NCBI GenBank assembly: GCA_964431835.1 | Contig: CAYSKO010000002.1 | Span: 137,632-201,631 of the forward strand | Origin: an uncultured Planctomycetia bacterium | Lineage (GTDB): Bacteria > Omnitrophota > Gorgyraeia > 2-02-FULL-51-18 | DNA length: 64,000 nucleotides | Reading direction: 5' to 3' | Shown here: piece by piece, positions 1-64,000 of the stretch | Layout: each line of letters opens with the position of its first letter | Numbering within the stretch: the first letter of the stretch is position 1 | Notes under the pieces: generated by a model | The model's input: only the letters and a program-made list of their open reading frames with translations | What the model was told of the DNA's origin: nothing | Databases searched by the model: none | Translations under genes and position numbers: made by a program

Positions 1-665
1 TCGAAGTAGTCCTCGTAACCCGTCACCGGATCGCCGACGAGGACGAGGCGCTCGCCCGAAAGACCTTTCACCGCGCGGATCAAGTTGAGCTGGTTCTTAC
101 GTGGCTCGATACGCCCGACGCTGAGTAGGAAACCCTTCTCGCCGGAATACCCCTCGAAGAGCACCGGGTCCGCGCCTTCGTCGAAATCCGGATCGACCCC
201 ATTGGGAACGACGCGGATCTTCGCCGGCGAAATCGCGAATAGCTGCGCGATCTGGTCCTTTTCGGCTGCGGAGTTCGGAAAAAGCCGGTCGGAGAGATCG
301 AGGAGCGAGCGGCGGGCGGACGGGAAATACGGGAACGCGACCTTCATCGCGTGCCGCAGGACGAGATCGGCTTTTTCGCGTGTCCCGCCGTCGGTGTGGA
401 GCGCCCGGCGCCAGTCGGACCAGAGCACCGTGCTCGTAACGACCTTCACGCCGCGCGACTTCGCGGTCCGCGCGAGACCGAGACAGTCACCGACGGAACT
501 GAACACGTGAAGGACGTCGTAATCCTCGACGCGGCTTTTCCACGGGTCGAAGAGATCGACGCGCTTCCCCGCTTTCTCAAGATACTCCCGGGTCTTTCGG
601 AGCTGGATCTCGCCGCCGCCGACGTTTTGGAACGCCGACGGGTACGTGAAGAAAGCGATCCTCAC
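1..665 (-). CDS. Glycosyltransferase family 4 (GT4), partial; N-terminal 221 codons, C-terminus lies beyond the window start
   Basis: Minus-strand translation gives (M)RIAFFTYPSAFQNVGGGEIQ ... EGYSGEKGFLLSVGRIEPRKNQLNLIRAVKGL. The GRIEPRKN/FLLSVGR block is typical of the GT4 C-domain. GTG start overlaps the epimerase stop (GTGA). Confidence 0.7.
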   Translation of the reverse strand, partial: MRIAFFTYPSAFQNVGGGEIQLRKTREYLEKAGKRVDLFDPWKSRVEDYDVLHVFSSVGDCLGLARTAKSRGVKVVTSTVLWSDWRRALHTDGGTREKADLVLRHAMKVAFPYFPSARRSLLDLSDRLFPNSAAEKDQIAQLFAISPAKIRVVPNGVDPDFDEGADPVLFEGYSGEKGFLLSVGRIEPRKNQLNLIRAVKGLSGERLVLVGDPVTGYEDYF

Positions 666-1747
666 GCGCGGCCCCTTTCCGAGACGCGGACGATGCGTTC
701 GGCTGCCCGGCCGTCACCGAACGGGTTCTTCCAGCGGCGAGGCGCGCGGACCATGCGCGCCGCCGCTTTCACGATCGCGCCGGCTTCGTGGCCGGCGATC
801 GCGTTCCCGCCGGCCGCGACCGTCTCCGGCCGTTCAGTGGTGGTGCGGAGCGTCACGCACGGCACGCGGAGGATGCACGCTTCTTCCTGCACACCTCCAG
901 AATCGGTGAGGATGAGCTTCGCGCCCTCTTCGAGCGCGAGGAAATCGAGGAAACCGACGGGCTTCATGATCTCGACGCGGTCCGGGACGCTCACGCCGAA
1001 CGCTTCCATGCGCGCGACCGTGCGTGGGTGGACCGAGAAAAGGATCTTCACGCGGTGATCCCTTGCGACGCGGCCGACGCCTTCGAGGATGGACGCGAGC
1101 CGGTCTTTCCGGTCGACGTTCTCCTGCCGGTGCAGAGTCATGAGGAAGTACGGGTCCGAAGGACGGTTCGGGCGCGCTTTCCTCCGAGAGAGCTTGATGT
1201 TCTGATAGACCGCGTCCACGATCGTGTTCCCGGTCACGTGCACGCGCGTGGCCGGAATCCCTTCGCCCAGAAGCGTCTTGCGGCAAGCGGCGGTGGGCGC
1301 GAAGAGGTGGTCGGAAAGATGGTCCGTCACGATGCGGTTCAGCTCCTCAGGCATCTCGCGGTCGTAGCTCCGCAAGCCCGCTTCGATGTGCCCTAGGCGC
1401 ATGCCGTTTATCTTGGACGCGGCGAGTGCGGCGGCCAAGACGCTGTTCGTGTCGCCTTGGACGAGGACGACCGAGGGCTTCTCCTCGAGAAGGACCTTTT
1501 CCACCGCTTCCAGCATACGGGCGGTCGCTTCGCCGTGGCGGCCGGTCTTCGAACGCAGTTTAAGCGCGAAACGTGGGCGCGGGAGCTCGAGGTCGCGGAA
1601 GAAGATACGGTCCATCTCGAACGAGTAGTGCTGGCCCGTGTGGACGAGGAAATAGGGTTTTTTCCGCGCGTGGAGCAGGCGGATGACGGGGGCGAGCTTG
1701 ATGATTTCTGGACGCGTTCCGAAGACGACGGCGATCGGGGATTTCAT
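662..1747 (-). CDS. UDP-N-acetylglucosamine 2-epimerase (WecB/MnaA family), paralog 1
   Basis: MKSPIAVVFGTRPEIIKLAPV...HTGQHYSFEMD...DTNSVLAAALAA...HIEAGLRS. Start taken at the internal ATG (residue 37 of ORF 662..1855), which has a TATAAT box 6-7 nt upstream. Confidence 0.85.
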   Translation of the reverse strand: MKSPIAVVFGTRPEIIKLAPVIRLLHARKKPYFLVHTGQHYSFEMDRIFFRDLELPRPRFALKLRSKTGRHGEATARMLEAVEKVLLEEKPSVVLVQGDTNSVLAAALAASKINGMRLGHIEAGLRSYDREMPEELNRIVTDHLSDHLFAPTAACRKTLLGEGIPATRVHVTGNTIVDAVYQNIKLSRRKARPNRPSDPYFLMTLHRQENVDRKDRLASILEGVGRVARDHRVKILFSVHPRTVARMEAFGVSVPDRVEIMKPVGFLDFLALEEGAKLILTDSGGVQEEACILRVPCVTLRTTTERPETVAAGGNAIAGHEAGAIVKAAARMVRAPRRWKNPFGDGRAAERIVRVSERGRA

Positions 1748-1749
1748 CC

Positions 1750-1765
1750 GGCGATTATAGCGTAT
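1750..1765 (-). promoter_or_regulatory. Putative -10 box (TATAAT) 6-7 nt upstream of the wecB-like ATG, located inside the 3' end of the upstream GT2 gene; implies a leaderless or near-leaderless transcript
   Basis: Minus-sense CGCATACGCTATAATCGCCGG-ATG. Confidence 0.4.
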
Positions 1766-2537
1766 GCGCGTCGGTTTTCGTACTCTTTCGGGAGCGGTCT
1801 TCCTCTTCCCACCGAACGGCCGCCGAGACGAAGTCGTAATAAGCGCTGAAGACACAGAGAAAGAAGCCTTCCACGCCGTCCAGGAGCCCTTTCTTCAGGA
1901 AAGCTATCTGAAAGAACCTGAGGAGCGGCTTCTTGCGAAGGTCGGACTCGCGGAACACGTCTCCGCGATCGCGGCGCGTCTTCGATTCAAGCCGGGTGTA
2001 GGCGATGAGCTTCCGCATATAGGCCGAGACGTCCGGCGTCGAGTGGTGAAGGAGCGGCGACCGCAGGTCGCCGACGCTTCCCGAGACAACGAGCCGCTCG
2101 TGCACCGCTCCCTCGAAGCGGGCCTTCCCCTTGCGAACGAGCCGCACCGGACGGTCCGCGGCGTTCGCTCCGTTCTTCATCCAACGACCGAAGATCCGGT
2201 TCTTCCGCGGGAAACGGAAAGCGTCCCGGCGGCCGAACGAGATTTCGCGGACGATCTCGCGCGCGAGCTCGGGCGTCGGCCGCTCGTCCGCGTCCACGAA
2301 GAAAAGCCAATCACCGGTCGCGGTTTCCATCGCGTGGTTTTTCTGTGAAGCGAAGTCATCGAACGGCCGCTCGGTCACGCGGACGCCGCGCTCGCGCGCG
2401 ATCCGGATAGTGGCGTCCCGGCTGCCGCCGTCCACGAGCACGATCTCGTCGCAGAAGCGCAGCGAATCGAGGCATTCGGGGAGGTTCGCCTCCTCGTTCA
2501 GAGCGATCAGGACAGCGGAAATACGCGGGGCGCTCAT
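1755..2537 (-). CDS. Family 2 glycosyltransferase (LPS-core WaaE/KdtX-like)
   Basis: MSAPRISAVLIALNEEANLPECLDSL...VDGGSRD...DAD motif. Start at the internal ATG of ORF 1755..2855. The upstream R/P-rich extension is not credible. Confidence 0.75.
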   Translation of the reverse strand: MSAPRISAVLIALNEEANLPECLDSLRFCDEIVLVDGGSRDATIRIARERGVRVTERPFDDFASQKNHAMETATGDWLFFVDADERPTPELAREIVREISFGRRDAFRFPRKNRIFGRWMKNGANAADRPVRLVRKGKARFEGAVHERLVVSGSVGDLRSPLLHHSTPDVSAYMRKLIAYTRLESKTRRDRGDVFRESDLRKKPLLRFFQIAFLKKGLLDGVEGFFLCVFSAYYDFVSAAVRWEEEDRSRKSTKTDAHTL

Positions 2538-3472
2538 ACGCGCTCCAAAATCTCGTGGTCCGTCACGCTTGAGCCGCGCTCGGCGCGACCGCGGCGGCGG
2601 CGCAAGGCTTCCCCGGCGCGCGGAACGGCCTGAAGGAAACCCAGAAAAAGCTCGGACTTGAGGGAAACGAGCGAATGGACGAGTCGCAGCGGCAGCCAGA
2701 AGAAGGATTTCACGAGTGTTCCGGCCGAGAGGTTCTTCCACATGAAGAGAAACGTGTTCCGCGCGTTGATGACGAGGGTCTTTTTCACGCCGAAGCGGCG
2801 GTTGAAGCTCGTGCCGCCCTCGTGATAGACGACGCTCGCCGGACGATAGAGGCACTTCCAGCCGCGTTTTTGCGCGCGGAAACAGATGTCGGCGTCCTCG
2901 AGGCGTCCAGGGAGGTAAAGGTCGTCGTAGCCGCCGAGCGCGAGGAACTTTTCGCGGTCGAACGCGCCGAAGCCGCCGTGCGCGGTGAAGCCGGGTACGC
3001 CGATCCCCGCTTCGTGCCCCGGAAAGATCGAGCTCGACCAGTAGACGCCAAAACGTACGACGCCGCGCGTGCGGCTACCCTCGTACGAACGGTCTTTTTG
3101 CGAAAGGCATTTCGGCGTCACGAAGAAGACTTCCGGATCTTCGGCGATCGGATCGACGAGCGGATCGATGAAGTCGGGCTCGACCGCGATGTCGTTGTTC
3201 ATGAGGAGAAGCACGTCTTGCTCCAGTGCACGGGCCGCCTCGTTGTAGGAACAAAGCACGCGGTTCGCCGGAGATTCGTAGAGCCACACGTCCGGGAATT
3301 CGCGGCGAAGGTATTCGGCACTGCCGTCTTTGCTCACGTTGTCGACGACGCCGAGCGTCACGTCGTGCTTCGAGCGCGCGACGGCCGCGCGGAACTGCGG
3401 AAGATACTTGGCGAGAAGGTCCTTCCCGTTGTAGTTGAGGATGAGGACCGCGACCTTGAGGCGGCGGGTCAC
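2534..3472 (-). CDS. Family 2 glycosyltransferase
   Basis: KVAVLILNYNGKDLL...VVDNVSKDGS...DAD-type GT-A motifs. GTG start overlaps the methyltransferase stop (GTGA); stop overlaps the next gene's ATG (ATGA). Confidence 0.7.
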   Translation of the reverse strand: MTRRLKVAVLILNYNGKDLLAKYLPQFRAAVARSKHDVTLGVVDNVSKDGSAEYLRREFPDVWLYESPANRVLCSYNEAARALEQDVLLLMNNDIAVEPDFIDPLVDPIAEDPEVFFVTPKCLSQKDRSYEGSRTRGVVRFGVYWSSSIFPGHEAGIGVPGFTAHGGFGAFDREKFLALGGYDDLYLPGRLEDADICFRAQKRGWKCLYRPASVVYHEGGTSFNRRFGVKKTLVINARNTFLFMWKNLSAGTLVKSFFWLPLRLVHSLVSLKSELFLGFLQAVPRAGEALRRRRGRAERGSSVTDHEILERV

Positions 3473-4266
3473 GGCTTCCTGTAGCAGACGTACGTCATCT
3501 GCGCGGCGGTCGCCCACCGGAGATTCTTCACGCACCACGCTCCGGCGCGAAGGCCGAGCGAGTTGGCTTCGTCGTAGCTTCCTTTGTCGCGGAACACCGA
3601 GGGCAGGAACGAGACGAGCGCGTGCGAATGGTCGAGCGCGTGCAGCTCGCGGACCTCGAAGCCTTCCTTCTCGAAGATCGCGGCGAGCTTGCGGCGGTCG
3701 AAATACTGCTCCCAGTAATGGTTGTCCTCGCCCTTCCCCATTAGTTTGCGCAGGAATTTGCGGCTTTTGAGCCAGCGCGAAGGCGCGGTCAGCGCCATGA
3801 AGACGTTAAAGACCGGCACCGCGACGAGGAAGACGCCGCCGGGTTTCAGCACGCGACGCGCTTCGCGGATCGCTTTCTCCGGGCCTTCCACGAAATGCTC
3901 GATCACGCCGAGCGAGACGTACGCCCCGAAATGCGCGTCCGGGAACGGGATCGCGGTCACGTCTCCCACGCGCACGGGAAGCGTCGGGTCGTACGCGAGG
4001 ATCTTCTTGATCGGACCTTCGTTGTAGTCGATGCCGACGACGTCGTAACCGAGGCTGCGGAGATGGATCAAGTACGGCGCGAGGCCGCAACCGCCCTCGA
4101 GGATCCGGTCGTTCTTGGGAAGCACGCGAAAGAAGATCTCGAGCTGTTTCTGTACGCGGCCGTACTTGAAGATCTCGAGGATCTGTGGGATCGTGATGTC
4201 GTCCCAATTCCTCTCCCAAGCCTGTTTCGTCTTCTGGTCCGTATCGTTCATGTTTAAGGAGGTCAT
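3469..4266 (-). CDS. Class I SAM-dependent methyltransferase
   Basis: ILEGGCGLAPYL...DVVGIDYNE (SAM-binding motif I). ATG preceded by AAGGAA Shine-Dalgarno. Confidence 0.75.
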   Translation of the reverse strand: MTSLNMNDTDQKTKQAWERNWDDITIPQILEIFKYGRVQKQLEIFFRVLPKNDRILEGGCGLAPYLIHLRSLGYDVVGIDYNEGPIKKILAYDPTLPVRVGDVTAIPFPDAHFGAYVSLGVIEHFVEGPEKAIREARRVLKPGGVFLVAVPVFNVFMALTAPSRWLKSRKFLRKLMGKGEDNHYWEQYFDRRKLAAIFEKEGFEVRELHALDHSHALVSFLPSVFRDKGSYDEANSLGLRAGAWCVKNLRWATAAQMTYVCYRKP

Positions 4267-4275
4267 GATTTCCTT

Positions 4276-6190
4276 TTAAAGAATTCGATATAGAACATAG
4301 CGCACATCCCCTGAGTTGACAATCAATTCCTCCCTGAAAAACTCGACGGCGATTTTTGGGTCCCTCAAAACCCGGAGTAGGCGCATCGGTGGCTCCTTTG
4401 ACACGTCTGCCGGCTCGAGATTGGATGACAGAACGTGCGTAAAACCCTTCGCGCGAAGGTACGCCGCGAGATCCCGGGGCGAGGCCACGAGGGCTCCGTA
4501 GTGCGTGAAATCGTAAAAATCCCCTTCGAGCGTAAATGGCGCGTCAAAATGGAAACCGCGGACCTCCCCTGTCGAAAGCAGTGTTTCTCCAGGCCGTAGA
4601 TGCCGGTTGAGCGCCCGAGAAGCGGCGTAGCTTCGGTCGTTCTTCGCAAGATAGGCGGAGCGGCTGCCGCCAAAAAGAAGAGAAGCCTCGTCCTGGAGGT
4701 GGTAGGGCGCGAACGCTGCCGAAACGGCGAATACGGCGGAAACGACCGCAGTACCGGCGCGAGGAAAGCTGTCGGCGATCCGCGCGACTGCATGGCCCGC
4801 GGGAACGGCGAAAAGGAGGAGCGCTGGAAAGAAAAAGCGGACGTTCGGATCGATCGCGAGCCAGATCGCCGCGTAAACCGCCCCGGTCCCGAGGCAGAAT
4901 TTGACGTGAGCCGGAAGCGGCCTCAGGACGAAAAGGGCCGGAAGGAACGCGAGATAGAGCGGGCCCACCTGCTCGCCGCCAAACCACGCTGGATGCACGG
5001 TGACGTCCCACAGAAGAAAGAGGACTCCCAGGATACCGCCACGGCCGTGGGAATCGACGTACGTCGGATCGTACCAGCCATTCCCTCCGAAGAACTGCGA
5101 GTAAAACGGAAAGAAAGGATTACCCCGAAGAATCCACGCGCGCGCGTACCAAACGCCTCCGGCCACCGCGAACGCGGCGAAGAACGCGACCGCGCCCCGC
5201 ACGACCTCCCGGCGGTCCGTGTTCGAACGCAAAAGCTCCCGCACCAGAACCGCGAGAGCGATCGGACCGAGAAAAAGCCCGATCAGCTTCGTCGACGCAG
5301 CGAGCCCCGCAAAAACGCCGGCCACCACGGCCCAGCGCCGGTCCTTTTCCGTCGCGTAGACGTAAAGCGCGTAGAGAGAAAGGAACGAAAAGCACGCCAG
5401 ACCGTTATCCACGTACGCAAAGGCGGCCTGCACGTAGGTTCCCGGCACGAGAAGGTACGCGGCGGCGGCCGGAAGCGCCGCGCGGCCGGCCCCGCCTCGC
5501 CGCGCGAACGCGTACGCGGCGAGGCCGCAAAAAAGGTACGCCGAGACATGAAAAAGCTTCGCGAGCGCCGGACCTTCGAGAACGAGACCGAGCGTGAAGA
5601 GCATGTGCATAAGGTACGGCCATAGCGAATTCGTGGAATACGGGACCTCGTAGATCCTGCCCTCCCGCACGTAATTCTTCGGCTGCATAAGATGGTAGCA
5701 AAGCTCGTCCTGCCCGACCGGCGGGGCGAGCGCACCGGCGACCGCAAAGAAAACGGCTACAGCGCAAGCGATCAGAAGAAAGAGCCGGAAACCCGAAACC
5801 GCGCGGAGCGAAGTTCCTGCGCGCGCGGAAATCGTCGACGCAAGCGCGGCGAAGTTGCGAGCTGAAAAAGCAAAAAGGACGACCGCCATGAGTGCAAGCG
5901 TTTCGCGGCGGAGGAACCCCGCGGAACCGGCGGCGAACGTCCCGTACGCGAGGAGCCCGAGTCCCGCGGCGGCGGAGAATGCGAGCTTTTCGATCTCGTC
6001 GCGGAACCGCACGCCCGCGCGGTCAAAGAGCCACGCGGCGGCGCCGGTCGATCCGATCGTGAGGAGCGCCCAGAAACCGAGACTAACCACCGAGCGCTCC
6101 CCTATAGGCCGCCCATTTGGGAAATGCGAAAAAAAAGAGGTACGCCGCCAGCGCAAGGAGAGGCCAGAGGACTAGGAAGACTTTTTTCAT
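4276..6190 (-). CDS. GT-C membrane glycosyltransferase (PMT_2/ArnT-like, GT39/GT83 type), interrupted by a frameshift at an A8/T8 homopolymer (about 6127-6134). The in-frame part is 4276..6156; a 35-codon N-terminal piece is 6083..6190.
   Basis: Multi-TM N-terminus plus a C-terminal soluble domain. MKKVFLVLWPLLALAAYLFFF starts with ATG overlapping the upstream stop (ATGA), then falls out of frame. Deleting one T restores ...YLFFSHFPNGRPIGERSVVSLGFW... Confidence 0.6.
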
Positions 6191-8079
6191 CCGGCCTCCT
6201 TTCCGATTGCTTCGGCGACGCGGGCGCCGGAGCGGCCGTCGAGCGGGCCCACCCACTCCCGCTCGAGCCTTTTTCCGACGCGAGAAACGAGTTCCAGGAA
6301 AGAAGGTTCCCCCGAAAGCGCGCGGTCGACGAGAGTTTTCAAGGAAGCGGCGTCGCGGGCGCAGAGCGCGGATCCTTCTTCCACGAAAACGGGCACCCGG
6401 GTCCGCGAGAGAGGAAAGTAATCCAGCGCGATCGAAGGTTTCCCGAGAACCAGCGATTCGATTAGCGCGTTCGAGTGGAACGAAAGCGTCAGATCGGCGG
6501 CCGCCAGGAGATCCCCCGCAGGAACGTCCGCGGGTGCGATTCTCACGCCCTCGATTCCGGACGCGCGCACCGCGTCCTCGGTCCATTCCGGCTCGAGGTC
6601 GAGCGGGTGCCGCTTCACGACGAGTGTGCAGTCGGAGCGGCCCCCGAGTACCGTCAGCGTGTCGACGAGCGCGCGCCGCTGTGAAAAACGGTTCCGGCGC
6701 GTCTCGATGGCGGGAAAGAGCGTCGTTCCCCAAAAAACGATAAGCTTCCGGTTTCCGGCCGTGCCGAAGCGGCGGCGGAGGGCCGTGGGATCCTGCGTCG
6801 CGCGGATGCGGTCGTAACGCGGGATTCCCGTCAAGTGAACGCGCGCGCGGGAGCCGTTGGCGTTGTAATAGGCGCGTATCCCTTCGCCGCCCAGCGCGAC
6901 CGCCTCCGACGAAACGGGAAAAAGATCGTACTGAAAATCGGAAAAATTGACGCCGTGAGGAATTTGAACGGTTTTCGTCCCGAGGCGGCGCGCCTCGCCG
7001 ACCAACGTCTTCCGGAAGGTCACCGTGTCCTCGTCGACGACGACCGCGGCGAAGCGCTTTCCGGCGAGGAACGATTCGAAGGCCTCCACCCGCTCGGCCG
7101 TTTCCGGAAGCCAACGGTCGAAGAAAAAACGAAGGCGGGGTTCGAAGAGCCGGGACAGATCGCCTTCAGGCGAGCGAAAAGCCCCCGATTCGACCGTTCG
7201 CCGCAGCGCTTCTTCCGTTCCAGGAAAATTCCTCCGGAACGCTTCGAGCCGTTCGCGGCCTTCGGCGCCGATCCGGCTTCGCAGCTCGGGATACGAATAA
7301 TAAGGGACGCCGGCTTTCGCGAGGAATGGCAGCTTCGCCCAGCGGAAATCTTCGTCCAGATAGGCCGCGCCGCGGTCCAGGTGTGCGATCACGGCTTCGA
7401 CGTGCTTCGGAGCCGAGACGAAAAGCACGTCCGCCCGGCAGCGCACTTGGAACGGGCGGACGAGGAAACGGTAAGCGCCGAAAAGAGGCGCTCGCAGCGC
7501 AGATTTCCAACTCGACAGGGGCTTTTCGGTGGAAGCGGCGGGCGCACCGCCTTGGAGGCGGCCCGTCCGCGCGCCGAGGAAGCGGAAGACGTCCTCGCAA
7601 AGGGGTTCTCCCGGCGCGGGAAAAAAACCCTTCACCTGCGGGCGCGGCGTTTCGAAGAAAAGGATTTCGGCGGGACTTTCGGCCTCCTGAAACGCCCGCG
7701 CGCAAACGAGCGTCGTGAGGATCCAGGTCAGGTGAAGCCCGGTGTAGAGTTCGGCGAGTTCCCCCACGTTCCGGCCTCGGTATTCGACGAGCGGACGAAC
7801 CGCAGGGTGCGCGTGCCAGGAACGCGCCAGACGCCACGCTTCGGTTTCCACGCGCGCGGCGGCGGCTTCGTCGAAAGATTCTCGCAGCCAGCGGCAGGAT
7901 ACGCCCCCGCGGCGGAGCGCTTCCGCGGTCCGCTCATCCGACGATACCCAGACGAGCGCAGGGTCATCGGTGGCGGCCCGCCGGGCGGCCTCCGCGTCCT
8001 CTATGCGTTCAACGACGGCCGCTTTTTTCAAACTCTTCCCGGATGGCAGACGCCGAAGCGAAGGTCTTTTCGAACGCAC
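6187..8079 (-). CDS. Putative glycerophosphotransferase/capsule-polysaccharide biosynthesis protein (TagB/TagF-like C-terminal domain). Start uncertain: GTG 8079, or TTG about 8026.
   Basis: C-terminal region with LVVKRHPLD (K-x-HP motif of the CDP-glycerol glycerophosphotransferase family). The ORF overlaps the upstream aminotransferase by 70 nt if started at 8079. Confidence 0.45.
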   Translation of the reverse strand: MRSKRPSLRRLPSGKSLKKAAVVERIEDAEAARRAATDDPALVWVSSDERTAEALRRGGVSCRWLRESFDEAAAARVETEAWRLARSWHAHPAVRPLVEYRGRNVGELAELYTGLHLTWILTTLVCARAFQEAESPAEILFFETPRPQVKGFFPAPGEPLCEDVFRFLGARTGRLQGGAPAASTEKPLSSWKSALRAPLFGAYRFLVRPFQVRCRADVLFVSAPKHVEAVIAHLDRGAAYLDEDFRWAKLPFLAKAGVPYYSYPELRSRIGAEGRERLEAFRRNFPGTEEALRRTVESGAFRSPEGDLSRLFEPRLRFFFDRWLPETAERVEAFESFLAGKRFAAVVVDEDTVTFRKTLVGEARRLGTKTVQIPHGVNFSDFQYDLFPVSSEAVALGGEGIRAYYNANGSRARVHLTGIPRYDRIRATQDPTALRRRFGTAGNRKLIVFWGTTLFPAIETRRNRFSQRRALVDTLTVLGGRSDCTLVVKRHPLDLEPEWTEDAVRASGIEGVRIAPADVPAGDLLAAADLTLSFHSNALIESLVLGKPSIALDYFPLSRTRVPVFVEEGSALCARDAASLKTLVDRALSGEPSFLELVSRVGKRLEREWVGPLDGRSGARVAEAIGKEAG

Positions 8080-9325
8080 GCGCGACGTCGTCCATGTCCC
8101 TGGTCGTAAGCGGGTGGCGGCAGAGTCCGGTCATGAAAAGCTCCTTATCGTGGAGCCTCTCGGTGACCGGACAGCTCCCCTTTTCGTAATTGCGGAGGTT
8201 GGGGCCGGTCTGGAGGTCGAACGGAAACCGAGAGTTCGCGAAAATGCGCCGGTTGCGGTACATAGGCTCGAGGTAGATTGGCCTCACGTAACCCGCGCCC
8301 ACCGGAATCCCCTCAGCCGCGAGCGCCTTGACGAAAAAATCGCGCGAAAGCCCGGCTTTCACCTCGTCATAACGGACGGGGTACGTGAAATACACGTGCG
8401 TGGTTCCTTTTCGGGGCTTCGGGAGGGTCAGCGCCGGAAAGACGGAGAGTTTGTGCGTGAGGTAATCGGCCAGCTGCACGCGGTGTGTCGTGAGCCGGTC
8501 CAATTTGCGGAACTGCGCGCACCCGACCGCCGCTTCGAGCTCGGTCATGCGATAGTTCCAGCCGAGGCAAGGCACGTCCTTGGCGGCTTCCATGTGATCG
8601 GCGACGACTTCGCCGTGGTTACGGACGAGCTGCATCTTGAGCGCCAGGCGCGCGTCGTTTGTGACGGCGACACCGCCCTCGCCGGTGGTGATCGTCTTGT
8701 GCTGGTTGAAGCTGAAGACGCCGACGTCGCCGAGCGTGCCGACCGGCCTCCCCTTATAGAGGGCGCCCGGCGCCTGCGCGCAGTCCTCGACCACTTTCAG
8801 CTTCTGGCGCTTGGCGAGCGCGAGGATCGGGTCCATGTCGGCGGGGCCGCCGAAAAGATGCACGACGAGGATCGCTTTTGTTCGCGGCGTGATACGCTCC
8901 TCGATCTTTCGGGAGTCGAGACAGCAGAATAACTCTTCGATGTCCGAGAACACCGGGATGCCCCCGCACATCACGATCGCCGAGGCGCTCGCGCTCATCG
9001 TATAGGGAGGCACGATCACTTCGTCGCCGGGCTCAACGCCCACGGCGAAAAGAGCCGCGTGGAGCGCGGAGGTGGCCGAATTCATCGCGACCGCATGGCG
9101 CGAGCCGAAGCGTTCGTTGAAAAGGGCTTCGAGCGCCTTCACCTTCGGGCCGCCGAGAAAGGCGTCGCCGGGCTTGGCGATGAATCCCGAAAGCTGGCCC
9201 GTCTCGAGAACGGAAAGGACTTCGTTTCGCTCCTCTTTTCCGAGGACCGGGTGCGGGGGGAACGGTTTCGTCCTCGCCTTCGGGCCGCCGAGGATCGCCG
9301 GTTTTTGGTGACGGGGCATTTTCAT
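8009..9325 (-). CDS. DegT/DnrJ/EryC1/StrS family PLP-dependent aminotransferase (sugar aminotransferase)
   Basis: SATSALHAALFAVGVEPGDEVIVPPYT...FSFNQHKTITTGEGGVAVTND...NHG. ATG overlaps the upstream stop (ATGA). Confidence 0.85.
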   Translation of the reverse strand: MKMPRHQKPAILGGPKARTKPFPPHPVLGKEERNEVLSVLETGQLSGFIAKPGDAFLGGPKVKALEALFNERFGSRHAVAMNSATSALHAALFAVGVEPGDEVIVPPYTMSASASAIVMCGGIPVFSDIEELFCCLDSRKIEERITPRTKAILVVHLFGGPADMDPILALAKRQKLKVVEDCAQAPGALYKGRPVGTLGDVGVFSFNQHKTITTGEGGVAVTNDARLALKMQLVRNHGEVVADHMEAAKDVPCLGWNYRMTELEAAVGCAQFRKLDRLTTHRVQLADYLTHKLSVFPALTLPKPRKGTTHVYFTYPVRYDEVKAGLSRDFFVKALAAEGIPVGAGYVRPIYLEPMYRNRRIFANSRFPFDLQTGPNLRNYEKGSCPVTERLHDKELFMTGLCRHPLTTRDMDDVARAFEKTFASASAIREEFEKSGRR

Positions 9326-10830
9326 CTTCCTTTCAGCTTAGGGAACGCGGCGAGAGCGTTACTCGAGAAAATTTTGACGAGGGTTTTTTTTGTGAATCCG
9401 TAATGCGCGATCTTGCCGAGCGTCCACGCCGGGTTCATGAGCTGGGCGTCCGACGCGAAAAGCACGCGGTCGTCGCCGGCCTCGCGCACGAGCGCGTCTA
9501 AACGCGTCTCGACGACGTCGGCGTGGCTCGTCGCGACGTCGAAGAACACGTTCGGGCTCGCGAAGAGCGGCCCCACGCGCCTGTAGGTCGCGTGCGCGCA
9601 GACGAACCGGAGAGTTTTCCATTTTTTCGCCGCCGCCGCCATGCCGGGAATATGCGCCATCACGGTGAGCCTGCGCTTCTTCGCTTCTGTGAGGATGGGC
9701 GCGTACGCGGGAGCGTCTAGCCCGAGGCCGTAAAGGTCCTGGATCGTCTTCACACCGACGCAAGCACGGTTCTTCGCGTAACGGGCGATTTCGGCGAGCG
9801 ATTCTTCCGGACGGGTCGGATCGACGACCACGAGCCCGGCCACGCGCGGGTCCCTGTCGGCGAGCGAAAAAGTACCCCGGTTCCCCGCTTTGAGATCGCC
9901 GTTCAACGCGCGGATGGAAGAGACGAGCGCGCGCGTGTAGTTGAAGCGGTCGAACTCGCGTGCGAAGAAGCGATCGTCTTTTTCCGGTTCAATGAGGTTC
10001 CAGCCATCGACGTGCCAATGCGTGTCGATCTTTGCCGGCGTCATCACGGGCGCGAAGCGCACGCCCCAGGCCCGGGCGTCGAATGAACGCGGCTTCGGCA
10101 GTCCCAGCACCCGCGCGAGTGTGCCTCCGTAGACCGCCTCGCGCGCTTCGCCGGAAAGCGCGTTTTGAACGAGGCAATGTGCGGCGAGCTCGAGCGATTC
10201 CGGGGCGTTCGAGGCGAAGAAAAGCCGCTCCGCCCCCACCGTTTCGACGAGCCTCCCGATCGCGCCGCTCGGTGTGAGGGACCCGACGTCGAAGAACCAG
10301 TTCGAATGCCGGCGTGCGATCGCGAGCGTGTCCGAAAAACCGTGGTAAGCCCGGCCCCGCATCCAGCGGACCAGAACGGGGCCCTTCAGAAATCCGAGCG
10401 CGCGCTCGATCTCGACGAGTTCCGCGGGCGTGTCGACGCCGAGCTGAAAAGCGAACCCGAGCCGGTCGGCTTCCTTCAAGGCGGCAGCGAGCGCGGGGCT
10501 TCCGAAGCGTGGTTCGTAATAGCGTGGAGAAGAAAGGACCGAAAGAATCCGAACTCCGTCTTTTTTTAACCGCGCGAGATACGCGGGGTCCGCGTAAGCG
10601 TCGAACGAGGCGGGCGAAAGCGTCGCGGCCGGGAGAACCCGCTCCGGATGGCGCCTTGCGAGCGCAACGAGCTTCGAATTCCCTTCCTTCACGTCCGAAA
10701 AAATGCTCTCGTACGAGGAAACCACGGCGGAGGACAACCCGTAACCGTCTAGGAACGAAACGAGCCTCTTTTCGTCGAGCGCAGCGCCCGTCGACGGGTT
10801 TCGGCCGAAGAACACGCCCCCGTCGATCAC
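9322..10830 (-). CDS. Amidohydrolase-family (TIM-barrel metal-dependent hydrolase) protein; apparent tandem two-domain architecture
   Basis: Second half has IDTHWHVDGW (HxH metal motif) and ...FASDAQ. GTG start chosen at the GTGA overlap with the methylase stop (ORF extends to 10860). Confidence 0.55.
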   Translation of the reverse strand: MIDGGVFFGRNPSTGAALDEKRLVSFLDGYGLSSAVVSSYESIFSDVKEGNSKLVALARRHPERVLPAATLSPASFDAYADPAYLARLKKDGVRILSVLSSPRYYEPRFGSPALAAALKEADRLGFAFQLGVDTPAELVEIERALGFLKGPVLVRWMRGRAYHGFSDTLAIARRHSNWFFDVGSLTPSGAIGRLVETVGAERLFFASNAPESLELAAHCLVQNALSGEAREAVYGGTLARVLGLPKPRSFDARAWGVRFAPVMTPAKIDTHWHVDGWNLIEPEKDDRFFAREFDRFNYTRALVSSIRALNGDLKAGNRGTFSLADRDPRVAGLVVVDPTRPEESLAEIARYAKNRACVGVKTIQDLYGLGLDAPAYAPILTEAKKRRLTVMAHIPGMAAAAKKWKTLRFVCAHATYRRVGPLFASPNVFFDVATSHADVVETRLDALVREAGDDRVLFASDAQLMNPAWTLGKIAHYGFTKKTLVKIFSSNALAAFPKLKGR

Positions 10831-11453
10831 GAAACGCCCGTCTTCTTCTCGAAAAGCCACCAGGTCATGTCGTCGAAGCCCCCGGCCTCAAATTCCGGGC
10901 TCCACAGGAAACCGTAATCGACGACGTTCACGGAAAAACGCTCCATGAAAAATTTCCCGAAATCCCGCTTGAAGAGCTTGTCCGGTTCGCCGTGGTACGG
11001 GAGCGAAACCGGCGTGCGGTTGAAATATTCGCAGATAACGATCCAGCGGCGCGAATAAAGGAATACTTTCTCGAGGTTCGCCGCCAGGTCGTCCGGCGCG
11101 ATGTGGATGAGGACGCCGCAGGTGAACGCGAGGTCGAAGCTCGCCGGCTCGAAACTCGACTGGAGGATAGGCCCGTTGAACGAGCGCACCGGCTTCACCC
11201 GTTCGACCGCGGTTCGGTACGCAGCTTCGTTGATCTCGATGAGGCCGAGATCCATCGAAGGATCGACGCGCCGGAGCCCCACGAGATTGCGGCCGATGTT
11301 CGATCCGCATTCGAGGGCCGAGCGCACGCCGGAAGCTTTGCGCAACATCTGCCGCCAGCCTTTTTCTGTGACCGCGTAATCGAAATCGGAATTCCGCTCG
11401 ACGTATCCCTTTCCGAAATTACCCTTCCAGAACTTCTCCTGTTCGACGGCCAT
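10827..11453 (-). CDS. SAM-dependent methyltransferase, resembling pseudaminic-acid-biosynthesis-associated methylases
   Basis: ECGSNIGRNL (motif I), about 208 aa, located inside a NulO cluster. ATG start overlaps the WbuX-like stop by 1 nt (TGATG). Confidence 0.55.
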   Translation of the reverse strand: MAVEQEKFWKGNFGKGYVERNSDFDYAVTEKGWRQMLRKASGVRSALECGSNIGRNLVGLRRVDPSMDLGLIEINEAAYRTAVERVKPVRSFNGPILQSSFEPASFDLAFTCGVLIHIAPDDLAANLEKVFLYSRRWIVICEYFNRTPVSLPYHGEPDKLFKRDFGKFFMERFSVNVVDYGFLWSPEFEAGGFDDMTWWLFEKKTGVS

Positions 11454-12583
11454 CAGGAGGCGTCCCAAATATTGGACTTCGTCCAGTTGCCGCCGGCGTC
11501 CTTCACCCAGACGCGCGCGTCCCGGAAGCGGTCCATCTCGGCGTCGAGCTTCGAGCGTTTCCAGCCGACGTACTCGAGCCAGCGCGGGATATCGCCGGGG
11601 ACGACATGGTCGTACTCGCGGACCATCTCGATTCCCTGCTCGCGGGTCATGACGCCGTTTCGGATGTCCCGGCAGGCGTGGTCAGTGGCGCGGCCGTAAC
11701 CGAACTTCACGAACTTCATGTAATCGTGAATGCCGTTGTCGTGGACGTCGTTCAGGTTCGAATCCTTCCGGTAAGTGCGGTCGAAAGGCCGGTCGTACAT
11801 CTCGAATCCGTAGAGGTCGATCATCTTTTGGAGATGGTCGAGCTGGTTCCAGCCGAAATAATTGGAGATGAAGATACCGCGGAGGCCCAGGCGCTCGATC
11901 TCGTCGTCCGAAGGATACTGTGCCCAAAGGAAATCGTACGGCGCCAAGCCCTCGTTCTCGGGACCCAGGAAATCGCTCCAGTCGTAGCCCCGGCACATGT
12001 GTTCGGTGCGGTATTTCTTCGTGAACTCCACGAGGTCGGCGTAGGAGTGCATGCCGCCCAGGTTCATGAAACCATGCTCGCCGTAGACGAAGAGCTTCGT
12101 GTCGAACTTAGCGGCCATGATGATCGGGAATGTCATGATGCCGATGTGCGTGTGCCAGTTGGGGTCGCCCATACGGGTCATGCCGAGGCGATTCAGTTTT
12201 TTAAGAACGTCGACTTCGGGCGTGAAATGCAGGAAGTCGCCCTTGAAATGGTCCTTCATGCGCTGAATGTTGCGCAGGCCTACGTCGGTGTGGTTGTTCT
12301 CGGCGTAGCAGACGAAGAGAACCTTGAGGCCGTACTCCTTGCAGAAGACGTGAGCCTGATAAAAACTGTCTTTGCCGCCCGAGACGCCGATCACGCAGTC
12401 GTAGCCGGATTTGTTTTTCGAGCGGTACTGGTCGATCAGCTTCTCGAACATCTCCCGGCGACGCTTCCAGTCGACGGCCTTCTGCTCCTCGTGCGTGCGG
12501 CACCCCGAGCAGACGCCGTTCTTGTCGAAAGTCAGCGGCGTCGCGGCGACGCCCGGGTACACGCACTTGGCGCAGTACTGCAT
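11453..12583 (-). CDS. N-acetyl sugar amidotransferase (WbuX/PseA-like, PP-loop)
   Basis: MQYCAKCVYPGVAATPLTFDKNGVCSGCRTHEE...VIGVSGGKDS (PP-loop SGGxDS). Start at internal ATG (residue 123 of ORF 11453..12949). Confidence 0.8.
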   Translation of the reverse strand: MQYCAKCVYPGVAATPLTFDKNGVCSGCRTHEEQKAVDWKRRREMFEKLIDQYRSKNKSGYDCVIGVSGGKDSFYQAHVFCKEYGLKVLFVCYAENNHTDVGLRNIQRMKDHFKGDFLHFTPEVDVLKKLNRLGMTRMGDPNWHTHIGIMTFPIIMAAKFDTKLFVYGEHGFMNLGGMHSYADLVEFTKKYRTEHMCRGYDWSDFLGPENEGLAPYDFLWAQYPSDDEIERLGLRGIFISNYFGWNQLDHLQKMIDLYGFEMYDRPFDRTYRKDSNLNDVHDNGIHDYMKFVKFGYGRATDHACRDIRNGVMTREQGIEMVREYDHVVPGDIPRWLEYVGWKRSKLDAEMDRFRDARVWVKDAGGNWTKSNIWDAS

Positions 12584-12627
12584 TTTCGGAGGCTTCACGG
12601 TCGTTTTCCCTTCCGCGGTCTTTTGAA

Positions 12628-13446
12628 TTAGATGGCTTTTAGTGCCGCACGCGCGTCTACTGGCTTCACGGGGCACCCGGCCTCCGCGAGGCGCCGTTTG
12701 GCGCGCGGGTACGCGTTCTCGGTGAAATTGAAAATGTTGCCCGCCGCGGCCGCAGAGGCGCCCGTCCGCGAAAGGACTTCTTCGAAATCGTCGAACGAAC
12801 CCGCACCCCCGCAGGCGATCACGGGGATTCCGACGGCGCTCGCGACACGGTCGACGATTTCGAGGTCGTAACCGTTCGCCGTACCGTCCCGGTCGATGCT
12901 GTTCAGGAAAATCTCCCCGGCGCCCGCCTCGGCCGCGCGGCGCGCCCAATCAACCGGGTCATCCGGCACCGCCTCGGAGCCCTGCTCGATAAACATTCTA
13001 TGCGATTTACCCTCTTTTTTCACGTCGATTCCGACGACCACGCACTGGCTTCCGAAGTGCCGGGCGATGGTCCCGACGAGCGCGAGGTCCCGGTACGCGG
13101 CGGTGTTCACCACGATCTTGTCGGCCCCGCCGGCGATGATTCGCGCGGCATCTTTGAAATCCCGGATGCGACCGCCGAAGGTGAGCGGCATGAAACATTT
13201 CCGCGATATCTCTTTGAGGATAGAAAGAACGTCCCGGTCCACGCGGATCTTATGGTCGTCGCGTTTCAGGTCGTGCTCCCCCTCGCGGGTGATGTCGATA
13301 TAGATGAGCTCATCCGCCGCCCAGTCGTTCAGCCGCTCGAGCTGGTTAATCGGATTCCCGAACTCCCGGAAATCGGAGAAAGTCTGGCTCCGCACGATGA
13401 GCCCATTTTTGAGGAACAGGACCGGGATCAGGCGTTTTTTCAGCAT
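12628..13446 (-). CDS. HisF-like cyclase subunit (imidazole glycerol phosphate synthase homolog, WbuZ-type)
   Basis: MLKKRLIPVLFLKNGLIVRS...ADELIYIDI...GADKIVVNTAA...IACGGAG. Confidence 0.85.
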   Translation of the reverse strand: MLKKRLIPVLFLKNGLIVRSQTFSDFREFGNPINQLERLNDWAADELIYIDITREGEHDLKRDDHKIRVDRDVLSILKEISRKCFMPLTFGGRIRDFKDAARIIAGGADKIVVNTAAYRDLALVGTIARHFGSQCVVVGIDVKKEGKSHRMFIEQGSEAVPDDPVDWARRAAEAGAGEIFLNSIDRDGTANGYDLEIVDRVASAVGIPVIACGGAGSFDDFEEVLSRTGASAAAAGNIFNFTENAYPRAKRRLAEAGCPVKPVDARAALKAI

Positions 13447-14048
13447 GGCAACTCCAGAAACCGCTTCAAGAGCCGCAAGCCGTGTCCGTGCGACTTTTCC
13501 GGATGGAACTGGACGCCGTAGAGACGGCGTTTATCCGAACCGACCGCGCACGCGAAAATCTGTCCGTAATCCGCGGTCGCGAGCGTGTCCGCGGCGGACG
13601 CGGGTTCCAAGCAGTAGCTGTGGACGAAATAGTAATCGGTCGGCGGATCGGAGGCGAAAAGCGCGTTCGGAGCGGCCGTGCGTGCCTCGTTCCAGCCGAC
13701 GTGGGGAATCCGGAGACCCGTTTCATTCAAGCGGCGCACTCGCCCGGGAATGACGTCCAGCCCTTCCGTCGGCCCGCCCTCGTCGCCTTCGGACGCCAAT
13801 AGCTGCATGCCGAGACAGATGCCGAGAAACGGCTTTTTTCCCGCCATCCTGCGAAGCGGCGCCGAAAGGCCGCGCTCGTTCAAATTTTTCATTCCGGAGG
13901 CGAAGGCCCCCACGCCCGGGAGAACGACCCGTTCGGCGCGTTCAAGCTCGTTTGGATCGGAGGTCAAGATCACGCGCGCGCCCAGGAACTCGAAAGCGTT
14001 CCGCACGGACTGCACGTTTCCCATGCCGTAGTCGACGATCGCGAGCAC
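13440..14048 (-). CDS. HisH-like glutamine amidotransferase subunit (WbuY-type)
   Basis: (M)LAIVDYGMGNVQSV...LPGVGAF...LGICLGMQLL...GVQFHPEKS (class I GATase C/H/E triad context). GTG start with GAGGT Shine-Dalgarno. Confidence 0.85.
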   Translation of the reverse strand: MLAIVDYGMGNVQSVRNAFEFLGARVILTSDPNELERAERVVLPGVGAFASGMKNLNERGLSAPLRRMAGKKPFLGICLGMQLLASEGDEGGPTEGLDVIPGRVRRLNETGLRIPHVGWNEARTAAPNALFASDPPTDYYFVHSYCLEPASAADTLATADYGQIFACAVGSDKRRLYGVQFHPEKSHGHGLRLLKRFLELPC

Positions 14049-14049
14049 G

Positions 14050-15078
14050 TTACCTCGAACTCATCCGGACGGTGCGTTTCTTGAGCGGAAGAGCGACGCG
14101 CTTGCCGCCCGATTCGAACGAAAACCGGAGCGCGGTTGCGATCTCGAGGCTCGCACGGCCGTCCTCCACCGAGCAAATGGGTTTCTCGCGCCGCTCGACG
14201 GAACCAACGAGATTCTTGACGAGCCCGGGCAGGCCCTCGCCGAGATCGCCGGTTTTAGACTTCGCGGCTTTCAGCGCGGAATAGCCCGAAAAAAGCGGAT
14301 GCGGAACGACGTCCCAGACGTCCGCTCGCGTGCCGCTTTCGGCCAGGCGCACGCGCTTTTTCGTGCCGTAGATGTCCGCCTCGAAAACGAGATAGCTCGC
14401 GACGTCGAGCGCCGTGAGCGTGCAGCCGAAGCCTCGCTCGAAATGAAGGTAGCCGGAATACGACGGGTCGGCGTCGCCGAGTTTCTTTGCGGGGTCCGCC
14501 CACACCCAATCCACGCCGCCGAAGAAAAAAGAGAGGAAATCGAAAAGGTGCGTTCCCGTATTCACCGCACCGGCCGTGTAATAAGCGGACGTGCCCTGAA
14601 TTCGTCCGAGCTCCCCCGCGTCAACCGCGCGCTTGAGTTCGTGGTAAAGCGCGACGTAGCGCCGTGTGTAGTTCACGAGAAGCGGAACCTTCGCTTTCCG
14701 GGAGAGCGTAGCCATCGCGTCCGAGGCGGCGAGCGTGTCGGCGACGGGTTTCTCGCAGATCACGCCCCGCACGCCCGCTTTCACGGCCTTTTCGAAAATC
14801 GCGCGGTGCGTCCCGTTCCAGGTGCAGATCGAAAGGACGTCGGGCTTCACCTCCTCGAGCATGCGGTCGAGATCGGAATAAAGGGCCCGTACGCCCCACT
14901 TTTTTCCGAAAGCGGCGAGCTTCGCGGCGTCCAAATCGCACGCGGCGGCGAGCTCGGTCCGCGGATCGGCGAGATAGGCCTGGGCGTGCGTCGAGACGCC
15001 TTTCCGTTTGGGATCGGCCGCGAACTCGCTCGCGATACGTCCGCAGCCGACGATCGCGGCGCGCAGTTTCCGGCTCAT
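14050..15078 (-). CDS. Gfo/Idh/MocA family NAD(P)-dependent oxidoreductase
   Basis: MSRKLRAAIVGCGRIASEFAA...ICEKPVA. ATG overlaps the upstream stop (ATGA). Confidence 0.8.
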   Translation of the reverse strand: MSRKLRAAIVGCGRIASEFAADPKRKGVSTHAQAYLADPRTELAAACDLDAAKLAAFGKKWGVRALYSDLDRMLEEVKPDVLSICTWNGTHRAIFEKAVKAGVRGVICEKPVADTLAASDAMATLSRKAKVPLLVNYTRRYVALYHELKRAVDAGELGRIQGTSAYYTAGAVNTGTHLFDFLSFFFGGVDWVWADPAKKLGDADPSYSGYLHFERGFGCTLTALDVASYLVFEADIYGTKKRVRLAESGTRADVWDVVPHPLFSGYSALKAAKSKTGDLGEGLPGLVKNLVGSVERREKPICSVEDGRASLEIATALRFSFESGGKRVALPLKKRTVRMSSR

Positions 15079-15824
15079 CGGACCGCCTTCTGCGCGATGT
15101 GCGCGTTCTTGGCGGCGACGTCCGGGTTCGCGCGGAGGAAATCCATCACGTCGCGGCTCGTGAAACGAGGGTTATTCGGATAAAGCGCGTCGTAGACCGT
15201 CGCGCACACTTCGTAGTCCTCGACGCGGTCCACGCAGATGCGTATCTGCGGGCCGTACAGTTCGGACGGGGCCGTGAGACAGCCGAGCCTGAACTCCTGA
15301 GGGTGCTCGTAGATGTAGAGCGACACGTTCTCGCGGTCCGGCGGGTCCTGGGTGAGCGTGTCGACCTTCGCGAGCGTCGCGGTCGAGAAAATTTGCGTGT
15401 CGAGGCCGCGCGGGTAGGTGCGTACGAGGATATTGCTCGCGTAATCGACGTCGTGCGCGCCGTAAAAACGGGCGAGCTCGTCGATGATGTCCGGGTCCGC
15501 GAACGGGCAGTCGCCGGTGAGCTCGACGATCGTTTCCGCCTTGTGGTGCTTCGCCGCTTCGAGGACGCGCAGAAGGACGTCGTCCTCGCTTCCGCGGAAC
15601 ACGGCGACGCCCGCCTTCTTTCCCCATTCCACGACGGCGTCGTCCTGGGCGTTCACGGTCGTGCAGATCACGACGTCGGTTACGCTTTTCGCGCGGCGGG
15701 CGCGTTCCACCAGTCGCTCCAGCGACGGCTTCCCGGCGAGCGGTTTCAGGATTTTCCCCGGCAGGCGGCTCGACGTCATGCGGGCCTCGACGGTGGCGAT
15801 CGTTTTTCCCAAGATTCTAGGCAT
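15075..15824 (-). CDS. Cytidylyltransferase of the SpsF/PseF (CTP_transf_3) type; candidate CMP-nonulosonate synthetase
   Basis: MPRILGKTIATVEARMTSSRLPGKILKPL (ARMxSxRLPGK motif). Start at internal ATG (residue 68 of ORF 15075..16025). Confidence 0.7.
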   Translation of the reverse strand: MPRILGKTIATVEARMTSSRLPGKILKPLAGKPSLERLVERARRAKSVTDVVICTTVNAQDDAVVEWGKKAGVAVFRGSEDDVLLRVLEAAKHHKAETIVELTGDCPFADPDIIDELARFYGAHDVDYASNILVRTYPRGLDTQIFSTATLAKVDTLTQDPPDRENVSLYIYEHPQEFRLGCLTAPSELYGPQIRICVDRVEDYEVCATVYDALYPNNPRFTSRDVMDFLRANPDVAAKNAHIAQKAVR

Positions 15825-17295
15825 TGCGGACAGCCTCCTTTTTGAGGATGAAATTCTTGAGCGTGGAGCGTAGAAGCCCTTCCTTGCGCTCGAACCGAAG
15901 GATGAGCGGCGCGAACGCCGCTGTGAAAAAAACAGCGCGCAGAACAGCGCCGGAACCGGGGGTGGCCCTCGAGAAAAGGATCTCGGCGCCTGCGACGACG
16001 GCGGCGAAATATACGAACGTGCCAAGGATGCGGCCGAGCAGCTTTAAAAATTCCGCACGCGCAAGGATACGCGTGAACGCGTAGCCGAACACCGACAGAA
16101 AAAAAACGAAGTACGCGGCCGAGGTCGCGGCGGCGACGCCTTCGATTCCCCAGCCCGCGCGGAGAGCGCCCCAGATGAGGGCCGCCGCGACGCCCACCAT
16201 GGCGACGTAAACCGGCACGAGCTTCCCCTGCCGGTTCGTCGTAAAAAGAACGCTCGAAGCCATTTCGTTCACGGCGATGAAGTAATACCCGACGAGAAGA
16301 ATTCGCATCGCGCCCAAACCTCCCTCGAACCGCGGCAGGAAAAAATGAATGAGCGGAGGCAGGCAGACGAGCACCGTTCCGATGATCGCAGGCAGGTAAT
16401 GCGCGAGCGCGAGCGTCACCCGGACGAATCGTCCCTTTGCCTCGTCGAGCGAACCCGTACGCCCGTAGCTTTCCTGGATGTGCGGGAAGATGATGATGTG
16501 GGCGAAGCGCCCGAGGGCGCTCACCTGCTGGACTGCCATGAGCGCCACCGTGTAGAGACCGAGCGCGGCGTAGCCGAGCGTCCGGCTGATCAGGATCGCG
16601 TCGAGCGAAAGAAACGTGATGAGGCAGTAACTCAAGATCACCATCGGGAAACCGATGCGCACGAGGCCGGCGACTTCGCGCGGGTCGAAAGCCGGCGCCA
16701 GCCGCACGCCCGAGACCCGCCACGCGAGCGCAGCCGAGCACGCGGTGGCCGCCAGGAAGCCGAAGGCGAGCCCGACCACCCCGCCCTTCCACGCGAGCGC
16801 GAGCGGAAACGCTGCCACGAAGAACATGTTCGCGACGATGAGAAGGCTCAGTTCGGACACCTTCTTGAGCGTCCGGAGGAGCGTGAGAAAATAATTGTAC
16901 GCCTGCGTCGCGATTGCAAGCGGGGCCATCACGAAAAGACCCTTCCGGAGGAGGGGGTCGTCGATGAAGAAGGCGGCGATCCCGGCGATCACGGCAGCGG
17001 AGACGATCGACGCCCCGGCTGTGAAAGTGAACGCGTTGTTCTCGAGCCGCTTCACGCGGGACTCGTCGCCTGCGCCGGTGGCCTGCGGCACCTCGCGCAG
17101 TAGTGCGTCGCGCGTTCCGAGGTCCGAATATTCCGCGTAGCTCCCGAACACCTTCATCACGGCCCAGTATCCGGCGCCGGCGGTCCCCAGGAGCGCCTTC
17201 ATCGCCACGCTCACGACGATACCGATCGCCATCGCCGTGTAATTGGCGACGGTGTACTTGAGCGTATCTTTGACGACGAGATCCTTAAGAGACAC
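15817..17295 (-). CDS. Wzx-like polysaccharide flippase (MOP/MATE-type polysaccharide biosynthesis protein)
   Basis: About 12 predicted TM helices in the Wzx pattern. GTG start chosen at the 1-nt overlap with the upstream TAG stop; the ORF's R-rich extension to 17604 is not credible. Confidence 0.65.
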   Translation of the reverse strand: MSLKDLVVKDTLKYTVANYTAMAIGIVVSVAMKALLGTAGAGYWAVMKVFGSYAEYSDLGTRDALLREVPQATGAGDESRVKRLENNAFTFTAGASIVSAAVIAGIAAFFIDDPLLRKGLFVMAPLAIATQAYNYFLTLLRTLKKVSELSLLIVANMFFVAAFPLALAWKGGVVGLAFGFLAATACSAALAWRVSGVRLAPAFDPREVAGLVRIGFPMVILSYCLITFLSLDAILISRTLGYAALGLYTVALMAVQQVSALGRFAHIIIFPHIQESYGRTGSLDEAKGRFVRVTLALAHYLPAIIGTVLVCLPPLIHFFLPRFEGGLGAMRILLVGYYFIAVNEMASSVLFTTNRQGKLVPVYVAMVGVAAALIWGALRAGWGIEGVAAATSAAYFVFFLSVFGYAFTRILARAEFLKLLGRILGTFVYFAAVVAGAEILFSRATPGSGAVLRAVFFTAAFAPLILRFERKEGLLRSTLKNFILKKEAVRNA

Positions 17296-18538
17296 TAGAT
17301 CGCGCGCCTGTAGAGGTCGCGTTCGAGTTTTTCCCGGACTTTCGCGACGTCGTCCGGCCCCATCGATTGGCGATAAACGGCTTTTCCTTGCGGCTCGGGC
17401 CATCCGTCCTGCTTCTCGAGGAAACGGCGAAGGCCCCCGACCATCACGTCCCGCTGGTGCGCGATCATGCGGGTGCGCACCTGGGCGTACCCCTCGCCGC
17501 GCCGCACGGGCATGTCCGCCTGATAGATGATGGGACCCGAGTCTATCTTTGCGGTGGCCAGATGGCAGGTCGCGCCGACCGGATCGTCGTTCAGGATCGC
17601 CCATTCCACGCAGCTGCAGCCGCGGTAACCCGGGAGGATGCCCGGATGGCAGTTGAGAACCCCTTTCCGCGCTTTCCTTAGGATTCTCTCGGAAAGAACC
17701 GCCGTTCCCCCGAGAATCAGAACGCCGGGGTCAAGCGCGGCCAAAAGCTCCTCGCAGGCGGCCGAACCGTGGTCTTTCACGTAATGGATTCGGGGAGCCG
17801 TGTTCCCCAGCGCGTCTCCCAAGAAAAGCGGCGCGTAGAGACCGCCCGTGCGCTCAGCGACGATCGCGCGATCGCGCTCGGCGTACGCGTCGCCTTCGAA
17901 GACGACGCTGTGCACCCGGATGCCCGCTTCGCGAAACCCTTTCAAGTATTCGAGGCCCATGAGATTGCCGTACCGCGTAAGGACCACGACGCGGAGCGCG
18001 CCGGGGTGTTTGGGATTCGTCTTGGACCACTGGACCACGTCGTGATGGAACCCGTCTTTCAGGAATGCATCCCGAAGAACGCCTTCTTCGACCATGCCCA
18101 GACGCGCCGCGATGCGGGCCATCGCGGCGTTTCGTGCGGTGGCCCCTACGAAGACGCGGTGGAGATCGAGGGAGCCGAAGACATGCTCGAGGAGAAGGCG
18201 GCAGGCTTCCGTGCCGACGCCTTTCCCCCATGCGTTGCGTTCGCCGATGAGCAGGGATATCTCGGCGGAACGGCTCGTGTTCGAGATAGAATTCAGCGAC
18301 GCGTTCCCGACGTGGCGGTTGCCGTCCTTCAGGATGATCGCGTACGCGAGCGTGTCATGGGAAATGGAGACCTCGGCGACGTACGCGCGGAGCTTCTCGG
18401 CGGTGTAGCCCGAACCGTGACGGTTGTCGCGGCAGACCTCAGAATCGTTCATCCAGGAAAGCCAGGCGCCCGACACGTGGCGCGCTAGGAGCGGTTCCAG
18501 CCGGACCTTCGCGCCTTCGAGCGGCCGCAGGTCGAGCG

Positions 18539-18542
<4 letters not shown>
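17295..18542 (-). CDS. Bifunctional fusion: N-terminal GNAT acetyltransferase (RimL/PseH-like) + C-terminal formyltransferase domain (Formyl_trans_N)
   Basis: GNAT: NAWGKGVGTEA. Formyltransferase: LNCHPGILPGYRG (N-x-H) and HLATAKIDSGPII (H...D...G-P-I). GTG start overlaps the PseC-like stop (GTGA). Confidence 0.75.
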
Positions 18543-21106
<2,564 letters not shown>

Positions 21107-21107
21107 A

Positions 21108-22145
21108 TTAAAAGTCCCCAGCCTTCAAGCCGTCTCCAAGCGCGATCGCGCGCTTCGCGCGCTTGCCTTCGGCCCGGGAAAGAAAACGCGGATGCATCCC
21201 CTTCGTCCGCGAGCCCGGGCGCAGGACCGCGACGTTGTCGCCTTCGCGCAGCGTGTCGCCGCGGCGGATCGTGCGGATCGCCTGTACGGCGCGCTGGGCG
21301 TACGCGTGAAGCTCTTTCTCTTCGGGCAGAACTTCCTTCTTGCCGGTCCCGAGCGCGGACGACGCCGCGTGCACCGCGTGCACCAAAATCGAGAGCTCCC
21401 GGCACGTGACCGCAAATGCGTGGTCGGGTCCGGGGAGCGAGCGATCAAGCGTGAAATGTTTCTCTATCAGCGTGGCTCCCAGCGCGACGGCCACGGCGGG
21501 CGCCACGAGTGGATCGAGCGAGTGATCGGATAGCCCCACCGGGACGCGGTATCGCGTGAGGAGAGTCGGGATCGCGCTCAGGTTCAGCGCTTCGAACGGC
21601 GCCGGGTACTTCGCCGTGCACTGCATGAGCGACAGGTTCTTTCCGCCGTGGCGGCGGAATTCGGCGACAGCCCAGTCGATGTCGTCGAGCGTGGAGGCGC
21701 CGGTGGAAAGGATCGTCGGTTTGCGCGAGCGGGCGGCCAGGCGAAGCAGAGCGGGATGCGTGATTTCGTAGGAGGCGATCTTGTGGACGCGCACGTACGG
21801 GTCGACGGCGCGGAAATCGGCTTCGGAAAAAGGCGTCGTCATGAACGCGATGCGGCGCTTGCGGCAGCGTGCGGCGAGTTTCGGCACCATCTCGTAAGGC
21901 ATTTCGAGGTTTTTGAACAGTTCCGTTATGGGCTTCGAGATGCCGCTCTTGGAAAGGTAGCCACTGACGCCGGCGTTCGAAACGTACACGGTGTCAGCAC
22001 GGTAGGTTTGAAATTTGACCGCGTCGGCACCCGCTTCCGCTGCGGCGTCCACCAGCGCGAAGGCCCTCTTCAGATCGCGGACCGCGGATCCAGCCCGCCA
22101 GTTCGAACCGGCCTCAGCGATGACGAACACCGATGGACGCTTCAA
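21108..22145 (-). CDS. N-acetylneuraminate/pseudaminate synthase family (NeuB/PseI) with C-terminal SAF domain
   Basis: VFVIAEAGSNW...AGADAVKFQTY...KIASYEI...STGASTLDDI...; C-terminal SAF/antifreeze-like domain. TTG start overlaps the HTH-gene stop (TTGA). Confidence 0.85.
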   Translation of the reverse strand: MKRPSVFVIAEAGSNWRAGSAVRDLKRAFALVDAAAEAGADAVKFQTYRADTVYVSNAGVSGYLSKSGISKPITELFKNLEMPYEMVPKLAARCRKRRIAFMTTPFSEADFRAVDPYVRVHKIASYEITHPALLRLAARSRKPTILSTGASTLDDIDWAVAEFRRHGGKNLSLMQCTAKYPAPFEALNLSAIPTLLTRYRVPVGLSDHSLDPLVAPAVAVALGATLIEKHFTLDRSLPGPDHAFAVTCRELSILVHAVHAASSALGTGKKEVLPEEKELHAYAQRAVQAIRTIRRGDTLREGDNVAVLRPGSRTKGMHPRFLSRAEGKRAKRAIALGDGLKAGDF

Positions 22146-22390
22146 GGTTCGCTTTTCTCATCGTCGGAGTGGGCCCAGTTGCGGGCCTTATTGTAGGCTT
22201 TGCCGAGCTTGTCTTCGAGCTCGGGCGAGAGGATGCGGAGAAGCTCTTTTCCCATGATCCGGTACTGTTTGCCGACCTTCGCTGTGCGGATCAAGCCGGT
22301 CTTGATCATGCGGGTGACCGTGCTGGGGCTCACCTTAAGGAGCTGACGCACTTCTTCGGGCGTGTAGACCTCATTTTCCTTTATTTCCAT
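22142..22390 (-). CDS. Small helix-turn-helix DNA-binding protein (excisionase/MerR-like HTH); first gene after a strong promoter
   Basis: MEIKENEVYTPEEVRQLLKVSPSTVTRMIKTGLIRTAKVGKQYRI (HTH). GGAGA Shine-Dalgarno 5 nt upstream of ATG. Confidence 0.6.
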   Translation of the reverse strand: MEIKENEVYTPEEVRQLLKVSPSTVTRMIKTGLIRTAKVGKQYRIMGKELLRILSPELEDKLGKAYNKARNWAHSDDEKSEP

Positions 22391-22440
22391 GGCATCTCCT
22401 AATATCAAATAATATCATAAGATGTCACAAGTAGTCAAAT
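22391..22440 (-). promoter_or_regulatory. Canonical sigma-70-like promoter in the only AT-rich stretch of the region
   Basis: Minus-sense TTGACT-(18 nt)-TATTAT-ttgatattaGGAGAtgcc-ATG. Local GC drops to about 30%. Confidence 0.6.
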
Positions 22441-23934
22441 TTATACCCTCGGGGCCTCAGATAGGGCCACCAAGAGCCTGCCGTCGGTCTCATCGACCAC
22501 CGAATACCGGGAACGAAGGTAGGATTCGAGGCCGGGAGCGTCGTCGAGTACCTTCGCGGAGGCGATGACGTAATAATCGGCTCCCTGCGCGCGCAAAAGT
22601 TCCATCTCCACGATCAGGGATTCTGCGGCGTGCGGCCGCACGTAAAAAGCCCACCCTTTCCGGTTGCAGTAGTAGAGCTGGATAGTTCCGGTGTCGTAGC
22701 TCGCGACGACGAGGCTGTCGGGCGGCGTGAGCCGCTGAACGGCTTCGCCCGTGGCGACGATGCGGCGCTGGGGCTCGGGAATGAAATAAATGCCCCGATA
22801 GAAATACCCAGCGTTCGCCGCCGAAAGGACTCCGAGAAGCGCGAGCGACGCCCAAAGTGTTTTTCGCGGCACGCGCTCCCCCAGAAGGACCCAACCCTTC
22901 CCCATCAGGAACGCGAGCGGCGGCGCGAGCGGGATCTGATAATACGAGTGGTCGATCAGTATCCGCCAAAAGAAAATGACGTACACGACCGACGCGGCGA
23001 GCCAGGCGTAGAACACCTTGTTCTTTTCGGGCGCTTTCGAGAAAAGGCCGGCGGCGGCAAGGACAACACCGAGCGGCGTCAAGAGATGGAAGACAAAATA
23101 CTTGGCGACGGGTCGCAGGAACGACGGAGCGAAGAGCGCCCAGTAGCTCACCCCTTCCGGCCCGCGGTTCTTCACGAAATCGTACGGCCGGTAGATCAGG
23201 CGCGGATCGTCGACGCCGGCCTTCCACATGAAGTAATACCAAACGAGCGGCGCGAGCGCGGCCGCCAGATATGCCCAATGCGCGTGGTCCCGCAGGAAAG
23301 AGGCTCCCCGGTAACGCCACGCCAGATACAGCGCCGGCAGGAAGAGGTACAGCGAGTGCACTTTCGTCGCGACCGCGAACGCCATGAGGAGCGCCGAGAG
23401 CGCCAGGAACCTCGCCTTCCCGGTCTCGTAGTGCAGATACAGGAAATACAGGGTGCCCGTCGACGCGAACATCATCGCAGCTTCAGGCTGGAGCGCGCGC
23501 GAGACCGCGAGATAGAGAGGCGAAAAGGCGAGGAACACGAGCGCGGGCAACGCGTGCCGGGCATCGTACAAGCGCCGAAGGAAAAGGTAGACGAAAGCGA
23601 GCGAGCCCATCGAAAAAAGGACGGACACCAGGCGGGACGCCCACTCGCGCGCACCCCCGGCCATGAGATACATGAGCGCCATCAGGTACGAATAGACCGG
23701 CATTTCGGCGTTGTAGAGATACGGGCCGGGGCCGTTCTCGTCGATCTCAGGATAAAAGAAGTTGAAGCCGTGCTGGTAGAAGTTGCGCGCGACCGTGGCC
23801 ACGATCGCCTGGCGGGAAAGGCTGTTGTACGGCTCTACGATCGGGAGGTCAAGCTGATAAACGCGGAAGAAGAACGCGCCCGCGAAGACGAGGGCCGCGG
23901 CCTTTTCGAACGGCTTAAGCGCGGACCAGCGCAT
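22441..23934 (-). CDS. GT-C membrane glycosyltransferase, ArnT/PMT_2-like (GT39/GT83-type)
   Basis: About 11 TM helices plus a periplasmic C-terminal domain. Order and partner genes match ArnT context (next gene is ArnC-like). Confidence 0.7.
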   Translation of the reverse strand: MRWSALKPFEKAAALVFAGAFFFRVYQLDLPIVEPYNSLSRQAIVATVARNFYQHGFNFFYPEIDENGPGPYLYNAEMPVYSYLMALMYLMAGGAREWASRLVSVLFSMGSLAFVYLFLRRLYDARHALPALVFLAFSPLYLAVSRALQPEAAMMFASTGTLYFLYLHYETGKARFLALSALLMAFAVATKVHSLYLFLPALYLAWRYRGASFLRDHAHWAYLAAALAPLVWYYFMWKAGVDDPRLIYRPYDFVKNRGPEGVSYWALFAPSFLRPVAKYFVFHLLTPLGVVLAAAGLFSKAPEKNKVFYAWLAASVVYVIFFWRILIDHSYYQIPLAPPLAFLMGKGWVLLGERVPRKTLWASLALLGVLSAANAGYFYRGIYFIPEPQRRIVATGEAVQRLTPPDSLVVASYDTGTIQLYYCNRKGWAFYVRPHAAESLIVEMELLRAQGADYYVIASAKVLDDAPGLESYLRSRYSVVDETDGRLLVALSEAPRV

Positions 23935-24649
23935 TGCGCCCGATCACCCGAAGGTAGCCCAGGATCGTCCGCCCGACCTTCATTTTGCTCTTTCCCACGC
24001 GCTGGTCGCCGCGCAGGATCATCGGAACCTCTTCGATCCTCATGCCGAGGCGCGCCATGCGCACGAGAAGCTCGAGCACGCACGCGAACCCTTTTTCCTC
24101 GTAAAAGTCGCCGTACTTCTCGAGAACACGGCGGAGCGTCTGGGGCTTGTACGCGCGGTAGAACGAGCTGTACGTGCGGATGCCCTTTATGCGGAACGCG
24201 AAGTTGATGAGGAAATTCGCGACGCGGCTGAGCAGACGGCGAAACCAGGTGGTTCCGCGCACCCCGCCGCCTTCGGCATAGCAGGACGCGAGGGTGACGT
24301 CACAGCCCACCCCGATCTTCCCCAGCATCGTCGGTAGGATCGAGAGATCGCTCGTGCCGTCCGCTTCCATCGTAACGATCATGTCGGAAGGCGCGGCGGC
24401 CGCGAGCGCGGCGTTCATTCCCCGGCGGAACGCCTCGCCGACGCCACGGTTGGGCTTGTAGGAGATCGGTTCCAAAGGATAAGACGCGGCCATGCCCGCG
24501 AGGACGGACGCCGTGGCGTCCGAGCTGCCGTCATCCACGACGATGAGCCGGTACGGGAGGCCTTCTTTCTTCGCGAACGCATCGGTCCGCTCGACGAGCC
24601 CGCGCACGTTCGCCTCCTCGTTGTAGGCGGGAACGACGAAAAGGATCAT
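23915..24649 (-). CDS. Polyprenyl-phosphate sugar synthase, GT2 (DPM1/ArnC-like)
   Basis: MILFVVPAYNEEANV...LIVVDDGSSD...EADGT (DxD/ED). ATG overlaps the upstream stop (ATGA). Confidence 0.8.
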   Translation of the reverse strand: MILFVVPAYNEEANVRGLVERTDAFAKKEGLPYRLIVVDDGSSDATASVLAGMAASYPLEPISYKPNRGVGEAFRRGMNAALAAAAPSDMIVTMEADGTSDLSILPTMLGKIGVGCDVTLASCYAEGGGVRGTTWFRRLLSRVANFLINFAFRIKGIRTYSSFYRAYKPQTLRRVLEKYGDFYEEKGFACVLELLVRMARLGMRIEEVPMILRGDQRVGKSKMKVGRTILGYLRVIGRNALVRA

Positions 24650-25617
24650 GCGCGGCGGGCGGCGATCACGCGGCGAAGCGCCTCTTCGAACGGCACGAGC
24701 GGCTCGTAACCGAGAAGCGTCTTTGCCTTCGAGAGGTCCGGAACGCGCCGCGCGATTTCGCGGTAGGAGCCGAAAACCTGCTTCATCGGGACGCGTTCCA
24801 CTTTGAGTCTCCCTTTCACGCCGAGTAGGCGGTGAATCATCTTCGCGCAATCGAGGACGCTCACTTCCTCGTCGTTGCCGACGTTCACGATCTCTCCGAC
24901 CGCCGTCGGGTTCTCGAGCGCGAGCAGGGTTCCACGCACGACATCGGAAACGTGCGCCATCGAGCGCGTCTGCGAGCCGTCGCCGTGGACCGTCACGGGC
25001 TTCCCCGCTGCAATCGACTCGATGAAGATCGGCACGTGCCCGCCGCTCCAGGTCGAGCTCGATCGCTCGCTGAAGCAGCCGAAATAGCGGAGCACCACAA
25101 CCGGAACGCCGTAATCCTTGTAATAGCTGAGCGCCAGATGCTCGGAGAAGAGCTTCGAGACCGCATACGCCCAGCGTTTGGCGTCCGGCGAGCCGCTCAC
25201 GCATTCGCCGTCCTCACGGAACGGAAGGGCCGTCGAGCCGCCGTAGACGTCCGACGTCGAACCGACGACGACCTTCGTCTTGCGGGCGCGCGCGGCCTCG
25301 AGCACCGATCGTGTTCCTTCCGCGTTCACGGTAAGGGTCGGGAGCGCCGGATCCTTCTCGGCGATCTTCTTGACCGCGGCCAAGTGCACGACGGCGTCGG
25401 CGCCTTTAACGGCTCGCGTGAGCTTCGCGGTGTCCAAAATGTCGAAACGCCGGAGCTCGAAACGCGGGTTCTTCGCGTGCTGCCGCACGTTCGCGGTCTT
25501 TCCGAACGAAAGGTCGTCTACTCCGATCACGCGGTGACCCATCGACAGAAGCTCGTCCGCCAGGTGCGAGCCGATGAGCCCGCAGACGCCCGTCACGACC
25601 ACGGTTTTCTTTTTCAA
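24646..25617 (-). CDS. NAD-dependent epimerase/dehydratase (SDR; UDP-glucuronate decarboxylase/ArnA-C-terminal-like)
   Basis: (L)KKKTVVVTGVCGLIGSHLADEL...YAVSKLFSE (YxxxK). TTG start with GGAGGG Shine-Dalgarno, overlapping the upstream stop (TTGA). Confidence 0.8.
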   Translation of the reverse strand: MKKKTVVVTGVCGLIGSHLADELLSMGHRVIGVDDLSFGKTANVRQHAKNPRFELRRFDILDTAKLTRAVKGADAVVHLAAVKKIAEKDPALPTLTVNAEGTRSVLEAARARKTKVVVGSTSDVYGGSTALPFREDGECVSGSPDAKRWAYAVSKLFSEHLALSYYKDYGVPVVVLRYFGCFSERSSSTWSGGHVPIFIESIAAGKPVTVHGDGSQTRSMAHVSDVVRGTLLALENPTAVGEIVNVGNDEEVSVLDCAKMIHRLLGVKGRLKVERVPMKQVFGSYREIARRVPDLSKAKTLLGYEPLVPFEEALRRVIAARRA

Positions 25618-26708
25618 GACTTCCCTCCTCGGTCCAGGAAACGCACGATTTCCTTCAATATTTGCTCCGACGCGTCGCCGCGCCCGTAAAGCTTGCCGGT
25701 CCGCCGGCCGCGTTTCGAAAGCTTCCGGAACGCCGCGACGATCTTCTTCGCGTCGGGTTCGCAAAGCGTGTTTCCGCCCGCGGCCAGCGTTTCGGTCCAC
25801 TCGGTCTCCTCGCGCAACGTCACGCACGGCACGCCTAACAGGAACGCTTCCTTCTGAACGCCGCCCGAATCGGTGACGATCCCGGCCGCGCTCTTCTCGG
25901 CCGCGAGCATTTTGAGATAAGGGAGTGGCTCGACGATCTCGATCCGGCCCGTTTTCAATACCTCGAGACGGAGGCCGTGAATCGCGTCGAGCTTCTTCGC
26001 CGTACGCGGGTGAAGCGGCATAAAAACTTTCCTGTCGAGCGAGGCGAGCGCGCGGAAGATGCGTTTCAGGCGCGCCGGGTCGTCGGTGTTCACGTTCCGG
26101 TGGATCGTCGCCAGGTAATACGGCTCGGACGCGCGCCGCGCGGCGATTGAGTGCTCGTAGTGGCGGAGGATGTCGGCCATCACGTCGCCGACGCGGTGCA
26201 CGCCCTTCCGGACGCCTTCCCGCTCAAGATGGCCGACGGCCGCTTCGGTTGGGCAAAAAAGGAGCGACGAGAGGCCGTCCGTCGCGATTCGGTTTACCTC
26301 TTCGGGCATCGCACGGTTTCCGCTTCGCAGGCCCGCCTCCACGTGCGCGACAGGTACGTTCAGCTTCGCGGCCGCAAGAGCACCGGCCAGCGTGGAATTG
26401 GTGTCTCCGAAGACGATAACCACGTCCGGCTTCTCTTTTATGAATACGTCTTCGAGGCGCTCGAGCATGAGCGCGGTCTGCGCGCCGTGCGAGCCCGAAC
26501 CAACCTTCAGGTTATAGCGCGGTTCGGGGATATTGAGCTCGTCGAAGAACACTTTCGACATCTTGTAGTCGTAGTGCTGGCCGGTATGGGCCCAAACGAG
26601 AGAAAGGCGCTTCGAAAGCGTCGAACGCGACCAGGCCGCGTGCAGCGCGGCGGCCTTCACGAACTGCGGGCGCGCGCCGACGACGGCGACCGCCTTGAAT
26701 TTCTTCAC
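25614..26708 (-). CDS. UDP-N-acetylglucosamine 2-epimerase (WecB family), paralog 2
   Basis: (V)KKFKAVAVVGARPQFVKAAAL...HTGQHYDYKMS...DTNSTLAGALAAAKL...HVEAGLRS. GTG overlaps the upstream stop (GTGA). Confidence 0.8.
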   Translation of the reverse strand: MKKFKAVAVVGARPQFVKAAALHAAWSRSTLSKRLSLVWAHTGQHYDYKMSKVFFDELNIPEPRYNLKVGSGSHGAQTALMLERLEDVFIKEKPDVVIVFGDTNSTLAGALAAAKLNVPVAHVEAGLRSGNRAMPEEVNRIATDGLSSLLFCPTEAAVGHLEREGVRKGVHRVGDVMADILRHYEHSIAARRASEPYYLATIHRNVNTDDPARLKRIFRALASLDRKVFMPLHPRTAKKLDAIHGLRLEVLKTGRIEIVEPLPYLKMLAAEKSAAGIVTDSGGVQKEAFLLGVPCVTLREETEWTETLAAGGNTLCEPDAKKIVAAFRKLSKRGRRTGKLYGRGDASEQILKEIVRFLDRGGKS

Positions 26709-27715
26709 AGGCGGACGGTGCGGCCGTCTGCCTTCAGGGATTTCGAGGCGGCCTGCAGGATCCGGAGGACGGCCAGTCCGTTCTCGCCGTCCGAATGCGG
26801 CTTCATGTTTTTCTCGACGCACTCCAGGAAATGCAGGCATTCGGCGCGCAGCGGCTCGACGTTCTCGACGTACGGCGCGTGCACTTCGCCCACGCGTAGG
26901 ACCATTGAGCTCGCCATCTCGTTCGCGCCGTTCAAGTCCACGCCCTTGTCGAAGATCTTCAGCTTGTCGGTGTGCTCCATGTCGTCGAAGACGACCATCT
27001 TGCGGCTTCCGACGACGGTCATGCGGCGCACCTTGTGCGGATCGAGCCAGCTTAAGTGGATGTGGGCGGCCTTGTCGTCCTTGAACTTGAAATCCATGAA
27101 GATGACGTCCTCGATCCCCCGGGCTTTCTGGATGTAGCTGAACCCGTGCGCGCTGACCGAGACGGGCGGTTTGGGGAAAAGTTCGAGGATCACGGAGATG
27201 TCGTGCGGCGCGAGACTCCAGAGCGCGTTCTCGTCCTTGCGCACCTGGCCGAGATTGAGGCGCTGGGTGTACATGTAGTACGTCTCGCCGAGTTCGCCCG
27301 AATGGAGGATTTCCTTCAGCTTCCGGACGGCCGGATGATAAAGGAGGAGGTGTCCAACCATGAGGCGTAGGCGCTTTTTCTTCGCGAGGCGGCACAGGTC
27401 CTCGGCGTGGCGAACGTCGAGCGCGATGGGCTTCTCGACGAACACGTGCTTCCCCGCTTCGAGTGCCTTCTTGGCGAACTCGTAATGGGACGGCGACGGG
27501 ACGGCGACGGCGACCGCGTCGATAGAAGAATCGTTCAGGATTTCGTCGTAGGAAGACGTGACGCGCACGTCGGGATAGAGCGAGGAGAATGAGGAAAGGA
27601 GTTCGGGACGGCGGTCGCACAGGCCTTTGAGCGCGCCCAACTCGCGAAAATGCCGGACTAGGTTTTTACCCCAATATCCGGCGCCGCAGACCGCGACCGA
27701 GGCTCTTTTTGACAT
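26705..27715 (-). CDS. Gfo/Idh/MocA family oxidoreductase
   Basis: MSKRASVAVCGAGYWGKNLVRHF...VEKPIA. ATG lies 6 nt downstream of a TATAGT -10 box. Confidence 0.8.
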   Translation of the reverse strand: MSKRASVAVCGAGYWGKNLVRHFRELGALKGLCDRRPELLSSFSSLYPDVRVTSSYDEILNDSSIDAVAVAVPSPSHYEFAKKALEAGKHVFVEKPIALDVRHAEDLCRLAKKKRLRLMVGHLLLYHPAVRKLKEILHSGELGETYYMYTQRLNLGQVRKDENALWSLAPHDISVILELFPKPPVSVSAHGFSYIQKARGIEDVIFMDFKFKDDKAAHIHLSWLDPHKVRRMTVVGSRKMVVFDDMEHTDKLKIFDKGVDLNGANEMASSMVLRVGEVHAPYVENVEPLRAECLHFLECVEKNMKPHSDGENGLAVLRILQAASKSLKADGRTVRL

Positions 27716-27757
27716 TTTAGGACTATAGCATCCGCGTCCGGAGCGGTCAATAAACCT
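27716..27757 (-). promoter_or_regulatory. Extended -10 promoter (TGCTATAGT) 6 nt upstream of the ATG; leaderless-type start of a sub-operon
   Basis: Minus-sense GGATGCTATAGTCCTAAA-ATG. Same GGATGCTATAGT motif recurs at about 30897-30910. Confidence 0.5.
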
Positions 27758-28693
27758 CTATCCCCCGGAGGCGTCCCGGCGCCAAACTTCGGCGCATTCG
27801 CCCATCGTGCGGATCTCGCGGCCGCTCGAAACGATAACCTCGAGAGCGCGCTCGAAATGCTCGCGCTTCTTGGCGAGCGGAATGCCGGCCCGCTCGAGAT
27901 GAATCTTGCGGGAGGGGTCGAGGTCGGCGGCGTCGGCCAGGTCCAGTGGATGAACGAGGTAGTAGAACGCGTCGCAGTCCGCGAGGCAGGACCGCAGGAG
28001 CTTCTCGAACCTTGGCCAGCCGAGAACGAACGAAAGCGTGTGCCAGCAGGCGACGCGGTAGCGGTTCGTCGGGAGCGGCAGGACGAGAATACCCGGCGAG
28101 GCGCCGGACGCGCGCGGGCGGAGGCCGCCGTCGCTCACAAACGGATGCCGCGGGCCCCAAAGTTGGGCGCCCAGGTCCTTCCGGCGGTGGATCCGCGCGA
28201 ATTTGTCGCTGCCCAAATGGTTGTAGAGATTTTTCGCGACGGCCACCGCCATGAGCCACGACGGGGCAAGCGAGGTGTCGTAGCCGTATCCGGCGTCGAT
28301 CAACCTACGCAGAAGCGCCGGCGACGTGGCCCAGCCCGGCGCGATGAAACCGCGCGGCGGCGTTCCGGCCGTTTCGGCGATGAGATCGTGCGCGGCATGC
28401 ACTTCCTTCGCGATCGCGGCGTCCGGAAGGCTCCCGAGATTGAGCGGGTGGGACCACGAATGGTTTCCGATCTCGTGTCCGTCCCCCGCCCACTCGCGCA
28501 CACGCGCGCGGTTCCGGGCCGATTCGAGGTCCCGGCCGATCAGGTACAGGCTGTACTTGAATTTGAAGCGTGCCGCGGCGTCCAAAAAACGGTCCGCGAT
28601 GCGGAAAAAGGACGGATCTTCGTAGCCTGCGGGAAATCCGTAGGCTTCGTTCAGCGAATCGAAGTTCACGTTGATCGCGGCGAGTTTCTTCAC
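27758..28693 (-). CDS. Polysaccharide deacetylase family (CE4/NodB homology; ArnD-like deformylase candidate)
   Basis: NVNFD...IGNHSWSHP (NodB motifs). GTG start 1 nt after the upstream stop. Confidence 0.75.
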   Translation of the reverse strand: MKKLAAINVNFDSLNEAYGFPAGYEDPSFFRIADRFLDAAARFKFKYSLYLIGRDLESARNRARVREWAGDGHEIGNHSWSHPLNLGSLPDAAIAKEVHAAHDLIAETAGTPPRGFIAPGWATSPALLRRLIDAGYGYDTSLAPSWLMAVAVAKNLYNHLGSDKFARIHRRKDLGAQLWGPRHPFVSDGGLRPRASGASPGILVLPLPTNRYRVACWHTLSFVLGWPRFEKLLRSCLADCDAFYYLVHPLDLADAADLDPSRKIHLERAGIPLAKKREHFERALEVIVSSGREIRTMGECAEVWRRDASGG

Positions 28694-28694
28694 G

Positions 28695-29510
28695 TCAGAA
28701 ATGATTTCTCGAAAGGTCTTTCCACTCGGCGACGCGGTAGCCCGCCCTCTCGAACGCGACCACGTCCCCGCGCGACGGAAGCCCGTAATAGCGGGACCCG
28801 GCGGCCGCAGGCGCGGCGCCGGCCGGGGCATCCGCTTTCGCCAGCGTCTCGCGGACCGCGCGGCGCATCGTCTCGGGAAAATTTCGGTAAACGTCCGTGT
28901 AGAACGCGAGCATGGACGAATGCGGGCCGGATTCGCGGCGCTCCTCGAAAAGCACGCGGCCGGTATCGACTCCTTCGTCCACGAGGTGGCAGGTTACGGC
29001 CGGAGGCAACCCGTTCAGGCGCGACCACAGAAACGGAAAGAGCCCGCGGCACTGCGGCAGGACGCCGGCATGCTTGTTCACGACGCCCGCGCGGGCGGCT
29101 TTCAGCACCGGCCCTTTCAAGACGTCGTTGAGGAAAATCAGAACGACGTCGACGCGGTTCTTCATGATCCACTCGGCGACCGCCGGATCGTTCGGATCCG
29201 CCGCGTGCGCGATCGGCACGCCTGCTTTCTCGAACGCGTTCCAGCCTCCGGGCATCGCAAAAAGACCCTTCACCGCGCTCTTCATCGAATAAAGCGAAAA
29301 AAGAAGCGTGTTCTTTACGCCGAACGTGCGGAAATACCAGCCGAGCGCCTCGCTCCCGCGCATGCGGGCGAGCTTCGACGGAAAAATACGGACACCGACG
29401 ACGTCGTACTCCGCCCGCAGCGCCGAAAGTGCGCGATACCAGGCAGGCAGCGCCCAGGTCCGGTCATCGGCCGTCAGGATAGCGATCCGCGGGCGGAGGC
29501 TTTCGGTCAC
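28695..29510 (-). CDS. Stand-alone formyltransferase-domain protein (Formyl_trans_N; ArnA-N-terminal/sugar N-formyltransferase-like)
   Basis: VVNKHAGVLPQCRGLFPFLWS (N-x-H ... SLLP-like) and HLVDEGVDTGRVLF (H...D). GTG overlaps the upstream stop (GTGA). Confidence 0.65.
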   Translation of the reverse strand: MTESLRPRIAILTADDRTWALPAWYRALSALRAEYDVVGVRIFPSKLARMRGSEALGWYFRTFGVKNTLLFSLYSMKSAVKGLFAMPGGWNAFEKAGVPIAHAADPNDPAVAEWIMKNRVDVVLIFLNDVLKGPVLKAARAGVVNKHAGVLPQCRGLFPFLWSRLNGLPPAVTCHLVDEGVDTGRVLFEERRESGPHSSMLAFYTDVYRNFPETMRRAVRETLAKADAPAGAAPAAAGSRYYGLPSRGDVVAFERAGYRVAEWKDLSRNHF

Positions 29511-30871
29511 GCGGCTCTCGCATCGCTACGTTTCAAGAGACCGAGCAGGATCTTCGCCGCAAAATAGAGTGACGCGACCGAATAAAGAAGACGCGAACCG
29601 GCCACGGCCTTCCCCGGCACGTGCCACGCGACGTCCTGCGGGAACGGATAAAAAAGGCCCGGCCCGGCCGAGGCGGTGTCGAGATTGAACGCGAAGATGA
29701 GGACAAAATAAATCCAGGAAAGAGCGCGCGGCCACGGCTCCCCCTTCATCATGAGCCAGACGAAAAGCGGCAGCGTCCACATGAAATAATGGACGTGCGT
29801 GGTCGACGTCGCATGAAGCGTAAGGAGGACCGCCAGCGACAGGCGCAGGAACACGTCCGCACGGCGCCCGGGCGGAACCGGATTGCGGAAGACGAACGGC
29901 GCGATACACGCGAGCCAAGTGCCTACGAGCACGATCTTCGAGGCTTTCGCCACGATCTCGGCGTTCGTACGGAAAATGCTCTGCGTCGCCATCTGTAGGA
30001 CGACCGGCGAGTAATAGGCATGAAGGACGTACCCGCGCGAGTGAACCGCCAGCGGCAGGAGGATGAGCACAAGCGGGGCGGCCGCGCAGGCGGCGAGCTT
30101 CGCGCGCTCCTTGAAACCCGCGCCAAGGACGAGAACGGCCGGCGCCAAAAGAAGGAGTGCGAACGAATCGAGCAGGCACGTGAGGCCGAGCAGAGCGCAC
30201 GCGCGGCCGTTCTTCCCTTTTTCCGCGCAAAAGATCACGGCCCAAAGGCAAAGCGCGGTCCAAAGCCGGTACTGCCCGAAAACGTAGCACCCGTACAGCA
30301 CGATCGGGCTGAAGAGCCAGATCGTGGCCGCCTTGCGCGCGTCTTTTCCGAAAAGGCGCCACAGGATCGCCACGATCCCGGCTTCGGCCAAAAGGTACGA
30401 TGCCTTCATCCAAAAAAGCATCCGGAAAATCGCCGTCGAGGCGCCGAGCACGCAATCATCGGCCTCATTGAATGGCAACTTCTCGGAGACGCCGTAGACG
30501 TCGGAGGTCGAAGAGATGACGACCTTCGACTTCCGGGTTTTGGCAAAGCGAAGTACCGATTCTGCGCCCATCGCATTCACCATGAGCGTCGGAACTGCCC
30601 GCTGGCTTTCTCCGATTTTCTTGAGAGAAGCTTGATGCAGGACGACGTCGGCGTGCGGAACTTTACGCAGAAGCATTCCGGTGTCGAGCACGTCGAGCTG
30701 GATGAATCGGAAGTTGGGATTTTTGAGGTGGTTGCGGACGTTGTCGAGCTTGCCATAGGAAAGGTCGTCGACGCCGATGACTCGCTCGCCCCGCAAGAGG
30801 AGCTCGTCGAGGAGATGGGAACCGATGCATCCGCATACACCGGTGATGAGAATGGTTCGTTTTTTCACCAA
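29507..30871 (-). CDS. Chimeric ORF: truncated SDR Rossmann N-terminus (about 140 aa, no YxxxK) fused in frame to a multi-TM membrane domain
   Basis: N-terminus (M)VKKRTILITGVCGCIGSHLLDELL...VVISSTSDVYG is a paralog of 24646..25617. The membrane part (WLFSPIVLYGCYVFGQYRLW...GYVLHAYYSPVV) is a paralog of 33358..34650. TTG/GTG start with AAGGGGG Shine-Dalgarno. Confidence 0.55.
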   Translation of the reverse strand: MVKKRTILITGVCGCIGSHLLDELLLRGERVIGVDDLSYGKLDNVRNHLKNPNFRFIQLDVLDTGMLLRKVPHADVVLHQASLKKIGESQRAVPTLMVNAMGAESVLRFAKTRKSKVVISSTSDVYGVSEKLPFNEADDCVLGASTAIFRMLFWMKASYLLAEAGIVAILWRLFGKDARKAATIWLFSPIVLYGCYVFGQYRLWTALCLWAVIFCAEKGKNGRACALLGLTCLLDSFALLLLAPAVLVLGAGFKERAKLAACAAAPLVLILLPLAVHSRGYVLHAYYSPVVLQMATQSIFRTNAEIVAKASKIVLVGTWLACIAPFVFRNPVPPGRRADVFLRLSLAVLLTLHATSTTHVHYFMWTLPLFVWLMMKGEPWPRALSWIYFVLIFAFNLDTASAGPGLFYPFPQDVAWHVPGKAVAGSRLLYSVASLYFAAKILLGLLKRSDARAA

Positions 30872-30940
30872 AATACGCGACCCCCTTATGACGAAGCGAG
30901 TACTATAGCATCCTCGTTACGAGCAGGCAAATACTAAAGG
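30872..30940. promoter_or_regulatory. Divergent intergenic region with near-palindromic TACTATAGCA: reads TGCTATAGT (extended -10) on the minus strand and TATAGC on the plus strand. Putative bidirectional promoter.
   Basis: Seen on both strands at about 30897-30910. Minus-side leader carries an AAGGGGG Shine-Dalgarno. Confidence 0.45.
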
Positions 30941-32278
30941 ATGACCCGTGTCGCCTCTTGTATTAGAATACCGCCCGTGGCTCCCTCTTCTGTCCGAAAG
31001 TCGCTCCTAATCGCCGCCGCCGCGGCCGCCGCGGCGTCGCTTCCTTTTTTGAGCGGCGCTCTTCCGGAAAAAGCGGCTTTAACGGCGCTCACCGTGGCTG
31101 TGTTGGCAGGCGGGTTCGCAGGAAGAGGGCACGGAAAGGCCGCTTCGCTGGTTCTTCTTGCCGCCTCCCTCTGCGTCGCTCTCGCTGCCTGCGATCTCCT
31201 GGCGCGACTTCTTCCCCCGAGCATCTTCTATTATCGCCCCGAAGACGCCTTCCTCAGTCGGCGCCCGGAAATGCCTGCCGTGTCGCGCTTTTCGAAGAAC
31301 GCCCGGTTCCGGGGCCGCGTGGTCGGGGACCTGGCGGCGCTTGCGGGAGGTCATGCCGAACCGCGCGACGTCTGTTTTGTGACGGACGAGGCGGGTTTTC
31401 GCAATCTTCCTGGTACGCGCGCCCGAGCGATCGACGTCCTGCTCGTCGGAGATTCGTTCGGTATCGGGAACGGCACTTCGCAGGAAAAAACATGGGCGAG
31501 CGTTCTCGAAAACCGCTACGGGCGTACCGTTTACAATCTCTCGACTGGCGGATCACCGTGGACCGAGCTTATGAACGTGAAAACCGAAATCGACTCGCTC
31601 CGCACGGCTCCCGACGCCGTCCTGGTCTGGGCGCTTTTCACGGGCAATGACCTGGACGGCGAATACCGCGGAACCGAACCGGTCTTCACGGCCCCGCTCG
31701 AGCGTTTCGGCGTCCGATGGACGACGTTCCGCGAGCGCTCGCCGGTGCGGCTCCTCCTGCGGCGGGTGCGGTACGCGCTTCGGCTGAGCGCCGACACGCG
31801 CGGTCCTTCACCGGTTCACGCGCGCGTTCTTCCCGACGGTCGAACCGTCCTTTTCCTGAACGACTACGCGAAAGCCGAAGAGAAGCCTTACTCGGAATGC
31901 ATACGGAGCAAAAATTTAGGAGCGCTCCACGCGACATTCGCCGAAATGAAAAGGCTTTGTGAGGAGAAGGGCGTTCGGGTTGCCGTTGTGGTGGTTCCGA
32001 CGAAGGAAGGCGTTTATGATTGGATCCTGAGCGGAAAGCGGAGCGCCACGGCCTCGAGCGGTTTTTCCCTTCTCGTCCGCGATCTTTGCGGCGAAAACGG
32101 CTTCGCGTTTTTGGATCTCAAAGACCCGATGCGACGGCTCGCGCTCTCGAAACCGGAGACGTCGCTCTGGTGGCTCGACGACACTCATTGGAACGACGCC
32201 GGGCACGCCGAGGCGGCACGCCTGGTCGAAGCTAAGCTAGGTTCGCCCCGCTTGCGAAGCGACGAGCGATCGTTCTAA
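30941..32278 (+). CDS. SGNH/GDSL hydrolase-fold protein of the AlgX/AlgJ type (candidate polysaccharide O-acetyl/acyl transferase or esterase), N-terminal TM anchors
   Basis: LLVGDSFGIGNG (GDS block) and DDTHWND (DxHW motif of AlgX/AlgJ-like proteins). One of only two plus-strand genes. Confidence 0.7.
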   Translation: MTRVASCIRIPPVAPSSVRKSLLIAAAAAAAASLPFLSGALPEKAALTALTVAVLAGGFAGRGHGKAASLVLLAASLCVALAACDLLARLLPPSIFYYRPEDAFLSRRPEMPAVSRFSKNARFRGRVVGDLAALAGGHAEPRDVCFVTDEAGFRNLPGTRARAIDVLLVGDSFGIGNGTSQEKTWASVLENRYGRTVYNLSTGGSPWTELMNVKTEIDSLRTAPDAVLVWALFTGNDLDGEYRGTEPVFTAPLERFGVRWTTFRERSPVRLLLRRVRYALRLSADTRGPSPVHARVLPDGRTVLFLNDYAKAEEKPYSECIRSKNLGALHATFAEMKRLCEEKGVRVAVVVVPTKEGVYDWILSGKRSATASSGFSLLVRDLCGENGFAFLDLKDPMRRLALSKPETSLWWLDDTHWNDAGHAEAARLVEAKLGSPRLRSDERSF

Positions 32279-33361
32279 GTTCACGGCGATGCGCTCGGCC
32301 GCTTTTCCGTCCCATCCCCGCGGCACGCGAGTCTTCTTCCATTTCCCGGCGATCGCTTTCCGCGCCGCCGCGACCACGACCTTCACGTCCGAACCCACGA
32401 GCACGTTCGTCCCCTCTCTCACCGTGACGGGCCGCTCGGTGTTTTCCCGCATCGTCAGGCACGGAACACCAAGTTTCGTCGTCTCTTCCTGAATACCGCC
32501 CGAGTCGGTGAGCACGAAAGCACTTTCCTTTACGAGCTTGAGAAAATCCGTGTAGCCGAGCGGCTCGATCATCCGAAAACCCGGTAAGGCCGCGAAGCGT
32601 TTTCCGAGACCGTGCGATTCGATCATCTTCCGCGCGCGCGGATGGACGGGATAGAGAACCGGCGTCAGACGCGCGATGGACTCGAAGATCGAAAGGATCT
32701 TAAGGAGAGCCGCCTTCGTGTCCACGTTCGAGGGCCGGTGCATCGTCACCACGGCATACCCCTTCGGCCGGAGCCCAAGGCTCGCGACCACGCGCGATCT
32801 CTCGATGGCGGGAAGTCCCGCGACTAGGCTGTCGATCATCACGTTACCGTCGAAAAAAACCCGTCTCGCCGGAATCCCCTCGCGTCTCAGGTTCCGGATG
32901 GCACTCTCCTCGGTCACATAGAGAAAATCCGACAGGCGGTCCACCGCGATCCGGTTGATTTCTTCGGGCATCGCCCTGTCGAAGCTGCGAAGTCCAGCCT
33001 CGACGTGCGCGACCGGCACCTGCATCTTGGCAGCGGCAAGGGCGCACGCGAGTGTCGAATTCACGTCTCCCACCACGACGATCGCATCCGGACGCTCCTT
33101 AAGAAGCGTCCGCTCGAAAAGCTCGAGCACCTTCGCGGTTTGAGCGCCATGCGTTCCGGAACCGACCTCGAGATGCACGTCCGGCTTCGGGATGCCAAGG
33201 TCCCGGAAGAACACCCCCGACATCTTGAAGTCGTAGTGCTGTCCGGTGTGAACGAAGACGACCTGGAAGCGCTTTCGGAGCGCGCGGATGAGCGGCGCGA
33301 CCTTAATAAAGTTTGGCCGCGCCCCTGCCGCCACCACGACCTTCAAGCGCCGCCGTTTCAC
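32237..33361 (-). CDS. UDP-N-acetylglucosamine 2-epimerase (WecB family), paralog 3
   Basis: (V)KRRRLKVVVAAGARPNFIKVAPL...HTGQHYDFKMS...DVNSTLACALAAAKM...HVEAGLRS. GTG overlaps the upstream stop (GTGA). The 3' end overlaps the convergent plus-strand gene by 42 nt. Confidence 0.8.
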   Translation of the reverse strand: MKRRRLKVVVAAGARPNFIKVAPLIRALRKRFQVVFVHTGQHYDFKMSGVFFRDLGIPKPDVHLEVGSGTHGAQTAKVLELFERTLLKERPDAIVVVGDVNSTLACALAAAKMQVPVAHVEAGLRSFDRAMPEEINRIAVDRLSDFLYVTEESAIRNLRREGIPARRVFFDGNVMIDSLVAGLPAIERSRVVASLGLRPKGYAVVTMHRPSNVDTKAALLKILSIFESIARLTPVLYPVHPRARKMIESHGLGKRFAALPGFRMIEPLGYTDFLKLVKESAFVLTDSGGIQEETTKLGVPCLTMRENTERPVTVREGTNVLVGSDVKVVVAAARKAIAGKWKKTRVPRGWDGKAAERIAVNLERSLVASQAGRT

Positions 33362-34650
33362 GTCACGCTCCCCAGCCGCGGCCGGATGCGAGCGCGGTAC
33401 AGCGAGAACGCGAAGTAGGCGCACAGGACTGAGAACCCGAGGCGCGCGAGAGCGACAAACTTGCCCCAGGGAAGGAACCTCTCCATGACCTCATGAAGGC
33501 TCGGCAACGAGGAAAAGAACACGGGGTCGAGCGGAACGAGAAGCCCGAGGTTCATCGCGCGCGAATCGAGATTGAAAAAGAAAAGAAAACCAACCATTGC
33601 CGCGGAAAGCGGGTACACCCACGGCTCGCCCTCGTCGAAGCGCGCGAGAATCCAGAAAGGCAGTGCCCAAAGGACGTAGTGAACCATTGTCACGGACGTC
33701 GCGTAGAGCGCAAAAAGGACGGCGAGCGCCGTGCACGCGAAGAGACGCCCTCTCTCGATGTCCGACAAGGTGCCGGGAGCGCGACAGACTCGCACAAAAA
33801 GGAACAAGTAAAAAAGAAGGAACGCCGTTTTTAAAGCGATAGGAAGGATCCCGGGGGCGTGCACGAACATCCCCTGCGTCGCCGCGCCGACCACGACCGG
33901 CGAAAAATAGGCATGAAGAACGAGGCCTCCGGAGGAGATCGCCAGCGGCGCCACGACCAGAAGAGGAAACACCGCGAAGCAAAGCGCAAGCTCCGTCCGC
34001 TCCCTCCATCCTCGCCCCAGAATCATGAGGGCAGGCGGCAGAAGAAGCATCGGATAATTCTCGAGGCACGCCGCTGCGCCCGCCAGGACGAACGCCGCGT
34101 GCTTGCGTCTTGAACGCAGCGCCCAGAAGAAGACCCACCAGCACGCAGCCGAAAGGACCCGGTACTGGCCGAACGCGTAGGTGGAGAAAATCAGGATCGG
34201 GTCGAAGAGCCACCCGCGGAGCGCTTTTTTCCGTCGGTCGGGGGCAAAAGCGTGCCACAAAGCGGCGCACGCCAGCACATCCGCGAAGAGGTACGGAAGC
34301 TTCATGAGGAAAACGCGCCGGAGAAGCGCCGGCTCGGGGGAGCCCAGATACACCGCGATGGAGCGTCCGCCCTCGCGCATAAGCGCGTCCGTGCGGACCA
34401 TGAACTCGGCGAAGCCCGGATCGAGCGGTATAAGAAGTATCTGAAATAAACCAATGAGGAAATACGCCAGCGGCGGATAGTACGTGAAGCCGTGACGCAG
34501 ATACGTGTCCCCCAGATGCCCGTAAACGTCCCACACCCCGTGGAGACTGAGAAACGACGGGAAATACTGGATGAATAAGATATCCGCGTGGAGGGTCGCT
34601 GGCATCAGCGCCAGGCGCAGGGCGAGCGCCGCCGCGAGAAGTTTTTTCAC
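33358..34650 (-). CDS. Polytopic membrane protein of unknown function (candidate GT-C-like glycosyltransferase or polymerase). Paralog of the membrane half of 29507..30871.
   Basis: 10 or more TM helices; conserved FGQYR...HAYFSPVV blocks shared with the chimeric ORF. Confidence 0.6.
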   Translation of the reverse strand: MKKLLAAALALRLALMPATLHADILFIQYFPSFLSLHGVWDVYGHLGDTYLRHGFTYYPPLAYFLIGLFQILLIPLDPGFAEFMVRTDALMREGGRSIAVYLGSPEPALLRRVFLMKLPYLFADVLACAALWHAFAPDRRKKALRGWLFDPILIFSTYAFGQYRVLSAACWWVFFWALRSRRKHAAFVLAGAAACLENYPMLLLPPALMILGRGWRERTELALCFAVFPLLVVAPLAISSGGLVLHAYFSPVVVGAATQGMFVHAPGILPIALKTAFLLFYLFLFVRVCRAPGTLSDIERGRLFACTALAVLFALYATSVTMVHYVLWALPFWILARFDEGEPWVYPLSAAMVGFLFFFNLDSRAMNLGLLVPLDPVFFSSLPSLHEVMERFLPWGKFVALARLGFSVLCAYFAFSLYRARIRPRLGSVT

Positions 34651-34657
34651 CCGCTCG

Positions 34658-34816
34658 TCAGAAGAGAGTGTAAATGAGCGGGGCGACGGCCGAAGAATGT
34701 GTGACGATGATGAGAAGGCCGATCACGACGAGCATCGTCAGAATCGGCAGAAGGACGAGGTTCCGTGTCGACGTCATGAACCCGAAGAGCGCTTTCAGAT
34801 CTTTAAGGGAGCGCAT
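34658..34816 (-). CDS. Small membrane protein (52 aa), SxtK/DUF5989-like; commonly accompanies carbamoyltransferases
   Basis: MRSLKDLKALFGFMTSTRNLVLLPILTMLVVIGLLIIV...; ATG preceded by GGAAAGGA. Confidence 0.55.
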   Translation of the reverse strand: MRSLKDLKALFGFMTSTRNLVLLPILTMLVVIGLLIIVTHSSAVAPLIYTLF

Positions 34817-34829
34817 GGGTATCCTTTCT

Positions 34830-35213
34830 TCAGTACGGGTTTTCGCAGGCCTTGTCGTCTTTTTCCGTCGGCTTCGGGCGATGGATCCAGTAGCTGTCGC
34901 GGACCGGCTCCAAACGACGTTTGAGCGCGTCGCCCTGCAGCGCGCGCACAAGGAGACCGTAAGGCGCGAATATAACATAGAAGAAAACGATCATGAACAG
35001 TTTTGTGAGAAGCTCGCCGAGCTTCGTGAGGAGCCCCGAGTAGAGGCGGTAGAACGCGTCGGCCGCCGATGCGCTCGCCAGACGCAGGACAACGAGAAAC
35101 GCGCAGAAACCTCCGGCGGCCCATCCGAACGCCGCGTGCCCGCGGTAAAACGTGAAACACGAAACGCCGGCCAGGATGAATGGAACGACCCGGTAAAAAC
35201 GTTTGGAATCCAT
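34830..35213 (-). CDS. Small membrane protein (127 aa), SxtJ-like; commonly accompanies carbamoyltransferases
   Basis: MDSKRFYRVVPFILAGVSCFTFYRG... two TM segments. GGGAG Shine-Dalgarno; lies directly downstream of the carbamoyltransferase stop. Found by hand translation; the ORF track masked it inside a long spurious frame. Confidence 0.55.
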   Translation of the reverse strand: MDSKRFYRVVPFILAGVSCFTFYRGHAAFGWAAGGFCAFLVVLRLASASAADAFYRLYSGLLTKLGELLTKLFMIVFFYVIFAPYGLLVRALQGDALKRRLEPVRDSYWIHRPKPTEKDDKACENPY

Positions 35214-35224
35214 CGGCGCTCCCA

Positions 35225-37039
35225 TCAGTCGAGACCCGCCAGCTCGGCACCCTGATATTCGTTCACCGATCCCGCCTTCTGGCCGGATTTTTCGAGGAAG
35301 AAGGAACCGAGCACCAGCACGTCCATTTTCGTCTTCAGGAAGCAGCGGTACGCCTCGGACGGCGCGCAGACGATCGGCTCTCCGCGGACGTTGAACGAGG
35401 TGTTGATGAGGACGGGGCAGCCGGTGAGCCGGTCGAACGCCTCGAGAAGTTTCCGGAAGCGCGGATTCTCCGGACCCACCGTCTGCACGCGCGCCGAGCC
35501 GTCGACGTGCGTGACGGCCGGGATGGTGGAGCGGACGTCGTGCAGGCGGTCGAGCCCACGCGGGCGCTTTCGGTCGCCTACACGCTGCTTGGAAGCGACG
35601 TCCGCGACGATCAGCATGTACGGGCTCTCTCCTTCGAGGTCGAAATATTCTTTCGCGCGCTCGCGGAGGACCGCCGGGGCGAAAGGACGGAAGCTCTCGC
35701 GGAACTTGATCTTCAAGTTCATGATCGACTGCATCTTCGACGAACGCGCGTCCCCGAGAATGCTGCGGGCGCCGAGCGCGCGCGGCCCGAACTCCATCCG
35801 GCCCTGGAACCAGCCGACGACCTTCTCCGAAGCGATCGCCTTCGCGGTTTCCTCTGCGATCTCCGCCTCGGACAGCTTCCGGTAGGCCGCGCCCTCGGAA
35901 CGAAGGAACGCCTCGATCTCCCCGTCTGTGAACTCCGGCCCCCACAGCGAGGCGCCCTGGATGCCGTGTACCGGATCCGGGTTCGGGACGCGGGGCTGCT
36001 TGAAATAGTGGTGGTTCACGTACATCGCCGCGCCGAGCGCACCACCTGCGTCGCTGGAAGCGGGCTGCACCCAGATCTCGTCGAATATCTTCTCTTTTTG
36101 GATCTTTCCGTTCGATACGCAGTTGAGAGCCACTCCGCCGGCTAGGCATAGACGCCGCTCGCCCGTGGTCTTTCGCACGTGCCGCGCCAGGCGAAGCATC
36201 GCCGTATCGAGGACCTCCTGGATGGAGCGCGCGACGTCCAGATGGCGCTCCTGGAACGGGCTTTCCGCCGGCCGCGCGGGGCCCCCGAAGAGATCCTCGA
36301 ACTTGCGGTTGATGGAATTGAGCCCGCCCGCGTAGCCGAAATAATCCATGTTGAGCCGGTAAGAGCCGTCGTCTTTCAGATCGATCAGGTTCTCGAGAAT
36401 GAGGTCCATGTACTTGGGCTCGCCGTAAGGCGCAAGACCCATCAGCTTGTACTCGCCTGAATTGATCCGGAAGCCGAGGTAATGCGTGAACGCCGAGTAA
36501 AGAAGCCCAAGGGAATGAGGAAAATGGATCTCGGCCTGGATATCGAGGCGGCGGTCGTTTCCGACGCCGTAGCTCGTCGTCGCCCACTCGCCCACGCCGT
36601 CGACGGTCAGGAACGCGGCACGATCATAGGGCGACGCGTAGAACGCCGACGCGGCGTGCGACTGGTGGTGCTCCGGAAATAGAATCGGCGCTTTGGTCTT
36701 CAGCTCCTCCTCGATCATGGAGTGGATGTAGAGCCGGTGACGGATCCAAAGCGGGATCGCCTGCAGGTAGGACGGGAGGCAGCCCGGGGCGGTCAAGAGA
36801 TGGGTTTTCAGGATGCGGTCAAACTTGAGAAGCGGTTTGTCATAGAATGCGACCGCGTCGAGGGCGTCCGCCGAGACGCCGCCCTGCTTCAAGCAAAACT
36901 CGACCGCGCGGGCCGGGAACGAGTCGTCGTGCTTTTTGCGCGTGAAACGCTCTTCCTGCGCGGCCGCGACGATGCGCCCGTCCTCGAGAAGACACGCGGC
37001 GCTGTCGTGATAGAACGCGGAAATTCCGAGGATCTTCAT
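35225..37039 (-). CDS. Carbamoyltransferase of the NodU/CmcH/SxtI family (O-carbamoyltransferase)
   Basis: MKILGISAFYHDSAACLLEDGRIVAAAQEERFTRKKHD... plus C-terminal carbamoyltransferase domain. ATG overlaps the upstream stop (ATGA). Confidence 0.9.
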   Translation of the reverse strand: MKILGISAFYHDSAACLLEDGRIVAAAQEERFTRKKHDDSFPARAVEFCLKQGGVSADALDAVAFYDKPLLKFDRILKTHLLTAPGCLPSYLQAIPLWIRHRLYIHSMIEEELKTKAPILFPEHHQSHAASAFYASPYDRAAFLTVDGVGEWATTSYGVGNDRRLDIQAEIHFPHSLGLLYSAFTHYLGFRINSGEYKLMGLAPYGEPKYMDLILENLIDLKDDGSYRLNMDYFGYAGGLNSINRKFEDLFGGPARPAESPFQERHLDVARSIQEVLDTAMLRLARHVRKTTGERRLCLAGGVALNCVSNGKIQKEKIFDEIWVQPASSDAGGALGAAMYVNHHYFKQPRVPNPDPVHGIQGASLWGPEFTDGEIEAFLRSEGAAYRKLSEAEIAEETAKAIASEKVVGWFQGRMEFGPRALGARSILGDARSSKMQSIMNLKIKFRESFRPFAPAVLRERAKEYFDLEGESPYMLIVADVASKQRVGDRKRPRGLDRLHDVRSTIPAVTHVDGSARVQTVGPENPRFRKLLEAFDRLTGCPVLINTSFNVRGEPIVCAPSEAYRCFLKTKMDVLVLGSFFLEKSGQKAGSVNEYQGAELAGLD

Positions 37040-38046
37040 CGCGCGGTCCCCCGCAGGTAGCGCGCTTCGAGGTGGTCCGCGAGTTTCTCGGCGATCAGGC
37101 GGTGGCCGGCCGGGTTCGGATGGAAGTAGTCGCCCGGCGTGATCTTGAGAGCGTCTTCGTCCCGGCCTTTCAGCGCCGCGAGGAGGTCGAAGGTGTCCAC
37201 GCCGAGATCGCGGCCCGCCCCGAGGATCTGGTCGTGCAGCATTTGGTACGGATACCGTTCGTTTTCGCCGAGGCCGATGAGACGCGGGAAAACGGCGATC
37301 GTGAACTCGAATCCTTCCGAGCGGGACAGCTCGCGGATCTCGCGGAGCGCGGCGGTCGACGCCTTCCAGCCCGGGTGATCCGGCTTGAAGTGCTCGTCAT
37401 AGGTTTCGGCGAACTGCTGAGGAGTCACGCGGTGGCGCATGACTTCGATCTTCTTTCGGAAGAAGGCGTACAGGTAGGAGTGTTCCTTGAGAAAATCCTT
37501 CACCCGGCGAAGCGCGGGGTTTCCGATGAGGCCCTGTTGGCGCGAGAAAGGTTCCGCGTCGTTTCCGACGTAACTCAAAAGAACGAGATCCGGGCGATAG
37601 CGCAGCCCAATTTCCTTGAGCAGAATCGCTTCCTGGTACGTGTTGTAGCCGCGAATCCCGCCGTTCAGCACTTCCACGCGGAGTCCCCGCGCGGAGAGGA
37701 CTTCCTCGAGCCGCTTCGAGAACGTCTCCTCGGCGGCGACGCCGTCACCGAAAGCCACAGAATCGCCCAGCACGAAGACGCGATAAACGCCTTCCGGTTT
37801 CTCCATCTGGAAATCGCGGTCGCGCAGGCCGGAGGAATTGATGCGGATCGGGTTGCCATTGATGTCGCGGCCCGTGAATCCGGGCCTGTGCTCGAACGCG
37901 CGTGTTTCGCTGCGGCGGAAAAGCCCGGGCGGCGTGTCGATGAGCGACGTTTGCGAAAGCACGAATTCGCCGCAAACAACGGCGATCAGGGAGCCCGCGG
38001 CCAGCGCGAGAACGGGTCTTAAGAAGGTCGTAAACATGCGGGCCAT
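37036..38046 (-). CDS. SGNH/GDSL-family hydrolase (lipase/acylhydrolase or esterase), N-terminal signal anchor
   Basis: VFVLGDSVAFGDG (GDS block) ...GIRGYNT... DxxH near the C-terminus. GGGGGTG Shine-Dalgarno. Confidence 0.7.
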   Translation of the reverse strand: MARMFTTFLRPVLALAAGSLIAVVCGEFVLSQTSLIDTPPGLFRRSETRAFEHRPGFTGRDINGNPIRINSSGLRDRDFQMEKPEGVYRVFVLGDSVAFGDGVAAEETFSKRLEEVLSARGLRVEVLNGGIRGYNTYQEAILLKEIGLRYRPDLVLLSYVGNDAEPFSRQQGLIGNPALRRVKDFLKEHSYLYAFFRKKIEVMRHRVTPQQFAETYDEHFKPDHPGWKASTAALREIRELSRSEGFEFTIAVFPRLIGLGENERYPYQMLHDQILGAGRDLGVDTFDLLAALKGRDEDALKITPGDYFHPNPAGHRLIAEKLADHLEARYLRGTAR

Positions 38047-38050
38047 TCTA

Positions 38051-39049
38051 TCACACCCCCGCGCCGGTGCGCTTCCTGCCGATCATCACGAAGAAACCGC
38101 CCTCGCGGTCCGCCGTCAGGAGCATCCCCGTCTCGACCAGGAGGCGTTCGAACCCGGTGCCCGGCACGGACGGCTCGAAGAGCCGCTCGTCGTCGGTGAC
38201 GGACTCGAACGGGCGCGTCTTGGGGATCGAGCTCACGAAATCGACGCCGCTCTCCTCGAACCACCGGAGCACCTCGCCGAAGGTGTGTTTCGACTCGTGC
38301 GGGTTCTTGTACTGATCCATGAACCAAGTGCGCTTGCGCGTTTCGCTCAACTTCTCCCTCTTGATACGGGGGTCTAGAAACTGGAAGCGATTGCCGGTGG
38401 CGTTGAAGATCGCCCGGCGGACGTCGGTCGGGATGCGGCTGTACGCGTGGTAGAGGCCGATAAGGACGTGTCCGCCCGGCTTCGCGAGGCGGAGTATCGA
38501 GCGGAAAGCCAGATACGGGTCCGCTGTGTGGTGCAGGACCCCGTTCGAAATGACGAGGTCGAACGATTCGCGCGCAAACACCGGCCGGAACAGGTTCATC
38601 TGGCAGAACGACACGTTCTCGATCTCATTGCGGGTTTTGAACGCCTGTGCGAGACGCAGTGAGTTGAGGCACATGTCGGCGCCGATTACCTGCCGGCCAC
38701 CGGTGATTCCAAGGAAATTGCTGAGCTGGCCCGTGCCGCAGCCGCATTCAATCACGCGCGCGCCGTTGGGCAGCTGCTCGTCAAGAAGCCGGGCGAGAAC
38801 TCCCTTCTCGGCCTTGTCGCGAAGCGTCGCTACAGAGTCGATGTCCTCGTAGTTCGGGAACGGCGTCTCTTCGTAGAAAGCTTTCATGGCCTCGGTGACG
38901 TCGGCCCTGCCGTCCCAATCGTTCGGAAGGAAGAAGAGCGGGATCCCCGCCTCGGAAGTGAACGCTTTGCCGCAGGCCTTGCACGAGAAACCGGCGCCTT
39001 CGCGTGCGAGGACGCCCTCGCAAGCGGGGCAAAAAAGAGATGGGTTCAC
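38051..39049 (-). CDS. Class I SAM-dependent methyltransferase with N-terminal CxxC...CxxC zinc-ribbon
   Basis: CPACEGV...CKACGK; VIECGCGTGQLSNFL (motif I). GTG start. Confidence 0.75.
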   Translation of the reverse strand: MNPSLFCPACEGVLAREGAGFSCKACGKAFTSEAGIPLFFLPNDWDGRADVTEAMKAFYEETPFPNYEDIDSVATLRDKAEKGVLARLLDEQLPNGARVIECGCGTGQLSNFLGITGGRQVIGADMCLNSLRLAQAFKTRNEIENVSFCQMNLFRPVFARESFDLVISNGVLHHTADPYLAFRSILRLAKPGGHVLIGLYHAYSRIPTDVRRAIFNATGNRFQFLDPRIKREKLSETRKRTWFMDQYKNPHESKHTFGEVLRWFEESGVDFVSSIPKTRPFESVTDDERLFEPSVPGTGFERLLVETGMLLTADREGGFFVMIGRKRTGAGV

Positions 39050-39141
39050 GCGAAAAAAAACGTCCCCTGTTTTTTCATCTGAACATTATGTCCGAAGAGC
39101 CGGAAATTGCCAAACAGAAAGAGACGGGAATCCGAGGAGGC

Positions 39142-42100
39142 TTAGATGGGAACGGAAGCTGTTGCCGCGGCCGAAGCCGCGGATTCATTGTCCGCCGCGT
39201 CGAGCGCGAGGACGGAATAGGAGTACGAGGAGCCGCGCGCGACCGTGCGGTCGACGTAGGTGGGACTTTCCGTCGAGCCGAGAGCCGCGCCGTTACGGAG
39301 CACCCGGTATCCCGTCACGCCGACGGCGTCCGAAGAAGCCAACCAGTCGAGACCGACGACCGCGGTATTGACTCCCGGTTCCGTCACCGGCCGTGTCATT
39401 TTGTAAAGAGAGGCGTCGGCGCGGACATCGGCCAGGGCCTGAACGGGATGGGCCGAGGCGCTCGCGTCGGTGAAGGCGCGCGGTTCGGCGGCGCGCAAAA
39501 GCAGGCGTGTCGACGCGTCCGGATCGGACGCGAGCGTAGGCGGCGTAAACGGAACGTCCCAGCGCGCCAGACCGCGCGTAACGCGGAAGCCGTCCAGACG
39601 GCCGCCCAGATGCGTGATGCGGTCGTCGCGGTAATCGAGACAGCCCACTACGAAGGGTCCGGAGTAATCAGGATACGGATCGGGGTCGACGCCGCTCGCC
39701 TTCTCGACGCCGTCGCGGAATATTTTCCAGGTCGAACCTTTGCGCACGAGCGCCAGGTGGTACCACGTGTTGGGCGCGATCGAATCGGGCGCCACGAGCT
39801 TGGAGCCGTAAGTGAACACCTGCATCCCGGCGTTGAAGGTCCACTGGCGGCCGTTCCATTCGAAGCGCATGTAGTCGACACTTGAATTGCCCTGCGAGAA
39901 GATCGCCTGGATCGCCGAGACGTTGTCGAAGCGCGCCCAGAAGTCGATCGTCAGATCGTCGGAGGCGAGGTTCCAATCTGGGGCGTCGGCGAAGACGAGC
40001 GCGTCGCCCTGCCCATCGAAGAAGATCGAGGTGCCGGGCGCTTCGGCGGGGACCTGGGGAGTTTCCTCGGAAGCGGCGGCGCGGAGGTTCGCGGGGACGG
40101 TCGGGGCGGCGGTGTCGGTCCCTAGGGTCGCGGCGTTCACGGCCGCGCTAGGCGCACTCTCGTTCTGCGCGTTGTCGACGGCCGTGACGCGGTAGGAGTA
40201 CACCTGCCCCGGCGTCACGCCGGTGTCGGCGTAAAGCGTGACGAGCGTATCGAAAGAACCGGCCAGCTGTCCGTCCCGGAAAATCTTGTAGGTCGCGACG
40301 TCCCGTTCGGGGCTCGCCGCCCACGTGACGAGAATCTCGCGGGCTCTCGCCTGCGCGGCGAGCGAAGTCGGGGCCGCCGGAGACGTGACGTCCGGAATGG
40401 TGACGGTCACCGCCGCGCTCGAGGCGGACACGTTGCCGGCCGCGTCGTGCGCCTTCAGGAAATAGGAATAGGCGTTCCCGTCGGTCACGCCGGCGTCGAC
40501 GTACGACCGCGAAGCGGTCTGCGCGATCTGCGCATTGTCGCGGAAAATACGGTAGCCCGTGACGCCGACGTTGTCGAGCGGGGCGTCCCATGCAAGACTC
40601 GCCTTCTTCACTTCCACGACGCCGTACGTGCGGATAGACGGGACCGAAGGCGCGGTGAGATCGGCGATCGTGAGCGAAACCGGACCGGCTTCTGGCGATT
40701 CGTTGTCCGCGGCGTCGAACGCCCGCACGGCGTACGCGTACGCGCGGCCGGGCACGCCTGTCGAGTCCCGGTAAAAAGCGACCGTCGAAACGCCGACGCG
40801 CACGCCGTCGCGGAAAACCCGGTACCCCGCCACGCCGCGGTCGTCGATCGAAGCGCTCCACGTAACGTCCGCGCTTTCGCCCGCCACCTGCCGCACTGCA
40901 AGATCCCCCGGAACCGACGGCGGAAGCGTGTCGTCCACGCCCGGGAAGCGCAGCTTGTAAGCAGAGCTCGCGTCGCGCGAGATCCAAAGCGTGTCGCCGT
41001 CGGGCGCGAACGTCATCGCGTTGGCGCCGGACCCGTTCGGGAGATTGAGGGTCAAGTCGTGCCAGGTGACGCCTGCGTCCTCCGAGAAGAAGATTTTGCC
41101 GGGCGCGTGGCCGTTCCACTTGACCGTACTCACCGCGATGCGCGACGGATTCGTCGGGTCGATGGCGATGCCGTCGCAGGTGCCGCTGCCTTCGAATTTT
41201 TTGAGAAGCCCCCACGATGTGCCCCGGTTGCGCGAAACGTAGAGCGCCGGGCCTCCCGTGTCCGCCGCGGCGTAGACCGTCCCCGCGGAATCGACCGCGA
41301 TGTCGAAGACGTAATTGCTCGCGCTGAAGACCTTCGACCAGTTGGCGCCGTAATTTTCGGTGCGGTACACGCCGCCCGCCGCGTCCCCAACCGTGCCCCA
41401 GTAGATGCGACTCGGCTCGAGCGGATCGACGGCGAGGCCGTTGTAAATTTTGAGCGACGCAGGCTGGGCCGCCCCGCGCGTCCACGCGTAGCCGCCGTTG
41501 GTCGAATAAAAGAATCCGCCGCCGTCCGTTCCGTCGATGCCCAGATAATACCGTGTGGGATCGACGGGATCGCGCGCGAGCGCGCGGGCGTAGCCTTTAT
41601 CCCAGACGACGGACGTGCGCGGGTAGGCCGCGGGAAGCCCGTTTTTCGTCTTCGTGAACGACGTGCCGCCGTTTTCGCTGATGAGAATCTGATTCGCCGC
41701 CCCGTTCCAGGGCGAATTGGTGGCCACGATCTTGCTTCCGTTCACGACGACCTTCCAGACGTGCCCCGCGATCGAATTGTCGTAACCCGCGCCAGGAATG
41801 ATCGCGCGGTACGTCGTGCCGCCGTCCGCGGAAACGGCCAGGCCGTTGTCCATCGTTCCGACGAACACGCGGCCGTCCGCACCGATGTCGATGTCCGAAC
41901 CGATCGTGTTGAAGGCGCCTTTGATGCGCTCGCGCCAGGTGACGCCCGCGTCGTCGGAACGCCATACGCCCCAGAAGTCGGCGAAATAAAGGACGTTCGA
42001 ATCGAAGGGATCAATGACGGCCGTAAGCGGCCAGCCGAAACCGGTCGACCACGCGCGCGTCGGATTGGAGGTGAGATCGTGCGAAAGGCCGCGCTCGACG

Positions 42101-43035
42101 CCGGTCCAGCTCAGGCCGCCGTTCACACTGAGAAGCGCGGTCCCGTTCCAGCCGTCGCGGCAGCCGACGAGGAGGCGCACGCCCTCCGGGCTCGTGGCGG
42201 CCGAAAGCCGGTACACTTCGCCCGCAGTGGGAAGATCGACGCTGTAGCGCCAGCTCGCGCCGTTGTCGGAGCTGATCGAAACGCGCGTGCCGCCCGCCAC
42301 GTAAATCGTGTTTCCGATGGACGCGATATCGAGCGCCCGCGGCGTCAAAGGCGACAGCGTCTCCCACGCGCCCGAGGCGACGGTGCAACGACGGAGCCCG
42401 TTGAACGCGCCCGCGAAAAGATAAACGCCGTCGCCGGTCAAGTGAAGGGCGCTGGCGGCGGCTCCGAGAGGGTTCCCCATGGACGCCCAGGTGACGCCGC
42501 CGTCGGACGAACGAAAGATCTCCCCGGTCTGCGTGCCCGCGAAGACGCGGTTGGGGTCCGACGGGTGCACGACGATCGAGCGGTAATCGTCGGGACGCTT
42601 GAAAATCACCCGGTTGCGGGTGGCTTCGAGAAAACGCCACTGCGTGCCCGCGTCGTCGGAGCGGTGAATGCCGATCGATGTCCCCGCGTACAGCACGTTC
42701 GGATTGGACGGCGCGACGGCGAGATTCACGATCTTGATGTTAATGAGCCCCTCGTTCTTCGGAACCCAGAGATTGCCGCGGTCGTCGCTGCGCCAGATGC
42801 CGCAGACGTCGGAAAGAAGATAGACGCGACCCGCTACCGAGGGGTCTGGAACGACCATGGGGTAGGCGCCGCCGCCGTACCAGCCCGCGAATTCCCATGC
42901 GAGTCCGGTCGGAAGCGCGCTCGCAGGCACGGCTCCGCCGACGAGGCACGACAAAACAAGGGCGGCAACGGCCGCAAGGGCAGGTCTTTTCACAGGGAAA
43001 GGGATTCTCCGAAAACGTACGGTAAGCGGAAACAT
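39142..43035 (-). CDS. Large secreted protein: signal peptide, about 12 BNR/Asp-box repeats (sialidase/sortilin-type beta-propeller), four FN3 domains, a LamG/concanavalin-like domain and a terminal FN3. A GTG start at about 42993 is probably the real one.
   Basis: Repeated S-x-D-x-G-x-T-W boxes (SDDRGNLW, SDDAGTQW, SSDGGVTW, SDNGASWR, SVNGGLSWT, ...). FN3-like PxxPxxL...W...Y repeats. LamG-like FDGQGDALVF...WYHLALV. The ORF's ATG lies inside a TATAAT box, so the downstream GTG (VKRPALAAVAALVLS...) with GGAGA Shine-Dalgarno is favoured. Confidence 0.75.
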   Translation of the reverse strand: MFPLTVRFRRIPFPVKRPALAAVAALVLSCLVGGAVPASALPTGLAWEFAGWYGGGAYPMVVPDPSVAGRVYLLSDVCGIWRSDDRGNLWVPKNEGLINIKIVNLAVAPSNPNVLYAGTSIGIHRSDDAGTQWRFLEATRNRVIFKRPDDYRSIVVHPSDPNRVFAGTQTGEIFRSSDGGVTWASMGNPLGAAASALHLTGDGVYLFAGAFNGLRRCTVASGAWETLSPLTPRALDIASIGNTIYVAGGTRVSISSDNGASWRYSVDLPTAGEVYRLSAATSPEGVRLLVGCRDGWNGTALLSVNGGLSWTGVERGLSHDLTSNPTRAWSTGFGWPLTAVIDPFDSNVLYFADFWGVWRSDDAGVTWRERIKGAFNTIGSDIDIGADGRVFVGTMDNGLAVSADGGTTYRAIIPGAGYDNSIAGHVWKVVVNGSKIVATNSPWNGAANQILISENGGTSFTKTKNGLPAAYPRTSVVWDKGYARALARDPVDPTRYYLGIDGTDGGGFFYSTNGGYAWTRGAAQPASLKIYNGLAVDPLEPSRIYWGTVGDAAGGVYRTENYGANWSKVFSASNYVFDIAVDSAGTVYAAADTGGPALYVSRNRGTSWGLLKKFEGSGTCDGIAIDPTNPSRIAVSTVKWNGHAPGKIFFSEDAGVTWHDLTLNLPNGSGANAMTFAPDGDTLWISRDASSAYKLRFPGVDDTLPPSVPGDLAVRQVAGESADVTWSASIDDRGVAGYRVFRDGVRVGVSTVAFYRDSTGVPGRAYAYAVRAFDAADNESPEAGPVSLTIADLTAPSVPSIRTYGVVEVKKASLAWDAPLDNVGVTGYRIFRDNAQIAQTASRSYVDAGVTDGNAYSYFLKAHDAAGNVSASSAAVTVTIPDVTSPAAPTSLAAQARAREILVTWAASPERDVATYKIFRDGQLAGSFDTLVTLYADTGVTPGQVYSYRVTAVDNAQNESAPSAAVNAATLGTDTAAPTVPANLRAAASEETPQVPAEAPGTSIFFDGQGDALVFADAPDWNLASDDLTIDFWARFDNVSAIQAIFSQGNSSVDYMRFEWNGRQWTFNAGMQVFTYGSKLVAPDSIAPNTWYHLALVRKGSTWKIFRDGVEKASGVDPDPYPDYSGPFVVGCLDYRDDRITHLGGRLDGFRVTRGLARWDVPFTPPTLASDPDASTRLLLRAAEPRAFTDASASAHPVQALADVRADASLYKMTRPVTEPGVNTAVVGLDWLASSDAVGVTGYRVLRNGAALGSTESPTYVDRTVARGSSYSYSVLALDAADNESAASAAATASVPI

Positions 43036-43056
43036 TATACCGCACCGCTGCCCTTT

Positions 43057-44745
43057 TTACGAGCTGAAAACGATCCTCTCTGGATTCACCTGGTAAATTT
43101 CAAGATACGGGCCGGGACGGACGCGCGAAAAAAGTTCCCGCGAACGGAACGGAAGCGCGACCCAAGCCCACTCATCTTCCGAGAATTTCTTGGCGGAATC
43201 CCGGTAGGGCGAAAAAACGGCGACGAGATTTCCGTCTTTCGGACCGAGCCCGGAGCCTTCGCCCGGATAGCGATAGCGGACGAGGTATTCTACCCTCTCT
43301 TTTTTCAACGCTTCGGGCGTCGGCTCGAGAAGCGGCGCCGTCCACAGGAAATCTGAATCTCCGGCGCCGGGTTCGCGCAGATAAAAGAGCCAGTACCGCT
43401 TCTCGCCGCCCGACGCGACCTCGACCCAGCCCAGCTTCCGGAGCTTGAGCGCCGCGTGGGGATCGTTCGCGTCCACGCGGGCGCGCTTCTCGGCGATCTG
43501 CTCGGACGTACGACGGAGCTTCGGCGAGAAAAAAGCGTGGTCGAACGCGATCGAGGTGCCTTCGGGAAGATTTTCGCGGATCCACCCCGATGCCAGGCGC
43601 CGCGTGTCCGGCCGCCGGGCGATCGAATCGAGATAAAACGTCTTCGTGAGCGGTTCGGCCGCCGCGAGCGCGAAAAGCGCCGCCGCGAGCGGCCGCACGA
43701 AACGCCGGGGCGAAGCCAGACCCTCGAACACCACGTACGCCGCGCCCAGACAGAGAAAAGGAACCAACGGTAACGCGTAGCGTTCGTACGGCTGGCTGAA
43801 CGCGCAAATGAACGCGAAATAGGCGGCTGGAAACACGAGGACCCAGCGCGAGGCGGCGCGTCGCACGCAAAGCAGGGCGAGCCCGGCGATCCCGAGCACG
43901 GTTCCCACCGCCCCGGAACCTTCGAAGAGCGAATATCCCAGATGATGCGACGGCGGAAAACTTCCCTCCGCTCCGGCCTGCGTGAGGATTTCTTTCATGA
44001 AAAATCCGAAATCCAGGATCGAAAACGGATTGAGCGCCGCATATACGCCGAACGTAACTGCCGCGCATGCCGCCAGCGCCGCAGCCGGGCCTTTCTCTGC
44101 GTACCCGTGTTTCTTCCAAACGAGAAACGCCAGTGGCAGGACGAGCGGTGCCGCCGTGTATTTGAACGCCACCGCCGCGCCGGCCCACGCCGCCGCACGC
44201 CATGCGTCCCCGCGGCGGCCGCAATCCGCGTACGCGGCGAGCGCTCCCGCGGAAACAAGAAGCGTGAAGATCATCGGAATGTCGGCGTAGATGTAGTGCG
44301 AATCGCGCGCGTGCAGGAAATTCACGGCCAGGAGCGCCGCCGCGGCGAGTCCGGTCGCGGAGCCGAAAAGGCGCTCGCCGAGACGGTAAAGCGCCCAAAC
44401 CGATGCGGTCCCGGCGAGCACCCCCAAAACGAGCCGGCCGGCGAGGTAAAACGCCGTCGGATCCCGGAAGAACGAGACGGCGAACGCCTCGCGCGTCGCG
44501 CCTGCGAGTGCGGCAAACGCGTACAACGCGCCGTAGACGACGAAGAGGCAGTACGAAGCGAGCGGCGGGATCTTGAAGAAATGCGGGTGGAAATCGCCGG
44601 AGGCGTACGCGAGTGCGTGATTCACGACGATCGGCTCGTCCTGATGCAGGAGATCCGGCAGGCCGAATCCGATCCCCGCGACCCGCAGAGCGAAAGCGGC
44701 GGCTAGAACCGCCCATAGAAGGAGCGTCGGGACCCGTCCGCTCAT
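43057..44745 (-). CDS. GT-C membrane glycosyltransferase (PMT_2/ArnT-like)
   Basis: MSGRVPTLLLWAVLAAAFALRVAG... about 11 TM helices plus a C-terminal soluble domain. ATG overlaps the upstream stop (ATGA). The R-rich ORF extension to 45249 is not credible. Confidence 0.7.
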   Translation of the reverse strand: MSGRVPTLLLWAVLAAAFALRVAGIGFGLPDLLHQDEPIVVNHALAYASGDFHPHFFKIPPLASYCLFVVYGALYAFAALAGATREAFAVSFFRDPTAFYLAGRLVLGVLAGTASVWALYRLGERLFGSATGLAAAALLAVNFLHARDSHYIYADIPMIFTLLVSAGALAAYADCGRRGDAWRAAAWAGAAVAFKYTAAPLVLPLAFLVWKKHGYAEKGPAAALAACAAVTFGVYAALNPFSILDFGFFMKEILTQAGAEGSFPPSHHLGYSLFEGSGAVGTVLGIAGLALLCVRRAASRWVLVFPAAYFAFICAFSQPYERYALPLVPFLCLGAAYVVFEGLASPRRFVRPLAAALFALAAAEPLTKTFYLDSIARRPDTRRLASGWIRENLPEGTSIAFDHAFFSPKLRRTSEQIAEKRARVDANDPHAALKLRKLGWVEVASGGEKRYWLFYLREPGAGDSDFLWTAPLLEPTPEALKKERVEYLVRYRYPGEGSGLGPKDGNLVAVFSPYRDSAKKFSEDEWAWVALPFRSRELFSRVRPGPYLEIYQVNPERIVFSS

Positions 44746-45947
44746 CCGGAGACGATCCGGTCCGTCAAATGCTCCGCGAACGCGAGGCTCGACGTGAACG
44801 CCGGTGACACCGCGTTCAGAACGTGCGTTGAACGCTCGGCGCTCTCGACGATGAAATCGTTCACGAGACGGAGTGTCGACTTTTCCACAAGCTGGGCGCG
44901 CAGGCCCACCCGGTCGAACGGCACGAGATCGCGCGGGCCGATCCGCGGCAGAAGCTCGCGGGCCGATTTCAAAAAGCCGCCGGGCGTGTAACGCGGAGCC
45001 TCGCGGAAAACGAGATTCCGGAAACCGTCCGGGTTGCGCGCGAGCATTCGTACGACGTCGCGGGCCATCACGAACGAATCCCGCACGTCGAGGCCCTTGA
45101 ACACGCCGTAATTCTCGCGGCCGAATGCGGGAATCGCCGTCGGGCCGACAATCACGTCTCCATGCACGTCGCGGAGCGCCTGCGCGCCCAGAAAAGGCAC
45201 ACGGGGGTCCGGCACCGTGTAAATGATCCCGCGCACGCCTTCCCCGCACGCCGAGCCGGGACGGATTTTTTTGTAGAGACCCTTGAACGGCAGAATGCGG
45301 TACCGTCCGCCCGCTCCGAAGAGCGACGCGACCCGGTCGGCATGGAGACCGGCGGCGTTCACGAGATGGCCGAACGCGAAACGATCGCTGCCCGCCGTCG
45401 CCTCCCCTTTTCCCGGATCGACGGCATGAAGTTCGGTGGATTTGAACACGTCGACACCCAGCGCCGTCACGTCGGCTTCGAGGTGGCGAATCACGTCGTG
45501 CGGATCAAATACGGCCGTGTCGGGAGACCAGATCGCTTTGCCGCAGGTGCGTGCCTCAGGCTCGATATCCGTCAAACGTTTTTCGTCGATCAGCTCGACC
45601 CGCACGCCGTTCTTCACCGCGCGCTCGTAGAGGCGATCCACTTCGGGCGCGGCGGCCGGCGTCGGTGCGACGACGACTTTCCCGCAGGAACGCAGCGTGA
45701 ATCCAGCCGCCGCCGCGTATTCGCGCATCATCCGGTTGCCTGCCAGGCAAAGCTTCGCTTTGAAGGAGTCGGGGGCGTAATAGAGTCCGGCGTGGAGGAC
45801 GCCGCTGTTTCGGCCGCTCGTGTGAACACCGAGCGCGGGTTCTTTTTCGAGGAGGACGACGGTGCCGAGCTTCCGCCGCGCGATCGCGCGCGCCGCGGTC
45901 AGGCCGACGACGCCGCCGCCGACGACGAGGAAATCGCAGGTCTTCAA
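44742..45947 (-). CDS. FAD-dependent oxidoreductase (L-2-hydroxyglutarate oxidase/LhgO-like, DAO family)
   Basis: (L)KTCDFLVVGGGVVGLTAARAIA (GxGxxG dinucleotide fold)...VLLEKE. TTG start chosen to avoid overlap with the divergent gene. Confidence 0.65.
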   Translation of the reverse strand: MKTCDFLVVGGGVVGLTAARAIARRKLGTVVLLEKEPALGVHTSGRNSGVLHAGLYYAPDSFKAKLCLAGNRMMREYAAAAGFTLRSCGKVVVAPTPAAAPEVDRLYERAVKNGVRVELIDEKRLTDIEPEARTCGKAIWSPDTAVFDPHDVIRHLEADVTALGVDVFKSTELHAVDPGKGEATAGSDRFAFGHLVNAAGLHADRVASLFGAGGRYRILPFKGLYKKIRPGSACGEGVRGIIYTVPDPRVPFLGAQALRDVHGDVIVGPTAIPAFGRENYGVFKGLDVRDSFVMARDVVRMLARNPDGFRNLVFREAPRYTPGGFLKSARELLPRIGPRDLVPFDRVGLRAQLVEKSTLRLVNDFIVESAERSTHVLNAVSPAFTSSLAFAEHLTDRIVSG

Positions 45948-46007
45948 AGGGCTTCGTCCATGCCGTTCAGCATAACACGCCGCTCCCGGAGATGGAAAGC
46001 GCGGGCC

Positions 46008-46027
46008 ATCGCGGTTATAATGGAGAC
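46008..46027 (+). promoter_or_regulatory. TATAAT -10 box 6 nt upstream of the suhB-like ATG (leaderless-type)
   Basis: GGTTATAATGGAGAC-ATG. Confidence 0.45.
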
Positions 46028-46831
46028 ATGACCGAATCGAAGATTCTTCAAACGGCACGAGAAGCGGCCCTGGCCGCCGGCAAGATGCTGCTCGCGTCTC
46101 AGAAAACGCTCAAAGCTTCCCAGGTGGAGACCAAGTCTACCAACGACTACGTGACGCACCTGGACCGCGCTTCCGAGAAACTCATTGTCGAGCGGATCCG
46201 AAAACGCTTCCCGTCGCATGCGATCCTCGGCGAGGAAGGTGGATTCACTCCGGGCGCAGGCCCCCGCTGGGTCATCGACCCGCTCGACGGAACAACCAAT
46301 TACATCCGCCGCGTTCCCTTCTTCTGCGTCTCGATCGGCGTCGTCGACGAAAAAGGCCCGCTCGCAGGCGTCGTGTACGATCCGACCCGCAAGGAGCTCT
46401 TCTCCGCCGAGCGCGGCCGGGGCGCTTTCCTGAACGGACGGCGCATGCGCGTCTCGAAGGTCCGCCGTCTGGGAGAATCGGTGCTTTCGACCGCGGTCCC
46501 GTACAAAGCGCGGAAGCGGTTCGACCCCTACGTAAAATGCCTTTCCGAAATGGCGCTTAAAAGTTCGGGGATCCGCCGCTCGGGTTCCGCCGCGATCGAT
46601 CTCGCCTACGTGGCGTGCGGACGTTTCGACGGGTTCTGGGCGCTCAACCAGGGAGCGTGGGACGTCGCGGCCGGGGCTTGTCTGGTCCGCGAAGCGGGCG
46701 GGACGATAACCGACCTCCGCGGTGGGCTACTCTATTTCGAGACCGGCGATCTCTTGGCCTCCAACGGTTCCGTTCAAACCGAACTCCTCACACTCGTCCG
46801 CCGCGCGTTTAAATCCACGGCGAAAGCCTAA
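46028..46831 (+). CDS. Inositol monophosphatase family protein (SuhB/IMPase-like)
   Basis: ILGEEGG...WVIDPLDGTTNY...(IMPase motifs). Start at internal ATG (residue 13 of ORF 45992..46831). Confidence 0.8.
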   Translation: MTESKILQTAREAALAAGKMLLASQKTLKASQVETKSTNDYVTHLDRASEKLIVERIRKRFPSHAILGEEGGFTPGAGPRWVIDPLDGTTNYIRRVPFFCVSIGVVDEKGPLAGVVYDPTRKELFSAERGRGAFLNGRRMRVSKVRRLGESVLSTAVPYKARKRFDPYVKCLSEMALKSSGIRRSGSAAIDLAYVACGRFDGFWALNQGAWDVAAGACLVREAGGTITDLRGGLLYFETGDLLASNGSVQTELLTLVRRAFKSTAKA

Positions 46832-47649
46832 GAAGCCGAAACCTCGCGCATCGCGGCCAGAATCTCTGCGGGCCTCGAGAAGAGCGGCATGTGCCCCGCT
46901 CCTTCCAGGACGCGCAACTCCGCGTTCGGCAAAAAAGCTTCGATTTTTTTCCGGTTGCGGGCGAGCGGCGTAAGGAGATCCCGGTTCCCATTCAATACGA
47001 CGATTCTCCCCCCGAAAGAAGCGTAACGGCGCTCGAGACGGCCGATATCGGAGCCGACCGCCGCCATGTCCATGGAATTGGAACGGAACGCTTCGGTGCG
47101 CATGGAGCGCGCAAGTTCGTTCTTGGCGTAGTCGTAAGGAACTTTCTCGGGATAAAAAGAGCCTTCGAAGAAGACGCGGGGATCGAATAATTTTGTGACC
47201 GGTCGGCACACAACTCGGATGATCGCCGTTCCAAGCACCGGCACGCCGATGACGCCGAACACCGGATCGAGCGCCCGCCAAGAAGCAAGGTACGGCGACA
47301 CGAGAACCAACCCCCGGACCGCGTCCGGATAATCCGCGGCGAACTGAAGCGCCACCGCCCCGCCCCACGAATGGCCGACGAGGGTCACCGGCCGCGCGCC
47401 GATGGCTTCGAGCGCGGCATGAAGCGCGGCCGCGTGCTCGCCGAGGCCCATCCGCTTTTTCGGGCGCTCGCTGTCTCCGTGGCCCGGCTGGTCGAAGGCG
47501 ATCACCCGCCTCTCCCGGGCGAGCTCCGGCAGAATCGACATCCCCCAGGAAGCGGACGAGGTGAACGAGCCGTGGACGAGCGCGACGGGCGCACCTTCGC
47601 CCGCCTCTCGAACTGAAAGACGCAAGCCCCCGACTTGGACGGTCCGCAC
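46828..47649 (-). CDS. Alpha/beta-fold hydrolase
   Basis: GHSWGGAVAL (GxSxG nucleophile elbow)...GAGHMP. The 3' end overlaps the convergent suhB-like stop by 4 nt. Confidence 0.75.
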   Translation of the reverse strand: MRTVQVGGLRLSVREAGEGAPVALVHGSFTSSASWGMSILPELARERRVIAFDQPGHGDSERPKKRMGLGEHAAALHAALEAIGARPVTLVGHSWGGAVALQFAADYPDAVRGLVLVSPYLASWRALDPVFGVIGVPVLGTAIIRVVCRPVTKLFDPRVFFEGSFYPEKVPYDYAKNELARSMRTEAFRSNSMDMAAVGSDIGRLERRYASFGGRIVVLNGNRDLLTPLARNRKKIEAFLPNAELRVLEGAGHMPLFSRPAEILAAMREVSAS

Positions 47650-47660
47650 GCTTGAAGCCT

Positions 47661-48368
47661 TCAGGATGTCTCCGGGGACAGCGTCTTCACGAACTTAGCG
47701 GGCGTGCCGGCGAAGAGACAATTCGGCGGGACTTCCGCCCCCTTCGGCAGGACCGAGCGGGCCGCGATTACGGCGCCGTCTCCGATGACGCAGCCCGGCA
47801 TGATGACCGCTCCGAGACCGATCGTGACCTTGCGCCCGATACGCGTCGGCCTCAGTTTCAATTTTCCCCGCTCGGCCAGGTGCCCCAAAACGACCGCGTC
47901 GCCTCCGATGACCGTGCCGTCACCGATTTCCAGCATCGAAACGTCCGCGAGACCCTTCGAGTTGATCTGGACGCCCCGGCCGATTCGGGCGCCCATGAGC
48001 CGGTAATAGAGGGGCAGAAGCGGCGTCAGGCGCATGAAATCCATGAACGTCAGATTCACGATGAGCATCATCGCGTTGACGAACGCCCACACGAAGCCGT
48101 TCCAGGTGAAGAACCCGAATTCCCCTTCCTTCAAGCGTGCTCCCAGCACGAAACGAAGAAGGACGGTGAGCGCGGCCAGCGTAAGACCGAATAAGAAATA
48201 ACCGAACCCCGCCCCGGCGCCGAGCGCGAGCGCCCGACAAATCAACGACCCGGAAACGGAATACTTCCAAAGCGCAAGCGTCAGGACGAACGCGGGCGTC
48301 AGCGCAACGGTCAAAAGACAGCCGCCCAGCGAATACATGAAGAGCGTGAACGCCCACTGGCCCAGCAC
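47661..48368 (-). CDS. Membrane protein with four N-terminal TM helices fused to a C-terminal hexapeptide-repeat (left-handed beta-helix) acyltransferase domain
   Basis: TM region followed by IGDGTVIGGDAVVLG...IGLGAVIMPGCVIGDGAVIAARSVL (hexapeptide repeats). Confidence 0.6.
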   Translation of the reverse strand: MLGQWAFTLFMYSLGGCLLTVALTPAFVLTLALWKYSVSGSLICRALALGAGAGFGYFLFGLTLAALTVLLRFVLGARLKEGEFGFFTWNGFVWAFVNAMMLIVNLTFMDFMRLTPLLPLYYRLMGARIGRGVQINSKGLADVSMLEIGDGTVIGGDAVVLGHLAERGKLKLRPTRIGRKVTIGLGAVIMPGCVIGDGAVIAARSVLPKGAEVPPNCLFAGTPAKFVKTLSPETS

Positions 48369-48379
48369 GAGCGATGGTT

Positions 48380-48802
48380 TCAGGCGAGTTTGGCGTCCAG
48401 CGTGATTTCCGCTTTGAGAAGCTTCGAAATAGGGCAGCCCGTCTTCGCCGCTTCCGCCGCCTTCTCGAACGCCGCTTTATCGGCGCCGGGCGCCGAGACC
48501 TTCGAATCGAGATGCACTTTGGTCACCGTCCACCCCGCGTCGAGTTTCTCGAGCGTGAGCGACGCCGTCGTCTCCACGCTCTGCGGAACGATGTTCGCGC
48601 CGCCGAGCTGCGCCGAGAGCGCCATCGAGAAGCAGGCCGCGTGCGCCGCCGCGATGAGCTCTTCGGGGTTCGTGCCCTTGCCGTTCTCGAAGCGGGTGCC
48701 GAAGGAATACTGCGTCTTATCGAGAACGCCGCTCTCCGAGGAGACCGAGCCCTTACCGTCTTTTAAGCCGCCTTGCCAAACCGCCGATGCTTTTCGAATC
48801 AT
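48380..48802 (-). CDS. OsmC/Ohr-family peroxiredoxin-like protein
   Basis: ...AACFSMALSAQL...TGCPISKLL (the two conserved Cys of OsmC). GGAGG Shine-Dalgarno. Its promoter is in repeat copy A. Confidence 0.85.
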   Translation of the reverse strand: MIRKASAVWQGGLKDGKGSVSSESGVLDKTQYSFGTRFENGKGTNPEELIAAAHAACFSMALSAQLGGANIVPQSVETTASLTLEKLDAGWTVTKVHLDSKVSAPGADKAAFEKAAEAAKTGCPISKLLKAEITLDAKLA

Positions 48803-48834
48803 GGGATACGACCTCCGTTTTAAATGCGTGTGCT

Positions 48835-48906
48835 TTATTTTAACACGGGAAGAACGAAAGGGCTTATACGTTCGTGCGCGGACGGCCGCCGAGGACGAAG
48901 GGGTTC
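48835..48906. repeat. Direct repeat copy A (about 72 bp; 3 mismatches versus copy B). Contains a remnant of 13 codons (NPFVLGGRPRTNV-stop) plus an extended -10-like TGTTAAAAT.
   Basis: ttattttaacacgggaagaacgaaagggcttatacgttcgtgcgcggacggccgccgaggacgaaggggtt. Confidence 0.8.
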
Positions 48907-48913
48907 CGCTTGG

Positions 48914-50020
48914 TCACGCGAAGAATTTCCGCACGCAATCGGCGGCGTGCAGTGCTTCCTCCCGGCGGAGCTCGGGGTACATCGGCAGCGAGAGCGACTT
49001 CGCGGACGCTTCTTCGCTGAAAGGGAAATCGCCGGGCTTGTGCCCGAGCGGCGCGTAGCAGGGTTGAAGGTGGAGCGGGAGCGGATAATAGACGCCGTGA
49101 CCAATCTTCTTCTCGGTCAGATGCGCGGCGAGCGCGTCGCGCCGGTCGGTCCGGATCGTGTACAGGTGGTAGACGTGTTCGTATCCCTCGGGAACGGCCG
49201 GGGTCTCTAGCGGCAGGCCGCGTAGCGCCTCGTCGTAGATCGCGGCGAGCGTGCGGCGCTTCGCGTTCCACTCGTCCACGTATTTCAGCTTCACACGCAC
49301 CACAGCCGCCTGCAATTCGTCCAGCCGGCTATTGATGCCGACGATCTCGTGGTGGTATTTCTTCTTCGAGCCATGCACGCGCAGAACGCGCAGGCGCGCG
49401 GCGAGCGCGTCATCGTTCGTCGTGATCATGCCGCCGTCTCCGGCGCCGCCCAGGTTCTTCGTCGGGAAGAACGAGAGGCATCCAGCCGACCCGATACCGG
49501 CGGTCATGCGGCCGCGGTGGCGCGCGCCGTAGGACTGCGCGGCGTCTTCCAAAACCGCGATTCCCCTTTTTTCCGCGATCGCCTGGAACGCGTCCATGTC
49601 GGCGGAAAGGCCGAAGAGATGGACCGGAACGACGGCTTTCGTGCGCGCCGTGAATTTCGCCTCGGCCTTCGCAGGGTCGAGGTTGAAGGTCTCCGGGTGG
49701 ATGTCGGCGAAGACGGGTGTCGCGCCGGTGCGCGAGATCGATCCCGCGGTCGCGAAGAAAGTGAACGGCGTCGTCACGACCTCGTCGCCGGGGCCGACGC
49801 CGAGCGCCCAAAGGGAGAGATAGAGCGCGTCGGAGCCCGAAGCGACGCCGATCGCGTGCTTCACGCCGACGCGGGCGGCGATGTCCTTTTCAAGACCTTC
49901 GACGTTCTCTTTCAGGATGAACTGCTGGGAGTCGACGACGCGGGCCAAGGCTGCTTTCACTTCGTCGCCGATCTTCGCCTTCTGCTCGGTGAAATCGATG
50001 AAACGGACTCCCCTGCTCAC
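48914..50020 (-). CDS. DegT/DnrJ-family sugar aminotransferase (WbpE-like candidate). Paralog of the partial gene at 63025..64000.
   Basis: (V)[41 protein letters not shown]...[22 protein letters not shown]...HG. GTG overlaps the acetyltransferase stop (GTGA). Confidence 0.85.
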
Positions 50021-50595
50021 GCTTCGCCCTTCACGCCGGCCTTCGTCTTCGAGAATTTCGCGCCGCACCGGTTGCACACGGTTTTCTTGCCCGCGAAACG
50101 CAGGCGTTCGCCACAGGAGCACATCCAGCCGGCGACGCGGGCCGGAGACCCGAGAACGAGCGCATGGTCCGGTACTTCCCTCGTGACCACCGATCCGGCG
50201 CCGATAAAAGAGTAACGGCCGAGAGCGACGCCGCAGACGATCGTGCTGTTGGCGCCGATCGTCGCGCCCTTCTTCACGACCGTCTTCCCGTATTCGTTCT
50301 TACGAGAGACGTGCGCGCGCGGGTTCTTCACGTTCGTGAACACGCAGGAGGGGCCACAAAAGACATCGTCTTCGAGGACGACGCCGTCGTAGAGAGAGAC
50401 GTTGTTCTGGATCTTCACGCGGTCGCCGACGACGACGCCCTTGGCGACGAATACGTTCTGGCCGATCACACAATCGCGGCCGAGCGACGCGCCGTCCATC
50501 ACGTGGCAAAAATGCCACACTTTGGTCCCGTCGCCGACGGAGGCGCCGGGATGGACTTCGCTCGACGGATGGACGTAAAAAGGTCGCTTAGACAT
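50017..50595 (-). CDS. Hexapeptide-repeat N-acetyltransferase (WbpD/PglD-like candidate) with C-terminal Cys4 zinc-ribbon
   Basis: Left-handed beta-helix repeats ([24 protein letters not shown]...) and C-terminal [23 protein letters not shown]. Confidence 0.8.
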
Positions 50596-50691
50596 GAAGG
50601 CCCATTATGTCCGATTCGCCGCCGGTTCGGCAACGGAATTCAAGCAGTAGACGTCCAGAGGAAATCCGAACCCCGGAGCCCGGCTCGCGCC

Positions 50692-50762
50692 TTATTTTGA
50701 CACGGAAGAACGAAAGGGCTTATACGTTCGTGCGCGGCCGGCCGCCGAGGACGAAGGGGTTG
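50692..50762. repeat. Direct repeat copy B. Here it forms the genuine 3' end of gene 50720..52483 (last 13 codons plus 28 bp downstream).
   Basis: ttattttgacacggaagaacgaaagggcttatacgttcgtgcgcggccggccgccgaggacgaaggggtt. Confidence 0.8.
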
Positions 50763-52483
50763 AAGTAGTCGTCGAAGGCGGGGCGGTCCATCATCACGGC
50801 CCACGCCGAGGTGAGCGTGGGTACGGGGTTCGCCCACCAGCCGAAAATAATGTAATACCGGCGATTGGAATAATTGTAGGCGACGGAACCGTCGTCGAGA
50901 AGGACTTTGAGCGTTTCGACGCCGTCTCGCATCGTCCGCGCGTCGGTGCGGAGTTCCTCGGCCCAGAGCGCGTGCTCCCGGTTGCCGCCGTTCCGGTGAA
51001 GCGTTTCGTAATGGCGGGCCGTCTCTTTGGCCATCAAGATCGCCCCGAACGTCCACTCCGAAGAAAGGACGTCGTGGCCCGCCGTGAAGCCGACGCCTCG
51101 CAGGACGCCGTTCTCGTAATAACCCGCGATTTCTTTGGTTTTTTTCCACAAACGATAGGCGGTGCTTTCGTCTCCCCCGCCGATCTCGCGGTTCACCCAG
51201 CCCGCGCCCAAAACCGCGAGACCCCACGTCTGCACGTCCACAGCGAACTCCGGCGCGGCGTGGAACTCTCCGCCGATCCAGAACCCTCCCTGAAGAAACG
51301 TCCCCTCGGGACCGAGCAGGTGCTTCCGGAAATAATCCTCCATCCCCTCGCGCACCTTCACCCCGCGCTCGGTGCCTCGGATGATCCGTTCGAGAGTTTC
51401 AAGATGCGCGGCGGCCTCGGGGAGATCGCGGTGCGGTTCGAGCGCCTCGGCGAGCATGCGAAGCGCCGCGACCATCGAAAAGTTGTTCTCGTTCGAGATA
51501 TCGCGCGGATGTTTGCCGTGAACGCCGGTCGGGACGTGGTAAATCGCGCCGATCGAGCTCTGCATCGCGTCGATTGCCGGCAGGAGGCTCAGCGCGAGCG
51601 CGAGCTCTTCGGATTCCCACGGGACGGCGCCACCGTTCTTGAGGTAAGACGTTTGAAGGGGTCCGATGATGGCGGCCCAAGAATTTTCACCGGTGATCGG
51701 CTTCCAGTCCTCATGGTGGAGAGCAGGCGTGTTGGGGAAGCCGTCGAACGCGTCTTTCTGGTCGAGCGGGTCGCGCATCCGGTAAATATCGGAAACCATG
51801 CGGAAGAAAAAGGCGTTTTCGCGCTTCACCTCCCGCTCCTGTTCACCATAACGGAACGGGAAATCCCACGCGCGAATGTCGTAGATATCGCCGCTGCGGC
51901 CGGCACTCAGGCGCGTCGTGTGCGCGTCGGCTTCCTCAAAGTTCCCGGAGAGAGCCATCGCGATCTGCCACGTGGCCGCGTCGTAGAGATTCACCGCGCC
52001 GGCGTCCGCAAAGCCGGCCTCGCCGGTCAAGATACGCTCCATGATGTCCTCGAGCCTGGCCGGGTCGGACTGGATCGACTGCCAATAGCCTTTCGGAGGC
52101 CGGTAGCTGAGAGGCAGGCCCCAAGGCGTCTTGTTGGCGCGCAGGAACTTCACGATCGCATCCCGGCCCGCGTCCGAATACTCGAAACGGGGAACGGCCG
52201 TGGCAGATCCGGTGGGAGCGGAAGGTACGGGCTGCGGCGGCGGGAGCGCCGACAAAAGACGTCGGCGTTCTTTGATCGCATCTAGCATGATCGCGTCGGC
52301 GGCGAGGCGATTCTCGGCGGAAGCCGCTTTCTCCACGGCCTCGACGAATGCGGCGTTCGCGGCGAGGCGCAGACGCTCGTCTTCGCCCGCGGCGCGCACG
52401 ACCGGGACGAAGAGAGAGACAGCGAGAACCGTGACCGCCGTCTTCGGGAGGATACTTTTAAAAAAGTTTGAAGCGGTGAGCAA
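50720..52483 (-). CDS. Secreted or anchored protein of uncertain function; weak resemblance to (alpha/alpha)6-type glycoside hydrolases. ORF extends to 53089, but the upstream part is R-rich and overlaps the YfhO-like gene.
   Basis: (L)TASNFFKSILPKTAVTVLAVSLFVPVVRAAG signal/anchor, then a large soluble domain. TTG start 2 nt after the upstream TAG. Confidence 0.4.
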   Translation of the reverse strand: MLTASNFFKSILPKTAVTVLAVSLFVPVVRAAGEDERLRLAANAAFVEAVEKAASAENRLAADAIMLDAIKERRRLLSALPPPQPVPSAPTGSATAVPRFEYSDAGRDAIVKFLRANKTPWGLPLSYRPPKGYWQSIQSDPARLEDIMERILTGEAGFADAGAVNLYDAATWQIAMALSGNFEEADAHTTRLSAGRSGDIYDIRAWDFPFRYGEQEREVKRENAFFFRMVSDIYRMRDPLDQKDAFDGFPNTPALHHEDWKPITGENSWAAIIGPLQTSYLKNGGAVPWESEELALALSLLPAIDAMQSSIGAIYHVPTGVHGKHPRDISNENNFSMVAALRMLAEALEPHRDLPEAAAHLETLERIIRGTERGVKVREGMEDYFRKHLLGPEGTFLQGGFWIGGEFHAAPEFAVDVQTWGLAVLGAGWVNREIGGGDESTAYRLWKKTKEIAGYYENGVLRGVGFTAGHDVLSSEWTFGAILMAKETARHYETLHRNGGNREHALWAEELRTDARTMRDGVETLKVLLDDGSVAYNYSNRRYYIIFGWWANPVPTLTSAWAVMMDRPAFDDYFNPFVLGGRPRTNV

Positions 52484-52485
52484 AA

Positions 52486-54846
52486 CTATCGGGCGGATCT
52501 TCGCAAGGCGCGAAGCGCGAGAAAGACGAGAGCGAGAACCCATCCCGCGGCGGCGGCCCATTCGCAGCCACGCACCGCTGCGGAGACCGGCCGGTGAAAA
52601 AGAATCTCGTGGCGGCCGGACGGCACCCACGCCCCCATGAACGCGTGGTTCACTCGAACGAGTGGCACGGCATTCCCGTCGAGCTCGGCTCGCCAGCCGG
52701 GGTAATGGCTTTGCGAGAAAACGCAAAGCGCCACCGACTTCACGTCCAGGAGCGCTTTCACGAAGTCCGGCCGTCGAGTGAGTATCCGCGCGTGAACCAT
52801 CGGCGCGTCGTCGATCGGAGGAAGCGGCGGCGGCACGTCGTCCGTTTCGACGACCGCCTCGAGCTTCGGAAGAAAATCGGGACCCTTCAAATGCGCAAGG
52901 CGCCGCGAAACGTCGGTCATCGCCTGCCAGCGGTAAACGGCATACACGAGCGGCGACACGCCCGCGTTCTCGTAAAGGAAGCGGCCGCCCGCCTCGTCCA
53001 GAAGCCGGAACCCTCCCATCGACAGCTTTTCGTCGGAGACGGCAAGCCCCACGCCCAGCGAATCGATGAGCCCGCTCTGCCGGCCCCATGTCTCTGCCGA
53101 CAGCGGAAAACGCCCGAGCGAAGCGTCGGAAATGCCGAGCTCCTTCGTGAGCGTGTAGTGGCGCTCGAGGAGAAGAGGCGAATAAGCGCCGGGATGCGAG
53201 AGTCCGTGCAGCATGTTCATGCTCGGTTCGAGGAGCGCGGGTTCACGGCGCGCCCACTCGATCACGCGGCCCGCCCCGAAGCGAGGTGCTTCCTTCCCGG
53301 CCAACTCGACCGCCGCGTGCGCCTTCGCGGGCGGATAGGGCTTGGCGTTCTTGACGAAACCGGTGCTAAAGGCGGCGCCCGTCGCCGCGAGATCGAGCGT
53401 GACGAGAGCGGCTAACCCCCACGCCAGAGCTTCGCGCCGGTCCGCGCGTCCCGCGGCCGCAAGGAGAAGCGCTGCCGTAAGGAGCCCAAGTGCTCCCGCG
53501 TACAGATTCCAGGGGTTCAGCGGACGAACGACGTCGGCCGCCCGCGCGAGCGTCGACCGCACGGTCGCGTGATACTCTTCCACGGGCTTCATCTTGTCCG
53601 TCTTCGACGCGTAAGCGGCGTCGGCGAGACTCCGGCCATATTCGGCGATCTTCGGTTCCGCCGCACGGTAAGTGGCGGACGCCGCGGACGGCAGGAGCAC
53701 GCACAGCGCGGCGAGCACCGCGATCGCCCTTCTCTGCCCCTTCAAGAGAGGCCCGGCGAAGGTTTTCGCGAAACCGAAACCGGCCAGCACCGCCAGGGAC
53801 GCCAGGGTGAAAAAGAGGAACTTCGAGGGATTCCGGAGCGCGGTCAGCGGCAGTCGCTCAACCGCCAGCGCGTAGAGCGGGTTGTATTTGCCGAACGCCA
53901 GGAGAAGAAAAAGAAGCGCGGTCCACGCGTGCGCGCGTTCGACCGGCGTCTTTCTGGAAAAAAGCGCGGCAGCCGCGAGAAAAAGCGGCGCAATGCCCAG
54001 GAAAAGCGTGACACGCAGAAGCGGGCCCCATTCGGGGAACAAAAAAGATGCGAGTGCGGGCGGCGGAAGCGATCCCCAAAGCGCGAAGGCGCTGTCGGCG
54101 CCGGCGCGGGCGGATTCACCTGCGAGCTCGAGCGTTTGAAGGATCTGCGGCGACGCGAGGACGAAGCCCACGAGCGCACCGACGGCGAGGACCGGAAGCG
54201 TGCGTTGGCGGCCGGGCTCGAGAGTGGTCAGAACGAGAACGTAGAGCGCCGCGTACGCGGCCGCCTGCGGAAAACCGCCGGTCCCCATAAGCCCAAAACA
54301 GACACCCGCACCCGCCGCCGCCGCGCCGAGTCCGGCCGCATTCGGTGCGCGGCGCGCGGCGTCGAGCGCCAGGAGCGTCCACGGCACCCACGTCAGCACG
54401 CGGAGCGTGCCCATCGTGTAAAAACACCCGCCGTAACCGCTCGAGAACGAAAAAACGACTGCGGCCAGAGCGGCGGCGCGTTCCCCGAGGCCGATCCGCC
54501 GTCCGTAAACGTAAAAACCGATGCCCCCCACCAAAAGATGCGCCGGCACCGTCCAGGAATACGCGGCCTTGAACGGCAGAAGAAGGAAAAAAAGAATATT
54601 CGGTGGATAGTACGCCGCGACTTGGCCCTCGGCGACGAGCGGAAAACCGCATGCGATGAGATCGGTCCAGTACGGGAGCGTTCCCTGTTTCAGGCTCTGG
54701 GAGAGCGCGAGCGCCCACGGATGGAACTGGACGCCATTGTCCCCCACCAGGAAAGCCGTCCGGACGAGAAGGAGGGGTCCCGTGAAAAAAACGAAGAGCG
54801 CGCCGAAGAAAAGGAGGAAGAAGGCGTGGCGGCGGAGAAAAATCAT
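52486..54846 (-). CDS. YfhO-family large polytopic membrane protein (GT-C-like glycosyltransferase implicated in envelope glycosylation)
   Basis: MIFLRRHAFFLLFFGALFVFFTGPLL... more than 12 TM helices plus a C-terminal domain; paired with a DPM1-like GT2. ATG overlaps the upstream stop by 1 nt (TGATG). Confidence 0.65.
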   Translation of the reverse strand: MIFLRRHAFFLLFFGALFVFFTGPLLLVRTAFLVGDNGVQFHPWALALSQSLKQGTLPYWTDLIACGFPLVAEGQVAAYYPPNILFFLLLPFKAAYSWTVPAHLLVGGIGFYVYGRRIGLGERAAALAAVVFSFSSGYGGCFYTMGTLRVLTWVPWTLLALDAARRAPNAAGLGAAAAGAGVCFGLMGTGGFPQAAAYAALYVLVLTTLEPGRQRTLPVLAVGALVGFVLASPQILQTLELAGESARAGADSAFALWGSLPPPALASFLFPEWGPLLRVTLFLGIAPLFLAAAALFSRKTPVERAHAWTALLFLLLAFGKYNPLYALAVERLPLTALRNPSKFLFFTLASLAVLAGFGFAKTFAGPLLKGQRRAIAVLAALCVLLPSAASATYRAAEPKIAEYGRSLADAAYASKTDKMKPVEEYHATVRSTLARAADVVRPLNPWNLYAGALGLLTAALLLAAAGRADRREALAWGLAALVTLDLAATGAAFSTGFVKNAKPYPPAKAHAAVELAGKEAPRFGAGRVIEWARREPALLEPSMNMLHGLSHPGAYSPLLLERHYTLTKELGISDASLGRFPLSAETWGRQSGLIDSLGVGLAVSDEKLSMGGFRLLDEAGGRFLYENAGVSPLVYAVYRWQAMTDVSRRLAHLKGPDFLPKLEAVVETDDVPPPLPPIDDAPMVHARILTRRPDFVKALLDVKSVALCVFSQSHYPGWRAELDGNAVPLVRVNHAFMGAWVPSGRHEILFHRPVSAAVRGCEWAAAAGWVLALVFLALRALRRSAR

Positions 54847-55583
54847 CAGACCGCGGCCTCCGCCGCAAAGGTCGGAACGGTCGTGGGTCCTCGGCCGAGG
54901 CAGGTCGTGGCGAACGCGTAGAAAAACCAGCGCAAGTACACCGGCATCCACTTGAAGAGCCGGAAGCGGCTGCGGCCGCTTTCCCGCTCGAACCATAGGG
55001 CGGGCGTTTCTTCCACCTTCCAGCCCAATCGGTGCGTTTTCACCAGAAGTTCCACGCTGAACGCCCACCCCTCGGTGGATTCAACGCGGACGGTCTTTAA
55101 GACTTTCGAAGAAAAGAGACGGAAGCCGTTCGTCGGGTCGTGCGTGGGCACGCGCGCCGCGTGGTAAAGCACGAAAGCCGCGGTCCGCACCAGAACGGCT
55201 TTCACGAGCGGGCAGCCCTTCATGCAGCCGCCCGGCATGAAACGGCTTGCCGCGACGATGTCCGCACCCGCACGGAAGCGCGCGATCATTCCGTCGATGA
55301 TTCCCCCGTTGTACGAATCATCGGCGGGAAACGCGATCAAGGCCGGGGCGGAGCTCTTGCGAAACCCGGTCATCACAGCGCCGTGCACGCCTCGACCCTC
55401 GTTCTTCACGCGGACGATCTCGAAGGGCGCGGAATAAGCATCCAGAACCGGCAGCGTGTCATCTTCGTCGCGGTCGTAGCAGACGAGGACGCGGAACGGC
55501 GAGTGTACGGCCGCTTTCAAATGGTCGAGCACCTTGACGATGCCCGTCCCCTCGTTGTAGACAGGGATCAGGATATCAATCAC
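54846..55583 (-). CDS. Polyprenyl-phosphate sugar synthase, GT2 (DPM1/CsbB/GtrB-like)
   Basis: (V)IDILIPVYNEGTGI...VLVCYDRDEDDT... GTG overlaps the upstream stop (GTGA). Confidence 0.8.
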   Translation of the reverse strand: MIDILIPVYNEGTGIVKVLDHLKAAVHSPFRVLVCYDRDEDDTLPVLDAYSAPFEIVRVKNEGRGVHGAVMTGFRKSSAPALIAFPADDSYNGGIIDGMIARFRAGADIVAASRFMPGGCMKGCPLVKAVLVRTAAFVLYHAARVPTHDPTNGFRLFSSKVLKTVRVESTEGWAFSVELLVKTHRLGWKVEETPALWFERESGRSRFRLFKWMPVYLRWFFYAFATTCLGRGPTTVPTFAAEAAV

Positions 55584-56854
55584 GTGGAGCGAGACGCCTC
55601 GACGACACGCGGTTCGGGCAGCGGCACGATGAATTTGCCGCGGTATCCCCTCGCGAAGAGCTTTGGAATCAGCTCATCGGCGATGTGCCAGGAAAGAAGA
55701 AGCGCGTATTCGGGCTGGTCCTCGAAAAGCTTCGATTCCTCGAGAACGGGGATCAGCGTGCCCGGCATGTACTTTCCGATCTTGTATGAACCCTTAATCT
55801 CAAGCACGCAGTCGACGATCGCGTCGTCGAGCCCGACGTAGTTGACGAGCGTACTCGCCCGGGACGGCGCCCCGATCGCATAAATGCGCGCGTTCTTCTT
55901 CTTGGCTTCGAGAAGGAGTGCGTGGAGCGTCATCTTCGAGCGGACGACCCCTTCGCGAAAGCGTTTCACGACCGATTTCGTCTCGGGTTCGGAGGCGAGC
56001 ATCTCCGCCACGGACGGACGCACCGGGTACGCACCTTTCTTGGCGGCATACACGCGAATCGAGCCGCCGTGCGTGGGGATTCTTTTTGCGTGAACCACTT
56101 CAAGGCCGTGGCGCTCGAGGAGATATTTCAGGCTTCGCAGCGAATAGTAGCGCAGATGCTCGTGGTAGATCGTATCGTACTGCAAGGTCTCGACGAGCGG
56201 AACCCAGTAGTGCGACTCGGAAACGAACATCCCCTTCTCGCCGAGCATGTGAACAACTCCCTCGACGATCGAATGGACGTCCTCGATGTGAGCGAACACG
56301 TTCGTCGCAGTCACGATCGACGCGGGCCCCTGCTCGGAACGCGCGCGCCGGGCGGCTTCCGCGCCGAAGAAAGCGGTCAGAGTCGGGATGCCGCGCGAAG
56401 CCGCGACTTTGCCCATGTCGGTTGGCTCGATGCCGAACACGCGGTGCCCGCCTTCTTTGAAATTCGAAAGAAGCGTCCCGTCGTTGGAGCCGACGTCGAC
56501 GACGAGGCTCTCGGGATCGAGGGGCAGGAGCGTGCGGCATTCGCGGTAGAGCTCGGCGAAATTCTCGCGGAGAATTTTCGTCGTACCGCTCGAATAGGGA
56601 TATTCCGGAGGAAAAAGGATCGCCGGATCGACCACGAGCCCGAGCTGGACGAGGTCGCATGCGGGGCAATGGAGAAGCTCGGCCGGATACGCCGGCTGTT
56701 CCTTCGGTCGCTCGCCGATCTTCCACATCTGGTTCACCGGCGGAAGGTAGCCGAGGAATAGGATCGATTCCAGATTCCGACCTCCGCAAACCTGACAGCA
56801 CTCGACGGTCACGCTCCCGCCGGTTCCGGCTGCGAGCTTAGAACTAGGATTCAT
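55580..56854 (-). CDS. SAM-dependent C-methyltransferase (NDP-hexose C-methyltransferase-like; zinc-finger N-terminus, Methyltransf + C-methyltransferase C-domain)
   Basis: CCQVCGGRNL...CPACDLVQL; VVDVGSNDGTLL (motif I). ATG overlaps the upstream stop (ATGA). Confidence 0.7.
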   Translation of the reverse strand: MNPSSKLAAGTGGSVTVECCQVCGGRNLESILFLGYLPPVNQMWKIGERPKEQPAYPAELLHCPACDLVQLGLVVDPAILFPPEYPYSSGTTKILRENFAELYRECRTLLPLDPESLVVDVGSNDGTLLSNFKEGGHRVFGIEPTDMGKVAASRGIPTLTAFFGAEAARRARSEQGPASIVTATNVFAHIEDVHSIVEGVVHMLGEKGMFVSESHYWVPLVETLQYDTIYHEHLRYYSLRSLKYLLERHGLEVVHAKRIPTHGGSIRVYAAKKGAYPVRPSVAEMLASEPETKSVVKRFREGVVRSKMTLHALLLEAKKKNARIYAIGAPSRASTLVNYVGLDDAIVDCVLEIKGSYKIGKYMPGTLIPVLEESKLFEDQPEYALLLSWHIADELIPKLFARGYRGKFIVPLPEPRVVEASRST

Positions 56855-57843
56855 GAAACGGGCTCCTTTGCGTTTGGCGCCATGTGCGCGTGGGCGGCGT
56901 ACCATTCGGCGGTGCGGCGTACGCCTTCGGCGAGCAGAACGCGGGGCTTGTAGCCGAGCGCCTCGAGCTTGCGGATGTCCGGGCAGCGGCGGAGCGTTCC
57001 GCCTTTAGCCGCCTCGCCGGGCACGAGTTCGATCGAACGGCCGAACGGCGCGGCCACGTGGTGGGCGAGCTCGGCGATCGACGTCTCTTCCGACGTGCCG
57101 ATGTGATAGATCCCCAGATGAGCGCCCTTTTCCACGACGAGCATGAGCCCGTCCGTGAAGTCGTCCACGTGGACGAACGCGCGTGTCTCCCGGCCGCTGC
57201 CTTGGATCCGGAATTGGAGCGTGCCGGAGCTTTGGGCGTCCGAAAGACGCTTCATGCGAAGTGCAAACTGCGGAACGACGTGCTCCCAGCCCATGTCGGG
57301 GCCGTAGACGTTGTGCGGACGGAAGATCACCGCCCGCTTGAAGCGCGTGCGGGCCCAGTTGACAAGCATCACCTCGCTGATGAGCTTCCCCGCGCCGTAG
57401 GAGTAGCGAGCGTTGAGGACATCCGGAACGACGAGCGGGACATCCTCGGGAGTCGGCACGACCGCCGGGGTCTGGTAGGCCTCAGAGCTCGAGGCGAGCA
57501 CGAATTCGGGCACGCGGTTCTCGACGCACGCGTCGAGCGCGTTCAGCATGCCGCGCACTCCCACGTCGAGGACGAGCTCCGGCTTCGTGTAGAAAAATTC
57601 GGTTCCGTTCACGAACGCGAGGTGGCAAAAAACATCCACGCCCCGCGCGGCGTTTTTCACGGCGGCGGCGTCTCGCACGTCACCCTCGATGAACTCGATG
57701 TCGCCGGATGCGCCTTCCAAGCGGCGCGCGGCACCCCGCGAGAGATTGTCGAGAACCCGCACGCGGTTTCCGGCAGCGAGAAGCTTCTTTACGAGCGCGG
57801 CGCCGAGGAACCCGGCGCCTCCGGTAACGAGGTAAGTTTTCAT
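56851..57843 (-). CDS. NAD-dependent epimerase/dehydratase (SDR)
   Basis: MKTYLVTGGAGFLGAALVKKLL...YSYGAGKLISE (YxxxK). ATG overlaps the upstream stop (ATGA). Confidence 0.8.
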   Translation of the reverse strand: MKTYLVTGGAGFLGAALVKKLLAAGNRVRVLDNLSRGAARRLEGASGDIEFIEGDVRDAAAVKNAARGVDVFCHLAFVNGTEFFYTKPELVLDVGVRGMLNALDACVENRVPEFVLASSSEAYQTPAVVPTPEDVPLVVPDVLNARYSYGAGKLISEVMLVNWARTRFKRAVIFRPHNVYGPDMGWEHVVPQFALRMKRLSDAQSSGTLQFRIQGSGRETRAFVHVDDFTDGLMLVVEKGAHLGIYHIGTSEETSIAELAHHVAAPFGRSIELVPGEAAKGGTLRRCPDIRKLEALGYKPRVLLAEGVRRTAEWYAAHAHMAPNAKEPVS

Positions 57844-58865
57844 GCGCAGGACACCCATGCTTTCTTGTCGTCCGATTCGTCGACGGCCTCGAGAAGCTCC
57901 TGAACGCGAGCGCCGTCGGCGAGCGTGGGTCCGGTCTTCTCTCCCCGCTCGATCCAGCGGGCCCAGCGCGAGAGCATCGAAGCCACGAGCGGGATCCGTC
58001 CGTCGCCGGAAACTTTAGGTTCGTTGACCGCGACGTCGGCAAGGTAGTTGCCCGAGGCCCGCGTGCCGTAACGCAGGCGAAAACCGGCCGCGTGGTCGGG
58101 ACCGGCGTTCTCGAGGACGAGCGCCCCTTTGTCACCGTAGAACTCGATCCGGTGGCCGCTTCCGAGGAACGCATCGGTCCCGATGACGGCCGCACCCGCG
58201 GCGCCCGAAGCGAATTCGAAAGAGTAATGGGCGAGGGTCTTTCCGCGCTCGGGTTTGCCGGGAGCGGCGTACGACCGCGCTGAAAGGCGCTTGGCCGGGC
58301 CGAGGAACCACTCAAGATAATGCAGGACGTGCGAAGCGAACTGGTAGGAGACGCCGCCGCCGGACTCGTCCGCGTGCTTCCAGGTGTCGAGGCCCATCTT
58401 GATGGCGTAGGTTTCGATCTGCCACGAGACAGACGCTTGCCGGAGCGTGCCGATGCCGCCCTTGCGGAGGATCTCGCGGGTGCGGCGCCACGCTGGAATT
58501 TCGCAGAGTTCGAAATCGACGAGATTCGCGACGCCTTTCTCGTGGGCGAGATCGGCCATGCGCCGGGCGCGCCGGGCGTCTACGCCCAGAGGCTTTTCGC
58601 AGAAGACGTGCTTTCCGCGCTTCATCGCGGCGAGCGCGATCTCGGGTTGGAGCGAAGGAGGGACGGCGATGACGACGGCGTCTATTTCCGGATCAGCGAC
58701 GAGGCGGCTCCAATCGCCGTAAGAGCGCGCGATGCCCGTGCGGGCGGAGGCGGAGGCGGCACGCGCGTCGGTGGACGCGCAGATCGCCGCTGGTTCGAAG
58801 CGCGGAACCGCGCGGAGCGCCGGCAGGATCACTCTCTCGCCGAAACCCGTCCCCACGAGCCCCAC
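57840..58865 (-). CDS. Gfo/Idh/MocA family oxidoreductase (WbpB-like candidate)
   Basis: (V)GLVGTGFGERVILPAL...FCEKPL. GTG start 20 nt after the upstream TAA; the R-rich ORF extension is not credible. Confidence 0.7.
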   Translation of the reverse strand: MGLVGTGFGERVILPALRAVPRFEPAAICASTDARAASASARTGIARSYGDWSRLVADPEIDAVVIAVPPSLQPEIALAAMKRGKHVFCEKPLGVDARRARRMADLAHEKGVANLVDFELCEIPAWRRTREILRKGGIGTLRQASVSWQIETYAIKMGLDTWKHADESGGGVSYQFASHVLHYLEWFLGPAKRLSARSYAAPGKPERGKTLAHYSFEFASGAAGAAVIGTDAFLGSGHRIEFYGDKGALVLENAGPDHAAGFRLRYGTRASGNYLADVAVNEPKVSGDGRIPLVASMLSRWARWIERGEKTGPTLADGARVQELLEAVDESDDKKAWVSCA

Positions 58866-58885
58866 CCGGATAGATCCGCGCTTGC

Positions 58886-60112
58886 TTATATCCGCACCCC
58901 TTTCCCGAAGAAGCCCCAAATGTCGACCAGGGGCTTCCCCTTCGTCTCGAGCGCGCGGTACGCCTTGTGCGGCACACAGAGAATGAGGACGTCGCTTTTT
59001 TTCACGACCTCCTCGACCGGCAGGAGTTCGGCGTCGGTGGTCACGTGCGGATCGGCCGTGAGCACGCGGCGGCAATGGAATGCGAGCACCTTCTTGAGTT
59101 TATAACTGAGCGACGCGCGCGTGTCGTCGCTATTGGCCTTGAACGCCATACCCAAGAGGCCGACCGTCAGGTTCTTTAGGTCGTATTTTTTTTCCATCTG
59201 GCCGACCATGTAGAGGACGAGGCCTTCGTTGATCGTCATCGCGGCGTGGCCGAGACTGAAATTGTTGTCGGAGAAAGCGGCGAGCTGCATCGTGTCCTTG
59301 AAAAGACACGGACCCGCCGCGAAACCGGCGCCCGGCATGTCGGCGGCACGCGGGTAGTCCTTTTTCATCCCCTCGAGGATGCGCGCGTAATCGGCGCCGG
59401 CCGAGTGCGCGATCATGAAAAATTGGTTCGAGACGGCGAACTGGACGTAGCGGTAGGCGTTGTTGAAAAGCTTCGCGAATTCCGCCTCGAGCGGCGAAAG
59501 ACGCACGACACTCGGCGCCACGCGCTCGAAAAGCCGGGCGGCCTCGCTTTCGGATTCCTTCGTCGTTCCGCTAACGATCTGCGGCAGACGCTGGAGCTCC
59601 TCGATCGCGTGCCCCTGGACGACTCGTTCCGGACAAAAGGCGATCTTGAGCTTCCGGCCCTGGGATTTAAGGTAGCTCTCGAGCCATTGTGTGGTGCCGG
59701 GATAAACGGTGGACCGGAGAACGACGAGCTGGCCGTCGGTGAGGTTCGGAAGCAGGTCGTCGAAGCAGTGCTTCATGACCTTCGTGTCCGGATTCATGAA
59801 TTCGTCGACCGGCGTGCCGATTGTGACAACAACCGTGGTGACTCCCGCGATGTCGCGGGGATCGGAGGAAAAAAGGAGATTGCCGCCTTTCAGCGCTTTC
59901 TTAAGGAGAGCTTCCCCGCCCTGCTCCATGAAAGGCAGCACGCCTTTGCGGATGCGACGGAGCGAGTCGCGGTTGATGTCGTAGACGACGACGCGGAGGC
60001 CCTTGTCGGCGAACACGAGCGCCAGCGGCAGGCCGACGTGACCGGCTCCGCCGACCACGCAGACGTCCGCCTTTCGGACCGAAGCGGGCTTTTTCGTTGT
60101 CGTCTTTTTCAT
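58886..60112 (-). CDS. Nucleotide-sugar dehydrogenase (UDP-glucose/GDP-mannose dehydrogenase family; WbpA/WecC-like candidate)
   Basis: MKKTTTKKPASVRKADVCVVGGAGHVGLPLALVFA...CPERVVQG...GAGFAAGPCLFKD (catalytic Cys). ATG overlaps the upstream stop (ATGA). Confidence 0.85.
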   Translation of the reverse strand: MKKTTTKKPASVRKADVCVVGGAGHVGLPLALVFADKGLRVVVYDINRDSLRRIRKGVLPFMEQGGEALLKKALKGGNLLFSSDPRDIAGVTTVVVTIGTPVDEFMNPDTKVMKHCFDDLLPNLTDGQLVVLRSTVYPGTTQWLESYLKSQGRKLKIAFCPERVVQGHAIEELQRLPQIVSGTTKESESEAARLFERVAPSVVRLSPLEAEFAKLFNNAYRYVQFAVSNQFFMIAHSAGADYARILEGMKKDYPRAADMPGAGFAAGPCLFKDTMQLAAFSDNNFSLGHAAMTINEGLVLYMVGQMEKKYDLKNLTVGLLGMAFKANSDDTRASLSYKLKKVLAFHCRRVLTADPHVTTDAELLPVEEVVKKSDVLILCVPHKAYRALETKGKPLVDIWGFFGKGVRI

Positions 60113-60660
60113 CGCGCTCCCCGGCGCTCCCCCTCGGGCGCCATGCGTCCGCGGGCCACCGCGAGCGCCAGCACCGAGAGGTTCAGCGAGTGATCGAAGC
60201 GCCCGTCGCGCACCGCGCGCCAAAAAGCGGACCGCGTCACCGTCTCGACGCGGATTCCGGCCTCAGGGCCCTTCGAACGAGTGGATAGTTTAACATCGGG
60301 TGCGAAATAACACCATAAGCGGTTGGACATCCGGCCCATGTCGGTCGCGAGGACCCCGATGAATTCGAGCCGCCGCGCCTGGTAACCGGTCTCCTCCAGA
60401 AGCTCGCGCTTGATCGCGCGCTCCGGCTTCTCGCCTCGCTCGACCATTCCGCTCGGGAACTCGAGCGTCCTACGCTCGACCGCCGCACGAAACTGGCGCA
60501 CGAGGACGATCTTACCCTCTGCGGTGACGGGGATCACGGTCGAATAATCGCCGAGCGCGAGCGAATAATAGGCATCGCCCTTTTCACCGGTGACGGTTTT
60601 TGCGACCACCCTGAACCAGGCGGTCTCGAACACGGTCTCGCGCTTGGAAATACGGCTCAA
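60109..60660 (-). CDS. NUDIX hydrolase
   Basis: GMVERGEKPERAIKRELLEETG (Nudix box). TTG start overlaps the upstream stop (TTGA). Confidence 0.7.
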   Translation of the reverse strand: MSRISKRETVFETAWFRVVAKTVTGEKGDAYYSLALGDYSTVIPVTAEGKIVLVRQFRAAVERRTLEFPSGMVERGEKPERAIKRELLEETGYQARRLEFIGVLATDMGRMSNRLWCYFAPDVKLSTRSKGPEAGIRVETVTRSAFWRAVRDGRFDHSLNLSVLALAVARGRMAPEGERRGAR

Positions 60661-62282
60661 GCTTCGTCCTCCCTCAGGTCGTAAACGAAGATGGAATGCC
60701 CAATCACGGCGGTAGGCTGGATCTCCGTGGTCCACCGGACGGCGTCGATTCCGTGCGCGCCGATCGCATAGAAGTTGGCTTGCGGCTCTTCCATCTCGGC
60801 GGGCTCGAGCGGCCGCGTCCAAATGCGGTATTGGCGGGGGTCGGCCGGGCCATAATAAAAGAGCGCAACTTCCGGATTTCCCACGCGTTTCACGTACGCG
60901 GCAAGAGACGGTAGATCCTGCCCCCAATCAAGATTCGAATCCCGCAGAATTCGGTACCCTTTGTCGGGCCCTCCGGAAGCTTCATTGAAGTACGCGAGCG
61001 GGTGAGGAAAGATCAGTGCCGCCGAAAGCGCGTGCCACGCCAAGAGCGCCGCGGCGAGAGCTTTCCACGCGCGCCCGCGCGCCCAAAGATAGGCGAGCGT
61101 GGCACCCGACAGCGCGAAGAGTAAAGGATAGATCGGGAGAAAATAACGGATTCCCGCCTGCGCGCGGTCGTTCAGGGTGGCCGCGAAGAAAAAAGCAACG
61201 GGAACGAGGCAGACGGCCGCGTCGAGCCGCGGCAAGCGCAGGCGGCGGACCAGGAAGAAAGAGCTGATCGAAAGAAAGACGAAAGGCAGCGTGTTTTTCA
61301 CCGCGAAGGCGATGAAATAGTAATACCACCAGCCTTTGCCCGACCACTCCCCGAGAAGAAACGCGTTCGTCCCCCGCGCGCGCGTCACAAGCATGCTGAC
61401 AAGGGCCGACGAAAAGGTGGAAAGCGGCACCGGCGCCTGCCGGGCGAACCGAACGAAAGACTCTCCGCCGACGCTCCGGTAAACGGCCTCTTTCTTGGCA
61501 GGATCCGGCGTGTTCTCGAGAAGCGGTTTCAGCTCGAAACAGTAACCGGCCCAGATGGTCAGGAGCGTGACGCCGAGGAACCCGGCGATTTTAGCGGGCG
61601 AAAGAGCCCGGAAACGGCCGCCGAAAAGCGCGATGAGCGGCAGGAGCGGCAGGAGGACGAGCGCCGTAAACTTCGAAAGGAAAGCGGCGCCGGCCCAAAC
61701 CCCGGTCGTGAGCGCTTTTTTCCAGCTGGGTTCCTCGAGGTACGAGCCGAAACCCGCGAGCGTCAAAAAAATGAAGAAGGCCACGGCCAGATCCGCCGTG
61801 GCGAGCGAAGAGTGTGCGATCACGTTCGGACAGAACGCGTAGAGCGCGAGCGCGCCGAGCGCCGCGGCCGGTCCGAATCTCCGGCGCGTCCAAGCGAACA
61901 GCACCGCGCCGAAAAGAAGCGAGAGCACGAGGATCGGCAGGCGCGCGAGGACGATCAACCTCTGCGCGTCTTCGCCCGACTCGTAGAAGAATTTTCGCGC
62001 GTAGGCGGGAGCGTTGCCTTCGCGCCAGGAGACGTCGTCGAGCGGCGCGCGGACGCGGGTGAAAAGAAGCGGCAGGGCGGTCAGCATCCGGGGTAGCGGC
62101 GGCGAAGCAGGGTTCATACGGAAGTCGCGCGTGACCCAATACGAGTGGCCGCTCGGGACGTGGTGCGAAAACTCGTCCGACGTCGGCGACTGAGAGAAGA
62201 CCGGCGGCACGGCCTGCAGGCAGAGCGCGCCGAGAAGAAGGGCCGCGAGGAGGTTTTCCCGGCGGAAGAACGCCGCGTTCAC
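60657..62282 (-). CDS. GT-C membrane glycosyltransferase (PMT_2/ArnT-like)
   Basis: About 11 TM helices plus a periplasmic C-domain. Immediately downstream of a DPM1-like GT2. GTG overlaps the upstream stop (GTGA). Confidence 0.7.
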   Translation of the reverse strand: MNAAFFRRENLLAALLLGALCLQAVPPVFSQSPTSDEFSHHVPSGHSYWVTRDFRMNPASPPLPRMLTALPLLFTRVRAPLDDVSWREGNAPAYARKFFYESGEDAQRLIVLARLPILVLSLLFGAVLFAWTRRRFGPAAALGALALYAFCPNVIAHSSLATADLAVAFFIFLTLAGFGSYLEEPSWKKALTTGVWAGAAFLSKFTALVLLPLLPLIALFGGRFRALSPAKIAGFLGVTLLTIWAGYCFELKPLLENTPDPAKKEAVYRSVGGESFVRFARQAPVPLSTFSSALVSMLVTRARGTNAFLLGEWSGKGWWYYYFIAFAVKNTLPFVFLSISSFFLVRRLRLPRLDAAVCLVPVAFFFAATLNDRAQAGIRYFLPIYPLLFALSGATLAYLWARGRAWKALAAALLAWHALSAALIFPHPLAYFNEASGGPDKGYRILRDSNLDWGQDLPSLAAYVKRVGNPEVALFYYGPADPRQYRIWTRPLEPAEMEEPQANFYAIGAHGIDAVRWTTEIQPTAVIGHSIFVYDLREDEA

Positions 62283-63028
62283 CGCGCCGAGGTCCGGCCG
62301 AAGTAAAGCCGCACGAGAGAAAAATAGCCCGAGATCGTCTTGAGGGGCCGGTTCTTGCTCTTCCCCGGCTTCTTGCCGTAATCGAGCGTGAACGGGACCT
62401 CGACGATCCGCGCGTCGAGGAGACGCATCTTGATGAGGATCTCCGGCGTGACGACGAAACCCTTGTGCGGCAGGCGCACGAAATTCTCGCCGAAGGTGTC
62501 GAAGGCGCGTTTCAGGATGGACGCGCGGAAAACCCGGTAGCCGCAGCTGTATTCCTGCACGCCCGGGATCGGGAAGAAAACTTTGAGGAAAAGCCCTGCG
62601 CCGCGCGAGAGGACGCTTCGGACCGGCGAGAGACCCTTCTCCCCGCCGCCGGGTGCGTAGCGCGAAAGGATGGCGACGTCCGCGCCTTCGCGGAGCTTCG
62701 CGAGTGCGGCGTGCACGTACTTCGGCTCGTGCGTGTCGTCGCAGTCGAGCGTCACGACCGCGTCGCCGGGCGCGGCTTCACGCGCGCAGTGCTCGAGGCC
62801 GTCGATCATCGTACGTCCGAGCCCCTGGTTTTTCTCGTGACGAAGCAGCGTAAGCGGATAAACCATGCCCAGGCGCCGTGCGGCCTCGGCCGTGCCATCA
62901 GTCGAGCCGTCGTCCAAGACGACTATCTTATAAAGCTCCGCGCCGCGCGAAAGCTCGGCGTCGAACTTCGGCACCAGCCGCTCGAGAGCGACTTCTTCGT
63001 TGTACGCCGGCAGGAAGACCCAGATCAT
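62279..63028 (-). CDS. Polyprenyl-phosphate sugar synthase, GT2 (DPM1/ArnC-like)
   Basis: MIWVFLPAYNEEVALERL...IVVLDDGSTDGT...LDCDDTH. ATG overlaps the upstream stop (ATGA). The R-rich ORF extension to 63619 is not credible. Confidence 0.8.
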   Translation of the reverse strand: MIWVFLPAYNEEVALERLVPKFDAELSRGAELYKIVVLDDGSTDGTAEAARRLGMVYPLTLLRHEKNQGLGRTMIDGLEHCAREAAPGDAVVTLDCDDTHEPKYVHAALAKLREGADVAILSRYAPGGGEKGLSPVRSVLSRGAGLFLKVFFPIPGVQEYSCGYRVFRASILKRAFDTFGENFVRLPHKGFVVTPEILIKMRLLDARIVEVPFTLDYGKKPGKSKNRPLKTISGYFSLVRLYFGRTSAR

Positions 63029-64000
63029 CGACGGAAGAATTCGCGCACCGCCTCGATCACGAGGTCGGCGTCGGCGTCGGAAAGCTCGGGGAACATCGGG
63101 AGCGAAAGAACTTGCGTGGCGGCCTTCTCGGATTCGGGGAAATCCCCTTTCCGGTAACCGAGATCCGAATAACAGGGCTGGAGATGGAGCGGCAGCGGAT
63201 AGTACACGCCGGTGCCGATTCCCCGTTCGCGCAGGAACTTTGCGAGTTCGTCGCGGCGTTCGCACGCCACGGTATAAAGATGGTAGACGTGCTGGCTGCC
63301 TTCGGGGGCCGTCGGAAGGCGCAGCGGAAGCCCCTCCAGACCCTTCGCGTAGCGCGCGGCGAGGGCGCGCCGACGGGCGTTCCAGTCGTCGATCCTCTTC
63401 ATTTTCACAAGAAGCACGGCGGCCTGCAGCTCGTCCAGGCGACTGTTCACGCCGACGATGTCGTGATGGTACTTCACCTGCGAGCCGTGGTCGCGAAGGA
63501 GCCGAACGCGGTCCGCGAGGTGCGCGGACGACGTGAGCACCATGCCGCCATCCCCCGCGCCGCCCAGGTTCTTCGTGGGGTAGAACGAAAGGCAGGCGGC
63601 GTCGCCGAGGGAGCCGCACTTTTTGCCGTGGTACGTGGCCCCGTACGACTGCGCGGCGTCCTCGACGACTGCGATGCCGTCCTTCTTCGCGGTCTCCATG
63701 ATCGGCCCCATGTCGCAGGAGAGACCGAAAAGGTGAACGGGAATGATCGCCTTCACCTTCGAGGTGATCCGCGATTCGACCCGTTCTTCGTTCAGGTTGT
63801 ACGTCGCCGAATCGATGTCGACGAAGACGGGCGTGGCTCCCGCGCGCGAAACGGCTCCGGCGGTCGCGAAGAACGTGAATGGAGTCGTGACGACGTGGTC
63901 GCCGGGCCCGACGCCGAGAGCGACGAGCGATAGGTAGAGCGCGTCCGATCCGGATGCGAGGCCGATGGCGTGTTTCGTTCCGAGCCGCGCGGCGATCTCG
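63025..64000 (-). CDS. DegT/DnrJ-family sugar aminotransferase, partial (N-terminus beyond the window end). Paralog of 48914..50020.
   Basis: ...[39 protein letters not shown]...[19 protein letters not shown]...DHG...[13 protein letters not shown]. About 65% identical to the other copy over the aligned part. Confidence 0.8.
   Translation of the reverse strand, partial: EIAARLGTKHAIGLASGSDALYLSLVALGVGPGDHVVTTPFTFFATAGAVSRAGATPVFVDIDSATYNLNEERVESRITSKVKAIIPVHLFGLSCDMGPIMETAKKDGIAVVEDAAQSYGATYHGKKCGSLGDAACLSFYPTKNLGGAGDGGMVLTSSAHLADRVRLLRDHGSQVKYHHDIVGVNSRLDELQAAVLLVKMKRIDDWNARRRALAARYAKGLEGLPLRLPTAPEGSQHVYHLYTVACERRDELAKFLRERGIGTGVYYPLPLHLQPCYSDLGYRKGDFPESEKAATQVLSLPMFPELSDADADLVIEAVREFFRR

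Follow-up and report, generated by a model that had tools for sequence, protein, structure and literature searches.

A carbamoyltransferase gene set with a divergent SxtJ-family protein and a DUF5989 protein in a putative operon of a planctomycete glycan island

The stretch of DNA analysed here (the window, 64 kb) carries adjacent genes for a NodU/CmcH-type class III O-carbamoyltransferase (CT), a divergent SxtJ-family membrane protein and a DUF5989 protein within a tightly packed, putative seven-gene operon. This trio has already been named by NCBI PGAP and Pfam, and the set in the window is a further example of a known, functionally uncharacterised module. A preliminary description of the same DNA had reported the three genes inside a glycan locus; all three were confirmed, on the minus strand, and almost every gene of the window turned out to have a sugar-nucleotide or glycosyltransferase function. 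The trio may form a membrane-tethered O-carbamoyltransferase complex acting on a membrane-bound glycan intermediate, a reading that we consider evenly balanced between right and wrong. That the envelope of this organism contains an O-carbamoylated sugar can reasonably be inferred from the operon.

The features are listed in Table 1. The promoter match lies 36 nt upstream of the methyltransferase start, and the methyltransferase and SGNH genes are separated by 4 nt. SGNH and CT share 4 nt at their stop and start, respectively, whilst the CT/SxtJ junction is a 1-nt overlap or an 11-nt gap, depending on whether the 131-aa or the 127-aa start of the SxtJ-like gene is taken. Further gaps of 13 nt (SxtJ/DUF5989) and 7 nt (DUF5989 stop/430-aa gene) follow, and the 430-aa gene overlaps that of WecB by 4 nt. 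Terminator-like sites in the operon are not commoner than in shuffled sequence. An AlgX-like SGNH is also encoded in the window (30941-32278).

Table 1. Features of the putative operon in the window.
Feature	Position	Strand	Length	Basis or remark
SAM-dependent methyltransferase, first gene of putative operon	38051-39049	minus	332 aa	Methyltransf_31/11/25
Membrane-anchored SGNH/GDSL hydrolase, SxtL-like position	37036-38046	minus	336 aa	Lipase_GDSL_2
CT, NodU/CmcH-type class III O-carbamoyltransferase	35225-37039	minus	604 aa	Pfam domains
Divergent SxtJ-family membrane protein	34830-35213	minus	127 aa	hhalign + AlphaFold2
DUF5989 (SxtK-like) single-pass membrane protein	34658-34816	minus	52 aa	PF19451
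Orphan polytopic membrane protein	33358-34650	minus	430 aa	at least 7 hydrophobic segments
WecB, non-hydrolysing UDP-GlcNAc 2-epimerase, last of tightly packed run	32237-33361	minus		TIGR00236
Sigma-70-like promoter match	39085-39113	minus		10/12, best of the region; consensus match only, no evidence of function

The CT protein begins MKILGISAFYHDSAA. It had been called unambiguous in the preliminary description, and both Pfam domains bear this out: Carbam_trans_N (PF02543) matches residues 2-339 with 327.8 bits (E 1.3e-97, cut-off 24) and Carbam_trans_C (PF16861) residues 399-584 with 240.1 bits (E 1.2e-71, cut-off 27), both above their gathering scores and in the N-to-C order of class III O-carbamoyltransferases. 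The nearest solved structures are those of NovN (9s2t, phmmer E 9e-93), GdmN and TobZ, with matches down to 8e-86. In a 15-sequence clade alignment, H11, H124, H128, D147, D330 and the motif G418-P-R-A-L-G423 are invariant, and the catalytic motifs align with those of NovN. The iron ligands of GdmN are H133, H137, D156 and D333, and its general base is H27 (PMC9633730); H124/H128/D147/D330 and H11 are their counterparts by homology, not by structural superposition. The GPRALG motif corresponds to the 'GPRALGRS' site of sxtI (2026 preprint). Together, the Pfam domains, solved homologues and catalytic residues support the prediction of a working O-carbamoyltransferase. An assignment as a NodU orthologue was rejected, the NF041651 equivalog model giving 155.8 bits vs. 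a cut-off of 1000 over a partial match (residues 279-555). The protein ends in ...GLD, as do 72 of the 73 unfused clade members. A specific link of the ...LD terminus to SxtJ-bearing loci was likewise rejected, since SxtJ-less Rhodothermales CTs (L029, L034) end in LD too.

The 52-aa protein, whose gene is preceded by a GAAAGGA ribosome-binding site, matches PF19451 with 58.9 bits (E 5.1e-16, cut-off 27), residues 7-52 covering positions 4-49 of the 49-position model. This confirms its earlier assignment to DUF5989, with which its length and its single hydrophobic core (residues 25-43) agree; its N-terminus is basic. It is 60-64 % identical to the same-position protein of the nearest relatives. 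Its likeness to SxtK rests on size (sxtK 165 bp, 54 codons) and on position after sxtJ.

The 127-aa gene had been described as hidden by a long spurious frame, and it is indeed buried in a 585-aa ORF with a GTG start (34830-36587), which is in its frame and reads through the CT gene. A GGGAG Shine-Dalgarno sequence lies 5 nt before its ATG. Translation could also begin at 35225, in an overlap with the CT stop codon (TGATG), and the product would then have 131 aa; both starts are used by public gene callers. Neither the 127-aa nor the 131-aa form has a Pfam or NCBIfam match, even at E <= 10. The SxtJ model PF19588 (gathering score 24.4 bits) fails at this threshold both with the window protein and with its closest subclade (P0122, P0123, P0125, P0126), and a word-indexed homology search with the 127-aa protein returned the self match only. 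The next relatives pass PF19588 (P0128 31.0, P0130 36.9 and P0156 25.4 bits), and phmmer connects the 127-aa protein with P0128 and P0130 at E 4e-11 and 2.7e-10, respectively. At E <= 1e-3, an exhaustive phmmer search of 1.8 billion proteins yielded 870 cluster representatives, of which nearly all have 110-160 aa. The hhalign comparison of subclade A4 with set A5, which consists of PF19588-positive proteins, some of them NCBI-named 'SxtJ family membrane protein', gave a probability of 99.8 % and an E value of 4.1e-28 over 129 columns. This profile-profile homology is decisive for classifying the 127-aa product as a divergent member of the SxtJ family. The SxtJ-like identity suggested earlier stands on this ground, the plain Pfam scan proposed for it having given no match. 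The tie to SxtJ of the saxitoxin cluster (ABI75100) rests on the name and definition of the Pfam family and on gene size and order. Members of the divergent subclade are 39-43 % identical and have an invariant C-terminal C-E-x-P-[FY]. The 127/131-aa protein is encoded directly 3' of CT on the same strand, as expected of SxtJ-family membrane proteins of ~130 aa, and this arrangement recurs in 75 of the 80 clade loci described below.

The AlphaFold2 model of the 127-aa protein (pLDDT 91.9) has helices at 3-24, 27-46 and 48-91 and an extended tail, and hydropathy places hydrophobic cores at ~8-24, 28-46 and 71-89. The transmembrane helices expected earlier for both small proteins are therefore present, by hydropathy in both and by AlphaFold2 in the larger one. 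Foldseek found no match to the model in the PDB at E <= 0.001. In Ralstonia, a 68-aa 'mini-SxtJ' is reduced to the last helix and the conserved tail; this last hydrophobic helix, with the basic 'R-x-x-G-x-D-x-L-x-R...SYWI' tail, forms the conserved core of SxtJ. If the N-terminus is inside and there are three helices, the conserved tail should lie outside; an inside location of the tail is argued from its 7.5 K+R per protein and from the single-helix mini-SxtJ.

Conservation of the small ORFs next to CTs had been put forward as a check on the preliminary description, and it was observed on a wide scale. The CT clade was sampled at 80 genome loci whose CTs are 55-62 % identical; more than 20 phyla are represented, among them CPR bacteria with reduced genomes. 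An adjacent same-strand SxtJ gene is present in 75 of these loci and a DUF5989 gene in 54, CT-J-K being the dominant order (45 of 80). Neither gene occurs in any of 12 control loci with CTs of <=42 % identity (NodU/NolO-like, LPS-core, Streptomyces, Bacillus and phage; Fisher p = 1.7e-11). The phage CTs are ~30 % identical, and no SxtJ or DUF5989 gene was found at the phage loci examined. The survey shows that SxtJ and DUF5989 are tied to one specific, highly conserved CT clade far beyond cyanobacteria. About a quarter of the SxtJ-containing loci are without a DUF5989 gene within 6 kb, so DUF5989 appears dispensable in some lineages; in the 21 loci that lack the gene, the DNA following SxtJ was searched for an overlooked DUF5989-like ORF, and no convincing candidate emerged. 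Single ORFs that fuse CT to SxtJ occur in L011 (Pyrinomonadaceae, 739 aa) and L077 (Aegiribacteria, 745 aa), and P0196 is a third independent fusion, of Carbam_trans_C and SxtJ. The fusions imply a cytoplasmic N-terminus for SxtJ and favour physical association of the two proteins.

In the proposed complex, CT would act as the cytoplasmic two-domain enzyme. Its YrdC-like C-terminal domain would make carbamoyl-AMP from carbamoyl phosphate and ATP, and its Kae1-like N-terminal domain would pass the carbamoyl group on to a hydroxyl; this two-domain mechanism via carbamoyl-AMP has been established in its homologues TobZ and GdmN. The role of the SxtJ-like and DUF5989 proteins would be non-catalytic: as membrane subunits they would hold CT at the cytoplasmic side of the cell membrane. 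The complex would be co-translated with the methyltransferase, the membrane-anchored SGNH enzyme, the polytopic membrane protein and WecB. The acceptor would most likely be a sugar of a polyprenyl-linked intermediate, which, once O-carbamoylated, would become part of an envelope glycan from the surrounding island. The SGNH enzyme may serve as a partner esterase with a tailoring or editing role.

The SGNH protein matches Lipase_GDSL_2 with 61.2 bits (E 2.3e-16, cut-off 32.9) and has an N-terminal hydrophobic anchor (residues 8-26), its catalytic domain being predicted outside the cytoplasm. SGNH homologues lie within 6 kb of CT in 38 of the 80 clade loci vs. none of the 12 distant-CT loci; they were also found in Ralstonia and Azospirillum loci, there without a membrane anchor. 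Both the fold match and this recurrent adjacency to the CT clade are consistent with a partner of CT, its likeness to SxtL being one of enzyme family and position. The nearest relatives (L085 and L086, 72 % CT identity) keep the order methyltransferase-SGNH-CT-J-K, with SGNH directly 5' of CT, and continue with two PMT_2 GT-C glycosyltransferases; their methyltransferase is a 59 % identical orthologue in the same position. In L017 the CT and SxtJ genes are separated by a gene for a homologue of the methyltransferase (6.6e-117). The 430-aa protein has no Pfam match at E <= 10 and does not resemble the PMT_2 GT-C proteins found at its position in relatives, and its single-sequence AlphaFold2 model (pLDDT 43) is unusable. 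WecB scores 315.9 bits against TIGR00236 (cut-off 210), and its gene call in L001 has 374 aa.

It seems unlikely, though worth weighing, that the trio carbamoylates a conserved acceptor that is not a glycan or is otherwise locus-independent, for example a common membrane lipid or, as with saxitoxin, a small metabolite, the glycan-island position then being incidental or a matter of co-regulation only. From phylum to phylum the trio has different immediate neighbours (rotamase, amylase, DNA-repair genes and others), and no single conserved neighbour family besides SGNH was found in the clade loci. Neighbours recorded upstream in 70 loci and downstream in 62 are mostly unrelated housekeeping genes, GT2 and GDSL accounting for only 5-7 each, as would be expected of a portable trio. 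Combined with 55-62 % CT identity over more than 20 phyla, down to the reduced-genome CPR bacteria, this heterogeneity suggests a conserved acceptor and not a strain-specific glycan. The sxtIJK(L) block, moreover, operates in an alkaloid pathway; the saxitoxin acceptor, as far as is known, is a soluble alkaloid, not a lipid-linked sugar. However, the genes recurring near the trio over the 80 loci are glycan genes (GT2 11, GT4 6, Wzy_C 5, GT9 4, DegT 4), and the relatives with 72 % CT identity have a PseB-like dehydratase as well as the two GT-C glycosyltransferases flanking the module. The overlaps and 4-13 nt spacings that join the window genes into one run with WecB also speak against an incidental position.

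Another possibility, somewhat less probable still, is that SxtJ and DUF5989, with three helices and one, form not a passive anchor but a small translocator for a carbamoylated lipid-linked sugar or product, like ArnE/ArnF or GtrA. Such a role would suit a pair of small hydrophobic proteins with some four helices between them. GT-C enzymes use polyprenyl-phosphate-sugars as donors, and those that come directly after the module in the nearest relatives would need a flipped donor; an anchored SGNH enzyme with its catalytic domain predicted outside would also require that something cross the membrane. Yet a Wzx-like flippase (Polysacc_synt_3, 15817-17604) is already encoded in the window, and the two proteins have neither Pfam similarity to the SMR and GtrA families nor a structural match in the PDB. 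A translocator is also hard to reconcile with the absence of DUF5989 from about a quarter of SxtJ loci and with a single-helix mini-SxtJ being enough in Ralstonia, and fusion to CT is typical of an anchor, not of a transporter. Finally, that both small ORFs are chance open frames, as the 62 % GC of the region, its many long spurious ORFs and the 585-aa artefact into which the 127-aa frame extends might suggest, is already refuted by the conservation of both positions across phyla, the DUF5989 match, the 870 homologues and hhalign result of the 127-aa protein, its well-predicted fold, and the prediction of both genes by public gene callers.

The membrane-tethered complex can be compared with several known systems. 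In the saxitoxin cluster, sxtI (1839 bp), sxtJ (405 bp) and sxtK (165 bp) (PMC2679770) have the same order and sizes as the window genes (CT ~610 aa, ~130 aa and ~52 aa), a GDSL/SGNH gene (sxtL) adjoins, as SGNH does in the window, and the Pfam families relevant to the comparison are PF19588 (SxtJ) and PF19451 (DUF5989). The window proteins are likened to SxtI/J/K/L (ABI75099-ABI75102) by family, gene size and order, not by direct alignment. The sxtI, J, K and L genes have one phylogenetic origin pattern in common (PMC2684587), and sxtJ/K/L also occur together in the suomilide cluster (PMC10157211). The two blocks differ in setting (alkaloid cluster vs. glycan island) and in the place of SGNH, which is 3' of the DUF5989 gene in the saxitoxin block and 5' of CT in the window; in addition, the SxtJ-like protein of the window belongs to a divergent subclade missed by the Pfam SxtJ model. 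The small sxt proteins are 'hypothesised to work in conjunction', their role being unknown in the literature (PMC12300590; 2026 preprint), which agrees with the preliminary description; in the literature searched, no paper mentioning DUF5989 was found.

TobZ, GdmN and NovN have the Kae1-like and YrdC-like architecture, the metal ligands and the general-base histidine in common with the window CT and, by homology, the chemistry as well (carbamoyl-AMP to an O atom). They differ in being soluble enzymes of secondary-metabolite tailoring without an SxtJ or DUF5989 partner, and they fall outside the clade of >=51 % identity to which the window CT belongs. At the C-terminus, GdmN and NovN have a dimerisation domain of ~100 aa (PMC9633730), whereas CTs of the window clade have a 20-aa tail ending in ...LD, after which comes the SxtJ membrane module, either fused or as a protein of its own. 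NodU/NolO and the LPS-core-linked CTs belong to the same Pfam superfamily, and their acceptors are sugars of membrane-associated glycolipids; however, the rhizobial NolO-like and the waaF-linked Ralstonia wenshanensis loci (38-40 % identity) are without an SxtJ or DUF5989 gene. In the glycan O-acylation systems AT3-SGNH (OafA-type), PatA/PatB and AlgI/J/F/X, a cytoplasmic acyl-type donor, small or integral membrane parts and an extracytoplasmic SGNH domain are co-encoded in glycan loci. The likeness of the window module to these systems is by analogy only, SxtJ and DUF5989 having no homology to AT3/MBOAT proteins; the unanchored SGNH partners of Ralstonia and Azospirillum are a further difference.

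A broader proposal can be offered tentatively, and we ourselves rate it as more doubtful than not. CT, SxtJ and DUF5989, often with SGNH, might be an ancient, self-contained and horizontally mobile membrane machine, spread over more than 20 phyla including CPR. Its acceptor, carbamoylated by CT and edited by SGNH, would be membrane-bound and widely conserved, for instance a polyprenyl-linked sugar. The sxtIJKL genes of the saxitoxin cluster would then be a copy recruited from the envelope. CT would dock onto the basic tail and last helix of SxtJ, and the conserved ...DWxKEFxLD C-terminus of CT would be dispensable once the two proteins are fused.

For the genome itself, the gain in annotation is a gene that Pfam does not recognise and that a spurious ORF had concealed, together with a predicted carbamoyl group on a highly elaborate envelope glycan. 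The label 'unknown' has been attached to SxtJ and SxtK ever since the saxitoxin cluster was described. The tie to one CT clade, the fusions, the mini-SxtJ core and the recurrent SGNH fourth partner turn the vague notion of 'works in conjunction' into testable hypotheses. Tractable carriers of the module are found in Sinorhizobium meliloti 1021 (pSymB, 484.6-486.4 kb), Ralstonia solanacearum and Aquisphaera.

The carbamoyltransferase (CT) of the window had been called unambiguous, and Pfam bears this out, since Carbam_trans_N and Carbam_trans_C match over the whole protein. It aligns with the solved homologues NovN (9e-93), GdmN (1e-90) and TobZ (6e-86). The iron ligands and general base described for GdmN (PMC9633730) are invariant in the alignment of its clade (CTs at least 51 % identical to the window CT), and by homology the enzyme keeps the catalytic apparatus of the solved homologues. 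Its stop codon overlaps, as TGATG, the ATG that opens a 131-aa frame of the next gene; a second ATG, 12 bases downstream and preceded by GGGAG, gives a 127-aa version, and public gene callers use both starts. As noted in the preliminary description, this gene is hidden in the ORF track: it is visible there solely as the last part of a 585-aa ORF with a GTG start (34830-36587), which extends through the CT gene. The third gene begins 13 bases past the stop of the second with the ribosome-binding site GAAAGGA ahead, and its 52-aa product does belong to DUF5989. The features are listed in the table.

Features of the trio, its operon and the surrounding glycan genes (window coordinates)
Feature	Coordinates	Strand	Remarks
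PMT/PMT_2 GT-C	4276-6156	-	
Large membrane ORF	6187-8079		no family
Nonulosonic-acid pathway, whole	12628-22145	-	pseudaminic/legionaminic-type
HisF/HisH paralogues	12628-14048	-	
GFO oxidoreductase	within 12628-22145	-	
CMP-cytidylyltransferase	15075-16025	-	
Wzx-like flippase	15817-17604	-	
GNAT+formyltransferase fusion	17295-18542	-	
DegT	18539-19834	-	
PseB-like	19713-20681	-	
NeuB	21108-22145	-	
Arn-like set, whole	22441-30871	-	
PMT_2 GT-C	22441-23934	-	
GT2	23915-25204	-	
Polysaccharide deacetylase	27758-28831	-	
Formyltransferase-like	28695-29510	-	
NAD epimerase/dehydratase	29507-30871	-	
WecB	32237-33361	-	operon, last gene
Polytopic membrane protein, 430 aa	33358-34650	-	starts 7 nt past DUF5989 stop
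DUF5989 protein, 52 aa	34658-34816	-	PF19451 E 5.1e-16, 58.9 bits vs cut-off 27
SxtJ-like protein, 127 aa	34830-35213	-	ATG with GGGAG before
CT, 604 aa	35225-37039	-	Carbam_trans_N 1.3e-97, Carbam_trans_C 1.2e-71 (Pfam), full length
SGNH/GDSL protein	37036-38046	-	N-terminal anchor; overlaps CT start
Methyltransferase	38051-39049	-	operon, first gene
1297-aa protein	39142-43035	-	BNR/Sortilin-Vps10 repeats, fn3, Laminin_G_3
PMT/PMT_2 GT-C	43057-45249	-	
Large membrane ORF	50720-53089		no family
Large membrane ORF	52486-55068		weak YfhO match
PMT/PMT_2 GT-C	60657-62282	-	

The middle protein had been described as SxtJ-like. Direct searches did not bear this out: no Pfam (SxtJ model included) or NCBIfam match was obtained even at E ≤ 10, and a word-indexed homology search returned only the protein itself. 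Profile comparison did. When 1.8 billion cluster representatives were searched exhaustively with phmmer, 870 homologues were obtained at E ≤ 1e-3, almost all of 110-160 aa, many of them named 'SxtJ family membrane protein' by NCBI. The six nearest relatives are 39-43 % identical, and the four of them scanned with Pfam gave no match either; the next relatives, P0128 and P0130 (E 4e-11 and 2.7e-10 against the window protein), pass PF19588, the Pfam SxtJ model. An hhalign comparison of the window-subclade profile with that of the PF19588-positive and NCBI-named proteins gives a probability of 99.8 % (E 4.1e-28, 129/132 columns). Judging from these profiles, the protein is a divergent member of the SxtJ family, which standard annotation misses. 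The Pfam model is limited to the N-terminal 99 positions, which are variable; conservation in the family is highest in the C-terminal '...FY.v.TP.GL..R..G.D.L.R....SYWI.R......YE.QF', whose terminal YE.QF is swapped for an invariant C-E-x-P-[FY] in the window subclade.

Profiles made from both families were used to scan 80 genome loci. Their CTs share 55-62 % identity with that of the window, and more than 20 phylum-level groups are represented (Omnitrophota, Acidobacteriota, Planctomycetota, Ignavibacteria/Bacteroidota, Gemmatimonadota, Verrucomicrobiota, Nitrospirota, Myxococcota, Pseudomonadota, Patescibacteria and others). The order CT-SxtJ-DUF5989 occurs in 45 loci and CT-SxtJ only in 20; a CT-SxtJ fusion precedes DUF5989 in 2, SxtJ and/or DUF5989 lie upstream of the CT in 8, and 5 have neither. 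In 75/80 loci SxtJ adjoins the CT and shares its strand. Of the other five, four offer under 800 nt of flanking sequence, and one, in Rhodothermales (L034), is a genuine absence. DUF5989 was found in 54/80, and no convincing substitute ORF was seen in the negative loci with enough flank. The control was drawn from plasmid and phage records, where CT matches split into groups of ≥51 % and ≤42 % identity. Twelve loci of the distant group (NolO-like, waaF-linked LPS-core, Burkholderia, Mycetohabitans, haloarchaeon, Moellerella, Bacillus, Streptomyces, Deinococcus, cyanophage S-CAM8, Ralstonia phage RsoM2USA) gave no SxtJ or DUF5989 match at E ≤ 0.01 (Fisher p for clade vs. control 1.7e-11 and 7.5e-6, respectively). 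The small ORFs are thus conserved beside CTs, as proposed earlier, and the linkage is specific to the clade. In Aquisphaera giovannonii, PGAP labels adjacent genes 'carbamoyltransferase / SxtJ family membrane protein / DUF5989 family protein'; on S. meliloti pSymB the order is SxtJ-DUF5989-CT.

CT and SxtJ form single ORFs in a Pyrinomonadaceae MAG (L011:6001-8217, 739 aa) and an Aegiribacteria MAG (L077:1675-3909, 745 aa); a third fusion, of Carbam_trans_C and SxtJ, is the metagenomic protein P0196. In each of them a linker into SxtJ takes the place of the CT's ...LD end or comes after it. Unfused clade CTs end in D-COOH in 72/73 cases and in LD in 67/73 (consensus DWxKEFxLD), and the window CT ends in ...AELAGLD (35225-35290); the TobZ alignment ends at query residue 584 (chain residue 572 of 576), just ahead of this tail. 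The motif is no proof of docking, since SxtJ-less Rhodothermales CTs end in LD too. On a Ralstonia solanacearum megaplasmid (CP052091.1), the gene after a 54.6 % identical CT encodes a 68-aa mini-SxtJ (L087:4851-5057; SxtJ profile E 1.6e-9). It contains only the last hydrophobic helix and the basic 'RL.DP...R...SY' tail, which therefore form the conserved SxtJ core. An SGNH hydrolase and a second, different carbamoyltransferase follow; the locus has no DUF5989 gene.

Both small proteins are membrane proteins, as they had been described. The AlphaFold2 model of the SxtJ-like protein (62-sequence alignment, pLDDT 91.9) has helices at 3-24 and 27-46, a 44-residue helix at 48-91 and an extended tail; a PDB structure search found no similar solved structure. 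Hydropathy places its hydrophobic cores at ~8-24, 28-46 and 71-89, and the single core of the DUF5989 protein at 25-43. The SxtJ N-terminus must be cytoplasmic, because natural fusions join it to the cytoplasmic CT. Three membrane passes would put the conserved tail outside, whereas its charge and the Ralstonia mini-SxtJ argue for inside; across the family the C-tail carries 7.5 K+R and the N-terminus 4.5, while the amphipathic first half of helix 3 has 2.5 and the first loop 0.35.

The SGNH gene is a further partner. With two SGNH profiles, homologues were found within 6 kb of the CT in 38/80 clade loci (34/80 within 3 kb with one profile alone), in the Ralstonia and Azospirillum loci, and in 0/12 control loci. 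A hydrophobic anchor precedes the GDS block by 60-96 residues in 15 of 16 partners with canonical GDS. The arrangement resembles the saxitoxin cluster, where sxtL (GDSL lipase) adjoins sxtIJK; a single origin pattern is common to sxtI, J, K and L (PMC2684587), and sxtJ/K/L occur together in the suomilide cluster (PMC10157211). On an Azospirillum brasilense plasmid (L088:4808-6591), a CT at the clade's low end (51 % identity) is followed by an acidic soluble protein of 118 aa and an SGNH-like protein that has GCS instead of GDS. Neither SxtJ nor DUF5989 is encoded in this locus, so linkage to SGNH is kept even where the membrane partners are missing.

In the window, the genes for methyltransferase, SGNH, CT, SxtJ, DUF5989, the 430-aa protein and WecB follow one another with gaps or overlaps of 1-13 nt, which suggests one operon; the top promoter-like site of the region, by sequence match, is located 36 nt ahead of the methyltransferase start. 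The 430-aa protein, an orphan membrane protein, has no Pfam match even at E ≤ 10 and is dissimilar to the PMT_2 GT-C proteins found in its place in the closest relatives. The two closest relatives (CT 72 % identity; one an Omnitrophica MAG) keep methyltransferase-SGNH-CT-SxtJ-DUF5989, with a PseB-like dehydratase ahead and two PMT_2 GT-C glycosyltransferases behind. Identity within the subclade is 72 % for CT, 60-64 % for DUF5989, 59 % for the methyltransferase, 57 % for SGNH and 41-44 % for SxtJ. In an Omnitrophota MAG (L017:7836-8867), the CT and SxtJ genes are separated by a close homologue of the window methyltransferase (E 6.6e-117), which suggests that in this lineage the methyltransferase belongs functionally to the module.

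The evidence best supports a model of an O-carbamoyltransferase complex tethered to the membrane. SxtJ, alone or together with DUF5989, would hold the CT at the cytoplasmic membrane face, where it would carbamoylate a membrane-bound glycan intermediate of the locus, with methyltransferase and SGNH enzyme as co-tailoring or editing partners. The data directly show the gene identities, the linkage within the clade, the fusions and the operon packing, from which the complex, its acceptor and the part played by the SGNH enzyme are inferred. According to the main rival reading, the trio acts on a conserved acceptor molecule unconnected with the locus, and the portability of the trio among heterogeneous neighbours and the conservation of the CT across phyla speak for it. 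That SxtJ and DUF5989 form a translocator is less likely because of the CT-SxtJ fusions, the mini-SxtJ and the frequent lack of DUF5989. The trio is already recognised as a gene neighbourhood through the Pfam families, PGAP names and the saxitoxin literature. Reviews up to 2025-2026 say only that SxtJ and SxtK 'combine' or 'work in conjunction', and no mention of DUF5989 was found in the literature searched. Clade specificity, fusions, mini-SxtJ and SGNH linkage are of modest novelty and open to testing.

The window as a whole is a glycan island. It holds nonulosonic-acid genes (NeuB, PseB-like, DegT, cytidylyltransferase), an Arn-like set (formyltransferase, deacetylase, GT2, PMT_2) that recalls undecaprenyl-phosphate-aminoarabinose (ArnA/C/D/T) logic, at least five GT-C enzymes, three WecB-type epimerases and a Wzx-like flippase. 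At least four PMT/PMT_2 GT-C glycosyltransferases lie in 64 kb, and the density of periplasmic-side glycosylation enzymes is unusually high. Immediately upstream of the operon is the gene for the 1297-aa protein, which may bind or process glycans as a secreted or surface protein.

Follow-up and report, generated by a model that had tools for sequence, protein, structure and literature searches.

A predicted secreted GH74-like double-propeller protein from a bacterial glycan locus and its divergent clade tied to exopolysaccharide biosynthesis

An open reading frame of 1297 aa plus stop codon (39142..43035, minus strand) in the 64,000-nucleotide stretch of DNA analysed here (the window) encodes a predicted Sec-exported protein whose front half is modelled as a GH74-type pair of tandem seven-bladed propellers, and which belongs to a GH74-like clade that is divergent, uncharacterised and linked to exopolysaccharide (EPS) biosynthesis. 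With moderate confidence, we favour the interpretation that it is a secreted GH74-like glycanase processing the polysaccharide of its own locus, since the GH74 shape, the presence of both catalytic aspartates and the position of relatives at the ends of slime-polysaccharide operons make trimming of its own polysaccharide likelier than a sialidase role. An original prediction made on this DNA had described a secreted protein of about 1300 aa at this position, and both the frame and its N-terminal export signal were recovered (all coordinates are those of the window and, unless stated otherwise, of its minus strand).

The AF2 model of residues 37-700 (pLDDT 95.8, pTM 0.94) contains two tandem beta-propellers, which make up a GH74-like module at 40966..42906 (residues 44-690) supported by AF2, Foldseek, profile and hhalign analyses. 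Foldseek searches against the PDB returned GH74 chains at all of ranks 1-25 (TM 0.60-0.81, E ~1e-26 to 1e-31), with which the model shares two tandem seven-bladed propellers and a predicted large interfacial cleft, whereas other PDB double propellers reached a TM of at most 0.5. A profile of the family matched GH74 chains over nearly their full length (E 1.5e-66 to 4e-48), as opposed to E 1e-23 for sortilin and E 1e-11 or worse for sialidases, the latter in repeat regions only, and an hhalign comparison between ClGH74a and the close clade gave a probability of 99.7% (E 5e-26, 550 aligned columns). The relationship is a distant one, as characterised GH74 enzymes share only 16-20% identity with the target, the single target sequence matches only AFV00434 (6p2k; residues 47-186, 140 aa, E 8.5e-11), and the NCBIfam glycosylhydrolase model F510_1955 scores 131 bits, below its 175-bit cutoff. 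The Pfam Sortilin-Vps10, BNR and PSII_BNR models also match the repeats. Asp-boxes, predicted to number about 12, number exactly that (residues 83, 126, 176, 255, 303, 360, 402, 453, 511, 559, 601 and 651). Of the "one or two sialidase/sortilin-type beta-propellers" originally proposed, the count of two thus stands in the AF2 model, but their type is that of GH74 by Foldseek, profile and hhalign comparison, not the six-bladed sialidase type.

Each propeller also carries an aspartate aligned to a GH74 catalytic residue. Asp76 ('LLSDVCG', codon at 42808..42810) aligns with the first catalytic Asp (D35 of OXG-RCBH, 'ARTDIGG'), and Asp396 ('GTMDNG', codon at 41848..41850) with the second (D465 of OXG-RCBH, 'AMGDQG' in ClGH74a), its counterpart being the Asp of 'GD(Q/I)G' that is replaced in 2EBS D465N. 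While both residues were aligned by hhalign, the second was one column off in two of three HMMER profile alignments. D76 is kept in 42/43 and D396 in 47/49 among ~50 representative clusters, and in alignment A1 the two are always both present or both absent. At the level of these alignments, Asp76 and Asp396 thus coincide with the catalytic acid/base pair of GH74.

Downstream of the propellers, three FN3 domains follow in tandem at 40669..40944 (residues 698-789), 40393..40668 (residues 790-881; best PDB sequence match, chitinase A1 FnIII) and 40129..40392 (residues 882-969), and they resemble those of bacterial carbohydrate-active enzymes such as chitinase A1 (FnIII) and exoglucanase CbhB. 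The fourth FN3 domain is split in the model and in a composite alignment: its strand A (40066..40128, residues 970-990, pLDDT ~92) lines up with the A strands of domains 1-3, and its remainder forms the C-terminus (39145..39384, residues 1218-1297, ending '...ATASVPI'). Between these two parts, the LamG/concanavalin-like domain with its flanking linkers is inserted (39385..40065, residues 991-1217; Pfam core 1009-1152; Laminin_G_3, 60.5 bits, E 2.8e-16). All domains of the predicted FN3 x4 plus LamG architecture were therefore found, but not their order, as LamG lies within the fourth FN3 and not after the FN3 array.

The N-terminus harbours a predicted signal peptide (42916..43035, residues 1-40 counted from the ATG), with a hydrophobic core at residues 18-36 and a predicted A-S-A40|L-P cleavage site, and this is the sole hydrophobic segment in the hydropathy profile. 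Homologs are equipped with an N-terminal anchor, with a TM helix following a cytoplasmic WecG domain, or with a 20-35-aa Sec signal peptide directly ahead of a conserved W(E/Q)FAGW motif. From these features, the target is predicted to be a Sec-exported, soluble, extracytoplasmic protein. V-L-S-C30 within the signal peptide is a possible alternative lipobox, and its Cys is not conserved among homologs.

As predicted, the ATG of the longest frame (43035..43033) overlaps by two bases a perfect TATAAT hexamer (43034..43039). This overlap is real, yet its frequency is that of chance, as the window contains three TATAAT copies where 1.79 ± 1.21 are expected, a count that 22 of 100 shuffles also attain; the hexamer lacks a usable -35 as well as an extended -10, and is absent from the promoter scan list. 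The related proposal that translation starts at a GTG near 42993 fared better: the codon exists (codon 15, 42991..42993, with GGAG 13 nt upstream), yields a 26-aa signal peptide, and places the W(E/Q)FAGW motif 33 aa from the start, compared with 47 aa for the ATG and 25-36 aa in homologs, so that GTG15 fits the homolog spacing better and is a plausible start, with both codons remaining candidates. Both starts share the ASA|LP cleavage site and would therefore yield an identical mature protein. The GEM catalogue entry P0001, which is the identical protein, is called from V36 and is thereby deprived of its signal peptide. A plus-strand frame overlapping the target (40447..43356, 969 aa) is probably a non-coding shadow frame; domains and homologs were found for the minus-strand frame, the only one examined.

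The target lies within an array of polysaccharide biosynthesis genes that run in the same direction. Its upstream neighbour encodes a PMT_2-type GT-C membrane glycosyltransferase with ~9 TM segments (43057..45249), whose stop codon precedes the target ATG by 21 nt, making co-transcription of the two genes probable. Besides this gene, the immediate neighbours encode a SAM methyltransferase, an SGNH hydrolase and a carbamoyltransferase, and the locus comprises at least four PMT_2 GT-C genes. The placement "beside the NulO genes" in the original prediction is right in that these genes and the target share one same-strand glycan gene array (60 kb), but NeuB, PseB/PseC-like and CMP-transferase genes lie at 15-22 kb of the window, at least 17 kb from the target.

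Close relatives occur in comparable surroundings. Same-strand polysaccharide-biosynthesis context was seen in 7/8 close-homolog loci (not counting the target), and in 8/9 close-clade loci (counting it) glycosyltransferase genes lie directly upstream in same-strand glycan-biosynthesis arrays (upstream same-strand glycosyltransferases in P0002, P0004, P0005, P0007, P0008, P0011 and L008). Four loci have the gene order Wzy-GT2-WecG(GT26)-propeller, a signature that the target locus does not have, and in close relatives the WecG glycosyltransferase gene ahead of the propeller gene either overlaps it or is fused to it, P0007 and P0012 being WecG-TM-propeller fusions. The close clade comprises ~50 clusters at 50% identity, is nearly absent from species-representative genomes, and has Planctomycetales, Candidatus Eisenbacteria and Candidatus Omnitrophica as named sources.

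Tandem seven-bladed Asp-box propellers with an interdomain cleft are, as far as the model shows, common to the target and to ClGH74a (6P2M), CtXgh74A (2CN2), Geotrichum OXG-RCBH (1SQJ) and the 'ancestral GH74' AFV00434 (6P2K). Sequence homology by hhalign, both catalytic Asp positions, predicted secretion and accessory FN3/CBM-like modules are further points of likeness. Nearly everything known of GH74 concerns the degradation of plant xyloglucan, and its enzymes act in plant-cell-wall degradation, whereas the context of the target clade is polysaccharide biosynthesis, including the GT26 fusions. The target module is also smaller (~650 aa versus 700-760 aa) and so has shorter loops, bears an extra, clade-specific Asp353 in a 'DxWG' motif unlike GH74 enzymes, and has 12 Asp-boxes compared with nine (4+5) in GH74 (PMC2716378). 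A functional parallel is provided by EPS producers that encode glycanases for their own polymer, such as ExoK/ExsH and BcsZ (PMC4443731). In BcsZ (GH8), ExoK (GH16)/ExsH and PslG (GH39), as predicted for the target, the gene for an extracytoplasmic hydrolase lies inside or at the end of a biosynthetic operon and the expected role is trimming, release or molecular-weight control, but fold and GH family are unrelated to the target, and no GH74-like member of this self-glycanase class (BcsZ, ExoK, PslG) was found in the literature searched.

Taking these features together, we infer that Asp76 and Asp396 would catalyse inverting endo-hydrolysis, acting on a bulky and probably branched polysaccharide chain that occupies the substrate cleft between the two propellers, with the first three FN3 domains as presumptive spacers and the nested LamG domain probably serving as a carbohydrate-binding module. 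Since the closest relatives are terminal genes of Wzx/Wzy-type EPS operons, some of them TM-fused to GT26, the likeliest substrate would be the polysaccharide of the surrounding locus, and the protein would trim or release it or control its chain length, in the manner of BcsZ, ExoK/ExsH and PslG. A bolder proposal, which we put forward only tentatively, is that the close clade is a new GH74-derived family for Wzx/Wzy-dependent EPS assembly, a periplasmic or surface partner physically coupled to the GT26 (GumM-like) backbone glycosyltransferase that is not degradative, and instead cuts or releases the nascent branched polymer or serves as a chain-length/transglycosylation factor; the target would then represent a secreted form, extended by FN3 and LamG domains, that was recruited into a glycan island rich in GT-C genes and containing NulO genes.

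Other explanations deserve consideration. The protein could be a non-catalytic surface or matrix protein (lectin, adhesin or S-layer-like) with glycan-binding propellers, perhaps itself a glycosylation target of the PMT_2 GT-C enzymes encoded next to it, as many Asp-box propellers, for example sortilin and Ycf48, are non-enzymatic, and as a large FN3-rich protein with LamG and 10 N-x-S/T sequons encoded just behind a PMT_2 GT-C gene, in a locus rich in them, would suit such a role. We regard this as unlikely, because the two GH74 catalytic Asp are nearly invariant in the family, whereas generic BNR propellers, and with them the sortilin Vps10 domain, Ycf48/HCF136 and 'WD40/YVTN/BNR-like repeat' proteins whose Pfam models match the same repeats, have neither of them at the places corresponding to residues 76 and 396 and give much weaker profile scores. 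Nor did Pfam and NCBIfam models reveal above threshold an SLH domain, an anchor or a C-terminal sorting signal (LPXTG, PEP-CTERM, T9SS CTD, MYXO-CTERM), and GT-C adjacency is not conserved, with no GT-C gene within 10 kb in L001, L004, L005, L008, L088 and L090. The earlier suggestion of an S-layer-like glycoprotein substrate is therefore not supported. It is likewise improbable, in our estimation, that the target is a catabolic GH74-type endo-glucanase/xyloglucanase secreted to attack environmental plant or microbial beta-glucans and only incidentally placed in a glycan locus. The characterised GH74 structures that it resembles do all degrade xyloglucan or beta-glucan, secreted degradative enzymes typically show its kind of FN3 plus CBM-like architecture, and a sister clade (33-35% identity) that keeps both Asp lies not in biosynthetic loci but, in P0013 and P0020, near esterases, a deacetylase, a GntR regulator or a GH38 gene; yet the biosynthetic arrays of the close clade and its overlap or fusion with WecG genes argue against such a role, and the genes next to the target include no further catabolic GH, no regulator and no sugar transporter.

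A NulO-specific glycosidase of sialidase or pseudaminidase type, acting on a NulO-containing product of the locus as originally suggested, we consider very improbable. Asp-box propeller repeats are common to the target and to GH33 sialidases and the Pseudomonas pseudaminidase, and the shared 60-kb array does contain NeuB, PseB/PseC-like and CMP-transferase genes. Sialidases and pseudaminidase, however, have a single six-bladed propeller with 3-5 Asp-boxes, an Arg triad and a Tyr/Glu nucleophile, whereas the target has the GH74-type double propeller with an Asp/Asp pair; the GH33 combination of a single six-bladed propeller, Arg triad and Tyr/Glu was not found in it, and its sole 'RIP' motif lies in the signal-peptide n-region. 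Sialidase profile matches are weak and confined to repeats, and the inspected homolog loci contain no NeuB, CMP-transferase or other NulO genes, those of the target itself being distant. What survives of the original prediction is the general idea of a glycosidase tied to a glycan locus, without its NulO-specific, sialidase-type part.

Such proteins are likely mis-annotated as sialidases, as 'photosystem II stability/assembly factor-like' or as generic BNR proteins, which our analysis corrects; it also flags the public gene call GEM P0001 as one from which the signal peptide has been removed. If the favoured interpretation of a glycanase acting on the polysaccharide of its own locus is true, a divergent GH74 branch with a retained catalytic pair residing in bacterial EPS operons, in some cases fused to GT26, would widen the known biology of GH74 and offer a testable candidate for exopolysaccharide processing or release in phyla that have been little studied.

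The ORF at 39142..43035 (-) encodes 1297 aa with a predicted N-terminal signal peptide, in line with the original prediction of a secreted protein of about 1300 residues, and a relaxed Asp-box pattern recovered exactly 12 repeats between aa 83 and 651, the approximate number anticipated. Pfam assigned Sortilin-Vps10/BNR families across the first ~690 aa, along with fn3-type domains and Laminin_G_3 (aa 1009-1152), and NCBIfam returned sub-threshold matches only, including 'F510_1955 family glycosylhydrolase' and the FN3 region of exoglucanase CbhB. We modelled aa 37-700 with AlphaFold2 on 62 homologs (pLDDT 95.8, pTM 0.94) and compared the result to the PDB by Foldseek; the best 25 matches were all GH74 enzymes (E ~1e-26 to 1e-31, TM 0.60-0.81), among them 6P2K ('AFV00434, an ancestral GH74 enzyme'), whereas all other PDB double-propeller proteins reached a TM of 0.5 or less. 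The family profile likewise matched GH74 chains over nearly their full length (E 1.5e-66 to 4e-48), whereas sortilin reached E 1e-23 and sialidases 1e-11 or worse. In hhalign, the close clade aligned with ClGH74a over 550 columns at a probability of 99.7% (E 5e-26). Thus, Asp-box beta-propellers are present as proposed, but their fold is that of GH74 rather than of the sialidase/sortilin type. In GH74 enzymes, two seven-bladed propellers enclose a cleft (PMC9103125) and the Asp-boxes number 4+5 (PMC2716378), compared to 12 in the target.

The target also harbours both GH74 catalytic residues by sequence alignment. Asp76 (in 'LLSDVCG') aligns with the first catalytic aspartate, D35 of OXG-RCBH ('ARTDIGG'), and Asp396 ('GTMDNG') with the second, D465 of OXG-RCBH. 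The latter is recognisable as the residue that is D in 1SQJ and N in 2EBS, and ClGH74a has it within 'AMGDQG'. In two of three alignments HMMER shifted the second site by one column, owing to an insertion that begins directly after it; by hhalign, and by the D-x-G-hydrophobic motif that follows, Asp396 falls in register. Across a 62-sequence alignment the two aspartates were either both present, as in the nearer relatives, or both absent, as in generic BNR double propellers. We then searched 1.84 billion representatives exhaustively with an HMM and aligned 51 full-length relatives pairwise; D76 is kept in 42/43 and D396 in 47/49. A third aspartate, D353 ('DxWG'), is conserved in the nearest subclade only. 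We infer that Asp76 and Asp396 are close to one another in space. Both its fold and its aspartate pair speak for placing the module in GH74; by overall sequence similarity, with 16-20% identity to characterised members, that placement is tentative.

The predicted series of four FN3 domains and a LamG domain was confirmed, with the qualification that the fourth FN3 is split. Pairwise identity among the four FN3-like repeats is 36-45%, and strand A of the fourth (aa 970-990) precedes LamG while its remainder (aa 1218-1297) follows, so that, judging from alignment and local pLDDT, LamG appears to be nested in the A-B loop of this repeat (39145..40128). The AlphaFold2 model of the C-terminal half, although of moderate quality (pLDDT 74.5), is consistent with such an insertion: confidence is high for three FN3 domains, for a lone strand at aa ~982-990 and for the FN3 remainder at the C-terminus, and moderate for LamG, which a disordered linker separates from that remainder. 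The nearest matches of these FN3 domains are those of bacterial carbohydrate-active enzymes, for example chitinase A1. Pfam and NCBIfam detected neither an SLH domain nor a sorting signal, and we therefore rejected the proposed S-layer-like glycoprotein substrate as well as a sorted adhesin.

The N-terminal hydrophobic segment is the only one in the protein and ends in a signal-peptidase site, A-S-A40|L-P. The GEM catalogue contains an identical protein (P0001, 1262 aa) that is called from V36, the GTG at codon 36 (42928..42930), and thereby loses the whole signal peptide; this start is probably mis-annotated. By pattern, a lipoprotein is possible via V-L-S-C30, a cysteine that is not conserved among homologs. 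Tat export through 'RFRRIPF', a motif encoded only with the ATG start, is unlikely as the h-region is strongly hydrophobic and homologs have no twin arginine.

The overlap of this ATG with TATAAT (43034..43039) is real, but the hexamer occurs at chance frequency in the window (3 observed versus 1.79 ± 1.21 expected) and this copy has no acceptable -35 and no extended -10, was absent from the two-hexamer scan output and was rejected as a promoter signal significant on its own. All three copies, at 1754..1759 (-), 43034..43039 (-) and 46016..46021 (+), lie at gene boundaries in a window of 63% GC, a placement suggesting that genuine -10 elements may be among them even though their count is that of chance. 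In-frame alternatives to the ATG are GTG15 at 42993 (-), with GGAG 13 nt upstream, TTG28 and GTG36. A survey of ribosome-binding sites across the genes of the window gave no help in choosing among them, since starts assigned by longest ORF are unreliable. A conserved W(E/Q)FAGW motif lies 25-36 residues from the start in homologs, and GTG15 (33 residues) fits this spacing better than ATG (47). The start at GTG15 that had been predicted is thus mildly favoured; however, only 21 nt separate the end of the upstream gene from the ATG, such that read-through transcripts could use either codon, and the mature protein is identical from both.

The closest homologs, 38-60% identical over the propeller module (38-50% by BLASTP) and including proteins from Candidatus Eisenbacteria, Candidatus Omnitrophica and a Planctomycetales MAG, are located in polysaccharide-biosynthesis loci, with the neighbours of P0006 (locus L089) being uninformative. 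P0002 (L001) follows GT4/flippase, GT2, GT2, GT4, Wzy, GT2-WecG and a paralogous propeller gene, and P0004 (L002/L003) lies amid Wzy, Wzz/GNVR, Poly_export, ABC, MBOAT/AlgX and PMT genes. At L004 (P0007) the order is flippase, pyruvyltransferase, GT2s, GT4, Wzy, GT2 and a fused WecG-propeller gene; at L005 (P0008) it is pyruvyltransferase, GT2s, GT4, Wzy, GT2, WecG and propeller, with no flippase called; and L008, which is without pyruvyltransferase, has Wzz/GNVR, acyltransferase, flippase, GT2s, GT4, Wzy, GT2, WecG and propeller. P0005 (L088) comes after GT2, pyruvyltransferase and GT2, and P0011 (L090) after GT2, GT4 and GT4. In P0007 (L004 10001..12832) and P0012 a WecG/TagA/CpsF (GT26) domain, a TM helix and the GH74-like double propeller form one polypeptide, an arrangement that puts the propeller on the extracytoplasmic side and links it to the GT26 enzyme; at L005 and L008 WecG and propeller are separate, overlapping genes. 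GumM, of the GT26/WecB family, forms the beta-1,4-Glc backbone linkage of xanthan (PMC4443731). Tandem propeller paralogs occur at L001 (7303..9693 and 9935..14293), L005 (9950..12148 and 12194..13387) and L089 (1332..4001 and 4099..6180), compared to one copy in the window. At L008, from the Planctomycetales MAG, two overlapping ORFs (9872..11167 and 11047..11946) make up the propeller gene, owing either to a frameshift or to an assembly error. Only one close relative was found among 185,579 species-representative genomes.

The entire window is one glycan locus with genes mostly on the same strand. Directly upstream of the target is a PMT_2 GT-C membrane glycosyltransferase gene, and further upstream are dehydrogenase, GFO oxidoreductase, DegT aminotransferase and hexapeptide acyltransferase (WbpA/B/E/D-like), C-methyltransferase and GT2 genes. 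The UDP-sugar dehydrogenase, GFO/MocA oxidoreductase, DegT aminotransferase and hexapeptide acyltransferase genes, at 47661..50122 and 57840..60223 (-), form a set like that of the WbpA/B/E/D route to 2,3-diacetamido-uronic acids. On the downstream side, a 92-nt gap precedes SAM methyltransferase, SGNH hydrolase, carbamoyltransferase and UDP-GlcNAc 2-epimerase genes; this gap contains a promoter-like TTGGCA-17-CATAAT (10/12 matches, 39085..39113 (-)), the sole two-hexamer match within 38900..43400. At least four PMT/PMT_2-type GT-C genes (4276..6156, 22441..23934, 43057..45249 and 60657..62282, all (-)) and a weak YfhO-like gene (52486..55068) suggest several polyprenyl-phosphate-sugar-dependent periplasmic glycosylation steps, and two of these GT-C genes directly follow GT2 genes (23915..25204 and 62279..63619). 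A 430-aa protein with ~7 TM-like segments and no Pfam match (33358..34650 (-)) is a candidate Wzy-like polymerase or ligase of this locus. The nonulosonic-acid genes at 15-22 kb, including NeuB (21108..22145), PseB-like, PseC-like, GNAT/formyltransferase, CMP-transferase and flippase-like genes, are adjoined by a HisF-like (His_biosynth) and HisH-like (GATase) pair (12628..14048 (-)). Such an arrangement serves acetamidino modification of sugars elsewhere, suggesting a modified nonulosonic acid here.

These nonulosonic-acid genes share the window with the target, as originally pointed out, but lie at least 17 kb from it rather than beside it, and none was detected in the homolog loci described above (those of P0002, P0004 to P0008 and P0011, and L008). 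A NulO-specific, sialidase-type glycosidase is therefore highly improbable and was rejected on the GH74-like fold, the weak sialidase profile scores and the non-conserved context. A role as lectin or glycoprotein, non-catalytic and connected with the GT-C genes, would suit the gene directly upstream and is unlikely for a module in which the catalytic aspartates are retained as a pair. A catabolic GH74-type glucanase recalls the sister clade (33-35% identity), which keeps both aspartates yet is not found in biosynthetic loci; for the target, amid glycan-biosynthesis genes, we hold this reading to be unlikely as well.

A search of the literature turned up no earlier case of a GH74-like or BNR propeller in a Wzy-type EPS operon; EPS producers do encode glycanases for their own polymers, such as ExoK/ExsH and BcsZ (PMC4443731). 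On balance we favour the target being a putative secreted GH74-like glycoside hydrolase, in which the FN3 domains would serve as spacers and LamG as a binding module, and whose substrate would be the polysaccharide that its own locus produces.

Follow-up and report, generated by a model that had tools for sequence, protein, structure and literature searches.

A Direct Repeat of About 72 Bases Around Two Amino-Sugar-Modifying Genes in an Uncultivated Omnitrophota Bacterium

In an uncultivated member of the Omnitrophota, two genes for the modification of amino sugars are bracketed by a direct repeat of about 72 bases. The genes are found in a glycan-biosynthesis cluster that is large and mosaic and contains many paralogues. 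The window in the text below is the whole stretch of DNA that was analysed, 64,000 nucleotides (64 kb) in length. The gene that precedes the pair in the direction of transcription is here called geneX, and the gene that follows the pair is osmC. The features of the locus are as follows.

48380..48802, minus strand: osmC, an OsmC-family peroxiredoxin of 140 aa
48812..48816, minus strand: GGAGG Shine-Dalgarno sequence, 9 nt from the osmC ATG
48835..48905, minus strand: repeat copy A, a non-coding remnant of the 3' end of geneX with 13 former codons and a stop, then about 29 nt of downstream sequence
48837..48845, minus strand: extended -10-like element TGTTAAAAT in copy A, a consensus match; its counterpart in copy B is TGTCAAAAT
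48914..50020, minus strand: DegT-family sugar aminotransferase, 368 aa, full length
50017..50595, minus strand: hexapeptide (left-handed beta-helix) N-acetyltransferase, WlbB/WbpD-like, 192 aa
50596..50691, minus strand: unique spacer of 96 nt between copy B and the acetyltransferase gene
50692..50761, minus strand: repeat copy B, the working last 13 codons of geneX (NPFVLGGRPRTNV) and TAA, then about 28-31 nt of downstream sequence
50720..52483, minus strand: geneX, 587 aa, with a predicted N-terminal hydrophobic segment and a predicted (alpha/alpha)6-barrel-like fold; the family is uncharacterised
63025..64000, minus strand: partial paralogous DegT aminotransferase at the head of the cluster, 61% identical to the aminotransferase between the repeats

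The insert between the two copies (1.78 kb) is comprised of the 96-nt spacer, the acetyltransferase gene, the aminotransferase gene and 8 nt. One repeat, the spacer and the two genes together form a unit of 1,856 bp. The GTG start of the aminotransferase overlaps the acetyltransferase stop by 4 nt. The genes between the copies are those given in the initial annotation. The acetyltransferase matches Pfam Hexapep and its best solved relative is WlbB (3MQG/3MQH, 5e-64), to which it aligns over its full length (residues 8-181 against 6-182). The aminotransferase matches Pfam PF01041 (2e-118), and its N- and C-termini agree with those of homologues. Its best solved relative is 7B0D, and its PDB relatives include the C-3 sugar aminotransferases DesV (2OGA), WbpE (3NU7, 4e-93) and QdtB, the latter three with values of 1e-88 to 1e-100. 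The known module of WbpD/WlbB and WbpE, with its WbpA- and WbpB-type partners and UDP-GlcNAcA as substrate, serves UDP-2,3-diacetamido-2,3-dideoxy-glucuronic/mannuronic acid synthesis. The present pair resembles it in the alignment with WlbB, in the closeness of the aminotransferase to C-3 aminotransferases, in the neighbouring and overlapping genes, and in the company of an NDP-sugar dehydrogenase (which passes TIGR03026) and Gfo/Idh/MocA oxidoreductases in the cluster. It differs in that the nearby Gfo/Idh/MocA protein has no specific WbpB/WlbA match and in that 7B0D, not WbpE, is the solved structure closest to the aminotransferase. These sequence matches support the proposed WbpD/WbpE-like nature of the enclosed pair.

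The spacer contains a weak terminator-like hairpin (50683..50666) and, in a two-hexamer promoter scan, a sigma-70-like TTGCCG-18-CATAAT (50633..50604) that ends 8 nt before the acetyltransferase ATG. No Shine-Dalgarno sequence was found in it upstream of the acetyltransferase gene. The spacer resembles nothing else in the window, nor does it show similarity to the loci of relatives, including the end of the radical-SAM gene found ahead of the pair there. In GC content the insert matches its flanks, and a foreign origin of the pair by composition was rejected. A search of a plasmid collection returned distant DegT similarity and nothing else.

The geneX protein has no sequence match in Pfam, NCBIfam or PDB. 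Its AlphaFold2 model (pLDDT 88) gave weak Foldseek matches to AGE/cellobiose-2-epimerase, GH76 and MmpH folds. The C-terminal motif FNPF[VI]LGG is conserved across the geneX family, with NPFVLGG invariant or near-invariant in 17 aligned homologues, and it falls in a confidently modelled region. Because of this conservation and its place in the model, the coding part of copy B is judged native to geneX and copy A is judged a relic, the assignment first made from the sequence. Copy A begins 8 nt past the TGA of the aminotransferase gene, is out of frame with it, and ends 33 nt ahead of the osmC ATG.

The repeat unit consists of the last 42 nt of geneX and the first ~30 nt of the DNA 3' of it. 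Its 58-nt core (48848-48905 and 50704-50761) is identical at 57 of 58 positions. The extended repeat (48835-48905 and 50692-50761) has ~96% identity over 71 columns; the repeat is real, and what had been counted as three mismatches are two substitutions and one 1-base indel. An exact 34-mer from the repeat occurs twice in the 64-kb window, and copies A and B form the only repeat there of at least 35 nt with more than 81% identity. Further copies, a search for which had been suggested, were not found in the 64-kb window plus short flanks (3 mismatches allowed; word size 7). An exact 26-mer of the repeat had no match in GTDB species representatives, viral contigs or the JGI contig collection, the source contigs themselves being likewise absent from the JGI matches. 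The repeat and the intergenic regions have no stable RNA fold (z-scores -0.8 to +0.4) and no Rfam match at E <= 1.

Since the sequence was assembled from a metagenome, mis-joining at repeats can occur, and an assembly artefact had been named as a possible refutation. The same arrangement is seen in independent JGI assemblies of three samples. Logan unitigs (k=31) have their breakpoints exactly where the exact shared stretch of 34 nt predicts. They end at that 34-mer, and filled and empty sites look alike in such graphs. Given the concordant assemblies, an exact shared stretch of just 34-58 nt that ordinary reads and large k-mers span, copy-specific variants (a G/T site and the indel) that are linked to their own flanks in every assembly, and no comparable match in any of 100 dinucleotide shuffles, we give an artefact or chance similarity almost no credence.

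The population contains two haplotypes that are ~0.05% apart, and they differ at position 50738 in copy B (G/T). The insert is present in both haplotypes. In one of them the 58-nt cores of copies A and B are identical, which makes the event a recent one. All three of the fixed differences between the copies fall within the last ~18 of ~76 columns (estimated chance ~0.013). The clustering fits copies that had slightly diverged before they were joined, as would be the case if two variants of the locus had been brought together. Alternatively, the core may have undergone gene conversion, or a promoter-like segment may have been under selection.

Beyond copy A, osmC is identified by TIGR03562, with a score of 188.7 bits where the cutoff is 85.8, and by Pfam OsmC. 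The initial annotation placed a promoter for it in the repeat. TGNTAWAAT occurs once in the window against 0.5 expected, and 39% of shuffles contain at least one occurrence, so the match is not significant. The two-hexamer scan found nothing within the repeat and no -35 element; the promoter that it did find is the one in the acetyltransferase spacer. From its sequence, copy A may possibly hold a putative extended -10 promoter for osmC.

The place of the pair was compared with that in relatives. In two of the three nearest relatives, whose aminotransferases are 65-69% identical to the present one, the pair heads the glycan cluster directly after a menaquinone radical-SAM gene. The same two keep the 4-nt overlap, and in the third the genes are called with a 23-nt overlap. 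In the present genome, the head slot is occupied by a lone, more divergent DegT gene in place of the pair. This is the partial paralogue at 63025..64000, and it directly follows a menaquinone radical-SAM gene just past the window end, as seen in a contig that overlaps window positions 56618-64000 at 99.97%. The position of the pair in relatives and the lone DegT gene in that slot here indicate that the tail position of the pair is derived. By type, the pair is native to the glycan pathway around it and is not foreign cargo. Around geneX, the nearest relatives are just 62-69% identical and have no conserved synteny. The 36 loci with geneX homologues that were inspected (28-62% identity; 33 come from metagenomes and 3 are the contigs that encode the closest proteins) contain no acetyltransferase, aminotransferase, OsmC or other neighbours within ~6 kb, and with these neighbours missing from all of them the synteny on this side is uninformative. 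On the osmC side, relatives reached via a 235-aa hexapeptide protein (47-66% identity) have no adjoining osmC. A genome near enough to reveal the ancestral order was not found in the collections searched.

Several types of element were compared with the repeat. The ORFs scanned throughout the 64-kb window include no integrase, no transposase and no member of any recombinase family, and the two metabolic genes are alone between the repeats. Target-site duplications of transposons and insertion sequences are typically short (2-15 bp). The duplication of ~72 bp, the lack of a transposase and the lack of inverted repeats at the insert ends do not fit an element of this kind. Dispersed intergenic repeats of MITE or REP type have many copies in the non-coding DNA of a genome; the two copies in 64 kb, the 42 coding nt and the lack of a stable fold (z about 0) do not fit that type. 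A dif/Xer-like site was rejected by eye, as the arm-like stretches in the repeat are ~30 nt apart and not 6. It had also been suggested that the repeat is a mobile promoter-bearing one; with two copies in 64 kb, an unmatched 26-mer and a sequence that is mostly coding sequence of the neighbouring gene, this suggestion is not upheld.

Copies A and B are probably the scar of a recent duplicative recombination in the large mosaic glycan cluster, and not an element that has its own function. The proposal of duplication or recombination thus remains the best reading of the locus, while the statement that no example had been described gives way to three precedents (PMC5704250; PMC3240628; PMC3488235). 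A recent duplicative recombination would have set the acetyltransferase-aminotransferase pair between geneX and osmC. Its likeliest form would be one-ended homologous pairing in the 3' region of geneX and an illegitimate join at the other side, where the 8 nt beyond the aminotransferase stop would have been fused to codon N575 of geneX. This would be a join of the type known from homology-facilitated illegitimate recombination (PMC3240628). Such recombination, and the merodiploid or duplicative insertions that arise at DNA uptake or replication (PMC3240628; PMC3784515), are close known parallels. The likeness lies in the one homologous and the one illegitimate junction, and in the ability of such events to duplicate a segment common to donor and recipient without any element-encoded enzyme. 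The difference is that here the process is read from its resulting sequence. The same structure would also be expected from a single-crossover (Campbell-type) insertion or from a replication template switch. The duplication would leave geneX with its conserved FNPFVLGG end, which the structure needs, and osmC would retain ~70 nt that were formerly upstream of it, possibly with an extended -10 promoter. No dedicated mobility enzyme would be involved. The part that moved may have been the pair, the osmC side or the 72-mer alone.

Duplicated gene 3' ends that flank integrated DNA are known as attL/attR and from CIMEs (PMC5704250). The repeats could mark, as attL and attR, the two ends of a minimal integrative element that is CIME-like or was mobilised in trans, and the locus has the classic geometry: direct repeats of a target gene 3' end around an insert, one of them over that 3' end, with the gene intact and the relic at the far end. 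The insert lacks a recombinase, as those of CIMEs do. A perfect core with similarity that decays on one side alone would be expected if the element had brought its own copy of the target. Such an element would target the geneX 3' end and bring a replacement end, its recombinase being encoded elsewhere or lost. Neither the insert nor the scanned ORFs of the 64-kb window include an integrase or mobility gene in or near the element, and there is no sign of an attachment-site core, excision or other insertions. The cargo is just two native-type pathway genes with host-like GC (1.86 kb). Relatives carry homologues of these genes as ordinary parts of this cluster, and the site was not found again in any collection searched. 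We regard site-specific integration as unlikely.

It is similarly improbable that the 72-mer alone was copied. The ancestral order would then be geneX, acetyltransferase, aminotransferase and osmC, with a short dispersed duplication inserted before osmC and kept as a promoter. The extended -10 is better in copy A than in copy B, copy A is at a sensible distance from the GGAGG and the osmC ATG, and the motif is found nowhere else in the window. Reuse of upstream segments of 50-100 nt is documented (PMC3488235) for putative mobile promoters (Matus-Garcia et al., 2012), which are defined by at least 50 nt of at least 80% identity at -50 to -150 of two non-homologous genes that have non-homologous upstream genes. 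Copies A and B resemble these in that a ~70-nt segment of 96% identity precedes two non-homologous genes within a single genome, and they agree with the class in identity and non-homology. They fall outside it by length, since ~38 nt are common to both windows and at least 50 are required. The segment is also mostly coding sequence of a third gene, and its promoter is putative. Against a copied promoter stand the non-significant motif count, the missing -35 element and the 42 of 72 nt that are coding sequence of another gene, superfluous to a promoter copy. In addition, the conserved place of the pair in relatives is elsewhere, and at 0 of the 36 loci inspected from the geneX side does the pair lie downstream of the geneX homologue.

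A large tandem duplication from the cluster head to the geneX end, followed by deletions that left the pair and the last 72 nt, is very unlikely. By geometry it would carry the head pair to the tail and leave a relic of the geneX end, and the many paralogues in the cluster fit such a history. However, at least three events are needed, and the spacer resembles neither the head region here nor the end of the radical-SAM gene that lies before the pair in relatives. The head-slot aminotransferase is just 61% identical to the enzyme between the repeats (best 78% over a DNA stretch of 206 nt), against 96-100% for the 72-mer.

More speculative still is that the 1,856-bp unit is a minimal integrase-less cassette whose ~70-bp copy of a target-gene end lets it move within a glycan cluster of Omnitrophota or from one such cluster to another. 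Such a cassette would be excised as a circle by repeat-by-repeat recombination and re-inserted by a single crossover. If this were true, it would amount to homology-addressed shuffling of sugar-modification modules, with a glycan modification that is switched off by precise deletion.

With recombination as the preferred explanation, the repeat pair records cleanly a recent change of gene order that can be dated, in an uncultivated phylum whose glycan-biosynthesis clusters are very large. The amino-sugar module of two genes would have been moved or added without mobile-element machinery, by a duplication that spared the essential C-terminus of geneX and the upstream region of osmC. The 58-72 bp of direct homology could also delete the module precisely, which would change a cell-surface or glycoprotein sugar. 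The finding adds no new system or class of mechanism. It is of use as a case of operon remodelling, and population studies of this organism could employ the repeat as a marker.

The window from position 1 to 64000 is one long minus-strand glycan-biosynthesis cluster, in an organism judged from the source names of its homologues to be a member of Candidatus Omnitrophota. The cluster contains four DegT genes, three UDP-GlcNAc 2-epimerases, NeuB, a PseB-like dehydratase, an NDP-sugar dehydrogenase, three Gfo/Idh/MocA oxidoreductases, a carbamoyltransferase, and many GT2 and PMT_2 transferases (several PMT_2 GT-C). A GNAT-formyltransferase fusion and a 1297-aa BNR/Laminin_G_3 protein are also found in this supercluster. 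Within it, a short direct repeat (copies A and B) brackets an acetyltransferase-aminotransferase pair. All genes of the locus are on the minus strand.

Features of the repeat locus in order of transcription
52486-54846, minus: membrane protein, ~786 aa
50720-52483, minus: geneX, encoding an uncharacterised 587-aa protein
50692-50761, minus: copy B
Minus: 96-nt spacer between copy B and the acetyltransferase gene
50017-50595, minus: hexapeptide acetyltransferase
48914-50020, minus: DegT aminotransferase, GTG start, overlapping the preceding stop by 4 nt
8 nt between the aminotransferase stop and copy A
48835-48905, minus: copy A
33 nt with GGAGG, from copy A to the OsmC gene
48380-48802, minus: OsmC
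47661-48368, minus: 235-aa hexapeptide protein
Minus: alpha/beta hydrolase, after the 235-aa protein

The ~786-aa protein is a polytopic membrane protein with no Pfam or NCBIfam match. Its gene lies only 2 nt upstream of the geneX start, and a contig with a 62%-identical geneX (L007) carries a partial gene at the equivalent position. The 235-aa protein is hydrophobic in its N-terminal half, with a hexapeptide domain at the C-terminus; NCBIfam places it closest to the terminal domain of Pls/PosA-type NRPS (TIGR02353, 4.5e-26, below cutoff).

Direct reading of the sequence and a repeat scan show a 58-nt core shared, bar one mismatch, by 48848-48905 and 50704-50761. Flank alignment and word-7 BLAST extend the similarity to 48835-48905 versus 50692-50761 (71 columns, ~96%). 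The initial annotation described a ~72-bp repeat with 3 mismatches; the repeat stands, and the differences are two substitutions and one single-base indel over the 71 columns. The core 34-mer occurs exactly twice in the 64-kb window, and copies A and B form the only repeat of at least 35 nt with >81% identity in a whole-window scan, the remaining repeats being paralogous-gene similarities of 70-81%.

Exact look-up of the OsmC and geneX proteins led to contigs from three samples at JGI and from three Logan runs, all 99.95-100% identical to the window. Two JGI contigs (L001 and L002) carry both copies at the same 1,856-nt spacing, and a third (L005) independently contains the junction running from the aminotransferase through copy A to osmC. 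The Logan k=31 unitigs match exactly what a 34-nt exact shared stretch predicts: geneX contigs end 12 nt past the stop codon, osmC contigs start 30 nt ahead of the point where the copies diverge, and the aminotransferase contig is 1,882 nt long (1,856 - 4 + 30). Ordinary reads span the shared stretch because it is only 34-58 nt, and copy-specific variants are linked to their own flanks in every assembly. Hence the arrangement is real in the dominant population, contrary to the concern that the second copy might be an artefact. Assembly error or chance similarity is extremely improbable, as the assemblies of three JGI samples agree and the 34-mer did not occur in 100 dinucleotide-preserving shuffles.

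GeneX has no match in Pfam, NCBIfam or PDB sequences. Its homologues are numerous and belong to an uncharacterised family; they are found in MAGs of Omnitrophota and Chlamydiae and, at ~30-36% identity, in eukaryote transcriptome sets. The AlphaFold2 model (pLDDT 88) predicts an (alpha/alpha)6-barrel-like domain that weakly resembles the AGE/cellobiose-2-epimerase, GH76 and MmpH folds. Close to the C-terminus nearly all homologues share (F/Y)NPF(V/I)LGG, beyond which their tails vary; P576, F577, L579, G580 and G581 are invariant across 17 aligned sequences, and the motif falls in a confidently folded part of the predicted domain. This conserved motif, together with the start of the repeat exactly at codon N575, indicates that copy B's coding part belongs natively to geneX. 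Copy A follows the aminotransferase TGA at a distance of 8 nt, in a different frame, and the aminotransferase is full length at both ends relative to its homologues; copy A is an untranslated relic. The original assignment of copy B as the true gene end and copy A as a non-functional remnant was therefore correct.

The acetyltransferase aligns with WlbB over its whole length (3MQG/3MQH, 5e-64), and the aminotransferase is nearest to 7B0D, DesV, WbpE and QdtB (E ~1e-88 to 1e-114). Because of these matches, the proposed WbpD/WbpE-type module is a fair description at the family level. The nearest Gfo/Idh/MocA protein shows no specific resemblance to WbpB/WlbA.

No close relatives were present in the collections searched. 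Apart from self matches, the top geneX homologue has 62% identity, with an MgtC gene after it; two further geneX contigs, like 33 metagenome loci (28-52%), have none of the neighbours seen here. Next to relatives of the 235-aa protein (47-66%), osmC never occurs; the partner is an alpha/beta hydrolase or a MarR regulator. The pair itself is conserved in all three nearest relatives (aminotransferase 65-69% identical), two of which keep the 4-nt overlap. In L011 and L052/53, two of these relatives, the pair stands at the head of a glycan cluster, directly behind the same menaquinone-pathway radical-SAM gene and ahead of an MptA_B-family transferase. The orthologous radical-SAM gene of this genome lies just past the window end, where the contig L012 overlaps 56618-64000 at 99.97%. 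The next gene is P0149 (63025-64000, minus; L012 2230-3351), a solitary DegT paralogue with no acetyltransferase beside it. P0149 is 61% identical to the enclosed enzyme and 59-64% identical to the relatives' enzymes, versus 65-69% for the enclosed enzyme. Since the pair heads the cluster in two relatives and only P0149 stands there in this genome, its present place ~13 kb downstream, at the cluster tail, is a derived state. The fusion of glycan genes to a futalosine-pathway operon seems conserved in this lineage.

The best-supported reading, and a probable one, is that the repeat pair is a recent duplicative recombination scar, in line with the earlier suggestion of duplication or recombination at a gene-end segment. 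An event of this kind would have joined the module with the geneX/osmC junction, duplicating the final 42 nt of geneX together with ~30 nt of the sequence downstream. Exactly such a geometry is expected from one-ended homologous plus illegitimate recombination (compare PMC3240628), and equally from single-crossover insertion or a template switch; all three routes would preserve the essential geneX end.

Two haplotypes ~0.05% apart are visible, and both carry the insert. Only six SNPs occur in 12.6 kb, one of them inside the 72-nt segment. The single mismatch of the 58-nt core, at position 50738, is synonymous (CGG/CGT) and polymorphic; L002 carries T at this site and its two cores (one at L002 8042-8099) are identical. 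One haplotype's copy B thus has the copy A base, through either ancestral identity or gene conversion between the copies. Three differences are fixed: the indel, T/C in a -10-like element, and A/G. All fall within the last ~18 of ~76 columns, for which we estimate a chance of ~(18/76)^3 = 0.013 if differences were random. This clustering suggests that the non-coding tails already differed before they were brought together, which fits a join of two locus versions better than in-place duplication. Alternatively, the pattern could stem from selection acting on a regulatory segment, or from conversion of the core.

An att-type, CIME-like integration by a recombinase encoded elsewhere fits the geometry (PMC5704250) but is unlikely, with cargo of native type and no recombinase among the ORFs scanned in the 64-kb window. 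That scan found no integrase, transposase or other mobility genes, the repeat scan found no inverted repeats at the insert ends, and the GC content of the insert equals that of its flanks. The structure thus fits neither a transposon (no transposase among the scanned ORFs, no inverted repeats) nor a functional integrative element (no integrase among those ORFs), nor, with two copies in the window, a dispersed repeat. With att-flanked elements it shares only the repeat geometry. It adds another example to types of event already described.

Copy A holds TGTTAAAAT, with GGAGG 21 nt on and the osmC ATG 9 nt past GGAGG; the copy B counterpart is TGTCAAAAT. TGNTAWAAT occurs once in the window versus 0.5 expected, and at least once in 39% of shuffles. 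The repeat has no -35 element, and a two-hexamer scan finds no promoter in it. Of the proposed osmC promoter in copy A, the -10-like element and GGAGG spacing are present, the -35 is absent and the motif count is unremarkable; the promoter is plausible but unproven. The same scan finds a sigma-70-like TTGCCG-18-CATAAT in the unique spacer (50604-50633, minus), ending 8 nt ahead of the acetyltransferase ATG. No Shine-Dalgarno sequence precedes this start codon, so the pair may be expressed from a leaderless or near-leaderless mRNA. In the relatives only 2-7 nt separate this gene from the one upstream, and the spacer is absent. A weak terminator-like hairpin lies just past copy B. From the aminotransferase to osmC no terminator is predicted, which makes read-through into osmC possible as well. 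The repeat RNA shows no unusual stability and has no Rfam match.

A rival in which just the 72-mer was copied to a site ahead of osmC and recruited there as a promoter (cf. PMC3488235) is as improbable as the att-type route. Putative mobile promoters are defined by shared sequence within -50 to -150 windows (PMC3488235), and the repeat falls short of a strict application because only ~38 shared nt lie there; nothing points to the mobile promoter first suggested. A large tandem duplication followed by deletions is more doubtful still, and an integrase-less, homology-addressed cassette circulating among glycan clusters is about as doubtful.

The locus illustrates neatly how an operon can be remodelled inside a very large Omnitrophota glycan cluster. 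The repeat provides direct homology that could delete the acetyltransferase-aminotransferase module precisely.
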